NCBI GenBank assembly: GCA_041494705.1
Contig: JBGQBI010000006.1
Coordinates: forward strand, 169,559-201,558
Reading direction: 5' to 3'
Origin: Candidatus Methanoperedens sp.
Lineage (GTDB): Archaea; Halobacteriota; Methanosarcinia; Methanosarcinales; Methanoperedenaceae
DNA length: 32,000 bases
Below are positions 1 to 32,000 of the stretch, piece by piece (positions within the stretch are counted from its first letter, which is position 1; every line of letters starts with the position of its first letter). The position numbers and the translations under genes are program-made. The notes beneath the pieces were generated by a model that searched no databases, was not told the DNA's origin, and saw nothing but the letters and a program-made list of their open reading frames with translations.

Positions 1-33
1 GTTTTAAATGTTTTGGTTTTTGTCTATCATTTA

Positions 34-303
34 TTAACTAGGGGATTCACCTGATTTTTTCCGCTCGTAAACGGGCATGCCGTCATATTCAATCCTGAAT
101 ATCCTGTGGTAGGGAATATACACGTCCTCCACCACACCTTCAAGGATTAAAAATGACCTGTCGATATTTTTGATGGCGCTGCCTTCTACGATTTTCACGT
201 TCCCGGGCGCACCCCTGTGGATGTAGTATATTTTACACCTGCGGAGGTCGAACCTCCACTTTATCTCGTTGAAGATATCGCGTGGGTGTTTGGATTTGAA
301 CAT
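34..303 (-). CDS. DUF504/UPF0248-family small archaeal protein
   Basis: 89-aa ORF. It shows the family-typical pattern ..IHRGAPGN..(G)..I..IPYHRI..I at the usual size for this family. Confidence 0.65.
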   Translation of the reverse strand: MFKSKHPRDIFNEIKWRFDLRRCKIYYIHRGAPGNVKIVEGSAIKNIDRSFLILEGVVEDVYIPYHRIFRIEYDGMPVYERKKSGESPS

Positions 304-343
304 AGAATAATGTCTTACTGCATGATATTTAAAGGAATGAGTA

Positions 344-428
344 TGCGGAGGATGGGATTCGAACCCATGAACTCCTGCGAGAACAGCCCCTAAAGCTGTC
401 GCCTTTGGCCTAGCTGGGCGACCTCCGC
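344..428 (-). tRNA. tRNA-Leu, anticodon UAG (type II, long variable arm)
   Basis: Minus-strand read: GCGGAGG-UC-GCC-CAGCUAGGCCAAA-GGC-G-ACAGC-UUUAGGG-GCUGU-UCUCGCAGGAGUUC-AUGGG-UUCGAAU-CCCAU-CCUCCGC-A. It has a perfect 7-bp acceptor stem, a 5-bp anticodon stem and a 5-bp T stem with a UUCGAAU loop. Anticodon-loop positions 34-36 read UAG. The variable arm has a CUC/GAG stem. CCA is not encoded. Confidence 0.9.
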
Positions 429-507
429 ACCTGCCCCCAGATTGATTTTTATCACATAAAGCTTTGATGTTTTAATTAAATTATAGTTAACTAACTATTG
501 TAAACTA

Positions 508-575
508 TCTTTGCGGCCTTTGCGTCTTTGCGGTGAACGACCACATAACACCGCAAAGGCGCAGAGTGCGCAGAG
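508..575. repeat. Palindromic intergenic repeat element, copy A (CGCA(A/G)AG-unit family)
   Basis: Left arm 508-535 is tctttgcggcctttgcgtctttgcggtg. A 13-nt spacer follows. Right arm 549-575 is caccgcaaaggcgcagagtgcgcagag. Each arm is CACC plus three tandem ~9-bp units. The element sits between the tRNA-Leu upstream region and the DUF123 start codon (589). Confidence 0.7.
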
Positions 576-588
576 TTCAGGATGAACC

Positions 589-1026
589 ATGAAAGGAATT
601 TACGTTCTAATCCTCAGGATGAATGAGACTAAAGACATCCGCGTAGGAAAACTCGGCAGGCTTCATTTCAGGAGAGGATACTACGCTTACGTGGGCTCAG
701 CCCAGGGCAGCGAAGGAGATAAACGTGTAAAAAGACATTTCAATGTAGCCCATGGCAGAAACACCACGAGAAAATGGCATATTGATTACCTCCTGCCGCA
801 CTCGGAGGTAATTTGCGCGGTTTTTTCGCCAACTGATGACGCGCTCGAATGCGTTGTTGCCAAGCTACTCGGCGAATATTCAATAGCTTTGCAGGGCTTT
901 GGGTGCAGCGACTGCACCTGTGAATCGCATCTTTTCTTTACAGGTGGAAATATAATGGGCGAAGCTTCGGGAATCTGCGAAGGTGTCTCCGGGAACGAAA
1001 GTCTCATTATTTACCCGAACATGTAG
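589..1026 (+). CDS. GIY-YIG superfamily protein, DUF123 family
   Basis: 145-aa ORF. N-terminus GIYVLIL...VGKLG...F..GYYAYVGSA.....R..RH......KWHIDYLL matches the DUF123/GIY-YIG-like pattern. A C-terminal Cys cluster (CSDCTC) is present. Confidence 0.7.
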   Translation: MKGIYVLILRMNETKDIRVGKLGRLHFRRGYYAYVGSAQGSEGDKRVKRHFNVAHGRNTTRKWHIDYLLPHSEVICAVFSPTDDALECVVAKLLGEYSIALQGFGCSDCTCESHLFFTGGNIMGEASGICEGVSGNESLIIYPNM

Positions 1027-1033
1027 GAACTAT

Positions 1034-2044
1034 ATGGACATCGGAATAATAGGAGGCTCAGGCTACACCGGGGGAGAGCTGCTGCGCTTGCTTGCACAGC
1101 ACCCAGAAGCGAAAGTCATGGCCGTAACTTCACGCAGCAGGAAAGGACAGAAGGTCAGCGATACACACACGCATCTTCGGAAAATATACGACTTAAATTT
1201 CGAAGACATGGCGCCTGAAGAAGTGGCTTCACGCTGCGACATCGTCTTCACAGCCGTCCCTCACGGCACCGCCATGCAGGTAGTTCCGGAGCTTCTTGAT
1301 AATGGTATAAAAGTCATCGATCTGAGCGCGGATTACCGCCTCAGGACGGATGTTTTTGAAAAAACTTACAAGATGAAACATACCGACCCGCGTGATGCGG
1401 TTTACGGCATACCCGAACTCCATCCTGAAGTTGCAGAGCAAAATTTCATCGCCAACCCCGGTTGTTACCCTACAGGAGCGTCGCTTGCCGCTGCGCCTCT
1501 TGCAGATGCGGGTCTTATCGAGCGCGTTGTTTTTGATTCAAAAAGCGGCATTTCAGGCGCGGGCGCGGAGCCAACGGTGGTATCCCATTATCCAAACATG
1601 GCAGAGAATATACAGGCGTATAAACTCACATCCCATCGCCACCGCGCTGAAATCGTGCAGGAACTAACCCGGCTTGACAGCGGTTTAAAAAGCATAAGCT
1701 TCACGCCACACGTCATCCCATCCGTACGCGGCATCCTGACAACGGCGCATATTTTTGTCAGGAAGGAATTGGATGAAGAGGATGTTAGCGAAATCTACCG
1801 GGATTTTTACCAGGATAAGCCTTTTATCAGGCTGATACAAGGAATACCGATGCTCGGCAGCGTGCGCGGCTCGAATTTCTGCGATATCGGTTTTGAGATT
1901 GAAAAAAACAGCGACAGGATAGTTGTCATATCCGCAATAGATAATCTTGTAAAAGGGGCGTCAGGCCAGGCAATCCAAAATATGAACCTGATGTTCGGGC
2001 TCCACGAAACCACGGGCCTCTGGACACCTGCCATCGCTCCGTGA
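1034..2044 (+). CDS. argC: N-acetyl-gamma-glutamyl-phosphate reductase
   Basis: MDIGIIGGSGYTGGELLRLL is a Rossmann N-terminus. The active-site motif NPGCYPT is present, with family-wide similarity. The start was moved to ATG 1034; the track start at 983 overlaps the upstream gene and adds a non-homologous leader. Confidence 0.93.
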   Translation: MDIGIIGGSGYTGGELLRLLAQHPEAKVMAVTSRSRKGQKVSDTHTHLRKIYDLNFEDMAPEEVASRCDIVFTAVPHGTAMQVVPELLDNGIKVIDLSADYRLRTDVFEKTYKMKHTDPRDAVYGIPELHPEVAEQNFIANPGCYPTGASLAAAPLADAGLIERVVFDSKSGISGAGAEPTVVSHYPNMAENIQAYKLTSHRHRAEIVQELTRLDSGLKSISFTPHVIPSVRGILTTAHIFVRKELDEEDVSEIYRDFYQDKPFIRLIQGIPMLGSVRGSNFCDIGFEIEKNSDRIVVISAIDNLVKGASGQAIQNMNLMFGLHETTGLWTPAIAP

Positions 2045-2052
2045 GGTAAAAT

Positions 2053-2526
2053 ATGAAAATAAAAGAAGTGATGAATAAGGACGTAATTACATGCAAACCT
2101 GATGACTCATTAAGCCAGATTTCAAAGCTGTTTCGGGAAAACCACATCAGCGGCCTGCCTGTTGTTGAAAAGGGAAAAGTCGTCGGACTTGTTTCTGAAA
2201 CGGATTTGATAAAGTTATTTAAATCCCCTGAGTTTTCAAATGAATTGTGGCTCCCCAGCCCTCTTGAAATAATTGAAATCCCCATCAGGAATATCGTGAG
2301 GCTTGAAGAGACAAAGAAAGCCCTTGAAAATCTGAAACTGCGCCCGGTGAGGGATATTATGACAAAAACCGTGCATGCCATTTCTCCGGACGATAGCCTT
2401 GAAAAAGCATCAGGCATCATGGTCAAGTTTAAAATCAACAGATTGCCCGTTATCGAAAATGGCAGGCTTGTTGGTATCGTGGCGCGAAGCGACATAATAA
2501 GGGGGCTCTCGGAAGCCGCAGAATAA
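2053..2526 (+). CDS. CBS-domain pair protein
   Basis: 157 aa with two CBS repeats (..VMNKDVITC.....HISGLPVVEKGKVVGLVSETDL.. and ..IMTKTVHAISPD.....INRLPVIENGRLVGIVARSDI..). It lies 8 nt after argC and 2 nt before argJ. Confidence 0.85.
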   Translation: MKIKEVMNKDVITCKPDDSLSQISKLFRENHISGLPVVEKGKVVGLVSETDLIKLFKSPEFSNELWLPSPLEIIEIPIRNIVRLEETKKALENLKLRPVRDIMTKTVHAISPDDSLEKASGIMVKFKINRLPVIENGRLVGIVARSDIIRGLSEAAE

Positions 2527-2528
2527 TT

Positions 2529-3704
2529 ATGAAAATCATGAAGGGCGGTATCTGTGTGGTCAGGGGGGTCAGGGCAAACGGGATTAAGGAAGGTAAGAAC
2601 GGCCTTGCAGTAATCGTAGCCGATTCAAAAAAACTTTCTTCAGCCGGCGTTTTTACGCGAAATAAGGTTATAGCGGCTCCACTTATCGTGACAAAAGAAG
2701 CACTCGCAAAAGGAGATTTAAAGGCGGTAATTGCCAACAGCGGATGCGCAAACGCTTTTACAGGTAAACGCGGGCTTGATGATGCCCGCTGGATGACGCA
2801 GATTCTGGCAAAAAAATTGAAGTGCAAACCTGATGAAATCGGTGTAGCTTCTACTGGTGTTATCGGGCGAAATCTTGATAAAATATGGATTGGGGAGCAT
2901 CTTGATGGGGTTTATAATAATCTTGCAACTTCAGAGGATGCAGGAAAAGCCGCAGCCAGGGCTATAATGACCACGGATACATCCATGAAAGAGATAGCTA
3001 TCGAGCTTGATAACGGGGTTCGCATTGGCGGGATGGCGAAAGGCTCGGGGATGATAGAGCCGAATATGGGGACTATGCTTGCGTTTTTATATACGGATGC
3101 GGCTTTATCAAAGGAAGCTCTCAACGCCTGCTTAAAAAAAGCAGTCGATAAGAGTTTTAACATGGTAGTGGTGGATGGCGATACAAGTACTAACGACATG
3201 GCGCTTATTACAGCTACGGGCTATCTGGAATGCGGTGCAGAAGTGTTCCAGCAGGGGCTTGATTTTGTATGCCGGAACCTTGCTAAAATGATAGCAAGGG
3301 ACGGGGAAGGCGCGACAAGGTTAATCGAGGCAAGGGTTACCGGCGCGCAAAGCGAGGATGACGCGCGAAAGGCTGCAAAGGCTATTGTGCGTTCGCCGCT
3401 TGTGAAGACCGCAATATTCGGGAAAGACCCGAACTGGGGAAGGGTGGTGGCTGCGGTGGGGTATTCCGGCGCCGAGGTTGACCAGGATAAGATTTCACTT
3501 AAGTTCTCGGATAATAAAAATGAGGTCATGCTTGTTGATTCTGGCAGGATTGTTGAGGGAAAGCTTGAGGCGCTGAAGAGCATAATGGAGAGCAAGGAGA
3601 TTTTTATCGAAGCGGCACTCGGTTTAGGCGACTTCGAGGCGACTGCATGGGGATGCGATTTGACGTATGACTATGTGAAGATTAATGCGATGTATACGAC
3701 TTAA
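2529..3704 (+). CDS. argJ: Bifunctional ornithine acetyltransferase / N-acetylglutamate synthase
   Basis: 391 aa. ArgJ hallmarks are GIKEGK, NSGCANA, the autoprocessing-site context MIEPNMGTMLAFLYTDA, VDGDTSTND and DPNWGR. Confidence 0.93.
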   Translation: MKIMKGGICVVRGVRANGIKEGKNGLAVIVADSKKLSSAGVFTRNKVIAAPLIVTKEALAKGDLKAVIANSGCANAFTGKRGLDDARWMTQILAKKLKCKPDEIGVASTGVIGRNLDKIWIGEHLDGVYNNLATSEDAGKAAARAIMTTDTSMKEIAIELDNGVRIGGMAKGSGMIEPNMGTMLAFLYTDAALSKEALNACLKKAVDKSFNMVVVDGDTSTNDMALITATGYLECGAEVFQQGLDFVCRNLAKMIARDGEGATRLIEARVTGAQSEDDARKAAKAIVRSPLVKTAIFGKDPNWGRVVAAVGYSGAEVDQDKISLKFSDNKNEVMLVDSGRIVEGKLEALKSIMESKEIFIEAALGLGDFEATAWGCDLTYDYVKINAMYTT

Positions 3705-3772
3705 CATCGCCCGTGATAGTAGCATTTAAGTTTCTTAAAACTAAGGATTAATGGGCAGGGAATTGATATACT

Positions 3773-4948
3773 ATGAACCTCAAAAAATCCGGCTTCTCCA
3801 CACGCGCAATCCATTCAGGTGAGCGGGAAGAAGAAACCGGAGCGGTCGTAACCCCAATTTACCAGACCGCGCCTTTTAAGTTCAAAAGCGCAGCCCATGC
3901 AGCAAGCGTGATGGCTGGTGAGGAAAAAGGGTACGTGTATTCCCGTGGCTTGAACCCCACGACAGAAGTGCTTGAAGAAAAAATGGCAGACCTCGAGGGC
4001 GGCGAGGCGGCGCTTGCGCAGGCTACGGGAATGGCAGCCATAAGCGCGGCGGTTTTCACTTCCATCAAAGCAGGCGACCATGTGATTGCAGATGAGGTTA
4101 TCTACGGCAGCACATACGACCTGTTCGTTGACATGGCGAAATTCGGCGTGGATGTGAGTTTCATAGATACATCCATTGCCGGAAGTGTGGAGGCTGCCTT
4201 CCGGCCGAACACGAAACTTGTATTTTTTGAAACACCTGCCAATCCTACCATGAAACTTACAGACATAAAAACAGTCTCGGAAATCGCCCACGAGAGGGAT
4301 GCAGCAGTGATGGTCGATAATACCTATATGACGCCTTATTACCAGCAGCCGCTCGCGCTCGGCGCCGATGTGGTAGTTCACAGCGCAACGAAATACTTAA
4401 ACGGTCACGGCGATACTCTCGGCGGCGTCATTGTTGGCTCTTCAGATTTCATAAAACGGGCAAGGCACACCGCAAAGAACATCGGCGGCGCAATAAGCCC
4501 TTTTTCGGCATGGCTTATCATACGCGGGATGAAAACGCTGACGGTGCGCATGGAGAGGCACACTGAGAATGCAATGGCAGTGGCAAGATTCCTGGAAGGG
4601 CACAATAAAATAGAGCGGGTAATTTATCCGGGTCTTCCGGACTTTCCACAGTACGACCTTGCAAAAAAACAGATGTCGGGGTTTGGAGGCATGATAGCCT
4701 TCCTGCTGAAAGATGCAAGTGATGTCCAGTTATTCCTCGATTCTCTTGAGCTATGCACGCTTGCCGTGAGCCTTGGCGAAACCGGGACGCTTATCCAGCA
4801 TCCTGCCACCATGACCCATGCAGTTGTCCCGCGGGATGACAGGATAAAATACGGGATTGCTGATGAGCTTGTGCGCCTGTCAGTGGGGCTTGAGGATGTG
4901 GAGGATATAATTGCGGATTTGGGGCAGGCGCTGGATAGTGTCGGTTGA
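3773..4948 (+). CDS. Cys/Met-metabolism PLP-dependent enzyme (methionine gamma-lyase / O-acylhomoserine sulfhydrylase / cystathionine gamma-synthase family)
   Basis: 391 aa. The PLP-lysine context HSATKYLNGHGD is present, along with YSR..NPT and VDNT motifs. Exact activity cannot be assigned from sequence alone. Confidence 0.85.
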   Translation: MNLKKSGFSTRAIHSGEREEETGAVVTPIYQTAPFKFKSAAHAASVMAGEEKGYVYSRGLNPTTEVLEEKMADLEGGEAALAQATGMAAISAAVFTSIKAGDHVIADEVIYGSTYDLFVDMAKFGVDVSFIDTSIAGSVEAAFRPNTKLVFFETPANPTMKLTDIKTVSEIAHERDAAVMVDNTYMTPYYQQPLALGADVVVHSATKYLNGHGDTLGGVIVGSSDFIKRARHTAKNIGGAISPFSAWLIIRGMKTLTVRMERHTENAMAVARFLEGHNKIERVIYPGLPDFPQYDLAKKQMSGFGGMIAFLLKDASDVQLFLDSLELCTLAVSLGETGTLIQHPATMTHAVVPRDDRIKYGIADELVRLSVGLEDVEDIIADLGQALDSVG

Positions 4949-4962
4949 AGTTTAATCCTCCC

Positions 4963-5835
4963 TCACTCCAGCCCGAAGTGCTTCACATTCCAGTCCGCAA
5001 TCGCCTGTATCTTCTTAATCTCCTCTACGCCGCCTTCCATCGTAAACAGGTGCTTGAACCTGCCCTGAACTTTAAGATACTCTTCCACCGGCTTCCTGTT
5101 CTTAATCTTCCTCACGTTTGTAACAACGCCGTTCTCCATCTCGTACAGGGGCCACATCGCCGTCTCCACTGCAAGCCTCCCAACCTCGATGGTCTTTGAG
5201 CCTTCAAACTTCCAGCCCGTGCAGCAGGGCGCATGCACATGCACGTACGTTGGTCCTTTTGTATCTGCGGCTTTTTTAATCTTTTTCATCATATCCGGCG
5301 CATACGCCACCGAAGCCGTGGCGACATAAGGCGAGCCGTGTGCCGCTATGATTGCAGGCATATTCTTTTTATGTTGCGGGTTCCCGAAGGAAACCTTACC
5401 TGCCGGGCTTGTTGTGGTGCTGGCATACAGTGGAGTCGCGCTGCTTCGCTGGATACCCGTGTTCATGTACGCCTCGTTATCCACGCAGATATACGTAAAA
5501 TCATGTCCTCTTTCAAATGCGCCCGATATTGCCTGAAGTCCAATGTCCATCGTGGCGCCGTCACCGCCAATTACCACGATTTTGGTGTTGTTCTTCCTGC
5601 CCAGAGCCTTGAGCGCCGCCTCAACTCCGGATGCGACAGCCGCTGCATTCTCAAAAAGTGAATGTATCCAGGGCACGCCCCAGGCGGATTCCGGGTAGGG
5701 CGTAGTAAAGACCTCAAGACAGCCTGTGGGGGAGACAACTATGGTATCTTCACCAAGTGCATCAAGCACGAACTTCCCTGCAAGGGCATCGCAGCATCCG
5801 GCGCATCCGCGGTGACCCGGTCTTAATAGACTCAT
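4963..5835 (-). CDS. porB: 2-oxoacid (probably pyruvate):ferredoxin oxidoreductase, beta subunit (TPP-binding)
   Basis: 290 aa. It has an N-terminal Cys cluster (GHRGCAGC) and the TPP motif [10 protein letters not shown]. It overlaps porA by 4 nt (5832-5835). Confidence 0.9.
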
Positions 5836-7019
5836 GCCAGGTCCTCCCGCAGGTCTGCGAATTCGCTTTCTACGAAAATCCCCTTCTCTACCAACATTGC
5901 TTTTTTGATGATTTTCTTAATCGTACTCATAGGAATATCGCGCCCTCCGTGCCCCAGCATGAAACCGATAACAGGAACCTTGGTATCAGTATTATGAAGA
6001 CATGCCTTGACCTCTGTGCACAGGGCGCCTTCGTTCTTGCCGATAGATATATTCTTATCAAGGGTCACAACGACTTTTGCGTTTTTCAAAGCCGCACGAA
6101 TTGCGTCAGCCGGGAAAGGCCGGAATGACCTGACTTTGAGAAGCCCCACTGATTCACCTTCACGGCGAAGCTCATCTATTGTATCTTTTATTGTACCGAT
6201 AACCGAACCCATCGCCATAATTACAATCTCGGCATCATCAAGCGCATAGCCATCGATAAGACCGCCGTAGTATCGCCCGTATATATCTTTGAATTCATTT
6301 GCGATATCTTCGATTTTCTTTAAAGCCACGCCCATGGCTTTTTCCTGCTTGTACCTGAATTCGGTGTACGTGCTCGGGTCGGCAAAAGCCCCGAATGACA
6401 TGGGATTCTTGGGGTCAAGCATGAACTCAGGAGAATAAGAAGGCAGGTATTCGTCTGTCAGGCCCTGCTCAAGCAAAATAACGGGTTCATAAACATGGGA
6501 AAGGATGAACCCGTCCATACACCCCATCGAAGGCAAAAGAACCTCTGGGTCTTCTGAGAGCTTGAAGAGCTGCGGTATCATATCCGCCGATTCCTGGACA
6601 TCTTCTGCATAAAGTTGTATCCAGCCGGTATCCCTCTGCGATATTGAGTCCTGCTGGTCGTTCCAGATATTGATGGGTGCGCTTAACGCCCTGTTAACTA
6701 CGGTCATAACGATGGGAAACCTCATTCCGGACGCATTGAATAATGCCTCATGCATCAGCGCAAGCCCCTGCGATGTCGTTGAGGAATATGTGCGCGCGCC
6801 CGCGGCGCTTGCCCCTATCAGCGCTGAGATTGCAGAGAACTCCGATTCCACGTTCATGTACTCGCAGTTCATCTCGCCGTCGGCAACGAATTGTGCCAGG
6901 TCTTCAACGATATGCGTTTGCGGGGTTATCGGATAAGCTGAAATCACATTGGGCTTGCATACCTTGACAGCATGCGCTACTGCATACGAACCTTCAACAA
7001 CAACCATATTTTTCCTCAT
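5832..7019 (-). CDS. porA: 2-oxoacid (probably pyruvate):ferredoxin oxidoreductase, alpha subunit
   Basis: Family similarity ([11 protein letters not shown]...YPITPQT). The start was set at ATG 7019, which forms an ATGA overlap with the porD stop and follows a GGAGGG Shine-Dalgarno. The track start at 7058 would sit inside porD. Confidence 0.9.
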
Positions 7020-7276
7020 TTTCCCTCCAGCACCATTTTTATTGCTTTCTTGGGGCATTCGTTTGCGCAGATGCCGCAGCCTTTGCAGTATTCATAATCC
7101 GGTTCATAGAACCCATTCTCCAGTTTGTACACTACCCCTTCGGGGCAATATATTGCGCAGATGCCGCATTTGCTGCACAGCTTATGGTCAAAAACCGGCA
7201 TGAACGAACGCCATGCTCCCGTCTTATTCGCCCGCGTGCTTCCCGGCTTGGTAACTGTTTTTATTACAAGTTTCAT
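7016..7276 (-). CDS. porD: 2-oxoacid:ferredoxin oxidoreductase, delta subunit (2x[4Fe-4S] ferredoxin)
   Basis: 86 aa with two CxxCxxCxxxCP motifs ([24 protein letters not shown]). It lies between the gamma and alpha subunits. Confidence 0.9.
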
Positions 7277-7818
7277 CGCTGTTCCTCCATGAGGTCATAA
7301 GCAGCCTGGATAGCGGCGGCGTTCTTTTCTCCAACTTTTCCCGGGAACCGCTCCATCACTGCATTTTTTATAGATTCGGGATTTATGAGACCCGAAACTC
7401 CTGCGAATGCTCCCGCAAGGATGGTATTGACAATAGGTTTTCCGATGATATCCATTGCCAGTTTTGTAGCGTCAAGCGTTTTTACCTGGGCTTTGGTATT
7501 GAGAATGAAAGACGAGGGGCTTTTTTCAGTGTTAATAAGAATAAAACCTTCAGGTTTAGCCCCGGCTGCAACGTTTACAACATCTACGAGCGTGGCGTCC
7601 TGCACTATGACATAATCGGGTTCGTATATCTGGCTGCGCAGCCGAATCGGTTTATCGTTCAGGCGCACAAAAGCCGTTACGGGCGCGCCACGCCTTTCCA
7701 CGCCAAAAGCGGGAAAAGCCTGGCTGTATTTCCCGTCTTCAAAAGCAGCCACTGCTAAAAGTTCGGCAGCGGTCACGGATCCCTGCCCGCCACGACCATG
7801 TATTCTTATTTCCTTCAT
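7273..7818 (-). CDS. porC: 2-oxoacid:ferredoxin oxidoreductase, gamma subunit
   Basis: [13 protein letters not shown] is a typical gamma-subunit N-terminus. It overlaps porD by 4 nt. The start was set at ATG 7818; the track start at 7869 adds 17 non-homologous residues. Confidence 0.9.
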
Positions 7819-7905
7819 TTTTTTTCTCCGAGAATAACAAATTAATATATTTTTCTTTTTAATAATCAATCGTGATGAATGCCTTCCACAATTGCATAAA
7901 GGTAT

Positions 7906-8670
7906 TTATTCTTTACGGAGTGGGGCAATAACCAGTAGTATCAGAATCCCCAGAACAAGAACAAAAAGGCCAAGCAAACCGGCCTCAGGACCTACAAGAC
8001 CGCCTGTAATTTCCGGCTTCGCTGCGGTCAACCCGAAAATCCCGAAACCACCCCTTAATGAAAATATATGATACTGGAAAAAATTCCATGAAAAATGATA
8101 TGCTGATGACATCTTAAGTCCGTCTATTAGATACAGGAGAGCAAGAATAATCCCGGCAGCAGTTATTGTCACAAACATGATTACTGCATTGAATTTCCCC
8201 AATCCCAGAAGCAATATGGAAGGGATGTGAAGCATTGCAAACAGGAGGGATGTTGCGATCACGGCATCACGCCGCCCCATGCTTTTTATAAGGTTGGGCA
8301 GGATGTATCCGCGAAAAGACGTCTCTTCCCCTATTGATACGAGCAGTTCAAAAATCACGGCTCCCGCTAATATGTAAATTGCATCCCCGGACATCTCTTC
8401 GATTTTGATCCACCCAAAAACAAGTTCAATAACAAATATCGATGAGATAAGAATAAGAGCAAATACAAAGCCGAATTTCCATGATACTCCCCACCTGAAG
8501 CCACCTTCTTTTTTTTTCAATAAATATGCAATAAGTATAATTATCGAATATGCAACCAGGGCTGCACTGAGCGCAAAGAAATACATGGATACGAGGACAA
8601 CTAACGTTAAAACCGCATAAAATATAATACTTTTAGTAATTCCATTTTTCCTATCCGTTTTGGAATCCAT
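7906..8670 (-). CDS. CPBP-family (CAAX/Abi-type) intramembrane glutamic metalloprotease
   Basis: 254 aa and polytopic. Motif 1 is EETSFRGY (EExxxR). Motif 2 is FAMLH (FxxxH). Confidence 0.85.
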   Translation of the reverse strand: MDSKTDRKNGITKSIIFYAVLTLVVLVSMYFFALSAALVAYSIIILIAYLLKKKEGGFRWGVSWKFGFVFALILISSIFVIELVFGWIKIEEMSGDAIYILAGAVIFELLVSIGEETSFRGYILPNLIKSMGRRDAVIATSLLFAMLHIPSILLLGLGKFNAVIMFVTITAAGIILALLYLIDGLKMSSAYHFSWNFFQYHIFSLRGGFGIFGLTAAKPEITGGLVGPEAGLLGLFVLVLGILILLVIAPLRKE

Positions 8671-8740
8671 CCTTCTAATCCTTACTGAACCAATTCTTTT
8701 TATTAATATTAAAGTTTATTCTTGATATTATTATTATTAT

Positions 8741-8778
8741 GAATTTGGAATTTGAGTAAACTTTGAGTAAACTATATC
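8741..8778 (+). promoter_or_regulatory. Putative promoter with nested tandem repeats upstream of the AAA ATPase gene
   Basis: GAATTTG x2 (8741-8754) is followed by TTTGAGTAAAC x2 (8751-8761, 8762-8772). A TATA-like TATATC (8773-8778) lies about 20-25 nt before ATG 8797, which would give a leaderless or near-leaderless mRNA. Confidence 0.35.
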
Positions 8779-8796
8779 TTGTTTAATAACCCAATT

Positions 8797-10080
8797 ATGA
8801 AGTTTAATATGACGGATGATAAACTCCTAATAACAGAACTTGTGCTTACCGCGCACCTGTATAACCAGTCGGATAAGCTCGGCGTTGACGACCTCCCCCA
8901 GAAAATACGAAAACATTACTGGGACGAAAAGGAAAAAACCGTGAAACGCCCCATCTATGTGACTGAAGGCGATGTAAAAACAATTTATGGCCTTGAGAAT
9001 GTAAAAAACAGCACAAAAGCGCTTCCTTTCCTTGAATTCGAAGAGTTCGGGTCACAAATAAAACTCACTGTTTTCGACCTTGCGACAAAGTGGCTTGCAA
9101 AGCAGCCTGAGGCTGTTGAAAACATCAACAAGAACCCGGTACTTGCCTCCTTTTTTGAAAACTATGATTCACTTCCCGTGAGCTTTGCAAAGGCGAAAGC
9201 GTCCAACATGCCAAAAGAGAGCGGCAGGGAATGGATACTATCCCTGGTTAAAAGCATAGAATCCGAAAAGGGCTCGGAGGAGATGCTAAAACTTGCCCAT
9301 ATCGTGGCCCCGGAAGATATAAAGCAGAATATTAAGGACCTCGTCCTCACAAAAGCACAGGAGGACGAGATAGAGAAAATGACAAAAGCCATCCAGTACC
9401 GCGATTACCTGAAGCGGATAGGACTTCGGGAAATAGGAAAACTTTTGTTCGTCGGGCCTCCGGGAACAGGGAAAACCTCGGTTGCGCGCGCTCTTTCAGG
9501 AAGGCTTGGAATCCCGATAGTGGAAGTAAAACTCTCGCAGATTGCTGACCAGTATCTTGGCGAGACGGCAAAGAACATCGACCGGGTTTTTGAACTTGCA
9601 AGACGCCTGAGCCCGTGCATACTTTTCATCGATGAATTCGATTTCGTGGCAAAAGCCAGGGCTACGGATGAGCACGCCGCATTAAAAAGGGCTGTGAACA
9701 CGCTTTTGAAGGCTATAGATGAGATAAGTCTGGTTGAGGATGGGGTGCTTCTTATCGGAGCAACGAACCATCCCGCAATACTTGACCATGCGGCATGGAG
9801 GCGGTTTGATGAGATAGTGGAATTCGCGCTCCCGGATAAGGATATGAGGAAAAAGATACTTGATATCGTGCTCAGGGAAATAGAGGGAACGTTCAATACT
9901 GAAGAGATTGCGGAAAAGACAGAAGGATACTCGGGTTCCGACCTGCGGTTAATCGTCCGGGAAGCTGTGCTTAATGGTCTTATAACCGAAAGAACAGTCC
10001 TTGGTCAGCCGGATTTACTGCGGGGAATTACAGAATTCAATAAAAGGATTCATTTGAAGGCACTGGATGAAAAAACATGA
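8797..10080 (+). CDS. AAA-family ATPase (classic clade) with uncharacterised ~200-aa N-terminal domain
   Basis: Walker A is GPPGTGKT. Walker B is ILFIDEFD. The second region of homology is ATNHPAILDHAAWRRFD. The start is probably ATG 8797 (or 8809); the track start at 8779 is a TTG lying in the putative TATA box. Confidence 0.85.
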   Translation: MKFNMTDDKLLITELVLTAHLYNQSDKLGVDDLPQKIRKHYWDEKEKTVKRPIYVTEGDVKTIYGLENVKNSTKALPFLEFEEFGSQIKLTVFDLATKWLAKQPEAVENINKNPVLASFFENYDSLPVSFAKAKASNMPKESGREWILSLVKSIESEKGSEEMLKLAHIVAPEDIKQNIKDLVLTKAQEDEIEKMTKAIQYRDYLKRIGLREIGKLLFVGPPGTGKTSVARALSGRLGIPIVEVKLSQIADQYLGETAKNIDRVFELARRLSPCILFIDEFDFVAKARATDEHAALKRAVNTLLKAIDEISLVEDGVLLIGATNHPAILDHAAWRRFDEIVEFALPDKDMRKKILDIVLREIEGTFNTEEIAEKTEGYSGSDLRLIVREAVLNGLITERTVLGQPDLLRGITEFNKRIHLKALDEKT

Positions 10081-10817
10081 AGATTACCCTGCTTGGAACA
10101 GGCGATGCCGTTGGTACGCCAAAGCTTGGGTGTTCCTGCCCAACATGTCTGGACGCACATGCGGGAGGAAAAAGCAGGAGGCTTCGGTTTTCCATACTTG
10201 TGGAATCGGATAATGGCAGGCTTTTAATCGATACGAGTCCTGACCTTCGATGGCAGCTTTTGAAAAAAGGCATAAGCCGCGTTGACGGGGTAATCTGGAC
10301 GCACCCGCATTACGACCATTATGCCGGGTTCGGGGATTTTTACAGGGTACAGAACGATGTCAACGTTTACGGACTCACAAGAACCCTTGATTATATAATG
10401 AATTACCTGTCTTTTATGAAGCCAAGAAGGCATGACGTGAACTTTTATGAGCCTTTTGAGTTAATCGGTCTTAGCATAACCATGCTTGAAGTCACGCACC
10501 CTCCTGTAGAAGAATCGGCGGGCGTGCTGCTGACTTTTGGAGACCGAAAGATTGTGATAACAGGCGACACCACAAGGAACATCCCCAGTAAAAGCCTTAA
10601 TCTGATGTTCAGGCCTGACCTCCTTATTGCGGACGCAATAATCCCGCCAAGGGGAACAATCCCCAAACACATGAACGCCGGGGAAGCGATGGACCTCGCT
10701 TCGGAATTGCAGGCAAAGACAGTCGTGCTTACCCATATGAGCCATATTTTCCCGCCTCATGATGAAGCCGTCAAGCAATGGCCTCTGGGTTATGACGGCA
10801 TGGAGTTTGAATTTTAA
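10077..10817 (+). CDS. MBL-fold metallo-hydrolase (PhnP/COG1235-like)
   Basis: 246 aa with HPHYDHYAG (HxHxDH) and an N-terminal CSCPTC cluster as in PhnP-like members. It has an ATGA start/stop overlap with the AAA ATPase gene. Confidence 0.85.
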   Translation: MKITLLGTGDAVGTPKLGCSCPTCLDAHAGGKSRRLRFSILVESDNGRLLIDTSPDLRWQLLKKGISRVDGVIWTHPHYDHYAGFGDFYRVQNDVNVYGLTRTLDYIMNYLSFMKPRRHDVNFYEPFELIGLSITMLEVTHPPVEESAGVLLTFGDRKIVITGDTTRNIPSKSLNLMFRPDLLIADAIIPPRGTIPKHMNAGEAMDLASELQAKTVVLTHMSHIFPPHDEAVKQWPLGYDGMEFEF

Positions 10818-10984
10818 TATTTTTGCCCGGGGGTTGCATATCCCGGATAAACTGCCGTTCTTATTTTAGTCTATGCAGAAACTATATTAAATAAATCAGC
10901 TATTTTGTATACGCTTCTTCAAACTCAAAGAACAGGTGAATACATCTGGGGTGCAGGAAGTTAAAATCGAAACAAGGTATTAAA

Positions 10985-11554
10985 ATGGAAACCACGCCTA
11001 CAAATTTCAATGTAAAGGACATGAACGAGAACTCAAAAAACGTCAACGCCACTCTTAAGGTAATCGAAATAGGAGAGGTCAAGGACATACATTCAAAATT
11101 CGGAGATAAACGCGTCTGTGAAGTAAAAGTAGCCGATGCGACCGGAAGTATATTATTATCTTTATGGGATGACCAGATCGGAAAAATAGCGGCCGGTGAT
11201 ACGATATCAATCCAGAACGGTTATATTTCAGTCGTCAGGAATTCCATGAGATTGAACATAGGAAAATACGGGAAGATGCTGTTATCCGAAGAACCGCTCA
11301 CCGAGGTCAATACCGAACTCAATATTTCGGATAAGCATGTGGAACAGCCCGAGCGGCCAAGGAGCAGCGGCGGATACGGCGGTGGAGGCGGCAGCGGGGG
11401 CGGAGGACGAGGCGGTGGAGGCGGGTACGGCAGCATGTACGGCAGCGGCACTGAGTTTAGCGGATTCAGGCGAAGCGGATACGGCGGTGGAGGCGGCAGC
11501 GGGGGCGGTAGAAAGGATTCGCGGGATAAAAAAGGCGGCAGAGGAAGAAGGTAA
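10985..11554 (+). CDS. Single-OB-fold ssDNA/RNA-binding protein (SSB-like) with Gly/Arg/Tyr-rich C-terminal tail
   Basis: The N-terminal ~115 aa form an OB-fold pattern (ATLKVIEIGEVKD.....VCEVKVADATGSILLSLWDDQ...GDTISIQNGY). The C-terminal ~70 aa are GGYGGGGGSGGGGRGGGGGYG...GRGRR. Confidence 0.7.
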   Translation: METTPTNFNVKDMNENSKNVNATLKVIEIGEVKDIHSKFGDKRVCEVKVADATGSILLSLWDDQIGKIAAGDTISIQNGYISVVRNSMRLNIGKYGKMLLSEEPLTEVNTELNISDKHVEQPERPRSSGGYGGGGGSGGGGRGGGGGYGSMYGSGTEFSGFRRSGYGGGGGSGGGRKDSRDKKGGRGRR

Positions 11555-11560
11555 TACCCC

Positions 11561-11590
11561 TTCTTTTATTTTTTTATTATCATTTTTTAT
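11561..11590 (+). terminator. Oligo-T archaeal terminator after the SSB-like gene
   Basis: ttcttttatttttttattatcatttttt lies immediately after the stop codon (11552-11554) and contains multiple T5-T7 runs. Confidence 0.4.
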
Positions 11591-11613
11591 AGTCAGCAGT
11601 ATATTAGTAATTG

Positions 11614-12483
11614 ATGCTTGAAAGTATTTCAGAAACGTTTCTTAACATCACAAATAAAGAATTTCGGGTTCTCATTGCTATCGAGAACAAAATGAAATTC
11701 TATGAATGGGTTCCTATTGAAGAAATTGCCGGTTTTACAAATTATGAGTTAAAAGAAGTCAGTTACATCCTTTCAAATCTTGCAGTAAATAAGCTTATAC
11801 ACAGGAATATCCAGGCGTATGAAGGGTACAGGATATATTTTGAGGCTTATGACCTGCTGGCGCTGAATGCGTTTGTGAAAAGGGGTTCAGTAAATGCATT
11901 AGGGGATGAAATCGGGATTGGCAAGGAATCAGTTGTATATGAGGCTACAGGTGGAATCATCGACCGGCATGTGGTCATAAAATTCCACAGGGAAGGAAAG
12001 ATGAGTTTCAAAAATGTCAGGATAAAAAGAGAACACATCGGGGAGCGAAAACACCTTTCCTGGCTTTATGCCTCGCGCCTTGCTGCAAAACGGGAATATG
12101 ATGCCTTAAAAACCCTTTATCCTGAGGTGAGCGTCCCCGAGCCTGTTGATTATAACAGGCACGCAATCGTGATGTCCGTGGCAAAAGGAGAGGAGCTTGC
12201 CCATACAAAGATAGACGAGCCGGACTGGTATCTTGATGAGATATTAAACCAGGTGAGAAAAGCATACAGGCTCGGTATAATCCATGGAGACCTGAGTGAA
12301 TTTAATATATTCGTCAATCCCGAAGGATGCGAACTTATCGACTGGCCGCAATACATTACACCATCTCATGCGAATGCCACAGAATTGCTTTATCGTGATA
12401 TTGACAACGTCCTCTCCTTTTTTAACAGGAAATACAGGATTAAAAGGGATATTCAGGAAGTGATTAACTCCATAGTGGCCTGA
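11614..12483 (+). CDS. rio2: RIO-type serine kinase, Rio2 subfamily (N-terminal winged helix + RIO domain)
   Basis: An N-terminal wHTH is followed by a RIO domain with GIGKESVVYEA (P-loop-like), VIKFHR, and the catalytic/metal loop IIHGDLSEFNI...IDWPQ. A TTTTTTATA box lies about 25 nt upstream of ATG 11614. Confidence 0.88.
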   Translation: MLESISETFLNITNKEFRVLIAIENKMKFYEWVPIEEIAGFTNYELKEVSYILSNLAVNKLIHRNIQAYEGYRIYFEAYDLLALNAFVKRGSVNALGDEIGIGKESVVYEATGGIIDRHVVIKFHREGKMSFKNVRIKREHIGERKHLSWLYASRLAAKREYDALKTLYPEVSVPEPVDYNRHAIVMSVAKGEELAHTKIDEPDWYLDEILNQVRKAYRLGIIHGDLSEFNIFVNPEGCELIDWPQYITPSHANATELLYRDIDNVLSFFNRKYRIKRDIQEVINSIVA

Positions 12484-12485
12484 TT

Positions 12486-14459
12486 ATGCAGGAAAATGTT
12501 ATTTTTGGGATAGATATCGCAAAAGGTTCAGTCCGGGCTAAAGAAGAGCCGAGGTATGCTGTTGTAATCCTTAAGGGGAACGAAGCCGAGCATCACCGTA
12601 TGGTAAGCAGGCAGAAATTGCTCAGGATGGCATGGCAGGAAAAACCGGCTTTAATCGCGGTTGATAATATTTTCGAGCTTGCTTCTGGTAAGCATGAGCT
12701 TGCATCAATTCTTTCGAAATTGCCTGCGAACACAAAACTCATCCAGGTAACAGGCGGAGAAAACCTTCTGCCCCTTGTAAAACTTGCAAAACAGCAGGGC
12801 ATCTCTTTTGACAGGTTCGACCCCAATGCGGAAGCCCTTGCCTGCGCCAGGCTTGCCGGGATGGGTATAGGATATGAGGTTTCGGCTTTTGAGGATAAAA
12901 CAATAATAAAAGTCAGCAGGGCGCGCTCACCCGGCAGGGGAGGATGGAGCCAGAACAGGTACAGGCGCAAGATGCACGGCTATGTGAGGCAAAAGGCAAG
13001 GGAAATAGAGGATTACCTGAATGAGCAATCAAAGACAAGAGGATTCACATTCACTCAGGATGTAACCGAAAGATTCGGCGGGTACTCAAAATCCGAGTTC
13101 TTCGTGGACGCGCCCCGAAATCAGGTTCATATCGGTTCAGGAAAATACGGCGATGTGCAGGTGAATGTCAGGAGCATAGAACGTGATGCTCTCTTTTTTA
13201 AACCGCTCAAAACACGGAAAAGGGATTATATTATCGTGGGCATCGACCCCGGTACAACAACTGCCATAGCTGTCGTGACGCTTGAAGGCGAACTCCGGAT
13301 GCTCTACAGTTCAAGAACAATCTCAATCCCGGATGTTATCGAAATGATTGCCGAACAGGGAAGACCGCTGATTATCGCAAGCGATGTATTCCCGACCCCG
13401 AACGCAGTTGAAAAAATCCGGCGCGCATTCAACGCAGTATCGGGCTCGCCGGATGTTATCCTGACAGCCGGGGATAAAATTGAGTTAGCAACGCCTTACG
13501 GGTATTCAAATAACCATGAGCGCGATGCCATAGCCGCTGCTGCATCGTTCTATCGTAAGAATAAGAATAAGTTTGAACAGATTAAGAAAAAAACACCTCA
13601 TGGAATGGATGCTGATGAAGTTATTGCGCAGGTTGTCAGGGGTAAGGCTGTAGATGCTGCAATACTGGAGCTGACCAAAAAAGAAACAAAAGCGCCGGAG
13701 GTCGCTCAAGTTCCCTTGAAAATGGAGGAAGAATCCCTTCATTTCAGGGAACTAATCAGAAAATATGAGGAAAGCATTGAGGAAATGAAAAAGTACCAGG
13801 ATGAATTGAAAACTGAACTTGATACTAAAGATGAAGAACTTAAAAAACTTGGGGAGCTCATCGAAAAACAGAGGTCTGAAGCGTATAAACAATTTAAAAA
13901 AGAAAAAATCGTACTGGTTCGTGATAAAGAGATTGCGCACCTGCGGAAGCGGCTATCGGAAAACAATAAGAAAATTTCATATTTAAACGAAAGGATACAT
14001 AGACTGAAACATATCCGCAGGCTTGAAATAAGCGGCAGGGCGCTCCCTGTAAAGATAATATCCGCATTTACAAAAGACAGCATCCTGAAGACACAGGAAG
14101 AGGTGGGAATTAAAAAAGACGATATAATACTCCTCAAAGATGCAAGCGGCGGCGGGAGTATTACTGCCAAAATGCTCTCTGACATGGGTGTTCGGGCTAT
14201 TATAATCTGCAACGATATGTCCCATGCGGCAGAAGAGGAACTTTTCAATCTTGGCATGCCTGTTTTAAAAGCAAAGGATGTGAATATCCAGTTCGACCCT
14301 GCCGGCGAGCTTGCTGTGATCAACCCTGATGATATTAAGAATTCGATTGAAGAGTGGAAAAGGAGGGCAGAACAGAGAAAGACAGCCGCCAAAGAGGAGT
14401 GGCTCAGGTCGCTTGTGGATGAATATAGGAGTGAAAGGCGGCGCAAGGTTAATGGATGA
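12486..14459 (+). CDS. DUF460 / COG2433-type protein (RNase H/RuvC-like fold nuclease candidate with long coiled coil)
   Basis: 657 aa. IVGIDPGTTTAIAVV resembles the first acidic motif of RNase H-fold nucleases. Residues ~400-510 are a K/E-rich coiled coil. It starts 2 nt after the rio2 stop. Confidence 0.75.
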   Translation: MQENVIFGIDIAKGSVRAKEEPRYAVVILKGNEAEHHRMVSRQKLLRMAWQEKPALIAVDNIFELASGKHELASILSKLPANTKLIQVTGGENLLPLVKLAKQQGISFDRFDPNAEALACARLAGMGIGYEVSAFEDKTIIKVSRARSPGRGGWSQNRYRRKMHGYVRQKAREIEDYLNEQSKTRGFTFTQDVTERFGGYSKSEFFVDAPRNQVHIGSGKYGDVQVNVRSIERDALFFKPLKTRKRDYIIVGIDPGTTTAIAVVTLEGELRMLYSSRTISIPDVIEMIAEQGRPLIIASDVFPTPNAVEKIRRAFNAVSGSPDVILTAGDKIELATPYGYSNNHERDAIAAAASFYRKNKNKFEQIKKKTPHGMDADEVIAQVVRGKAVDAAILELTKKETKAPEVAQVPLKMEEESLHFRELIRKYEESIEEMKKYQDELKTELDTKDEELKKLGELIEKQRSEAYKQFKKEKIVLVRDKEIAHLRKRLSENNKKISYLNERIHRLKHIRRLEISGRALPVKIISAFTKDSILKTQEEVGIKKDDIILLKDASGGGSITAKMLSDMGVRAIIICNDMSHAAEEELFNLGMPVLKAKDVNIQFDPAGELAVINPDDIKNSIEEWKRRAEQRKTAAKEEWLRSLVDEYRSERRRKVNG

Positions 14460-14461
14460 TT

Positions 14462-14479
14462 ACTTTTTTATATTTTTTG
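14462..14479 (+). terminator. Oligo-T terminator after DUF460 gene
   Basis: acttttttatattttttg contains two T6 runs directly after the stop at 14459. Confidence 0.4.
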
Positions 14480-14556
14480 GCATTCTGAAAGGATAAGTTT
14501 AAGTATTTTGCTGATATGGGGGGAATAATAATAGGTTGATGATAGGAGTACTTCAT

Positions 14557-15519
14557 ATGCGATTTAAAAACGTTTCAAGGATTACAGGAATATTTTTTGT
14601 GCTGGTAACGTTATCCATACTGCAGTTGTTTGTTCAGCCTGCGACAGCGGCAGCGCCAAATTTGCCCAACAACTCTTGTGCAGATTGCCATCGCAGATTG
14701 CTTTTTAGTACAGAAGAACAGAGACAATTTATCGATATACGTATCAAGCATCTTGAAAGCGGCATTTCATGCTCCATAGTGTGCCATGAGGATAAACTAA
14801 ACAAGACCACTGCCAGTACCTATGCTTTGTGGTCTATATCCACGCATGCCCTTTTTGATGTAACATGCGAAAAATGCCATGGCGGCAACGCATCTGCAGT
14901 ATCAAAGCAGGAAGCACATGTGGGTTTATCAAATATCAGCATCGCACGTGCCAATACACCAGAAACATGCGGAAAATGCCATCAGGCCGAACTTGGAGAA
15001 TTCAAGAGCTCAAAACATTTTATGAAATTAGAATCGGGTGAAGAAGGGCCTGCCCCGGCATGCATCACATGCCACCAGGCGCACAGCGTGCGTGTCCTGA
15101 CGGCTTCTGAAATTGAGGATTTCTGCAGTAATTGCCATAATAATATAACAGGCATCGACCCGACCGTACCTAAAAAAGCAGAAAACGCATTATCTTCTGT
15201 TGGTGAATTGCGGGTTGAAATTTCAAAAGCCAGAAGCGCAATAAATACTGCAAAAGCAAAAAAATTGGATGTGACCCAGGCAGAAGTAAATCTGGATTCG
15301 GCAATGACAATCCTCAAAGATACCCCCTCGGTGTGGCACAGGTTTAATTTGACCTTTTTTGATACTGAAGTCCAAAAAGGCATCGCAGAAGCACAAAAAG
15401 CTACGAATGCAACGTCAAATGCTCAGGCAACTCCAGCAACTACGAAAGCACCCGGATTTGGGGCAGCCCTTTTTGTAATTGGGCTGTTTGTTGCATATTT
15501 CCTGAAAAGGTCTAGGTGA
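14557..15519 (+). CDS. Hexahaem c-type cytochrome with signal peptide and PGF-CTERM anchor (paralogue 1)
   Basis: It has five CxxCH motifs (CADCH, CEKCH, CGKCH, CITCH, CSNCH) and one CxxxCH (CSIVCH). The signal peptide ends ..QPATA/AAP. The C-terminus is PGFGAALFVIGLFVAYFLKRSR. An AGGAG Shine-Dalgarno lies about 10 nt before ATG 14557; the track start at 14536 is a TTG upstream. Confidence 0.9.
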   Translation: MRFKNVSRITGIFFVLVTLSILQLFVQPATAAAPNLPNNSCADCHRRLLFSTEEQRQFIDIRIKHLESGISCSIVCHEDKLNKTTASTYALWSISTHALFDVTCEKCHGGNASAVSKQEAHVGLSNISIARANTPETCGKCHQAELGEFKSSKHFMKLESGEEGPAPACITCHQAHSVRVLTASEIEDFCSNCHNNITGIDPTVPKKAENALSSVGELRVEISKARSAINTAKAKKLDVTQAEVNLDSAMTILKDTPSVWHRFNLTFFDTEVQKGIAEAQKATNATSNAQATPATTKAPGFGAALFVIGLFVAYFLKRSR

Positions 15520-15550
15520 ATCAAGGTGAAACTGACATAAGGAGGCAGAA

Positions 15551-16477
15551 ATGAACTTCAAAAAACCATATTTATTCGTTATTACACTTTTATTAGCTAT
15601 TATATTCGTACCTCTGGCTTTAGCAGATAATTCATGTTTAAATTGTCATGAAAAACTTTCTGCGTTTAATGAGACAGAACAACAATTCAATGAAATAAGA
15701 TTACAGCATCTGGGGCGGGACATACCATGTTCTCTTCAATGCCATACCGCAACCCTCAATAATTTTGCTCAAAGTAATTATTTACAGTGGACAAAATCCA
15801 AACATGCGCTGTTCAATGTCACATGTAATAATTGTCATGGAGGCAATCCGGATTCAGATATAAAAGAAACGGCGCATATCGGGATTTTAAGGTCTTCTGA
15901 TCCCAACAGCACTGTTTTTTACAGGAATGTGCCTGAAACATGCGGAAAATGTCATACTAATGAATTAACCCAGTTCAAGAATTCTGCGCATTATCAGAAA
16001 TTGAAAGCACTTCAGCAGGCTCCCACGTGTGATACCTGCCACAAACCGCATGAGTTCAAGATTCTGAATATAAGCGAATTCCACAATCTTTGCAGCCAGT
16101 GCCATAATATCGATATGAGAATTGCCCCATCGGATGCTCCCGATAGAGCTATCACCGCGCTTCAGAATGCAGATAAATTGACGAATGAGATAAAACTGGC
16201 CTATAATGATATACAGCAGGCAAAACAGAAAGGGATAGACGTATCGGCTGCACAGAACGATCTTAACGGCGCGATTTCAATCAGAGACGGCCTTCCGGTA
16301 CTCTGGCATGCATTTGACCTGCCATCATTCGGAAATGTAATCGATAGCGGAATAGCGGCTGCGCAGAAAGCACAGCAGGAATCCGGGGCGCCTGTGTCCA
16401 AACCAACTCCGGGATTTGGCATGATTGCCTCGATGACAGGAATTATTGCAATATACCTGCTCCTGCGCAGAAAGTGA
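15551..16477 (+). CDS. Hexahaem c-type cytochrome with signal peptide and PGF-CTERM anchor (paralogue 2)
   Basis: Its motif order matches paralogue 1: CLNCH, CSLQCH (CxxxCH), CNNCH, CGKCH, CDTCH, CSQCH. The C-terminus is PGFGMIASMTGIIAIYLLLRRK. An AGGAGG Shine-Dalgarno is present. Confidence 0.9.
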   Translation: MNFKKPYLFVITLLLAIIFVPLALADNSCLNCHEKLSAFNETEQQFNEIRLQHLGRDIPCSLQCHTATLNNFAQSNYLQWTKSKHALFNVTCNNCHGGNPDSDIKETAHIGILRSSDPNSTVFYRNVPETCGKCHTNELTQFKNSAHYQKLKALQQAPTCDTCHKPHEFKILNISEFHNLCSQCHNIDMRIAPSDAPDRAITALQNADKLTNEIKLAYNDIQQAKQKGIDVSAAQNDLNGAISIRDGLPVLWHAFDLPSFGNVIDSGIAAAQKAQQESGAPVSKPTPGFGMIASMTGIIAIYLLLRRK

Positions 16478-16490
16478 ATGAGGTGTATAT

Positions 16491-16835
16491 ATGAATAACA
16501 AACAATTGCAAATCTTTTTTTTGCTTGCGATAGTGCTCCTGTCGTATCTGCCATCCTTAACATCCGCAAGGCCTGAGTATGCGGTAAAAGAAAGCCGGAA
16601 TTGCCCGTATTGCCATTCACGGGACGGCCCTCCGCAGCTCAGTGAAGTTGGTATTTATTACGGAACACATAACCATTCATTCGTGGGTTATGTACCCTCT
16701 CCCAAAGCTACACCCACCCCCGAACCTACGAAAGAAATCGAGATAGGAATCCACATGAATACCTGGGATGTAGGTCTGAGCGCGATGGCCATTATTTTGC
16801 TGATATTGATTGTGGTTTACATTATACGGTTGTGA
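16491..16835 (+). CDS. Monohaem c-type cytochrome, signal peptide + C-terminal TM anchor
   Basis: 114 aa with a signal peptide (..LPSLTSA/RP), a single CPYCH motif, a TP-rich linker and a C-terminal hydrophobic helix. A GAGGTG Shine-Dalgarno is present. Confidence 0.75.
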   Translation: MNNKQLQIFFLLAIVLLSYLPSLTSARPEYAVKESRNCPYCHSRDGPPQLSEVGIYYGTHNHSFVGYVPSPKATPTPEPTKEIEIGIHMNTWDVGLSAMAIILLILIVVYIIRL

Positions 16836-16841
16836 GATAAT

Positions 16842-17117
16842 ATGCATATAGAGAAAATTGAATACGGACCGGAAAAAACAGGTATCTGGTCGCAGATAGC
16901 ATTTATTTTAATAATTTTACTGACACTCGCTGCTGCGGGAATTACAGGTGATATGGTCTGGAAGATTATATCCAGTGAACCTTCGGCGGCCTCGACGGAA
17001 TCATTCATAGCTGGGGTTGGAAAGCTGATGGCGTACCTCCTTTTCATCCTTGCAGCCATTTTGTATCTCTACGTAAAGGGATTGCTGCAGGATGAATACA
17101 TTACAACTCTGGAGTGA
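16842..17117 (+). CDS. Small membrane protein (two predicted TM helices), unknown function
   Basis: 91-aa ORF wedged 6 nt after the monohaem gene and 4 nt before the Rieske start. It has two ~20-residue hydrophobic stretches. No family was recognised. Confidence 0.5.
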   Translation: MHIEKIEYGPEKTGIWSQIAFILIILLTLAAAGITGDMVWKIISSEPSAASTESFIAGVGKLMAYLLFILAAILYLYVKGLLQDEYITTLE

Positions 17118-17121
17118 AAAC

Positions 17122-17616
17122 ATGGACGATAAAATCACTATTACCTTAACACGAAGGAAGCTCACAGAAATATTAATCGGTCTTGTTGCATTATTTTTCG
17201 CCTCGGGTGCGGTGGCGGCGGTATTGAAATACCTCTGGCCGCAAACCGAAGCAAAGGGTGAATCCGTAGAAGTAAGAATAGCAACGGTTGATGAAGTCCC
17301 GACAGGAAGTGCAAAAAATTTTGTTTTCAATGGCAAGGCTGCCGTCCTCCTGCACATGCCCGCCGGCTTTCGGGCATTCGGACGCGTATGCACTCACCTT
17401 GGCTGCATCGCCTCCTGGAAATCTGATGAGACTGTGATATATTGCCCCTGCCACATAGGGAAATACGACCCGAATACTGGTGCTGTAATCTCAGGACCAC
17501 CCCCATCTCCTTTACCAATGATAGATATTTCAGTAAAGGATGGCGCGGTTTACGCTCTCAACTGGAAAGATCCAAACTATGTGAAATCCATATCGTTCTA
17601 TGCGGGGGCGGCCTGA
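17122..17616 (+). CDS. Rieske [2Fe-2S] protein
   Basis: Box I is CTHLGC and box II is CPCHIGKYD. The N-terminal TRRKL plus hydrophobic helix resembles a Tat signal-anchor. GGAG lies 7 nt before ATG 17122; the track start at 17092 overlaps the previous ORF. Confidence 0.9.
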   Translation: MDDKITITLTRRKLTEILIGLVALFFASGAVAAVLKYLWPQTEAKGESVEVRIATVDEVPTGSAKNFVFNGKAAVLLHMPAGFRAFGRVCTHLGCIASWKSDETVIYCPCHIGKYDPNTGAVISGPPPSPLPMIDISVKDGAVYALNWKDPNYVKSISFYAGAA

Positions 17617-18279
17617 ATGTCATTCCTCGATAAGATCTACAAATGGCTCGATGACAGGTTCAAATTAAGAGACCTGCTGCCCCCCATAGTCAAGCATCCT
17701 GCGCCTGAAGATGTTATATCCAATCCACTTTATTGCCTTGGAGGGACAGCATTCCTGTGTTTCATAATTCTTGTTATTACGGGAATATTCCTGGCAATGT
17801 ACTACAAGCCCACTCCTGGAGAGGCATATAAGAGCGTCCAGACTATAATGACAACTGTCCCGATGGGTTCGCTTGTGAGAAGCGTGCATCACTGGGCTGC
17901 AAATACAATGATAGCGGCCGTGATGCTTCACATGATAAGGATTTATTTCATGGGCGCTTATAAGAAGCCCCGCGAATTGAACTGGGTGGTGGGAATATTC
18001 CTGCTCCTGACGGTTACCACCTTCGGTTTTTCAGGCTATCTTCTCCCGTGGGACCAGCTTTCTTTCTGGGCGACCAAGATCGGAACTGGCATAGCAGGCT
18101 CAATGCCGATAATAGGCGGGTATATCTCGTTAATCCTGATGGGAGGGAACGATATCGGCGCCGAGACGCTGACAAGGTTTTTTGCCATACATGTATTGAT
18201 TCTTCCCATGGCAATTGCAGGTCTACTGGGGATGCATTTCCTGATGGTCCGGATACAGGGAATTTCAGGGAGGCTCTAA
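17617..18279 (+). CDS. Cytochrome b, N-terminal (b6-type) subunit
   Basis: 220 aa. It has two His pairs for haems bL/bH (SVHHW..13..MLHM and FAIHV..13..GMHF). The b6-type YCLGG motif is present. The start codon abuts the Rieske stop. Confidence 0.92.
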   Translation: MSFLDKIYKWLDDRFKLRDLLPPIVKHPAPEDVISNPLYCLGGTAFLCFIILVITGIFLAMYYKPTPGEAYKSVQTIMTTVPMGSLVRSVHHWAANTMIAAVMLHMIRIYFMGAYKKPRELNWVVGIFLLLTVTTFGFSGYLLPWDQLSFWATKIGTGIAGSMPIIGGYISLILMGGNDIGAETLTRFFAIHVLILPMAIAGLLGMHFLMVRIQGISGRL

Positions 18280-18280
18280 T

Positions 18281-18742
18281 ATGACTTTGATTGAAGTTGA
18301 AAAACATGAAGTGGAAGAACCGAAATCAGAACCTGTGCGTGTGCGCGGGCTTCCGTTTTTCCCGCATTTCTTACTTCGTGAAGTGGTTGTAATGTGCCTT
18401 ATTGCAGGAAGCCTCATATTACTGGCATCGTATTACCCGGCAAGCCTGCTTAAGCCGGCTGACCCCTTTGATACCCCAACACCGATATACCCTGAATGGT
18501 ATTTCCTTTATGTCTTCGGTTTCCTGAAATTCTGGACATGGAATATCGGACCGATACCTGCAAAAATCATAGGCGTAACTCTGCCGATGATTCTCTGGTA
18601 TGGTCTTCTGATACTGGTGCCATTTATTGACAGGAACCCCTCATCTGATATAAGGAGAAGAAAACTTGCGGTTGCACTCGGGATTATAGCCCTGATTGGC
18701 GTACTGTATTTCACATACTACGGCATAGTTCACGGAGAATGA
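18281..18742 (+). CDS. Cytochrome b C-terminal domain protein (subunit IV / PetD-like)
   Basis: 153 aa with the Qo-site PEWYFLY motif and three hydrophobic helices. A GGGAGG Shine-Dalgarno is present. Confidence 0.88.
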   Translation: MTLIEVEKHEVEEPKSEPVRVRGLPFFPHFLLREVVVMCLIAGSLILLASYYPASLLKPADPFDTPTPIYPEWYFLYVFGFLKFWTWNIGPIPAKIIGVTLPMILWYGLLILVPFIDRNPSSDIRRRKLAVALGIIALIGVLYFTYYGIVHGE

Positions 18743-18918
18743 AACTTTCAAAGTCGGAATATGAACGCATAGATGCAGTATCCAAAATACTGGGACTGAT
18801 ACTGCTGGCGTTCAGCATAGATAATGCATCAAAGGGCAATTATTATATTGCCCTTGCTCTTTTTGGCATAGGCGGGATAATAAGTATCGTGCCCGTGTTT
18901 ATTAAGGTTGAGACTTGA
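18739..18918 (+). CDS. Untracked 59-codon hydrophobic ORF, candidate small subunit of the Rieske/cyt b complex
   Basis: My translation is MKLSKSEYERIDAVSKILGLILLAFSIDNASKGNYYIALALFGIGGIISIVPVFIKVET. Its ATG overlaps the subunit-IV stop as ATGA (18739-18742). It has one to two hydrophobic helices and is below the 60-aa cutoff of the ORF track. Confidence 0.45.
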   Translation: MKLSKSEYERIDAVSKILGLILLAFSIDNASKGNYYIALALFGIGGIISIVPVFIKVET

Positions 18919-19150
18919 GTTTGAGAATCGTTTTTAATTCAGCCTCGTTTACTTTGTAAGTGAAGGTTTTTTCGCCGTCTATTTCTATTACTGGTATCAG
19001 ATACTTGTATTTTTCAAATATCTCTTTGTCTTTTTCGATATCCACTTCCATTAACGAGAATGGAAATTCTTTCCGGATTTTTATAAGGGCTTCTTTGGCG
19101 ATGTCACACAAGTGGCAGTTTTTTTTGGAGTAAATCGTTATATTGACCAT
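18902..19150 (-). CDS. Glutaredoxin-like small thioredoxin-fold protein (DUF836-like)
   Basis: 82 aa. The N-terminal beta-strand plus redox motif reads ITIYSKKNCHLCD, with the typical ..IPVIEIDGE.. later in the sequence. Confidence 0.75.
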   Translation of the reverse strand: MVNITIYSKKNCHLCDIAKEALIKIRKEFPFSLMEVDIEKDKEIFEKYKYLIPVIEIDGEKTFTYKVNEAELKTILKLKSQP

Positions 19151-19203
19151 AAATGATTAAATTTTAGTTATCCTTTAATACATCAAAAACCTATCCGAGA
19201 GTT

Positions 19204-20604
19204 ATGGTATGCGAAGAATTTACCGGGAAATTTGATGATTATAAAAACATCCGAAAACTTAAAAAACTTTTCGGGACTTTCGGTTTCAGGGGAGTTGTAA
19301 ATGAGGGGATTAGCGCTGACAAGGCTAAACGGGCAGGCGGAGCGTTAGCGGTATATCTGGGAGAGGGAAAAACAATTGCTATCGGAAAAGACCCAAGAAT
19401 ATCTTCTCCAATGCTTGAAGAAGCGCTGGTGGAGGGGATAATAGAAAACGGCTGCAATGCGCTTACACTCGGGATAATAACCCCGAATACGCTCTCGCTT
19501 GAAGTGGGCAGGCAGGCAGATGCCGGCGTTATGATAACAGCTTCACACAATCCGCCTGAATATAACGGGATAAAGTGCCTCAGCAAACGCGGAATGGGTT
19601 TTTCTCCTGAGGAAGACCTTGCGCTTGAGAAAATATATTTCGGCGAGGTTAAGAAGACAGCAAAAAAAGGAAAAAAACTGACCGACAGCGGCGCAGGCGA
19701 GAGGTACCGCGCCCACATAGTGCAGTATGTAAAAAAGCTCTTTCCAACAAAGCCAATGAAAATTGTGGTTGACGGCGGCGGCGGCTCAGCATCAACCGTG
19801 ACTCCTGAAACCCTTGAAAGTCTGGGACATGAGGTGGTGAGGTTCAACTGCAAATACGACGGCATGTTCAGGGAAAGAAATCCCGAACCTACGGATGCGA
19901 ACCTTGAAAAACTAAAAAAACTTGTAATCTCTGAAAATGCTGATATGGGTGTCGCGCATGACGGTGACGGCGACAGGACTGCATTTGTGGATGAGAACGG
20001 GAAATTCATCCAGGGTGATTTTTCTGCATCGATAATTGCAGACCATGTTCTGCGGCAATGTAAAGACAAGAAAAAGATAATAGCAGTGACGATTGCTTTC
20101 TCAAACATCATTGAACACGTTGCGGGGACACTGGGCGCCGAGGTTATTTACACGCCGGTCGGGGAACCCTATCTTGCGCAGGCAAAACTCTTATGCGGGG
20201 CGCAGGTTGGGCTTGAGGAACACGGCTCGGTGCTGCTTGAGTGGAGCCGCGAGGGGCCGATGCTTGCCGGGGTGATGGCAGGGATACTTGCAAAGGAATG
20301 GATGACACTTTCGGAGCTTGTGGCTTCGTATCCAAAATATTACCAGATAAAGGATGCGAAAACGCTTCCAGCAGGTACGGACACGCAGGCGATTCTGGAC
20401 AGGCTGAAGCAGGAGATTCCCCAGGATTTCGAAAGGCTCTCGGATATGGATGGCGTGCGGGTGGACTACGAGGACGGATGGTTCCTTGTGAGGGCGAGCG
20501 GGACTGAGCCTAAGGTAAGGGTATTTTCAGAGGGGAAGACCGAGGCGAGGGCGCGAGGATTGAATAAGGTCGCGATGGGGGGGCTGGAGAGGGCGATGGA
20601 GTAA
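19204..20604 (+). CDS. Alpha-D-phosphohexomutase family enzyme (phosphoglucosamine/phosphomanno/phosphoglucomutase)
   Basis: The catalytic Ser loop is TASHNPPEYNGIK. The Mg loop is GVAHDGDGDR. The phosphate-binding loop is RASGTEPKVRV. Substrate specificity is not resolvable by eye. Confidence 0.88.
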   Translation: MVCEEFTGKFDDYKNIRKLKKLFGTFGFRGVVNEGISADKAKRAGGALAVYLGEGKTIAIGKDPRISSPMLEEALVEGIIENGCNALTLGIITPNTLSLEVGRQADAGVMITASHNPPEYNGIKCLSKRGMGFSPEEDLALEKIYFGEVKKTAKKGKKLTDSGAGERYRAHIVQYVKKLFPTKPMKIVVDGGGGSASTVTPETLESLGHEVVRFNCKYDGMFRERNPEPTDANLEKLKKLVISENADMGVAHDGDGDRTAFVDENGKFIQGDFSASIIADHVLRQCKDKKKIIAVTIAFSNIIEHVAGTLGAEVIYTPVGEPYLAQAKLLCGAQVGLEEHGSVLLEWSREGPMLAGVMAGILAKEWMTLSELVASYPKYYQIKDAKTLPAGTDTQAILDRLKQEIPQDFERLSDMDGVRVDYEDGWFLVRASGTEPKVRVFSEGKTEARARGLNKVAMGGLERAME

Positions 20605-20619
20605 TCTTTTTCTCAGTAC

Positions 20620-20646
20620 AGGGAACCTAATTCAATTAGTTTCCCT
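20620..20646. terminator. Near-perfect 27-nt palindrome between convergent genes (bidirectional terminator candidate)
   Basis: agggaacctaatt-c-aattagtttccct pairs at 12 of 13 positions. It lies between the mutase stop (20604) and the JAMM stop (20657). Confidence 0.4.
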
Positions 20647-20656
20647 CTGAAAAGAA

Positions 20657-21058
20657 CTATATCTCGGCTATTTTCACAGCCTTCACCCCATTCTCCCACA
20701 CATACGCCATCATCCCATCAGCGCCTGCAATCAGCCACACAGAAGTATCGTTTTGCATTGTCTCCCTGTCCCACAGCGAAGGCACGGCAGAAGAAACCGG
20801 ATGAGTATGAAACACCCCGACAATCTCCCTGCCATTTTTCCCGGCTTCGTTCCATGCGTTGTAATGCTCTTTCGGGTCAAGTTCAAAACTTGTTCTTGTG
20901 CGCTTCACATTGGTCACAGGGAGGGCTTTTTCCACGAGCGCCGTGCTGCCGTTGATGATTCCCACCAGCACACCGCAGGCTTCGTAAGGCTTATTTGCTT
21001 CCAGCTCTGCCTTTATAAGCTCAATATCACGGTGAGAGATTTTGATTTCGTTAATCAT
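20657..21058 (-). CDS. JAMM/MPN+ metalloprotease (desampylase-type)
   Basis: It has an upstream Glu (YEACG) and HTHPVSSAVPSLWD (HxHx7Sx2D). The start was set at ATG 21058; the track extension to a GTG at 21088 runs into repeat copy B. Confidence 0.85.
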   Translation of the reverse strand: MINEIKISHRDIELIKAELEANKPYEACGVLVGIINGSTALVEKALPVTNVKRTRTSFELDPKEHYNAWNEAGKNGREIVGVFHTHPVSSAVPSLWDRETMQNDTSVWLIAGADGMMAYVWENGVKAVKIAEI

Positions 21059-21073
21059 AATATGAATTTTATA

Positions 21074-21138
21074 CACCGCAAAGGGCACGAAGAACGCAAA
21101 ATTGTGATGTCTTTGCGCCCTTAGCGTGCTTTGCGGTG
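21074..21138. repeat. Palindromic intergenic repeat element, copy B
   Basis: The arms are 21074-21100 caccgcaaagggcacgaagaacgcaaa and 21111-21138 ctttgcgcccttagcgtgctttgcggtg. The CACC ends face outward. It lies between the radical SAM gene and the JAMM gene. Confidence 0.7.
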
Positions 21139-21153
21139 AATTATCTCATAAGC

Positions 21154-22134
21154 TCATAAGTCGATATGCGGATTCAAATCGCATCCCGTACACGGCAGGC
21201 ACATAGTCTTCGCTACGCTTGCGTCAAGCCCGTATTTATCAAGTATCCTCCGTGACATTTTCGCAAGTTTCAATAGCCTTTGCGCAGTCGGGCGCTCAGC
21301 TTCCAGTTCCCCGAACCGCAGGGGATGCACTCCGACAGCTCTTATTATAGGAATAACGCCCATCCTTGCAAGTTCTTCATAATATTTTTCAACCGTTTCA
21401 TCTGTCTCGCCAAGCCCGACAATGAAGTTCGTAAATACATTGTTCTTCCCGAATACCTTTACCGCATCCTTCAGGCATTCAAGTGTAAAGTCAAGAGGAG
21501 GTTTTTTACAGTATTTATCATAAATCTCCCTGTCCATTGTCTCTACATTGTATTTTATCTCACTCGCGCCAGCCTCTTTCAAGAGGCGCGATGAATCTTT
21601 TGTGGGATAGACCGAGACGCCTATGGTAACATTATATTTCCGCAACGCCCTGACAAGGTCTACTGCCCTTTCCACTTCTTTTTCAGGCGACACTTCCACG
21701 CCTGAAGTTATCGAAATCCCTTTCATCTTCCCGAGATTGTATGCCTCTTCAACAAGCGCCAGCAGTTCTTCTGTTGATTTGACCTTGCCTTTAAGTTTCG
21801 GGACAGGACAGAATTTGCAATCATAAATACACCGCTCGCTCATGGTAATGTATGCCTGCTCAGGGCAGTGGATGAGTTCTTCTTCGATGGTTCCCCTGAC
21901 AAGCTCCTTTCCGCCTTTCAATATCACTATATCCCCATCGTCCTTTACAGCGCGCAGTGGCGAACCTTCATCCACGACCAGCCTTACCCTGTGCTTTCCT
22001 GACCTGAAGAAAAAAGCCTTGCCGCCCGCCCCCGGTCCTGCTGTGGGAATTGTGAGCCTGCCGAGCAGGGCTGGGTCGATATCGATTGCGCCGATGGATA
22101 TAAGCTCTGCTTTTATCGCCGTGTTCATTTTCAT
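21154..22134 (-). CDS. Radical SAM protein (biotin-synthase-related type, function unassigned)
   Basis: 326 aa with a canonical CIYDCKFC (CX3CX2C) cluster motif after an ~85-aa N-terminal domain, then a TIM-barrel-like remainder. Confidence 0.85.
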   Translation of the reverse strand: MKMNTAIKAELISIGAIDIDPALLGRLTIPTAGPGAGGKAFFFRSGKHRVRLVVDEGSPLRAVKDDGDIVILKGGKELVRGTIEEELIHCPEQAYITMSERCIYDCKFCPVPKLKGKVKSTEELLALVEEAYNLGKMKGISITSGVEVSPEKEVERAVDLVRALRKYNVTIGVSVYPTKDSSRLLKEAGASEIKYNVETMDREIYDKYCKKPPLDFTLECLKDAVKVFGKNNVFTNFIVGLGETDETVEKYYEELARMGVIPIIRAVGVHPLRFGELEAERPTAQRLLKLAKMSRRILDKYGLDASVAKTMCLPCTGCDLNPHIDL

Positions 22135-22188
22135 ACACTTTCACCATGCTTTCATTACATTTAATATTTAGGCAGCCAACCTCTATTC

Positions 22189-22269
22189 ATGCGTACCGGC
22201 ACCGTAAGCCTGCCCCTCCACGGAGGAAAAGCCCCTGCGTGGCTCAAGGATGGGTCATATTATAGCTGA
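22189..22269 (+). pseudogene. 26-codon remnant resembling the N-terminus of a DUF763-type protein
   Basis: My translation is MRTGTVSLPLHGGKAPAWLKDGSYYS*. The LPLHxGKAPxWL stretch matches what I recall as the conserved DUF763 N-terminus. The frame then terminates about 25 nt before repeat copy C. Confidence 0.3.
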
Positions 22270-22293
22270 GAACCTGATTTTCCAAAACCAGAC

Positions 22294-22337
22294 GCCTTTG
22301 CGGTGTGCGATTTTATTCACCGCAGAGCCGCAAAGAC
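22294..22337. repeat. Palindromic intergenic repeat element, copy C (short arms)
   Basis: gcctttgcggtg (22294-22305) and caccgcagagccgcaaagac (22318-22337) are separated by a 12-nt spacer. The element ends 10 nt from the ccmF stop. Confidence 0.65.
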
Positions 22338-22347
22338 TTCAAAAACC

Positions 22348-24621
22348 TTATCCGGTTTTGGATTTCGTACCCATTATCAGGATAATCCCGAAGGCAAAGA
22401 GTATGATGCCTGCCCATGCAAAATTAACCGCCGGGATGATTTTCAGCGTAAGGGGGATATAACCGCCGCTCTCGCCCTGGAAAATAACATATACATCCGT
22501 ACCTGTGATGCTTCTGTCAACCATCGGGAACGTCCCGCTGCCACCATTTCCCGAAAGGTATTCGGCTACACCGCTGCCAATCATTCGCTGGTTCTGGTAA
22601 ACTTCAAGTTTGACATCCTGAACGTTATACCTGTTCGATGTATCAAGACTATCACTATTGACTGCACTCAGCACTGGCTGCGCAAAACCGGTCATGATAT
22701 TACCGGTCACGGTCAGCCCGGCGCCGATTGTTTCTGTGATATTTCCGGGGAATACGGCCAACATGCTTCCTGAATTATCGGTCAGTTCCACAAGCGTGCC
22801 GTGTCCCTCCAGTGAACTTATATTTGTTATTTGCCCGCTTATTTTTACACTTGTCCCTTCAAATGCCGACGGGTTGTTCAAGATATCGGCAATTGGAGTC
22901 CCTGGGTAGGACTGTGTGTTTCCGGTCAGGCTGCTCGTCGACAGGTCAATAAACTTTACACCATAGCCATTCCCGATGTCGACCAATTCTCCTTTTGCAG
23001 TAAGCGGAATATTAATATTGTCTTTCGTGGATGTGAAACTGGAACTGATAATCGCGCCAAAAAGTATGAACACCACTCCAAAGTGTACTGCCGCTATGCC
23101 GATGCCTTTTATCCTGGGGCGGAGGCTTGTGATGCGCAGGTATTCCTGAAGCCGGTTTACTATTGCCCATGCCGCATAAATAAGTGATGGGAAGATGGAA
23201 ATGACCGAGATGGAACCTATCAGTTTATAGAGGGTGGGCTCACGTACAAAGAAGGGGCTTGTGTGGTCAAGAACATAGAAATTCGATGTTCGGAGAAACA
23301 TTGTTATTACCGAGAGCGCGGCAACCGCAGCAAGGTTTTGTATCTGGGTTTTTTTATCGGATTCCTTATAGTTCAAGCAGAACCCGAGCGCAAGCAGTAA
23401 TATGATGGTGAAAGGATAGCTCCATATATTAAAAAAGTTCTTGGTGTCGGAGGCTACGTTCACTTTAAGCCCCTGTGTCAATTGGATAAATACCGGGAAA
23501 GTGATACCCCAGAAAGAGATGAAAGCCAGGATAACGAATAAGAGGAGAGTTATATAGAAGATATTTGTTTTGTTCCAGAGCCCTTTATCCTCTTCAACCG
23601 TTTCAGTCTCTTCAAAGTATCGCCGCAGGCCAAGAACAAGGGAAATCACTGCGGCTATCAGGATAGATATGATTAGTAATGTGCCTGTGGAAGTCTCCCC
23701 GAAGGCATGGACAGAATTGAAAAGCCCGCTTCGAACAACGATGGCGGCGTATAGTACCAGAATGAACGAAACCGCAGCAAGCATCGGTGCTGCTATCGAG
23801 AAGGTTGTTTTATTCTTCCTGTGAAGAGATGCAGCATGTAGATAACCCGTGAGTGTAAGCCAGGGTATGAATGATGCAGTCTCGACAGGGTCCCATGCCC
23901 AGAACCCGCCCCAGCCCAATACCAGGTATGCCCAGACGCCGCCCACAGCTATGCCCATACCAAGGAATAACCAGGTAAATCGCGCCCACTGCCTGCCCAG
24001 TTCTTCCCAGCCTTCATCCTTTGTAAGCAGGTACACTATGGCAGTAGCAAAGGGTATTGTCATTGCTGCATAACCTATGAACATAAGAGGCGGATGGATG
24101 GTCATCCAGAAATTCACAAGCAGCGCGTTAAGACCGCTGCCGTCCGGGGGTACAAAACCCGCGGGGACATTTGATAATTCATAAATGGACTTAAATGGGG
24201 TCTGGATAAGCGTAAGCACTGTAAAATATATTCCTACTGCAAGAGTTATTATTTGCGTCCTTCTTGCCAGGGCAGTTGCATGCTTTGTGGTTTGTGCAAG
24301 CCATGCTGCCGAGATGAATATCACCCATACCCACAGAAGGTATGTGCCGGGTTGTCCCGCCCATGTCCCGGCTATTTTATAAATCAGCGGGAGGTCGCGG
24401 CTTGAGTACTGCCAGACGTATTCATAGGTAAAGTCGCTCACCACGAAATAATAGGTGATAAGGAGATAAGCGAAAGTCAAAAGCCCGGCTGTCAGGAATA
24501 TCAAGGGCGAGACGAATCTATTCAGGATATCGATATTTTTCTCTTTAAATATTAGCCCGATAAGCGCAACAGCGCTTACGAGAATGCTTAAATAAAGTAT
24601 TGAATCACCGAAAGTTATCAT
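22348..24621 (-). CDS. ccmF: Cytochrome c-type biogenesis protein CcmF (System I haem lyase)
   Basis: 757 aa and polytopic. The WWD signature is WGGFWAWDPVE. A large extracytoplasmic domain precedes the last TM helix, as in CcmF/NrfE. Confidence 0.9.
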   Translation of the reverse strand: MITFGDSILYLSILVSAVALIGLIFKEKNIDILNRFVSPLIFLTAGLLTFAYLLITYYFVVSDFTYEYVWQYSSRDLPLIYKIAGTWAGQPGTYLLWVWVIFISAAWLAQTTKHATALARRTQIITLAVGIYFTVLTLIQTPFKSIYELSNVPAGFVPPDGSGLNALLVNFWMTIHPPLMFIGYAAMTIPFATAIVYLLTKDEGWEELGRQWARFTWLFLGMGIAVGGVWAYLVLGWGGFWAWDPVETASFIPWLTLTGYLHAASLHRKNKTTFSIAAPMLAAVSFILVLYAAIVVRSGLFNSVHAFGETSTGTLLIISILIAAVISLVLGLRRYFEETETVEEDKGLWNKTNIFYITLLLFVILAFISFWGITFPVFIQLTQGLKVNVASDTKNFFNIWSYPFTIILLLALGFCLNYKESDKKTQIQNLAAVAALSVITMFLRTSNFYVLDHTSPFFVREPTLYKLIGSISVISIFPSLIYAAWAIVNRLQEYLRITSLRPRIKGIGIAAVHFGVVFILFGAIISSSFTSTKDNINIPLTAKGELVDIGNGYGVKFIDLSTSSLTGNTQSYPGTPIADILNNPSAFEGTSVKISGQITNISSLEGHGTLVELTDNSGSMLAVFPGNITETIGAGLTVTGNIMTGFAQPVLSAVNSDSLDTSNRYNVQDVKLEVYQNQRMIGSGVAEYLSGNGGSGTFPMVDRSITGTDVYVIFQGESGGYIPLTLKIIPAVNFAWAGIILFAFGIILIMGTKSKTG

Positions 24622-24622
24622 T

Positions 24623-25105
24623 TTATTTGCTCCTGACCGTATCTCTTACCTGGGTCACTATTGGCATTAAATAGTCTGGGCCCACCGCTCCCGGAACCCT
24701 CTGGAGCACATTGCCGTTCGGATCCATGAAAATCAAATAAGGCGGGTAGCCGACACCGTACCTGCTTGAAACATCCCTGTCAACATCAAGGTCCATTGCC
24801 ACGAGAACATAATCATTCTCCAGTATTTGTTTCACCTGTGGATTCCCGAGAGTATCGGTCTGGAATTTTGCGCAGTACTGGCACCATATTGCCCAGAAAT
24901 ACACCATGACCGGTTTTTTTTCCTGCTGTGCTATCTGGAATCCTTTTTCAAGACCGGAATCCGAGCGATAGAATTTGATACCGCCGAGATATGAATTATT
25001 TTTATCTGACAGCGTGAATTTTGAAAGAGCGATATTGTAAGAGCCATAAGCGAAGGAGATTATCAATATTAATACAAGGATTGTCAGAAGTTTCTTGGTT
25101 TTCAT
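24623..25105 (-). CDS. Membrane-anchored thioredoxin-fold protein (WCQYC), Trx paralogue 2
   Basis: 160 aa with an N-terminal signal-anchor helix and the redox motif YFWAIWCQYCAKF. It is paralogous to the ORF at 28640-29098. Its stop lies 1 nt before the ccmF start. Confidence 0.8.
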   Translation of the reverse strand: MKTKKLLTILVLILIISFAYGSYNIALSKFTLSDKNNSYLGGIKFYRSDSGLEKGFQIAQQEKKPVMVYFWAIWCQYCAKFQTDTLGNPQVKQILENDYVLVAMDLDVDRDVSSRYGVGYPPYLIFMDPNGNVLQRVPGAVGPDYLMPIVTQVRDTVRSK

Positions 25106-25206
25106 ATTTGGTTCCTGATTGACTGGAATTGGATATAAGGTGTGTGGTTTTAATCGATGTTTTTTGCTTATTTTTGATTTAATTCATTTTCTTATGCATG
25201 TATATA

Positions 25207-25240
25207 CTTTACGATATGTGTAAAGCGGGTTATAATATAA
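25207..25240 (-). promoter_or_regulatory. TATA box + CTTTAC-N7-GTAAAG palindrome (site 2)
   Basis: The minus-strand read is TTATATTA-TAACCCG-CTTTAC-ACATATC-GTAAAG. It lies about 100 nt upstream of the Trx2 start, and the TATA abuts the stop of the upstream gene. Confidence 0.4.
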
Positions 25241-25242
25241 AT

Positions 25243-26631
25243 TCATACGATAGGCAGCGTCAATATCCTTACTCCGATGCCCAGATAAACAACTGCAACA
25301 ATACTCACGGCGAGCATGCCCTGTTTCAGCTCATGTTCACTATTTGATACCTTTTTGCTGATAAGATACCCTGCCCATATGGTAAATATGAAACCGGCAC
25401 TTAATAATGCTATTTGCATATGGTCAATGGCATCAAAATCTACTGCGAATTCCCATACTTTACCGAAGAGCTGCCCTATGACGCCAGCAATGAAAAACAG
25501 CCCTTTTAATAAACGGAATGTGTTTTCAGCCAGATAAACGGACAGGCTTAAAGGAAGGAATGCGTAGGACAGCTCGATAAATTTTTGTTTTGTATTCTTT
25601 CCTGAAAAGGACATTTTTGCAGAGAGATGCATCAGGCCTGCCGCGCCCAGTGTTATCGCCGCGAATATAATGATTGCCCACATATTTCTCCAGTAAAGGT
25701 CAAGGAAAGTGATTGAATTGTAAGGAAGTGTGGATTTGACAAAATTGATAATCATATTCCTGAATTGCAGCCGTTCCATTCCCAGTACAAAGAGGAAGAT
25801 AACGATAATGCCATGAACCAGGTATGCCTCGTCAAGATGTGTTTTTTTCATATTGACTACATCGGCGCCGGGAAGCCTCGGGCTTATGCGGATATTGTCT
25901 TTTGAACATGATTTGACGCATTCCATGCACATGATACACTGGTTATTGCGTTCCATGGTCTGCGGGGATTCGCCGACTGGGCAGGCTTTACCGGCTTCGT
26001 TACCGATGACGCATTCCTTGATATCATGGTCCTGGCAGGTTTTTTTCGACTTGCAGCGAAGTTCTGTTGCAGAGAGCATGGAGAATAAACCGAGCACAAG
26101 CCCGATAGGACAGATATAACGGCAAAAACTTCGTTTTTCATAAATGAATCCCATCAATATAGCAAGACCGGTGAAGAATAAAAGCAGGTATGCGGTGTTC
26201 GGCGGATTCCTCGTAAACATGAAAAGATGCCGCTCAGCAGCGAAAATGAACAGGAAGAATATAACCGCTATCCAGAGATTGCGGTACTTTTCAGGATATT
26301 TCTTTTTAACACTATAGACAGATTGCGTCCAGTCGCCGACTGCTCCTATGGGACAGGCAAAACACCAGAGCCTTCCAAAAATGATGAGCGTAAAAACAAG
26401 TAGTGGATGCCAGATATCCCATATCATGGTTGTTGCAAACGGTATCCCGCCGCGGAAACGCAGGTCGGGTTCGCTTGACAGCCCGAAATAAATAATTATC
26501 AAGAGCGCTATGAAAAAAATTACATTGACAGCAGGCCTGAAGAACCTATTTTTTACAAGATTCCTGAAAAAATAGACATCAAGCAAATCGGATTTTTCTG
26601 CATTATCGTTATTTTCATTGTTTTTATCCAT
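25243..26631 (-). CDS. Polytopic membrane Fe-S protein of the NapH/NosR/CcoG(FixG) type
   Basis: 462 aa. It has two membrane-edge CX3CP motifs (WCFACPIG, FCRYICPIG) and a central Cys-rich soluble segment including CIMCMECVKSC (CxxCxxCxxxC). About 10 hydrophobic helices are present. Confidence 0.8.
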   Translation of the reverse strand: MDKNNENNDNAEKSDLLDVYFFRNLVKNRFFRPAVNVIFFIALLIIIYFGLSSEPDLRFRGGIPFATTMIWDIWHPLLVFTLIIFGRLWCFACPIGAVGDWTQSVYSVKKKYPEKYRNLWIAVIFFLFIFAAERHLFMFTRNPPNTAYLLLFFTGLAILMGFIYEKRSFCRYICPIGLVLGLFSMLSATELRCKSKKTCQDHDIKECVIGNEAGKACPVGESPQTMERNNQCIMCMECVKSCSKDNIRISPRLPGADVVNMKKTHLDEAYLVHGIIVIFLFVLGMERLQFRNMIINFVKSTLPYNSITFLDLYWRNMWAIIIFAAITLGAAGLMHLSAKMSFSGKNTKQKFIELSYAFLPLSLSVYLAENTFRLLKGLFFIAGVIGQLFGKVWEFAVDFDAIDHMQIALLSAGFIFTIWAGYLISKKVSNSEHELKQGMLAVSIVAVVYLGIGVRILTLPIV

Positions 26632-26637
26632 GTTTCC

Positions 26638-27363
26638 TCAAATCAACGCCGGAAAATAAGGCAGCAATTTTGCCTGGAGATATTTATCAATCCCGAAGAG
26701 CATCATCAATCCGAGAAGTATTAAAATCAGGCCTGAGAGCCTCTTAAAGAAATGCCCTCTTTTCACAAACCAGCTTACCCTGCCCGAAATGCTCTTGCCC
26801 GAATATGCTATGGCAAGCATCGGAAGGCTGACGCCAAGTGAATATGCTATCAGCAGGAAAGTACCATGCAGGAGATTGCCTGTGCTTGCGGTACTTTCAG
26901 CCACATAAGCAAACACCGCGCCGAGAATCGGGCCCACGCACGGTATCCAGAGAATTCCAAGGGACATGCCCAGGAAGAAACCGCCTGTTATTCCTTCCCT
27001 TGGCGCGATTGAAGAGATTTTCCCGAAAAATGATACATGCGCACGGGCAAAGTTAACAATAGAACTTGAAAAATTCACGAATGCATTGTTAATATCATCA
27101 TCAAATAATACGGCTCCCATTCCGATAATGAAAAATATCGAGAACCAGCGAAGGTATTCTGCAAAAAATGAAAAAGAAGTGAGCGCAGAAACAAGTAGTC
27201 CCATAAGCGTGAAGGTTATGGACATGCCAGTGACTATGGCAACGGGACGAAGACGGCTGCCCACAGAACCCGAAAGCACTGCGGGCAGGATGGGAAGAAC
27301 ACATGGCGTTATCACTGTCGCCATGCCTGCTAAGAAAACCAGGAATACCGATGGTGCTGGCAT
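26638..27363 (-). CDS. ccdA: CcdA/DsbD-family transmembrane thiol-disulfide electron transporter
   Basis: 241 aa with the two conserved membrane Cys contexts VITPCVLPILP and WIPCVGPILGA. Confidence 0.88.
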   Translation of the reverse strand: MPAPSVFLVFLAGMATVITPCVLPILPAVLSGSVGSRLRPVAIVTGMSITFTLMGLLVSALTSFSFFAEYLRWFSIFFIIGMGAVLFDDDINNAFVNFSSSIVNFARAHVSFFGKISSIAPREGITGGFFLGMSLGILWIPCVGPILGAVFAYVAESTASTGNLLHGTFLLIAYSLGVSLPMLAIAYSGKSISGRVSWFVKRGHFFKRLSGLILILLGLMMLFGIDKYLQAKLLPYFPALI

Positions 27364-28626
27364 TTATGTTCTGGCTTCTGCGTCTATATTGTCGTTGTCC
27401 GCCTGGATTGTTGTCAGATCGCCTGTCTCCTTTATAATCAATATATTGCCTTTCATTTGGGGATTATACGTCTTAAAACCAGCGGAAATTGATTTATTGT
27501 CTGTTATATTGAACGCCTTGACAAGCTCAACCTTGCCGGAAACCGGGGTCATGCTCATATAATTTATATCAGAAAACTTGTGTGGCTCAGTTATTACACG
27601 CGCATAAGCGGCGCCCTGGTAATCAACTGCATCAAGCAGCGGTTTATAGGTAGAATATGATGTGGTCATGCCATGCGGGTCTTTTATCAATTTCAATACG
27701 TTATCCACGTTCTGGGTGTGCCCGTAAATAAGCGGTCTTGTATATATGATGTTTTCATATCCTTGTTCAGCATGCGCCTTCAGTGTTTCATCTTTTGTGC
27801 TGTCATAACCCAGGTCATGCAATTCGATCCAAGAAGTAGGGCTGTAATCTGCGCTGTACATGCCGATTATCGTTTTGCCGTAGAACGAATCAGGCTCTAC
27901 GTAAGTCTCTAAATACTTCGCCTCCAGCTCTGTTCCGGCAATCATTTTGGTATTGATGAAATAAGCACTGTTGACGCCTGCCGGTGTAAGGTTCAGGCCA
28001 TCTGCAAGTGATTTGAAATTGGAAGGCAGGCTGTATTTTGAAAGGTCAAGCACAGCTGGCGTTGGGGCAACGGTTGGTATTCCAGCCGCTTTGGGTGAGA
28101 GTATGGGTATATAACCATCTCTTACAGGAAGCGTGTTTGTATTCTGACCCGGGTATTTGGTGCCGTATTCCTGGTCTATAAGCGCCCGTGCTTCCGTTAG
28201 CGTCTTGCCCTGTGTAAGGTAATCCTGGACTTTTATGGCCTCTCCGACACATGTATCACAGAATGAGGCATGTTCATCGTATGTCCAGTCATCGTGAATG
28301 AAACAGTCTCGCAGGAACCTGTGACCCGAATGCCCGCCGCAACCGCAGTAGCATGGTATTTGTTCAAGCAGGTCAGGATGTTCGGTGGCATACGTGTATG
28401 CTTTAAGTGTCAGGGGGTTTGTATAAACGTAACTTGGGAATTTTATTTGATTAGCAGATGTTTTCGTGGATGTGGAACTGCTGGTTGTACCTGAAAAGAG
28501 AGCATACGCTGCCCCGGCAAGTAAGATTACAGCTACAACTCCAATGATCAACGTACTATTTCCTTTATTTTTCTGGATTTTTTCATCCTTTGCTTTCACA
28601 GTTTTTGCTTTTTTTTCGGGCTTCAT
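27364..28626 (-). CDS. Membrane-anchored PCYCGC-domain protein with uncharacterised ~230-aa C-terminal domain
   Basis: It has an N-terminal TM helix and an S/T-rich linker. The domain sequence is AYTYATEHPDLLEQIPCYCGCGGHSGHRFLRDCF....DEHASFCDTC....LTQGKTLTEARALIDQEYG (PCYCGC family pattern). The start was chosen at ATG 28626, 7 nt after a GAGG; the track start at 28650 is a TTG overlapping the upstream gene. Confidence 0.75.
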   Translation of the reverse strand: MKPEKKAKTVKAKDEKIQKNKGNSTLIIGVVAVILLAGAAYALFSGTTSSSTSTKTSANQIKFPSYVYTNPLTLKAYTYATEHPDLLEQIPCYCGCGGHSGHRFLRDCFIHDDWTYDEHASFCDTCVGEAIKVQDYLTQGKTLTEARALIDQEYGTKYPGQNTNTLPVRDGYIPILSPKAAGIPTVAPTPAVLDLSKYSLPSNFKSLADGLNLTPAGVNSAYFINTKMIAGTELEAKYLETYVEPDSFYGKTIIGMYSADYSPTSWIELHDLGYDSTKDETLKAHAEQGYENIIYTRPLIYGHTQNVDNVLKLIKDPHGMTTSYSTYKPLLDAVDYQGAAYARVITEPHKFSDINYMSMTPVSGKVELVKAFNITDNKSISAGFKTYNPQMKGNILIIKETGDLTTIQADNDNIDAEART

Positions 28627-28639
28627 TTTCATGCCTCTT

Positions 28640-29098
28640 TTATGTTGCAATTTTATTTATTGTGTTAAGAAACGTTTCAGTATCCGTATATCCGGGTATC
28701 CTTTTTATCTCGGTGCCGTTTGAATCAAGAAATATCTCTGTGGGTGTGCCGTGTACCCTGAAATTCCTGGTTTCGTTTTTCTGGTTGTACACATCTATTG
28801 AAACCAATATGAAGTTTCCGTTTAATGTCTTTATTACGCTCTGGTTTGTGAAGGTTTCTTCTTCAAATTTCTTGCACCATCCGCATGATTCAGACCTTGC
28901 ATAAACAAATACCGGCTTGCCCTGTGCTTTTGCAGCGCCCAGCGCTATGGAAGGGTCGGTATAGAATTTCACACCTTGAAGAGTTAATTTTTCTGAGTCA
29001 GGGTTATTTGGTGAAGTACCTGCGTTACTCGCCTGGGAAGTCAAGCAACCTGAGATAATCACAAGCAGGGCAAGTAATATGAATATCGATTTCTTCAA
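28640..29098 (-). CDS. Thioredoxin-fold lipoprotein (CGWC), Trx paralogue 1
   Basis: 152 aa with a signal peptide and lipobox (VIISGC) and the redox motif SESCGWCKKF. It appears to start at a TTG; no in-frame ATG would preserve the signal peptide. Confidence 0.8.
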   Translation of the reverse strand: MKKSIFILLALLVIISGCLTSQASNAGTSPNNPDSEKLTLQGVKFYTDPSIALGAAKAQGKPVFVYARSESCGWCKKFEEETFTNQSVIKTLNGNFILVSIDVYNQKNETRNFRVHGTPTEIFLDSNGTEIKRIPGYTDTETFLNTINKIAT

Positions 29099-29108
29099 GT
29101 GAATCTAA

Positions 29109-29135
29109 CTTTACAATGCATGTAAAGTAATATAA
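29109..29135 (-). promoter_or_regulatory. TATA box + CTTTAC-N7-GTAAAG palindrome (site 1)
   Basis: The minus-strand read is TTATATTA-CTTTAC-ATGCATT-GTAAAG. The palindrome ends 11 nt before the TTG start of Trx1. Confidence 0.45.
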
Positions 29136-29169
29136 GGATTTTGGTTATGACTGAAATTTCAGCAAATTT

Positions 29170-29196
29170 AAAAAAAGAGGAGACGGATGGCTCCCC
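29170..29196 (-). terminator. Hairpin + T7 terminator after the TP-rich lipoprotein gene
   Basis: The minus-strand read is GGGGAG-ccatccgt-CTCCTC followed by TTTTTTT, about 28 nt after the stop at 29224. Confidence 0.45.
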
Positions 29197-29223
29197 TGTT
29201 GAATTAAAGGCTTCTAAGTGAAG

Positions 29224-29769
29224 TCAGTACCCGTACCCTGAAGTGGTTGCCGTCGCGGTTGAAGTGGCAATCGATGGAATCGATGTGGCGTTTAAAGGCG
29301 CAGTTATGGTAATCATCCGCTCATCAGACCAGTAGTTTGCGCCGCCGATTATTGCATGCGCCCTGTAATATACGACTCCGGCTTTGTTAATTACAATAGT
29401 TGCATTGAACTCCGCAGGTATCATGCCCGAAATCGGCGTTGTTAAGCTGGGATAGCTCGCAAGCGTGAGAGGCTCAGATTTCGACACCGGGCCGTAATGT
29501 ATCGCAGTGTGCTGAATATTGACCTGGATTGGATTGTTGACCCGCCACGATACCACAAACCCCTGTCCTGCTACCGCTGTAGCCGGTGCATTTAAGACCT
29601 CAACGCTTGCGCCAGGCGTTGGCGTGGCAGTAGTGGGTGTTGGAGTCGGCGTCATGACCGGTGTAACGATCGGCGTGGGAGTGCCTTTTGGTGCGCTCAC
29701 ACAGCCCGAAATTAACGAAGATACGATAGCAATAGCAGCTATCCAAATAATAATTTTACCCCTTATCAT
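29224..29769 (-). CDS. Secreted lipoprotein with Thr/Pro-rich linker and unassigned beta-rich domain
   Basis: 181 aa with a signal peptide and lipobox (LISGC) and the linker TPTPIVTPVMTPTPTPTTATPTP. A ~110-aa domain follows (..HTAIHYGP...ANYWSDE..). A GGAGG Shine-Dalgarno lies 8 nt upstream. Confidence 0.6.
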   Translation of the reverse strand: MIRGKIIIWIAAIAIVSSLISGCVSAPKGTPTPIVTPVMTPTPTPTTATPTPGASVEVLNAPATAVAGQGFVVSWRVNNPIQVNIQHTAIHYGPVSKSEPLTLASYPSLTTPISGMIPAEFNATIVINKAGVVYYRAHAIIGGANYWSDERMITITAPLNATSIPSIATSTATATTSGYGY

Positions 29770-29812
29770 AGATAAACCTCCAATGATTACTTATCTAATA
29801 TGGTATTTAAAA

Positions 29813-31456
29813 TCATCTCTCGCCCATCGAGATATAATCCAGTACCTTTCCCCTTATCGAAGTCCGGTTGATGACGTCTTCTATGTTCCTGAACGGCTTT
29901 CCCCTCATTATTTCTACAACCTGTTGTTTTCCTATTCCCGGAAGCATCTGGAGCAATTTAACGGGCGCCGTGTTTATATCTACGGGCACTGGAATCCCTG
30001 TAATAGACCTGTGACCGTGGTCAGTTACAAGTATATCGAAAGATTTGTTTAATTCAAGCTTCATTGGGATTCCGACGAGAAGGGGGTACGTCCCAAGCTG
30101 CCGGGCAAATGTTATTTTATCGTACACTTCAGTCCTCACGTCCTTCAGTATGGTTCCCGCGGGCACAACGCGCCGAAGCATAGGAAGGTCAATTTCATTT
30201 CGGATTTTTTCCTTGTAGCGAAGGAACATATCCTTGTTTTTCCTTACAAGCTCGTCATGACCTGACATCGGCGTGCCTGCAAACGTCATTACCTGCCTGA
30301 TATTCACCCTGCGCACCATAAGACCGCTATCCAGCACTTTTTTTAAGAATTCAAAGTTTAGCTCAAAAGTTTTTTTTGTCTCGCCCTTCAAGCCGTGCAC
30401 GAAGTTTATCCCTGGCAAAAGTTCAGGAAGACCGCTTGCTCCCCGTGCTGCCCCGACTTCATTTAAGAGTTTTATGGCTTCAAAAACCTCATCCGGCGCA
30501 GCTTTCAGGTCATTCGCCCTTATTACGTCAGGGTCTGCGCTTTCCATGCCCAGAGCCGCCACGTCCCCGGATGTATGATAACGTACAATGATTTTCGCAA
30601 TCTCCCGCGATTCATCCGGATACCGCGCAAGCGTTACAGGATTCGCGTTGTCCATGTGAAGCACCTTGAGTCCGGGTGCCGCATTCCTTATCCCGCTGTA
30701 GAGTTCCTCCAATGCCTCGGGATTCGGGATGCCATTTTTTGCCCGGTACATGAATAAATCAGGCTGCCTGCCTATCCTGAAATAGCGCGCGCCGTGGGCA
30801 TAGAGCGCCGCTGCTTCCTTAATCACATCTTTTATTTCACGGTAATCGGGTTTCCCGTAGAAGGGTTCGGTGCAGAAAGAACAGTGCGAGTGGCGCGGGC
30901 ATCCGCGGTAGGTTTCAAGCTCGCACATCACAAAAGGATAATCAGGATGCTGGCGGATTATGAATGCGCCTTTTTCGCCCCATCTCCCTATTTCCGATGT
31001 CGTTCTCATCCTGTGTTCCACGGCGTCAGGGTCTTTCATGTTACCAAGCAAATCGTAAACAAATGCCTCTATGTCCTTTTTCGAAAGTGTGATTCCCGGA
31101 ACAGCCAGTTCTTTTGCGGACGAGCCGCCTTCCTCACCGAAACCCAGCCTGATAGGTCCACCGATTATCTTTGTACCTTCAAGATGCGAGAGTTCCCTTA
31201 GCTCGCCCCGGGTTATCGGCGTTGCTCTTAAGTATTTTCCGGGAACGGTCATCCCGGCGATAATTACGATGAGGTCGAACCTGAAAGCTTCTTTACGCAG
31301 GCGCAACTGGTCTATGGTACGATAGGTTATATCATGCTCCGGTACACCCCTTTCAACAAGAGCGCCAGCTATATACCTCGGATAGGGCGCCATGTACGGC
31401 GGTACGCCAAGGCATGCCGGTTCATCCACGTAACCATCGATTATCAGAACGCGCAT
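29813..31456 (-). CDS. Radical SAM superfamily protein with non-canonical CX5CX2C motif and C-terminal helix-hairpin-helix
   Basis: The N-terminus is MRVLIIDGYVDEPACLGVPPY. The cluster motif is YRGCPRHSHCSFC. The C-terminal LLQMLPGIGKQQVVEIM is HhH-like. The start is either ATG 31456 (preferred, since a TATA-like ATATAAAT lies about 36 nt upstream) or ATG 31480. Confidence 0.85.
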   Translation of the reverse strand: MRVLIIDGYVDEPACLGVPPYMAPYPRYIAGALVERGVPEHDITYRTIDQLRLRKEAFRFDLIVIIAGMTVPGKYLRATPITRGELRELSHLEGTKIIGGPIRLGFGEEGGSSAKELAVPGITLSKKDIEAFVYDLLGNMKDPDAVEHRMRTTSEIGRWGEKGAFIIRQHPDYPFVMCELETYRGCPRHSHCSFCTEPFYGKPDYREIKDVIKEAAALYAHGARYFRIGRQPDLFMYRAKNGIPNPEALEELYSGIRNAAPGLKVLHMDNANPVTLARYPDESREIAKIIVRYHTSGDVAALGMESADPDVIRANDLKAAPDEVFEAIKLLNEVGAARGASGLPELLPGINFVHGLKGETKKTFELNFEFLKKVLDSGLMVRRVNIRQVMTFAGTPMSGHDELVRKNKDMFLRYKEKIRNEIDLPMLRRVVPAGTILKDVRTEVYDKITFARQLGTYPLLVGIPMKLELNKSFDILVTDHGHRSITGIPVPVDINTAPVKLLQMLPGIGKQQVVEIMRGKPFRNIEDVINRTSIRGKVLDYISMGER

Positions 31457-31602
31457 AGAGCAAACTGTATCAGAAGCCATTCATTGGAATTTATATCCTA
31501 TACTGGTCAGATTGGTAACAATGGAAGCGTTACTAATAAAAGTATCTCGTTCATGGGATTTTTAGGAAAATTCGAATCGAAAAAAACCAGAGCAAAAAAA
31601 TA

Positions 31603-31639
31603 TTCACCGCAAAGCACGCAAAGTACGCAAAGCAGAGAC
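31603..31639. repeat. Repeat element, copy D (solo arm)
   Basis: ttcaccgcaaagcacgcaaagtacgcaaagcagagac is CACC plus three CGCAAAG-NN units. No inverted partner is visible nearby. Confidence 0.6.
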
Positions 31640-31653
31640 GGAATATAAACAGC

Positions 31654-31680
31654 GAACTCAATATGAACTCTTACGAACTC
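31654..31680. repeat. Three helically phased GAACTC direct repeats
   Basis: GAACTC starts at 31654, 31665 and 31675, a spacing of 11 and 10 bp, in non-coding DNA. Confidence 0.3.
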
Positions 31681-31781
31681 AGAATTAAATATTTTCAACT
31701 GTCCGGCGCGCCGATAGAAACCGATGCAGCTTCTATGCAGATCAAAATTATAAACCGCAGATTTGTAAATTCAGTAACTCA

Positions 31782-31793
31782 AGTAACGTTACT
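31782..31793. promoter_or_regulatory. Perfect 12-bp palindrome AGTAACGTTACT
   Basis: The sequence is self-complementary, and a partial third AGTAAC half-site lies at 31773-31778. A related CGTTACTAA 9-mer recurs at 31528-31536. Confidence 0.3.
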
Positions 31794-32000
31794 AAATTAT
31801 GCAACATCATAAAACTGAAATAGAGCAAAGGCAAATTCAATGTGTTCACCCGCGCGGCGAAAAAATCACTTTCACTCCGCTTTCAAAAGATATATATGGA
31901 GATGAGTGGTTTACAAAATAATCAACCGCATAAAAAACGGATGAATTTGCAGAAATTAAATGCATTAAAAACAGGTGGCTGGTGATAATAGCTTGAATAC

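Follow-up and report, generated by a model that had tools for sequence, protein, structure and literature searches.

Eight co-directional genes in a Candidatus Methanoperedens genome form one operon, which encodes a Rieske/cytochrome b6 quinol-oxidising complex together with three c-type cytochromes. Very likely this is the menaquinol:cytochrome c oxidoreductase of Methanoperedens, with a split, b6-type Rieske/cytochrome b and the path of electrons set out below. We document its gene content and order, its conservation, its cofactor-binding residues and its export and anchor signals. The cluster is real and was correctly read in a preliminary description made from the sequence alone, but it was already known, having been treated in several papers since 2015.

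Organization of the operon

The genes occupy positions 14557-18918 on the + strand of the window (the whole 32,000-nucleotide stretch analysed), as found from the listing of open reading frames and our own script. The features are as follows.

14460..14556, + strand: leader, intergenic, upstream of the operon (read from the sequence)
14557..15519, + strand: MHC1, multihaem cytochrome c, 320 aa (Pfam/NCBIfam families, motifs)
15551..16477, + strand: MHC2, paralogous multihaem cytochrome c, 308 aa (Pfam/NCBIfam families, motifs)
16491..16835, + strand: monohaem cytochrome c, 114 aa (CPYCH motif)
16842..17117, + strand: membrane protein with two transmembrane (TM) helices, 91 aa (hydropathy)
17122..17616, + strand: Rieske 2Fe-2S protein, 164 aa (PF00355, E 4e-11)
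17617..18279, + strand: cytochrome b6-type subunit, 220 aa (Cytochrome_B PF00033, E 3e-53)
18281..18742, + strand: subunit IV-like protein, 153 aa (Cytochrom_B_C PF00032, E 2.5e-13)
18739..18918, + strand: 59-aa hydrophobic protein (conservation, dN/dS)

The intergenic distances are, in order, 31, 13, 6, 4, 0, 1 and -4 nt, reproducing exactly the gaps and the 4-nt overlap given in the preliminary description. This close spacing, together with the overlap, suggests co-translation, and the transcription unit ends after the 59-aa ORF since the gene that follows is convergent. The leader is a putative promoter, with A/T-rich TATA-like stretches (TTTTTATATTTTTT at 14465-14478 and TTTAAGTATTTT at ~14499-14510) and a GGAG Shine-Dalgarno-like motif ~7 nt upstream of the MHC1 ATG. 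Alignments of orthologues favoured the ATG starts at 14557 (MHC1) and 17122 (Rieske) over longer versions starting at 14536 and 17092. Expression as a single operon agrees with the similar levels reported for the eight orthologues (Arshad et al. 2015, PMC4683180).

A divergent b6-type core

The profile searches proposed in the preliminary description all returned matches, for the Rieske protein (PF00355), the two parts of cytochrome b (PF00033 and PF00032) and the multihaem c7/c3 families, and all the expected motifs (CTHLGC/CPCH, PEWY, CPYCH and four conserved histidines in cytochrome b) are present. The Rieske protein has a twin-arginine motif (T10-R11-R12), one TM helix and the CTHLGC and CPCH boxes with their disulfide cysteines. 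Its best NCBIfam matches are b6f PetC models, under their cutoffs, and in the PDB it comes closest to Rieske proteins of b6f and of menaquinol type (E 3e-18). The cytochrome b6-type subunit has four TM helices and haem ligands H91/H105 (Hx13H) and H192/H207 (Hx14H). Its C40 lies within a CxGG motif, the attachment site of a third haem (cn/ci), and in alignments with the best PDB matches, cyanobacterial and chloroplast b6 (E 1e-65), YCLGG falls on the Cys35 region. Subunit IV has three TM helices and carries the PEWY motif of the Qo site. The NCBIfam scores for b6 (275 bits against a cutoff of 325), PetC and subunit IV (TIGR01156) are all below the curated cutoffs, which points to a divergent lineage rather than a canonical b6f complex. 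Searches of Pfam and NCBIfam uphold the reading of a b6-type Rieske/cytochrome b module lacking a cytochrome c1 or f homologue in an ANME-2d archaeon.

Three c-type cytochromes

MHC1 and MHC2 are paralogues, as had been proposed (39% identity over their full length, E 3e-77), and both match multihaem c7/c3 families in Pfam and NCBIfam. Each combines a signal peptide (Sec in MHC1) with five CXXCH motifs and one CX3CH motif (CSIVCH in MHC1, CSLQCH in MHC2). MHC1 further has six conserved distal histidines and, in its C-terminal part, a helical domain followed by a PGF-CTERM-like tail (APGFG, a TM helix and KRSR); the PGF-CTERM of MHC2 is a Pfam match (PF18204, 21.5 bits against a cutoff of 18.8). 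Across 33 sequences covering both paralogues, 12/12 cysteines and 12/12 histidines are invariant, far beyond chance, a pattern that fits six bis-histidine haems. Since only five of the six sites in each protein are canonical CXXCH and the sixth is CX3CH, the term 'hexahaem' is an inference, though a well supported one, and the count of 13 haems likewise depends on this atypical site. For MHC1, AlphaFold yielded a poor model (pLDDT 58), which gave no significant fold match.

The monohaem cytochrome has a signal peptide, CPYCH, a Pro/Thr-rich linker, an invariant GxHM..W and a C-terminal TM anchor, which is the topology of cytochrome c1/f. It has no match in Pfam or NCBIfam, and a profile search of the PDB returned only a 36-residue match (E 4e-4). 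These three resources thus revealed no homology to c1, f or any other cytochrome of bc complexes, so that docking of the monohaem protein to the Rieske head is assumed. The preliminary description had placed the haem chain on the cell surface. The PGF-CTERM archaeosortase signals of the MHCs and the C-terminal TM helix of the monohaem protein instead indicate the outer face of the cytoplasmic membrane (the pseudoperiplasm), and nothing suggests that the cytochromes reach past the S-layer.

Conservation across Methanoperedenaceae

The cluster was found in all 35 species representatives of the family, among them the MAGs FeB_1, Fe_173 and MnB_21 from Fe- and Mn-reducing enrichments. All eight genes occur in identical order in 33 of these, and the contigs of the remaining two break off inside the cluster. 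The left flank, here and in most species, consists of a RIO kinase and DUF460. Every cofactor-binding residue is invariant; in 36 sequences the unchanged positions include the four b-haem histidines, C40, the Tat arginines, both Rieske boxes and PEWY (36/36), as well as CPYCH, CX3CH and PGF. All eight genes are under purifying selection (dN/dS 0.06-0.19; MHC1 0.11, MHC2 0.12, monohaem 0.11). In the nearest public contig, JAPZAN010000090.1, cytochrome b is 99% identical and MHC1 only 88%.

The two small membrane proteins share this constancy. The two-TM protein is present in 35/35 loci (62-90% identity) with strongly conserved termini (MHIEKIEYGPEK..., ...YVKGLLQDEYITTLE), and is distantly DUF7318-like (18.7 bits, under the cutoff of 27; its homologue in the distantly related locus L004 reaches 27.1 bits). 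The 59-aa ORF, which overlaps the stop codon of subunit IV by 4 nt, likewise lies downstream of subunit IV in 35/35 loci (55-94% identity); it has no match in our local copy of Pfam, and its M. nitroreducens orthologue carries a precomputed PF26439 (DUF8120) label. That the two ORFs are chance reading frames might be argued from the lack of above-threshold matches in the local Pfam and NCBIfam libraries, but this reading is effectively refuted by their fixed position, conserved termini, dN/dS values of 0.10 and 0.19 against a pS of ~0.5-0.67, and relatives labelled DUF7318 and DUF8120. The 59-aa ORF is a real, conserved gene, and both proteins may well be structural subunits of the complex.

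Proposed electron path and alternatives

In the function we favour, F420H2 dehydrogenase and the membrane-bound heterodisulfide reductase would supply menaquinol during reverse methanogenesis, and its oxidation would take place at a Qo site built from cytochrome b6, subunit IV (through PEWY) and the 2Fe-2S head of the Tat-exported Rieske protein. The first electron would return to quinone through bL, bH and probably a covalently bound haem cn, in a Q cycle releasing protons to the outside. The second would leave the Rieske cluster for the monohaem cytochrome, a membrane-anchored protein that would replace cytochrome c1/f, and go on to the two six-haem cytochromes, lipid-anchored through PGF-CTERM at the outer face of the membrane. 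These could then feed a pseudoperiplasmic nitrate or nitrite reductase, or larger metal- or electrode-reducing cytochromes. The signal peptides and C-terminal anchors found, with PGF-CTERM as a Pfam match, are consistent with such a complex, to whose core the multihaem proteins may be physically attached.

Membrane complexes were reportedly profiled by complexome analysis by Berger and colleagues in 2021. Arshad et al. (2015, PMC4683180) described exactly these eight genes (MPEBLZ_00816-00823), found their expression even and termed the MHCs pentahaem, with five haems each. Leu et al. (2020, PMC7327174, PMC7082337) listed the cluster among five conserved ones for menaquinone:cytochrome c oxidoreductases and called it a noncanonical bc1/b6f complex accompanied by two hypothetical proteins and two 6-haem cytochromes; they found it strongly expressed during Mn(IV)-dependent methane oxidation. 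Transcriptomics on nitrate, iron and electrodes labelled the cluster Group 5 (Zhang et al. 2023, PMC10542353), with the two MHC orthologues Methanoperedens_01167/01168, which adjoin ArgJ as in M. nitroreducens, at their maximum with nitrate. The expression data point to no single acceptor. Given these three accounts, calling the subunit composition uncharacterised was an overstatement. The details added here are the count of five CXXCH plus one CX3CH, PGF-CTERM on both MHCs, the CxGG cysteine and the absence of any solved orthologue structure.

The role of the hexahaem proteins allows a second reading, somewhat less probable than not, in which the core comprises the monohaem, two-TM, Rieske, b6 and subunit IV proteins (and perhaps the 59-aa protein), and the hexahaems are co-transcribed, lipid-anchored mobile carriers. 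A lipid anchor would permit lateral diffusion, and in distant relatives it is the MHC genes that vary, while the monohaem/two-TM/Rieske/b6/subunit IV core is retained: locus L003 has one MHC, and L004 has none inside the operon, with unrelated MHCs on the opposite strand. In L003 a hexahaem paralogue of the same family adjoins an NrfD/4Fe-4S quinol module, which suggests a portable partner. Within Methanoperedenaceae, however, both MHCs are always present, immediately preceding the core in an unchanging order, under constraint similar to that of the monohaem protein, and the equal expression of the eight genes (Arshad et al. 2015) also argues against free carriers.

It is rather unlikely that the complex serves nitrate respiration only, feeding a pseudoperiplasmic Nar-type nitrate reductase and acting as no hub for extracellular transfer. 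The nitrate peak of the MHC orthologues (Zhang et al. 2023) and the position ahead of Nar that Arshad et al. (2015) assign to the complex favour this, whereas the presence of the cluster in 35/35 species, those from metal-reducing enrichments included, its high expression in Ca. M. manganicus on Mn(IV) (Leu et al. 2020) and the lack of linkage to nar genes within the window speak against it. Far less probable still is an unusual mode of operation, for instance with reverse or bifurcating flow, which has been suggested for the Rieske/cytochrome b complexes of anammox bacteria, or with quinone reduction by external donors. Unusual energetics have been proposed for anammox multihaem-bearing Rieske/cytochrome b complexes (PMC12954380), and the Scalindua cytochrome b is ~50% identical. 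Yet the anammox protein is longer and lacks the CxGG cysteine, Pfam and NCBIfam searches found no NAD(P)-binding or FeS/flavin subunit in the operon, and Methanoperedens physiology demands net quinol oxidation.

Comparison with known systems

The orthologous locus of Ca. Methanoperedens nitroreducens (MPEBLZ_00816-00823; L001) contains all eight genes in identical order, with products of 319/313/113/91/164/220/154/59 aa against 320/308/114/91/164/220/153/59 aa here and 63-85% amino-acid identity; it differs in belonging to another species and in its ArgJ left flank. As in cyanobacterial and chloroplast b6f, cytochrome b is split into b6 and subunit IV, the haem ligands are spaced Hx13H/Hx14H, the CxGG cysteine of haem cn and the PEWY motif are kept, and the Rieske protein is PetC-like. 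Unlike b6f, the Methanoperedens complex has no cytochrome f or PetG/L/M/N homologue in Pfam and NCBIfam searches; it has one monohaem and two hexahaem c-type cytochromes instead, along with small membrane proteins of other, unrelated families, and its presumed substrate is menaquinol rather than plastoquinol. The b6c complex of Bacillus has its cytochrome c fused to subunit IV and that of Heliobacteria is dihaem, whereas Methanoperedens has a separate monohaem and two hexahaems. In these menaquinol complexes of Firmicutes and Heliobacteria a c-type cytochrome likewise replaces cytochrome f, and a short cytochrome b with CxGG is accompanied by a separate subunit IV (Dibrova et al. 2017, PMC5600118).

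PVC and anammox Rieske/cytochrome b clusters also have a C-terminally membrane-anchored MHC directly upstream of the Rieske and cytochrome b genes. The PVC proteins are nonahaem (Verrucomicrobia, Phycisphaerae and Planctomycetota loci L046-L050, L061 and L066), and the PVC/anammox MHCs are only 21-31% similar to those of Methanoperedens, in repeated partial matches; their cytochrome b is a long fusion with subunit IV (380-400 aa) that has no CxGG, and the clusters lack the monohaem, two-TM and 59-aa genes. The Methanoperedens cytochrome b matches the NCBIfam ExtP model (267 bits, under the equivalog cutoff of 290), its MHCs match Geobacter ExtM and ExtS weakly (NCBIfam) and its subunit IV resembles ExtQ faintly (E 0.002). 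Geobacter operon content differs, but the ExtMNOPQS/Cbc-type clusters are likewise quinol-oxidising b-type modules wired to multihaem cytochromes.

Gene content and genomic setting

The eight plus-strand open reading frames of the operon (window 14557-18918) were recovered in our ORF listing exactly at the positions claimed in the preliminary description, together with the intergenic gaps of 31, 13, 6, 4, 0 and 1 nt and the terminal 4-nt overlap. Profile searches matched the Rieske, cytochrome b6 and subunit IV proteins to PF00355, Cytochrome_B (PF00033) and Cytochrom_B_C (PF00032), respectively, and the two large cytochromes (MHC1 and MHC2) to multihaem c7/c3-type families.

Genes of the operon, from the ORF listing, and features downstream of it (window coordinates, strand, product)
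14557-15519, +, MHC1, multihaem cytochrome c
15551-16477, +, MHC2, multihaem cytochrome c
16491-16835, +, monohaem cytochrome
16842-17117, +, two-TM protein
17122-17616, +, Rieske protein (PF00355)
17617-18279, +, cytochrome b6 (PF00033)
18281-18742, +, subunit IV (PF00032)
18739-18918, +, 59-codon ORF
18902-19150, -, glutaredoxin-like gene (PF05768, CxxC)
22348-28650, -, cytochrome c maturation-type gene run, with CcmF-like (757 aa, PF01578), thioredoxin-like (160 aa), Fer4_5 (462 aa), DsbD_TM/CcdA-like (241 aa) and PCYCGC-domain (428 aa) proteins

An A/T-rich leader of 97 nt with TATA-like stretches precedes the operon, which ends at the 59-codon ORF, since the next gene, glutaredoxin-like and on the minus strand, converges on it and overlaps it by 17 nt. 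This glutaredoxin-like gene directly follows the operon in approximately 28 of the 35 loci of Methanoperedenaceae; M. nitroreducens (locus L001) is among the exceptions. Upstream, the ArgC-CBS-ArgJ genes adjoin the multihaem genes in M. nitroreducens (L001 2159-4830) and lie 10.8 kb away from them in the window (983-3704), where genes for a PLP enzyme, pyruvate:ferredoxin oxidoreductase subunits, a CAAX protease, an AAA ATPase, an MBL hydrolase, an Ssb-like protein, RIO kinase and DUF460 are found in between. RIO-DUF460 is the commoner left neighbour of the operon across species. The maturation-type gene run begins 3.4 kb downstream of the operon, and its CcmF-like gene holds the same relative position in another of the comparison loci (L011).

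Proteins of Candidatus Methanoperedens MAGs match the window cytochrome b at 99% identity, and the Ca. M. nitroreducens protein matches it at 86%. The closest public contig (JAPZAN010000090.1) comes from a Methanoperedens MAG from vernal-pool soil. The window is chromosomal, because the flanking RIO kinase, DUF460, glutaredoxin-like, phosphoglucomutase-family and JAB genes are syntenic across many Methanoperedens contigs. A Borg or plasmid origin is ruled out by the presence of this synteny in many chromosomal MAG contigs, together with a GC content of ~45% throughout.

Conservation across genomes

Conservation was assessed using one genome per GTDB species and counting the Methanoperedenaceae loci with a cytochrome b orthologue. 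The window protein is 77-99% identical to those of 35 Methanoperedenaceae species representatives, with the next best match at 52%. All eight genes are found in the same order in 33 of the 35 loci, the contigs of the other two ending within the cluster. The order of two multihaem cytochromes, monohaem cytochrome, hypothetical protein, Rieske, cytochrome b, subunit IV and second hypothetical protein is identical in M. nitroreducens and in L009-L043, and within the family all eight genes, the two small ORFs among them, are conserved and evolve under purifying selection.

Over longer evolutionary distances the core (the monohaem, two-TM, Rieske, cytochrome b6 and subunit IV genes) is a stable unit and its multihaem partners are exchangeable, because distant relatives keep the core with other cytochromes. 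A more divergent locus (L003 1718-5258 and 5892-9243; cytochrome b 74%) retains it in a cluster with one multihaem gene, and another (L004) retains it with unrelated multihaem cytochromes on the opposite strand. In PVC bacteria, a nonahaem cytochrome accompanies the Rieske protein and a long cytochrome b. In L003, a paralogue of the hexahaem family with four CXXCH, one CX3CH and one CX4CH is located 3 kb upstream of the cluster, beside a 4Fe-4S/NrfD quinol module; thus the same cytochrome family partners two different quinol-oxidising modules.

A Methanobacteriota MAG (L044 6650-8063; L006 247-2905) encodes a cytochrome b of 52% identity, with a monohaem gene directly upstream of cytochrome b6 and subunit IV and, in L006, a 401-aa multihaem cytochrome after them. 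The flanks of this cluster yielded no Rieske gene, and it may be a Rieske-less b6/subunit IV module.

The Rieske/cytochrome b core

A T-R-R Tat motif is invariant in the Rieske protein (PF00355, E 4e-11), which has a single TM helix. Its two cluster boxes, CTHLGC (90-95) and CPCH (108-111), disulfide cysteines included, do not vary in 36 sequences. Cytochrome b is split into a four-helix protein of 220 aa and an adjacent three-helix subunit IV of 153 aa, encoded 1 nt apart. The former (PF00033, E 3e-53) aligned over its whole length with b6 of cyanobacteria and chloroplasts in a PDB search (E 1e-65). Its haem ligands H91/H105 (Hx13H) and H192/H207 (Hx14H, the b6-type spacing) do not vary across 36 sequences and correspond to the two histidine pairs on helices B and D of b6, H86/H100 and H187/H202. 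In subunit IV, the PEWY motif of the Qo site (positions 71-74) is invariant in 36/36 sequences, so the preliminary description is not refuted by a loss of quinol-site residues.

A CxGG motif (Y39-C40-L41-G42-G43) on helix A is invariant in the Methanoperedens cytochrome b set, and C40 is a putative site of covalent haem cn/ci attachment. As defined by Dibrova et al. (2017, PMC5600118), this motif is present in the short cytochromes b of cyanobacteria and firmicutes and absent from those of haloarchaea. Among the fetched loci, the closest relatives of the Methanoperedens protein retain it; the long versions of PVC and anammox bacteria have lost it.

The monohaem cytochrome and the small membrane proteins

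The operon had been described as lacking a cytochrome c1 or f, and indeed none of its proteins matches either family in Pfam or NCBIfam, nor did a profile of the monohaem protein find c1 or f in the PDB. The monohaem cytochrome (114 aa) has a signal peptide, CPYCH, a Pro/Thr linker, an invariant GxHM..W and a C-terminal TM anchor. With its signal peptide, single haem and C-terminal TM helix it is a topological analogue of c1/f, and likely their functional stand-in. A PDB profile match was rejected as evidence of homology for this protein, as it spans only 36 residues and includes the signal peptide. In the vernal-pool contig (L009 5956-6215), the monohaem gene matches as two pieces in different frames, probably due to an assembly frameshift rather than to a pseudogene.

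Both small membrane proteins are products of real genes. The two-TM protein (91 aa) and the 59-aa protein are encoded at matching positions in all Methanoperedenaceae loci, at 62-90% and 55-94% identity, and have dN/dS of 0.10 and 0.19, respectively, with synonymous sites near saturation. Family searches gave no PetG, PetL, PetM or PetN match for either protein. The two-TM protein is distantly DUF7318-like, and the 59-aa protein has an orthologue in M. nitroreducens that is labelled DUF8120. A distant homologue of the two-TM protein (L004 7254-7508) reaches the DUF7318 threshold (27.1 bits) and gives a faint match (E 0.008) to the three N-terminal helices of actinobacterial QcrA. One may speculate that the two-TM protein represents split-off extra helices of a Rieske subunit, an idea we keep as speculation since it comes from this single faint match in a distant homologue.

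The multihaem cytochromes

With 39% identity along their entire sequences (E 3e-77), MHC1 and MHC2 are true paralogues. Both contain a signal peptide, five CXXCH motifs, one CX3CH motif (CSIVCH or CSLQCH) and a helical C-terminal domain followed by PGF, a TM helix and a basic tail. The preliminary description called both hexahaem; each has five canonical sites, and the sixth is the atypical CX3CH, whose haem occupancy is putative. Six bis-His haems per protein would be the most economical reading, because 12 cysteines and 12 histidines, amounting to six attachment sites with six proximal and six distal ligands, are invariant in an alignment of 33 sequences from both paralogues. Counting CX3CH as a sixth site also explains why Arshad et al., considering CXXCH only, arrived at 'pentahaem' proteins and Leu et al. 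at '6 hemes'.

The C-termini of both proteins conform to the pattern of predicted PGF-CTERM substrates of archaeosortase A. MHC2 scores 21.5 bits against PF18204 (cutoff 18.8), MHC1 ends in APGFG, a TM helix and KRSR, and the P, G and F are near-invariant in alignments of both.

An AlphaFold2 model of MHC1 built from the 33-sequence alignment was poor (mean pLDDT 58, pTM 0.38), with the haem domain below 50 and confidence confined to the C-terminal helices. Its Foldseek search against the PDB gave no match at E <= 0.001, and the top matches, octahaem nitrite reductases at E 0.16, are suggestive only. A family profile against PDB sequences found an Ignicoccus octahaem protein (4qo5, E 1.7e-5) and NrfA (E 0.02), matches too weak for us to assign a fold family.

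Proposed electron flow and significance

In the published model for the orthologous cluster (Arshad 2015, PMC4683180; Leu 2020, PMC7327174 and PMC7082337), which nothing in the sequence contradicts, menaquinol would be oxidised at the Qo site. We infer the same route here: one electron would pass from the Rieske protein through the monohaem cytochrome c and the lipid-anchored hexahaem cytochromes to pseudoperiplasmic acceptors, and the other would cycle through bL, bH and cn.

A further-reaching interpretation, which we consider possible but rather unlikely, is that the hexahaem proteins, PGF-CTERM-lipidated and with their invariant CX3CH, are fixed subunits of a b6-type complex in an archaeon, whose protomer would then hold ~16 haems (12 in the multihaem cytochromes, one in the monohaem c, and bL, bH and cn). 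Such a complex would be one branching hub, from which menaquinol electrons reach both the nitrate and nitrite reductases and the extracellular cytochromes, with the two-TM protein as the split-off equivalent of the extra N-terminal QcrA helices and the 59-aa protein as a lineage-specific structural subunit. This architecture has not been solved: none of the cytochrome b, Rieske and multihaem proteins had a close homologue in the PDB copy searched, the best matches being cyanobacterial b6 for cytochrome b and the Ignicoccus protein for the multihaem cytochromes, and a search of the cryo-EM literature found no paper on such a complex. In a 2021 study, Berger et al. reportedly detected the Rieske/cytochrome b complex, possibly with an octahaem protein as a further subunit.

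In archaea whose methane oxidation is coupled to nitrate, iron or manganese, the complex is regarded as the principal way out of the menaquinol pool and as a site of proton-motive coupling. It thus bears on the energy conserved and on the electron route to external acceptors, a significance already recognised in the literature. To this our analysis makes small additions, namely the conservation of both small ORFs, the invariant CX3CH that reconciles the published haem counts and the putative haem-cn cysteine of cytochrome b.

Comparison with known systems

The operon shares both Rieske boxes, the two histidine pairs and PEWY with bc1/b6f complexes in general, but differs from them in having no c1 or f subunit. 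Its split cytochrome b/subunit IV, CxGG and Hx14H on helix D are shared with the b6f subfamily, whose PetG, PetL, PetM and PetN it lacks. Haloarchaeal short cytochromes b are without the CxGG cysteine, whereas the window protein carries it. Against the Geobacter family cytb_ExtP of NCBIfam (selenite/tellurite operon), the window cytochrome b scores 267.3 bits, below the equivalog cutoff of 290, and in PVC bacteria the nonahaem cytochrome is encoded directly upstream of the Rieske protein and a long cytochrome b.

The closest system is the cluster MPEBLZ_00816-00823 of Arshad et al. (2015, PMC4683180), which is exactly that of the window: two multihaem cytochromes, a monohaem cytochrome, two hypothetical proteins and Rieske/cytochrome b/subunit IV, conserved between strains and with its genes expressed at similar levels. 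High expression of the cluster was reported on Mn(IV) (Leu et al. 2020, PMC7327174, PMC7082337), and Zhang et al. (2023, PMC10542353) followed the multihaem genes Methanoperedens_01167 and 01168, highly expressed with nitrate; these two adjoin ArgJ, matching the arrangement in L001. [quoted passage not shown] The preliminary description was therefore of a real finding, correctly interpreted, but not of a new one, the cluster having already been described by Arshad et al. in 2015. By gene order and cytochrome b orthology, the window cluster agrees with the bc-type menaquinone:cytochrome c oxidoreductase described for Methanoperedenaceae, and the window holds one more species' copy of this known operon.

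Follow-up and report, generated by a model that had tools for sequence, protein, structure and literature searches.

A conserved, uncharacterised trxA–PCYCGC–ccdA–napH-like–trxB–ccmF block in Candidatus Methanoperedens as a plausible extracytoplasmic redox module

Main finding

Six of the seven genes found at positions 22348–29769 of the window (the whole 32,000-nucleotide stretch of DNA that was analysed) form a conserved core in the order trxA–PCYCGC–ccdA–napH-like–trxB–ccmF. The block is real, conserved, and uncharacterised, and a literature search found no paper with this six-gene composition, in agreement with the initial annotation, which knew of no described system of such make-up. By gene context it is a ccmE...ccmF operon of a variant System I, because ccmE lies directly upstream in the most distant relatives, and we lean towards the reading that it represents an accessory redox module within this archaeal cytochrome c maturation operon. 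The block may show by what means methane-oxidising archaea rich in cytochromes deliver reductant to the outside of the cell.

Organisation of the locus

Seven ORFs, all on the minus strand, were recovered by the ORF check (Table 1), which together with the profile matches agrees with the genes, domains, and motifs first reported. The spacing also stands as described, with ccmF and trxB 1 nt apart, the napH-like gene and ccdA 6 nt apart, and ccdA directly abutting the PCYCGC gene (0 nt, TAAATG), whereas the start of the PCYCGC gene had to be corrected to ATG 28626 (MKPEKK...) on the basis of orthologues and public gene calls, leaving a 13-nt gap to trxA in place of an 11-nt overlap.

Table 1. 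Features of the locus, with positions in the window
Feature	Positions	Strand	Basis
Divergent CcmF/NrfE-family haem lyase, 757 aa	22348..24621	-	PF01578
TrxB, membrane-anchored thioredoxin, 160 aa	24623..25105	-	Thioredoxin_2 + Thioredoxin_7, WCQYC
AT-rich spacer, 137 nt	25106..25242	-	read from sequence; CCTTATAT TATA-like box
NapH-like polytopic Fe-S protein, 462 aa	25243..26631	-	Fer4_5
CcdA, thiol-disulfide transporter of the DsbD beta type, 241 aa	26638..27363	-	DsbD_TM, DsbD_2
PCYCGC/CYCXC-family protein, 420 aa from ATG 28626	27364..28626 (ORF to 28650)	-	PF13798
TrxA, thioredoxin lipoprotein, 152 aa	28640..29098	-	Thioredoxin_2 + Thioredoxin_7, CGWC
Spacer, boundary of unit	29099..29223	-	terminator-like hairpin + T7 run, then CCTTATAT box
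TP-rich lipoprotein, 181 aa	29224..29769	-	no family match

The TATA-like box in the spacer upstream of trxB is positioned approximately 25–35 nt 5' of the trxB ATG and is probably an internal promoter; the same box also occurs 5' of trxA. This spacer is shorter, 37–47 nt, in loci L046, L048, and L051. The boundary of the unit is marked by a terminator-like hairpin with a T7 run (29197–29176), located after the TP-rich lipoprotein gene and followed by the trxA-side box. The TP-rich lipoprotein, which gave no match in Pfam and NCBIfam scans and is confined to the closest relatives among the orthologous loci, is a neighbour outside the conserved module. Pfam scans of the other sizeable ORFs of the window found no ccmA, ccmB, ccmC, or ccmE, as reported initially.

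Conservation and ccm context

The synteny set comprised 47 orthologous loci from different GTDB species genomes, mostly MAGs, of Ca. Methanoperedens and of ANME-2/Methanosarcinaceae, with identity of the NapH-like protein down to 41%. The arrangement, collinear in these 47 loci, is far beyond chance. With the upstream side of the napH-like gene assessable in 43 loci and the downstream side in 40, PCYCGC was found upstream in all 43 and TrxA in 42, while TrxB and CcmF were each found downstream in 38/40. CcdA lies between PCYCGC and the NapH-like protein in 34 of the 43 loci and is missing from this slot in nine, among them the M. nitroreducens type genome; in L016, L027, L040, and L043 it was not found within 8 kb. 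The coupling of CcdA to the NapH-like protein proposed at the outset is thus frequent, but not invariant.

In the most distant relatives (L046, L048, and L051, from ANME-2/Methanosarcinaceae), ccmE (PF03100) is located directly 5' of trxA, with 4-nt overlaps. Methanoperedens also has a second ccm operon, ccmE-ccmF-ccmH-X-ccmH-cupredoxin-DsbD_TM-PCYCGC, in which a DsbD-like gene is again accompanied by a PCYCGC gene, a short one in this case. In L051 the two ccmE/ccmF sets follow one another in tandem, and in L043 they are near each other; the block described here (set 1) has neither CcmH nor the Pfam CcmF_C signature, whereas set 2 has both. The original view of an extracytoplasmic thiol-redox and cytochrome c maturation island is supported.

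Features of the encoded proteins

Profile searches upheld the domain assignments of CcmF, the thioredoxins, Fer4_5, CcdA, and PCYCGC. CcmF scores 103.7 bits with PF01578 and 232.7 bits with TIGR00353 (under its cutoff of 569), similar to the 228 bits obtained with the NrfE model TIGR03145. It comprises about 12 TM helices and an extracytoplasmic domain of roughly 200 aa before the last of them, and its residues 39–443, which include the WWD motif GWGGFWAWDPVE, align to T. thermophilus CcmF (6ZMQ, E 1e-41). CcdA exceeds the cutoffs of DsbD_TM (48.8 bits) and DsbD_2 (39.6 bits), and its Cys21 and Cys142 are each part of a PC motif.

TrxA combines the lipobox ISGC with a CGWC motif and scores 53.8 bits with the DsbD gamma region and 57 bits with the C terminus of TsoB. 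TrxB also matches the DsbD gamma region (40.7 bits) and reaches only 19 bits with the DsbE/CcmG model TIGR00385 (cutoff 123); its role is probably CcmG-like. Its WCQYC motif is kept in every orthologous locus where TrxB was seen, with the variant WCKWC in L051. The lipobox of TrxA and the signal anchors with positive N termini of TrxB and of the PCYCGC protein (N-in in the latter) lead to the prediction that all three face outward rather than being cytoplasmic, in line with the initial annotation.

The NapH-like protein matches Fer4_5 (40.9 bits), with scores of 31–33 bits in NapH models, well under cutoff (TIGR02163, 33 bits against 213), and no match to a CcoG model in NCBIfam and Pfam scans. 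By family thresholds it is neither NapH nor CcoG, and this part of the initial reading lacks support as worded. Nine TM helices are predicted, the last five forming a C-terminal bundle, with CxxCP and CxxxCP motifs where TM2 and TM4 reach the cytoplasm and, in the AF2 model (pLDDT 86, pTM 0.87), an 8-Cys ferredoxin-like Fe-S domain between TM4 and TM5. The loops bearing the Cys motifs are rich in Lys/Arg, and all 12 Cys are predicted to lie on the cytoplasmic side, with none extracytoplasmic. Neither a fold match nor a sequence match was found in the PDB. The wider family comprises 2111 representative clusters at E<1e-3. Residues W71, W74, W89, C90, C93, P94, C170, and C174 are invariant, and the Cys residues of the ferredoxin domain are mostly so (C199, C217, C235, C238, and C242; C207 and C232 at least 90%). 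A HLAHNxxH motif present in TM7 of relatives is missing from this clade; together with the lack of extracytoplasmic Cys, this counts against electron transfer to an outward-facing partner.

The PCYCGC protein scores 70.1 bits with PF13798 and 73.8 bits with NF041379 (cutoff 90). Its helical Cys-rich domain carries the pattern CYCGC...H...C...H...CxxC, a conserved Cys6His2 arrangement, and the AF2 model (pLDDT 78) places the CxxC at the N terminus of helix 124–138. The α/β C-terminal domain is lineage-specific, TP0453-like (E 2.5e-5), and seen only fused to PCYCGC. In homologues from NC10/Rokubacteria and T. roseum, the first Cys of the CxxC is encoded by an in-frame TGA (selenocysteine), and Sec in this family has been confirmed independently (PMC13188914); this substitution points to the CxxC as a redox-active site. 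The PCYCGC and napH-like genes also stand side by side, away from any CcdA or Trx gene, at six NC10/Rokubacteria loci, and are a more widely conserved pair than CcdA and the NapH-like protein.

Proposed function and alternatives

Methanoperedens makes many multihaem cytochromes. In the mechanism that we favour, CcmF would attach haem, and the membrane-anchored TrxB, whose gene nearly abuts ccmF, would reduce the CXXCH cysteines of apocytochromes in a CcmG-like manner. CcdA and the lipoprotein TrxA would constitute a split DsbD (beta and gamma) in which thiol-disulfide exchange moves reducing equivalents to the outside. The PCYCGC protein would be a membrane-anchored, outward-facing redox protein with the NapH-like polyferredoxin as its conserved partner; the latter would take up low-potential electrons from a putative cytoplasmic donor, since its Fe-S domain and both Cys-Pro motifs are predicted to face the cytoplasm. 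As a whole, the module would maintain apocytochrome thiols, its presumed final substrate, in the reduced state outside the cell and might do the same for haem iron or a thiophilic metal. Known archaeal CcmG–CcdA pairs (M. acetivorans MA4254–4255; PMC9084895) speak for this reading. In M. acetivorans neither of the two genes is required in the laboratory under reducing conditions (PMC9084895), which counts against it, as do the nine loci lacking CcdA in its slot and the metal-linked contexts of the wider PCYCGC and NapH-like families.

A compatible proposal, possible if on balance doubtful, addresses why two sets exist: the block would be a second, NrfEFG-like haem lyase system, in which a CcmF paralogue with private redox helpers matures special cytochromes (for example, multihaem proteins of very large size or cytochromes with non-CXXCH motifs) and the canonical ccmE-ccmF-ccmH set serves the rest. 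The paired sets, their difference in CcmH and CcmF_C, and the similar scores of CcmF on NrfE and TIGR00353 models favour it, as does the specialisation of CcmF paralogues proposed earlier for ANME (PMC9012536). Substrate specificity is not, however, readable from sequence, no cytochrome gene consistently adjoins the block in the orthologous loci, and the multihaem/Rieske cluster of the window is not kept nearby in other genomes. The relay put forward in the initial annotation, in which the NapH-like protein replaces cytoplasmic thioredoxin as a membrane-bound ferredoxin (or quinol):disulfide reductase, seems rather unlikely. The [4Fe-4S] clusters and cytoplasm-facing CxxCP/CxxxCP of the NapH-like protein would reduce CcdA and, through it, TrxA, PCYCGC, and TrxB outside. 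The adjacency of the two genes and the four invariant motif Cys beside the Fe-S domain at the cytoplasmic membrane face, recalling the geometry of ferredoxin:thioredoxin reductase, argue for such a relay, and the TM7 histidines that might give relatives a route through haem are missing from this clade. The relay is opposed by the loci without CcdA in its slot, by the NC10/Rokubacteria pairs that retain neither CcdA nor Trx, and by the absence of a CcdA or Trx fusion among 150 NapH-like family representatives.

CcoG is a cupric reductase, and cytochrome c assembly is a copper target. Handling of copper or another thiophilic metal, the alternative raised at the outset, would make the NapH-like protein a CcoG-like metal reductase and PCYCGC (six Cys and two His) an outside ligand of Cu(I) or a soft metal, with CcdA and the thioredoxins keeping the ligands reduced; the ccm link would follow from apocytochrome CXXCH thiols being a prime target of copper poisoning. 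Besides the conserved Cys6His2 pattern, the contexts of paralogues and distant homologues agree with it: NapH-like relatives occur as fusions with YHS, with cupredoxin + COX2, and with DOMON domains; a Methanoperedens NapH-like paralogue is located among genes for HMA/YHS P-type ATPases, zf_CopZ, an ArsR-like regulator, and a MerA-like reductase; Cupredoxin_1, YHS, and DUF2933 genes border the short PCYCGC paralogue; Firmicute PCYCGC lipoproteins neighbour ArsR/SmtB, P-type ATPase, SCO, and DsbA genes; and a P19-type iron/copper-binding protein precedes the NC10 pair. The orthologous blocks, however, contain no metal transporter, chaperone, or metalloregulator and continue into trxB–ccmF instead, Sec in the CxxC is less typical of metal-storing proteins than of redox catalysts, and a CcoG match is lacking. 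We consider this reading unlikely. A purely respiratory neighbour, with the NapH-like protein as a quinol/methanophenazine:cytochrome oxidoreductase subunit unrelated to maturation, is very improbable. It has been suggested that NapH homologues of ANME oxidise quinols (PMC9012536), and EB_dh, multihaem cytochromes, Rieske, and cytochrome b share a block with the NC10/Rokubacteria homologue, but the archaeal gene is embedded in trxA...ccmF, with 0–6 nt gaps to ccdA, and no cytochrome or reductase gene belongs to the conserved block in the orthologous loci.

Comparison with known systems

One close comparison is the thio-reduction branch of bacterial System I (DsbD or CcdA to CcmG to CcmH, with the CcmF/H synthetase). 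Common features are a CcdA-type transporter, a membrane-anchored Trx beside ccmF, a CcmF with the WWD motif, and, in relatives of the block, CcmE upstream. Unlike the bacterial system, the block has no CcmH, CcmD, or CcmI, has two DsbD gamma-like thioredoxins and none of the DsbE/CcmG type, inserts PCYCGC and the NapH-like protein, and encodes a CcmF with a divergent C-terminal half. By analogy alone, NrfEFG resembles it in giving a CcmF paralogue helper proteins of its own, although NrfF/NrfG (CcmH/TPR) homologues are absent from the block. ScsABCD/DsbD-dependent copper tolerance, in which a DsbD-family protein and thioredoxins are tied to thiophilic-metal stress, is likewise similar only by analogy, with no ScsA/C/D homologues detected.

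The streamlined Ccm of M. acetivorans, CcmABCEF with a CcmG–CcdA pair, is also an archaeal System I without CcmD/CcmI in which CcdA is encoded alongside a CcmG-like Trx, but its ccmG-ccdA genes are separate from ccmF, and neither a PCYCGC protein nor an Fe-S membrane protein is described there (PMC9084895). In Methanoperedens all are in one block with ccmF (plus ccmE in relatives), and a CcmH-containing set is present in addition.

NapH-like proteins are already viewed as modular transmembrane electron-transfer units, and the protein of the block shares with the NapH/NosR/PceC/CcoG/FtrD polyferredoxins two TM helices followed by the Fer4_5 Cys-Pro motifs, a domain of the 2x[4Fe-4S] type, and modular pairing with varied extracytosolic partners (PMC8238504). 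It differs in its scores far under the NapH cutoffs, in the lack of a CcoG match, in the absence of an FMN-binding domain, of ApbE, and of nearby NapG/NapAB, NosZ, and cbb3 genes, in the extra 5-TM bundle, and in having as a partner a Cys/Sec protein of a ccm operon. That partner belongs to the CYCXC/PCYCGC family (PF13798; NF041379, the OS_HP4 selenoprotein family), which has no assigned function; it has the CYCGC and H-x3-CxxC motifs and a Pfam score well over the cutoff, and is set apart from other members by its membrane anchor, its additional 250-aa TP0453-like domain, and its location beside CcdA and the NapH-like protein within a ccm operon.

Organization of the gene block

The seven minus-strand genes reported in the initial annotation are all found where it had placed them, and profile searches back each assignment (see table). 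The spacings agree as well, with gaps of 1 nt between ccmF and trxB, 137 nt between trxB and the napH-like gene, 6 nt between the latter and ccdA, 0 nt between ccdA and the PCYCGC gene, and 125 nt between trxA and the gene of the TP-rich lipoprotein. Orthologues and public gene calls place the start of the PCYCGC gene at the ATG at 28626 (MKPEKK...), so that it is separated from trxA by 13 nt rather than overlapping it by 11 nt. A hairpin and a T7 run lie between the gene of the TP-rich lipoprotein and trxA, and trxA and trxB are each preceded, at a distance of ~25-35 nt, by a CCTTATAT box. These TATA-like boxes were read by eye; a sigma-70 scan is meaningless for an archaeon and was set aside. 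The two boxes suggest the presence of two transcription units in this genome. In distant relatives, the spacer corresponding to the upstream region of trxB comprises only 37-47 nt.

Coordinates of the features discussed, within the window unless a locus number (L, a region of another genome compared with it) is given
Feature	Coordinates	Strand	Basis
CcmF/NrfE-family protein	22348-24621	-	profile search
Membrane-anchored thioredoxin TrxB, WCQYC	24623-25105	-	profile search
Fer4_5/NapH-like polytopic Fe-S protein	25243-26631	-	profile search
CcdA	26638-27363	-	profile search
PCYCGC/PF13798 protein	27364-28650 as first called	-	profile search
C-terminal 250 aa of the PCYCGC protein	27364-28122	-	
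Thioredoxin lipoprotein TrxA, CGWC	28640-29098	-	profile search
TP-rich lipoprotein	29224-29769	-	no family match in profile searches
Two multihaem c-type cytochromes (one PGF-CTERM), two small conserved ORFs, Rieske, cytochrome b and cytochrome b C-terminal genes	14536-18742	+	no Pfam match for the two small ORFs
Small glutaredoxin-like gene (82 aa; PF05768/PF00462)	~18902-19150	-	gene calls on the identical contig L001:17482-17730
CYCXC/PCYCGC genes with in-frame TGA	L053, L054, L057, L067, L075, L083 (e.g. L053:6904-7371 plus read-through); L087:4842-5291		

In the remainder of the window, Pfam scans detect none of ccmA, ccmB, ccmC, and ccmE, as had been claimed; they identify housekeeping genes, two multihaem cytochromes, one of them PGF-CTERM-anchored, and a Rieske/cytochrome b unit. 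A link between the block and the multihaem/Rieske/cytochrome b cluster was considered and rejected, since their proximity is not conserved among Methanoperedens. The glutaredoxin-like gene, a further thiol-redox gene near the island, lies between the cytochrome b genes and phosphoglucomutase. The sequence of the window is also present on a 2.07-Mb contig and in assembly GCA_041480985.1, and the close homologues all belong to Candidatus Methanoperedens. The GC content of the island (0.40-0.49) matches that of the remaining window and thus gives no compositional sign of recent horizontal transfer.

Conservation of the block

While the initial homologue search with the NapH-like protein yielded only Methanoperedens orthologues, scanning a single genome from each GTDB species, with an alignment of seven NapH-like sequences as the query, located 80 loci, the six-frame ORFs of which were searched with the seven window proteins. 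Of these loci, 47 are orthologous; they come from numerous Methanoperedens species and from five or more ANME-2/Methanosarcinaceae/Methanoperedenaceae MAGs (most of the genomes compared are MAGs), with identity of the NapH-like protein ranging from 96% to 41%. The PCYCGC gene is directly upstream of the napH-like gene in all 43 assessable loci, and trxA is upstream in 42 of them. CcdA is encoded between PCYCGC and the NapH-like protein in 34 of the 43, its slot being empty in nine loci that include the M. nitroreducens type genome. Downstream, TrxB and CcmF are each found in 38 of 40 loci. The motifs CYCGC, H-x3-CxxC, and WCQYC are near-invariant, the sole variant being L051 (CYCSC, WCKWC), and the TP-rich lipoprotein is restricted to the nearest relatives.

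Several Methanoperedens MAGs carry two copies of trxA-PCYCGC-(ccdA)-napH-like-trxB-ccmF on different contigs (L005/L026, L012/L027, L014/L042, and L025/L028); in two of these four pairs, ccdA is missing from one copy (L026, L027). One copy might lie on an extrachromosomal element; jumbo elements with Ccm genes have been reported (PMC13444090). Where genomes of the M. nitroreducens type lack ccdA in the cluster (L040:9641-10381, L016), TrxB comprises ~246 rather than ~160 residues, an additional ~85 residues separating the membrane anchor from the thioredoxin domain.

Relation to System I

CcmF of the block scores 103.7 bits against PF01578 (cutoff 29.9) and aligns with the solved structure of CcmF from T. 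thermophilus (6ZMQ, E 1e-41), sharing with it GWGGFWAWDPVE, IHPP, YLHAA, and SVHAF; the WWD motif and its flanking histidines are present. Its score against TIGR00353, 232.7 bits, is under the cutoff of 569, and Pfam detects in it no CcmF_C domain (PF16327). That domain is found in CcmF of a second, more canonical Methanoperedens set (L051, L066, L091), which lies on a single strand in the order ccmE-ccmF(CcmF_C)-ccmH-Ig-like protein-ccmH-Cupredoxin_1-DsbD_TM-short PCYCGC-YHS/DUF2933. The two sets are arranged in tandem in L051 and are 2.6 kb apart in L043. CcmH is confined to the second set, none of the seven block proteins matching PF03918, and the block is the CcmH-less one of the two. Since the second set includes DsbD_TM and a short PCYCGC protein, the placement of PCYCGC beside a DsbD-family protein recurs in both ccm operons of these archaea.

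In L046, L048, and L051, the direct upstream neighbor of trxA is ccmE (PF03100, E 1e-21 to 1e-25), and the order ccmE-trxA-PCYCGC-ccdA-napH-like-trxB-ccmF is maintained with 4-nt overlaps. The general reading of the initial annotation, that of an extracytoplasmic thiol-redox and cytochrome-maturation island, is supported. Judged by sequence, the block is a strongly conserved and uncharacterised System I variant, equipped with an extracytoplasmic redox module of its own, the functional steps of which we infer.

CcdA scores 48.8 bits against PF02683 (cutoff 27.1), and its conserved Cys21 (ITPCVLP) and Cys142 (WIPCVGP) correspond to the Pro-Cys motifs of TM1 and TM4. TrxB is not a member of the CcmG/DsbE family (19 bits against TIGR00385, cutoff 123), although it may work like CcmG because ccmF adjoins its gene. 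Many Methanoperedens genomes encode a second CcdA paralogue (~230-280 bits to CcdA of the window) just downstream of ccmF on the opposite strand (L006, L007, L010, L015, L018, L020, L021, L030, L033, L035, L036, and L041, ~12300-13900, minus strand); the window lacks it and has a radical SAM gene in that position.

The PCYCGC protein

The PCYCGC protein scores 70.1 bits against PF13798 (cutoff 25) and 73.8 bits against NF041379, under the equivalog cutoff of 90. Its domain conserves six cysteines and two histidines, with the CYCxC and CxxC/UxxC motifs retained, and in the AlphaFold model the CxxC is located at the N terminus of a long helix, a position classical for a redox-active CxxC. A search with an alignment of three PCYCGC sequences returned mostly a short Methanoperedens paralogue, and the PDB contains no sequence or profile match to the domain. 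The C-terminal 250 residues form a lineage-restricted alpha/beta domain, always fused to PCYCGC, with a confident AF2 model whose only PDB neighbors are crystal forms of TP0453 (E 2.5e-5, TM ~0.46), a membrane-sensing lipoprotein of Treponema pallidum. The domain may interact with the membrane or with a hydrophobic ligand.

In hhalign, a stretch that begins at the Sec/Cys site and includes the next helix hairpin aligns with archaeal CcmH over 42 columns (probability 59.6%, score 34), using a CcmH profile (PF03918) validated against 2KW0 and 2HL7. Column shuffles give 12 +/- 8.7 and reach the real score in 1 of 200 cases; HMM-sequence (hmmscan) and PDB-profile searches provide no support for the likeness. 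A remote relationship of the PCYCGC domain to CcmH is a weak lead.

The NapH-like protein

The initial annotation had assigned the Fe-S protein to the NapH/CcoG type, an identity that curated thresholds do not bear out. The scores are far under the NapH cutoffs (TIGR02163, 33.1 bits against 213; NF007013, 31.5 against 234), and neither the CcoG/FixG family (NCBIfam) nor FixG_C (Pfam) appears among the matches at E<=0.01. The protein matches Fer4_5 (40.9 bits) and contains C90xxC93P, C170xxxC174P, and eight more cysteines at residues 193-242; like NapH, it has two Cys-Pro motifs after TM helices and two four-Cys groups of ferredoxin type, which would bind the clusters. Genes for the partners NapG and NapAB are absent from the window and the orthologous loci, and Pfam detects neither an FMN-binding domain (PF04205) nor ApbE in the seven proteins or their neighbors.

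The AlphaFold model (pLDDT 86, pTM 0.87), which has no structural neighbor in the PDB, consists of nine TM helices with a ferredoxin-like domain between TM4 and TM5. All 12 cysteines would lie on the cytoplasmic side, since the internal Fe-S domain needs cytoplasmic assembly and the CxxCP and CxxxCP loops are rich in Lys/Arg; such a placement agrees with the published topology of NapH/NosR. Most relatives carry in TM7 the motif HLAHNxxH, which could hold a haem, while the sequence in this clade is YLAENTF.

A Methanoperedens paralogue of ~33% identity (~8000-9400 in L072, L058, L062, and L074) is always preceded by a secreted protein of ~460 residues. Its islands contain HMA/YHS P-type ATPases, zf_CopZ, an ArsR-like regulator, a MerA-like reductase (flavoprotein), a CcmC-like protein, and a CcdA paralogue, as well as an exosortase-like protein and an ABC ATPase. 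In M. nitroreducens ANME-2d (L082:8010-11285), the paralogue is followed directly by proteins of 433 and 142 residues with four CXXCH each, whose likeness to NrfA/NrfH is confined to size and number of motifs; this hints at a respiratory role for the paralogue there.

The PCYCGC and NapH-like pair and the route of reducing power

Six NC10/Rokubacteria loci encode a NapH-like homologue (~30% identity) and, immediately upstream of it, a small CYCxC protein with a membrane anchor; CcdA and Trx are absent from the vicinity of the pair. All six ORFs contain an in-frame TGA aligned exactly to Cys131 of the window protein (EHASF-C-DTC), the first Cys of CxxC, and read-through regains the conserved tail, as it does in Thermomicrobium roseum. 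Selenocysteine at this position marks the CxxC as redox-active. The selenoproteins catalogued in a recent review include 'CYCXC family protein (OS_HP4), PF13798, UxxC' (PMC13188914). Public annotation cuts these probable selenoproteins short, the CDS in the T. roseum record being annotated to stop at the TGA. The bacterial pair belongs to a conserved block of a P19-like protein, CYCXC, the NapH-like protein, EB_dh (a haem b domain), multihaem cytochromes, Rieske, and cytochrome b. The multihaem-Rieske-cytochrome b part resembles the cluster at 14536-18742 of the window (matches of 47-192 bits).

Two routes of reducing power are live options for the block. In the one proposed by the initial annotation, the NapH-like protein would feed CcdA; the wiring holds its place as an option, yet it is doubtful, with the CcdA slot empty in nine loci. 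In the other, the NapH-like and PCYCGC proteins would be paired directly in function, while CcdA and TrxA would constitute a parallel, split-DsbD route. A metal-handling role for the block, also raised initially, appears unlikely. The reading in terms of thiophilic metals is nevertheless kept alive by the islands of the NapH-like paralogue, by the six cysteines and two histidines of the PCYCGC domain, and by the neighbors of Firmicute PCYCGC lipoproteins (ArsR/SmtB, P-type ATPase, SCO, DsbA, and disulfide oxidoreductase). These metal contexts suggest a unifying idea, namely that apocytochrome thiols would be protected from copper.

We can speculate, quite tentatively, that PCYCGC (CYCXC) and this subfamily of NapH-like polyferredoxins constitute an unrecognised system, distinct from DsbD/CcdA, that would use ferredoxin or quinol to export reducing power to an extracytoplasmic thiol or selenol protein. 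In Methanoperedens-type archaea it would have been recruited into System I, with PCYCGC replacing the missing CcmH as the apocytochrome-facing reductant.

Comparison with known systems

The coupling of methane oxidation to the reduction of nitrate, iron, or manganese in Methanoperedens requires dozens of multihaem cytochromes, and how these mature under oxidising conditions is relevant to methane cycling. The composition of the block had been claimed as undescribed, and a literature search found no paper tying PF13798 or a NapH-like protein to ccm genes. Studies of cytochrome c maturation in Archaea left the question of whether CcmH/CcmI are replaced there by non-orthologous proteins (PMC9084895). 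The block supplies candidates, namely the PCYCGC redox protein, the NapH-like Fe-S membrane protein, and two DsbD gamma-like thioredoxins, all linked to a CcmH-less CcmF and testable in the existing Methanosarcina expression system. It also places PF13798 in a functional context for the first time, the family having been known so far only as a domain without assigned function, some members of which are selenoproteins.

The wider NapH-like family comprises 2111 representative clusters (exhaustive representative search, E<1e-3). Fusions to extracytoplasmic YHS, cupredoxin + COX2, and DOMON domains and to PD40 are seen, and none to CcdA, Trx, or PCYCGC among 150 representatives, which accords with the published picture of NapH-like proteins as modular units for transmembrane electron transfer (PMC8238504). 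Whereas the NapH-like systems described there are associated with flavinylation, the block has no FMN-binding domain and suggests a new class of partner for this widespread module.
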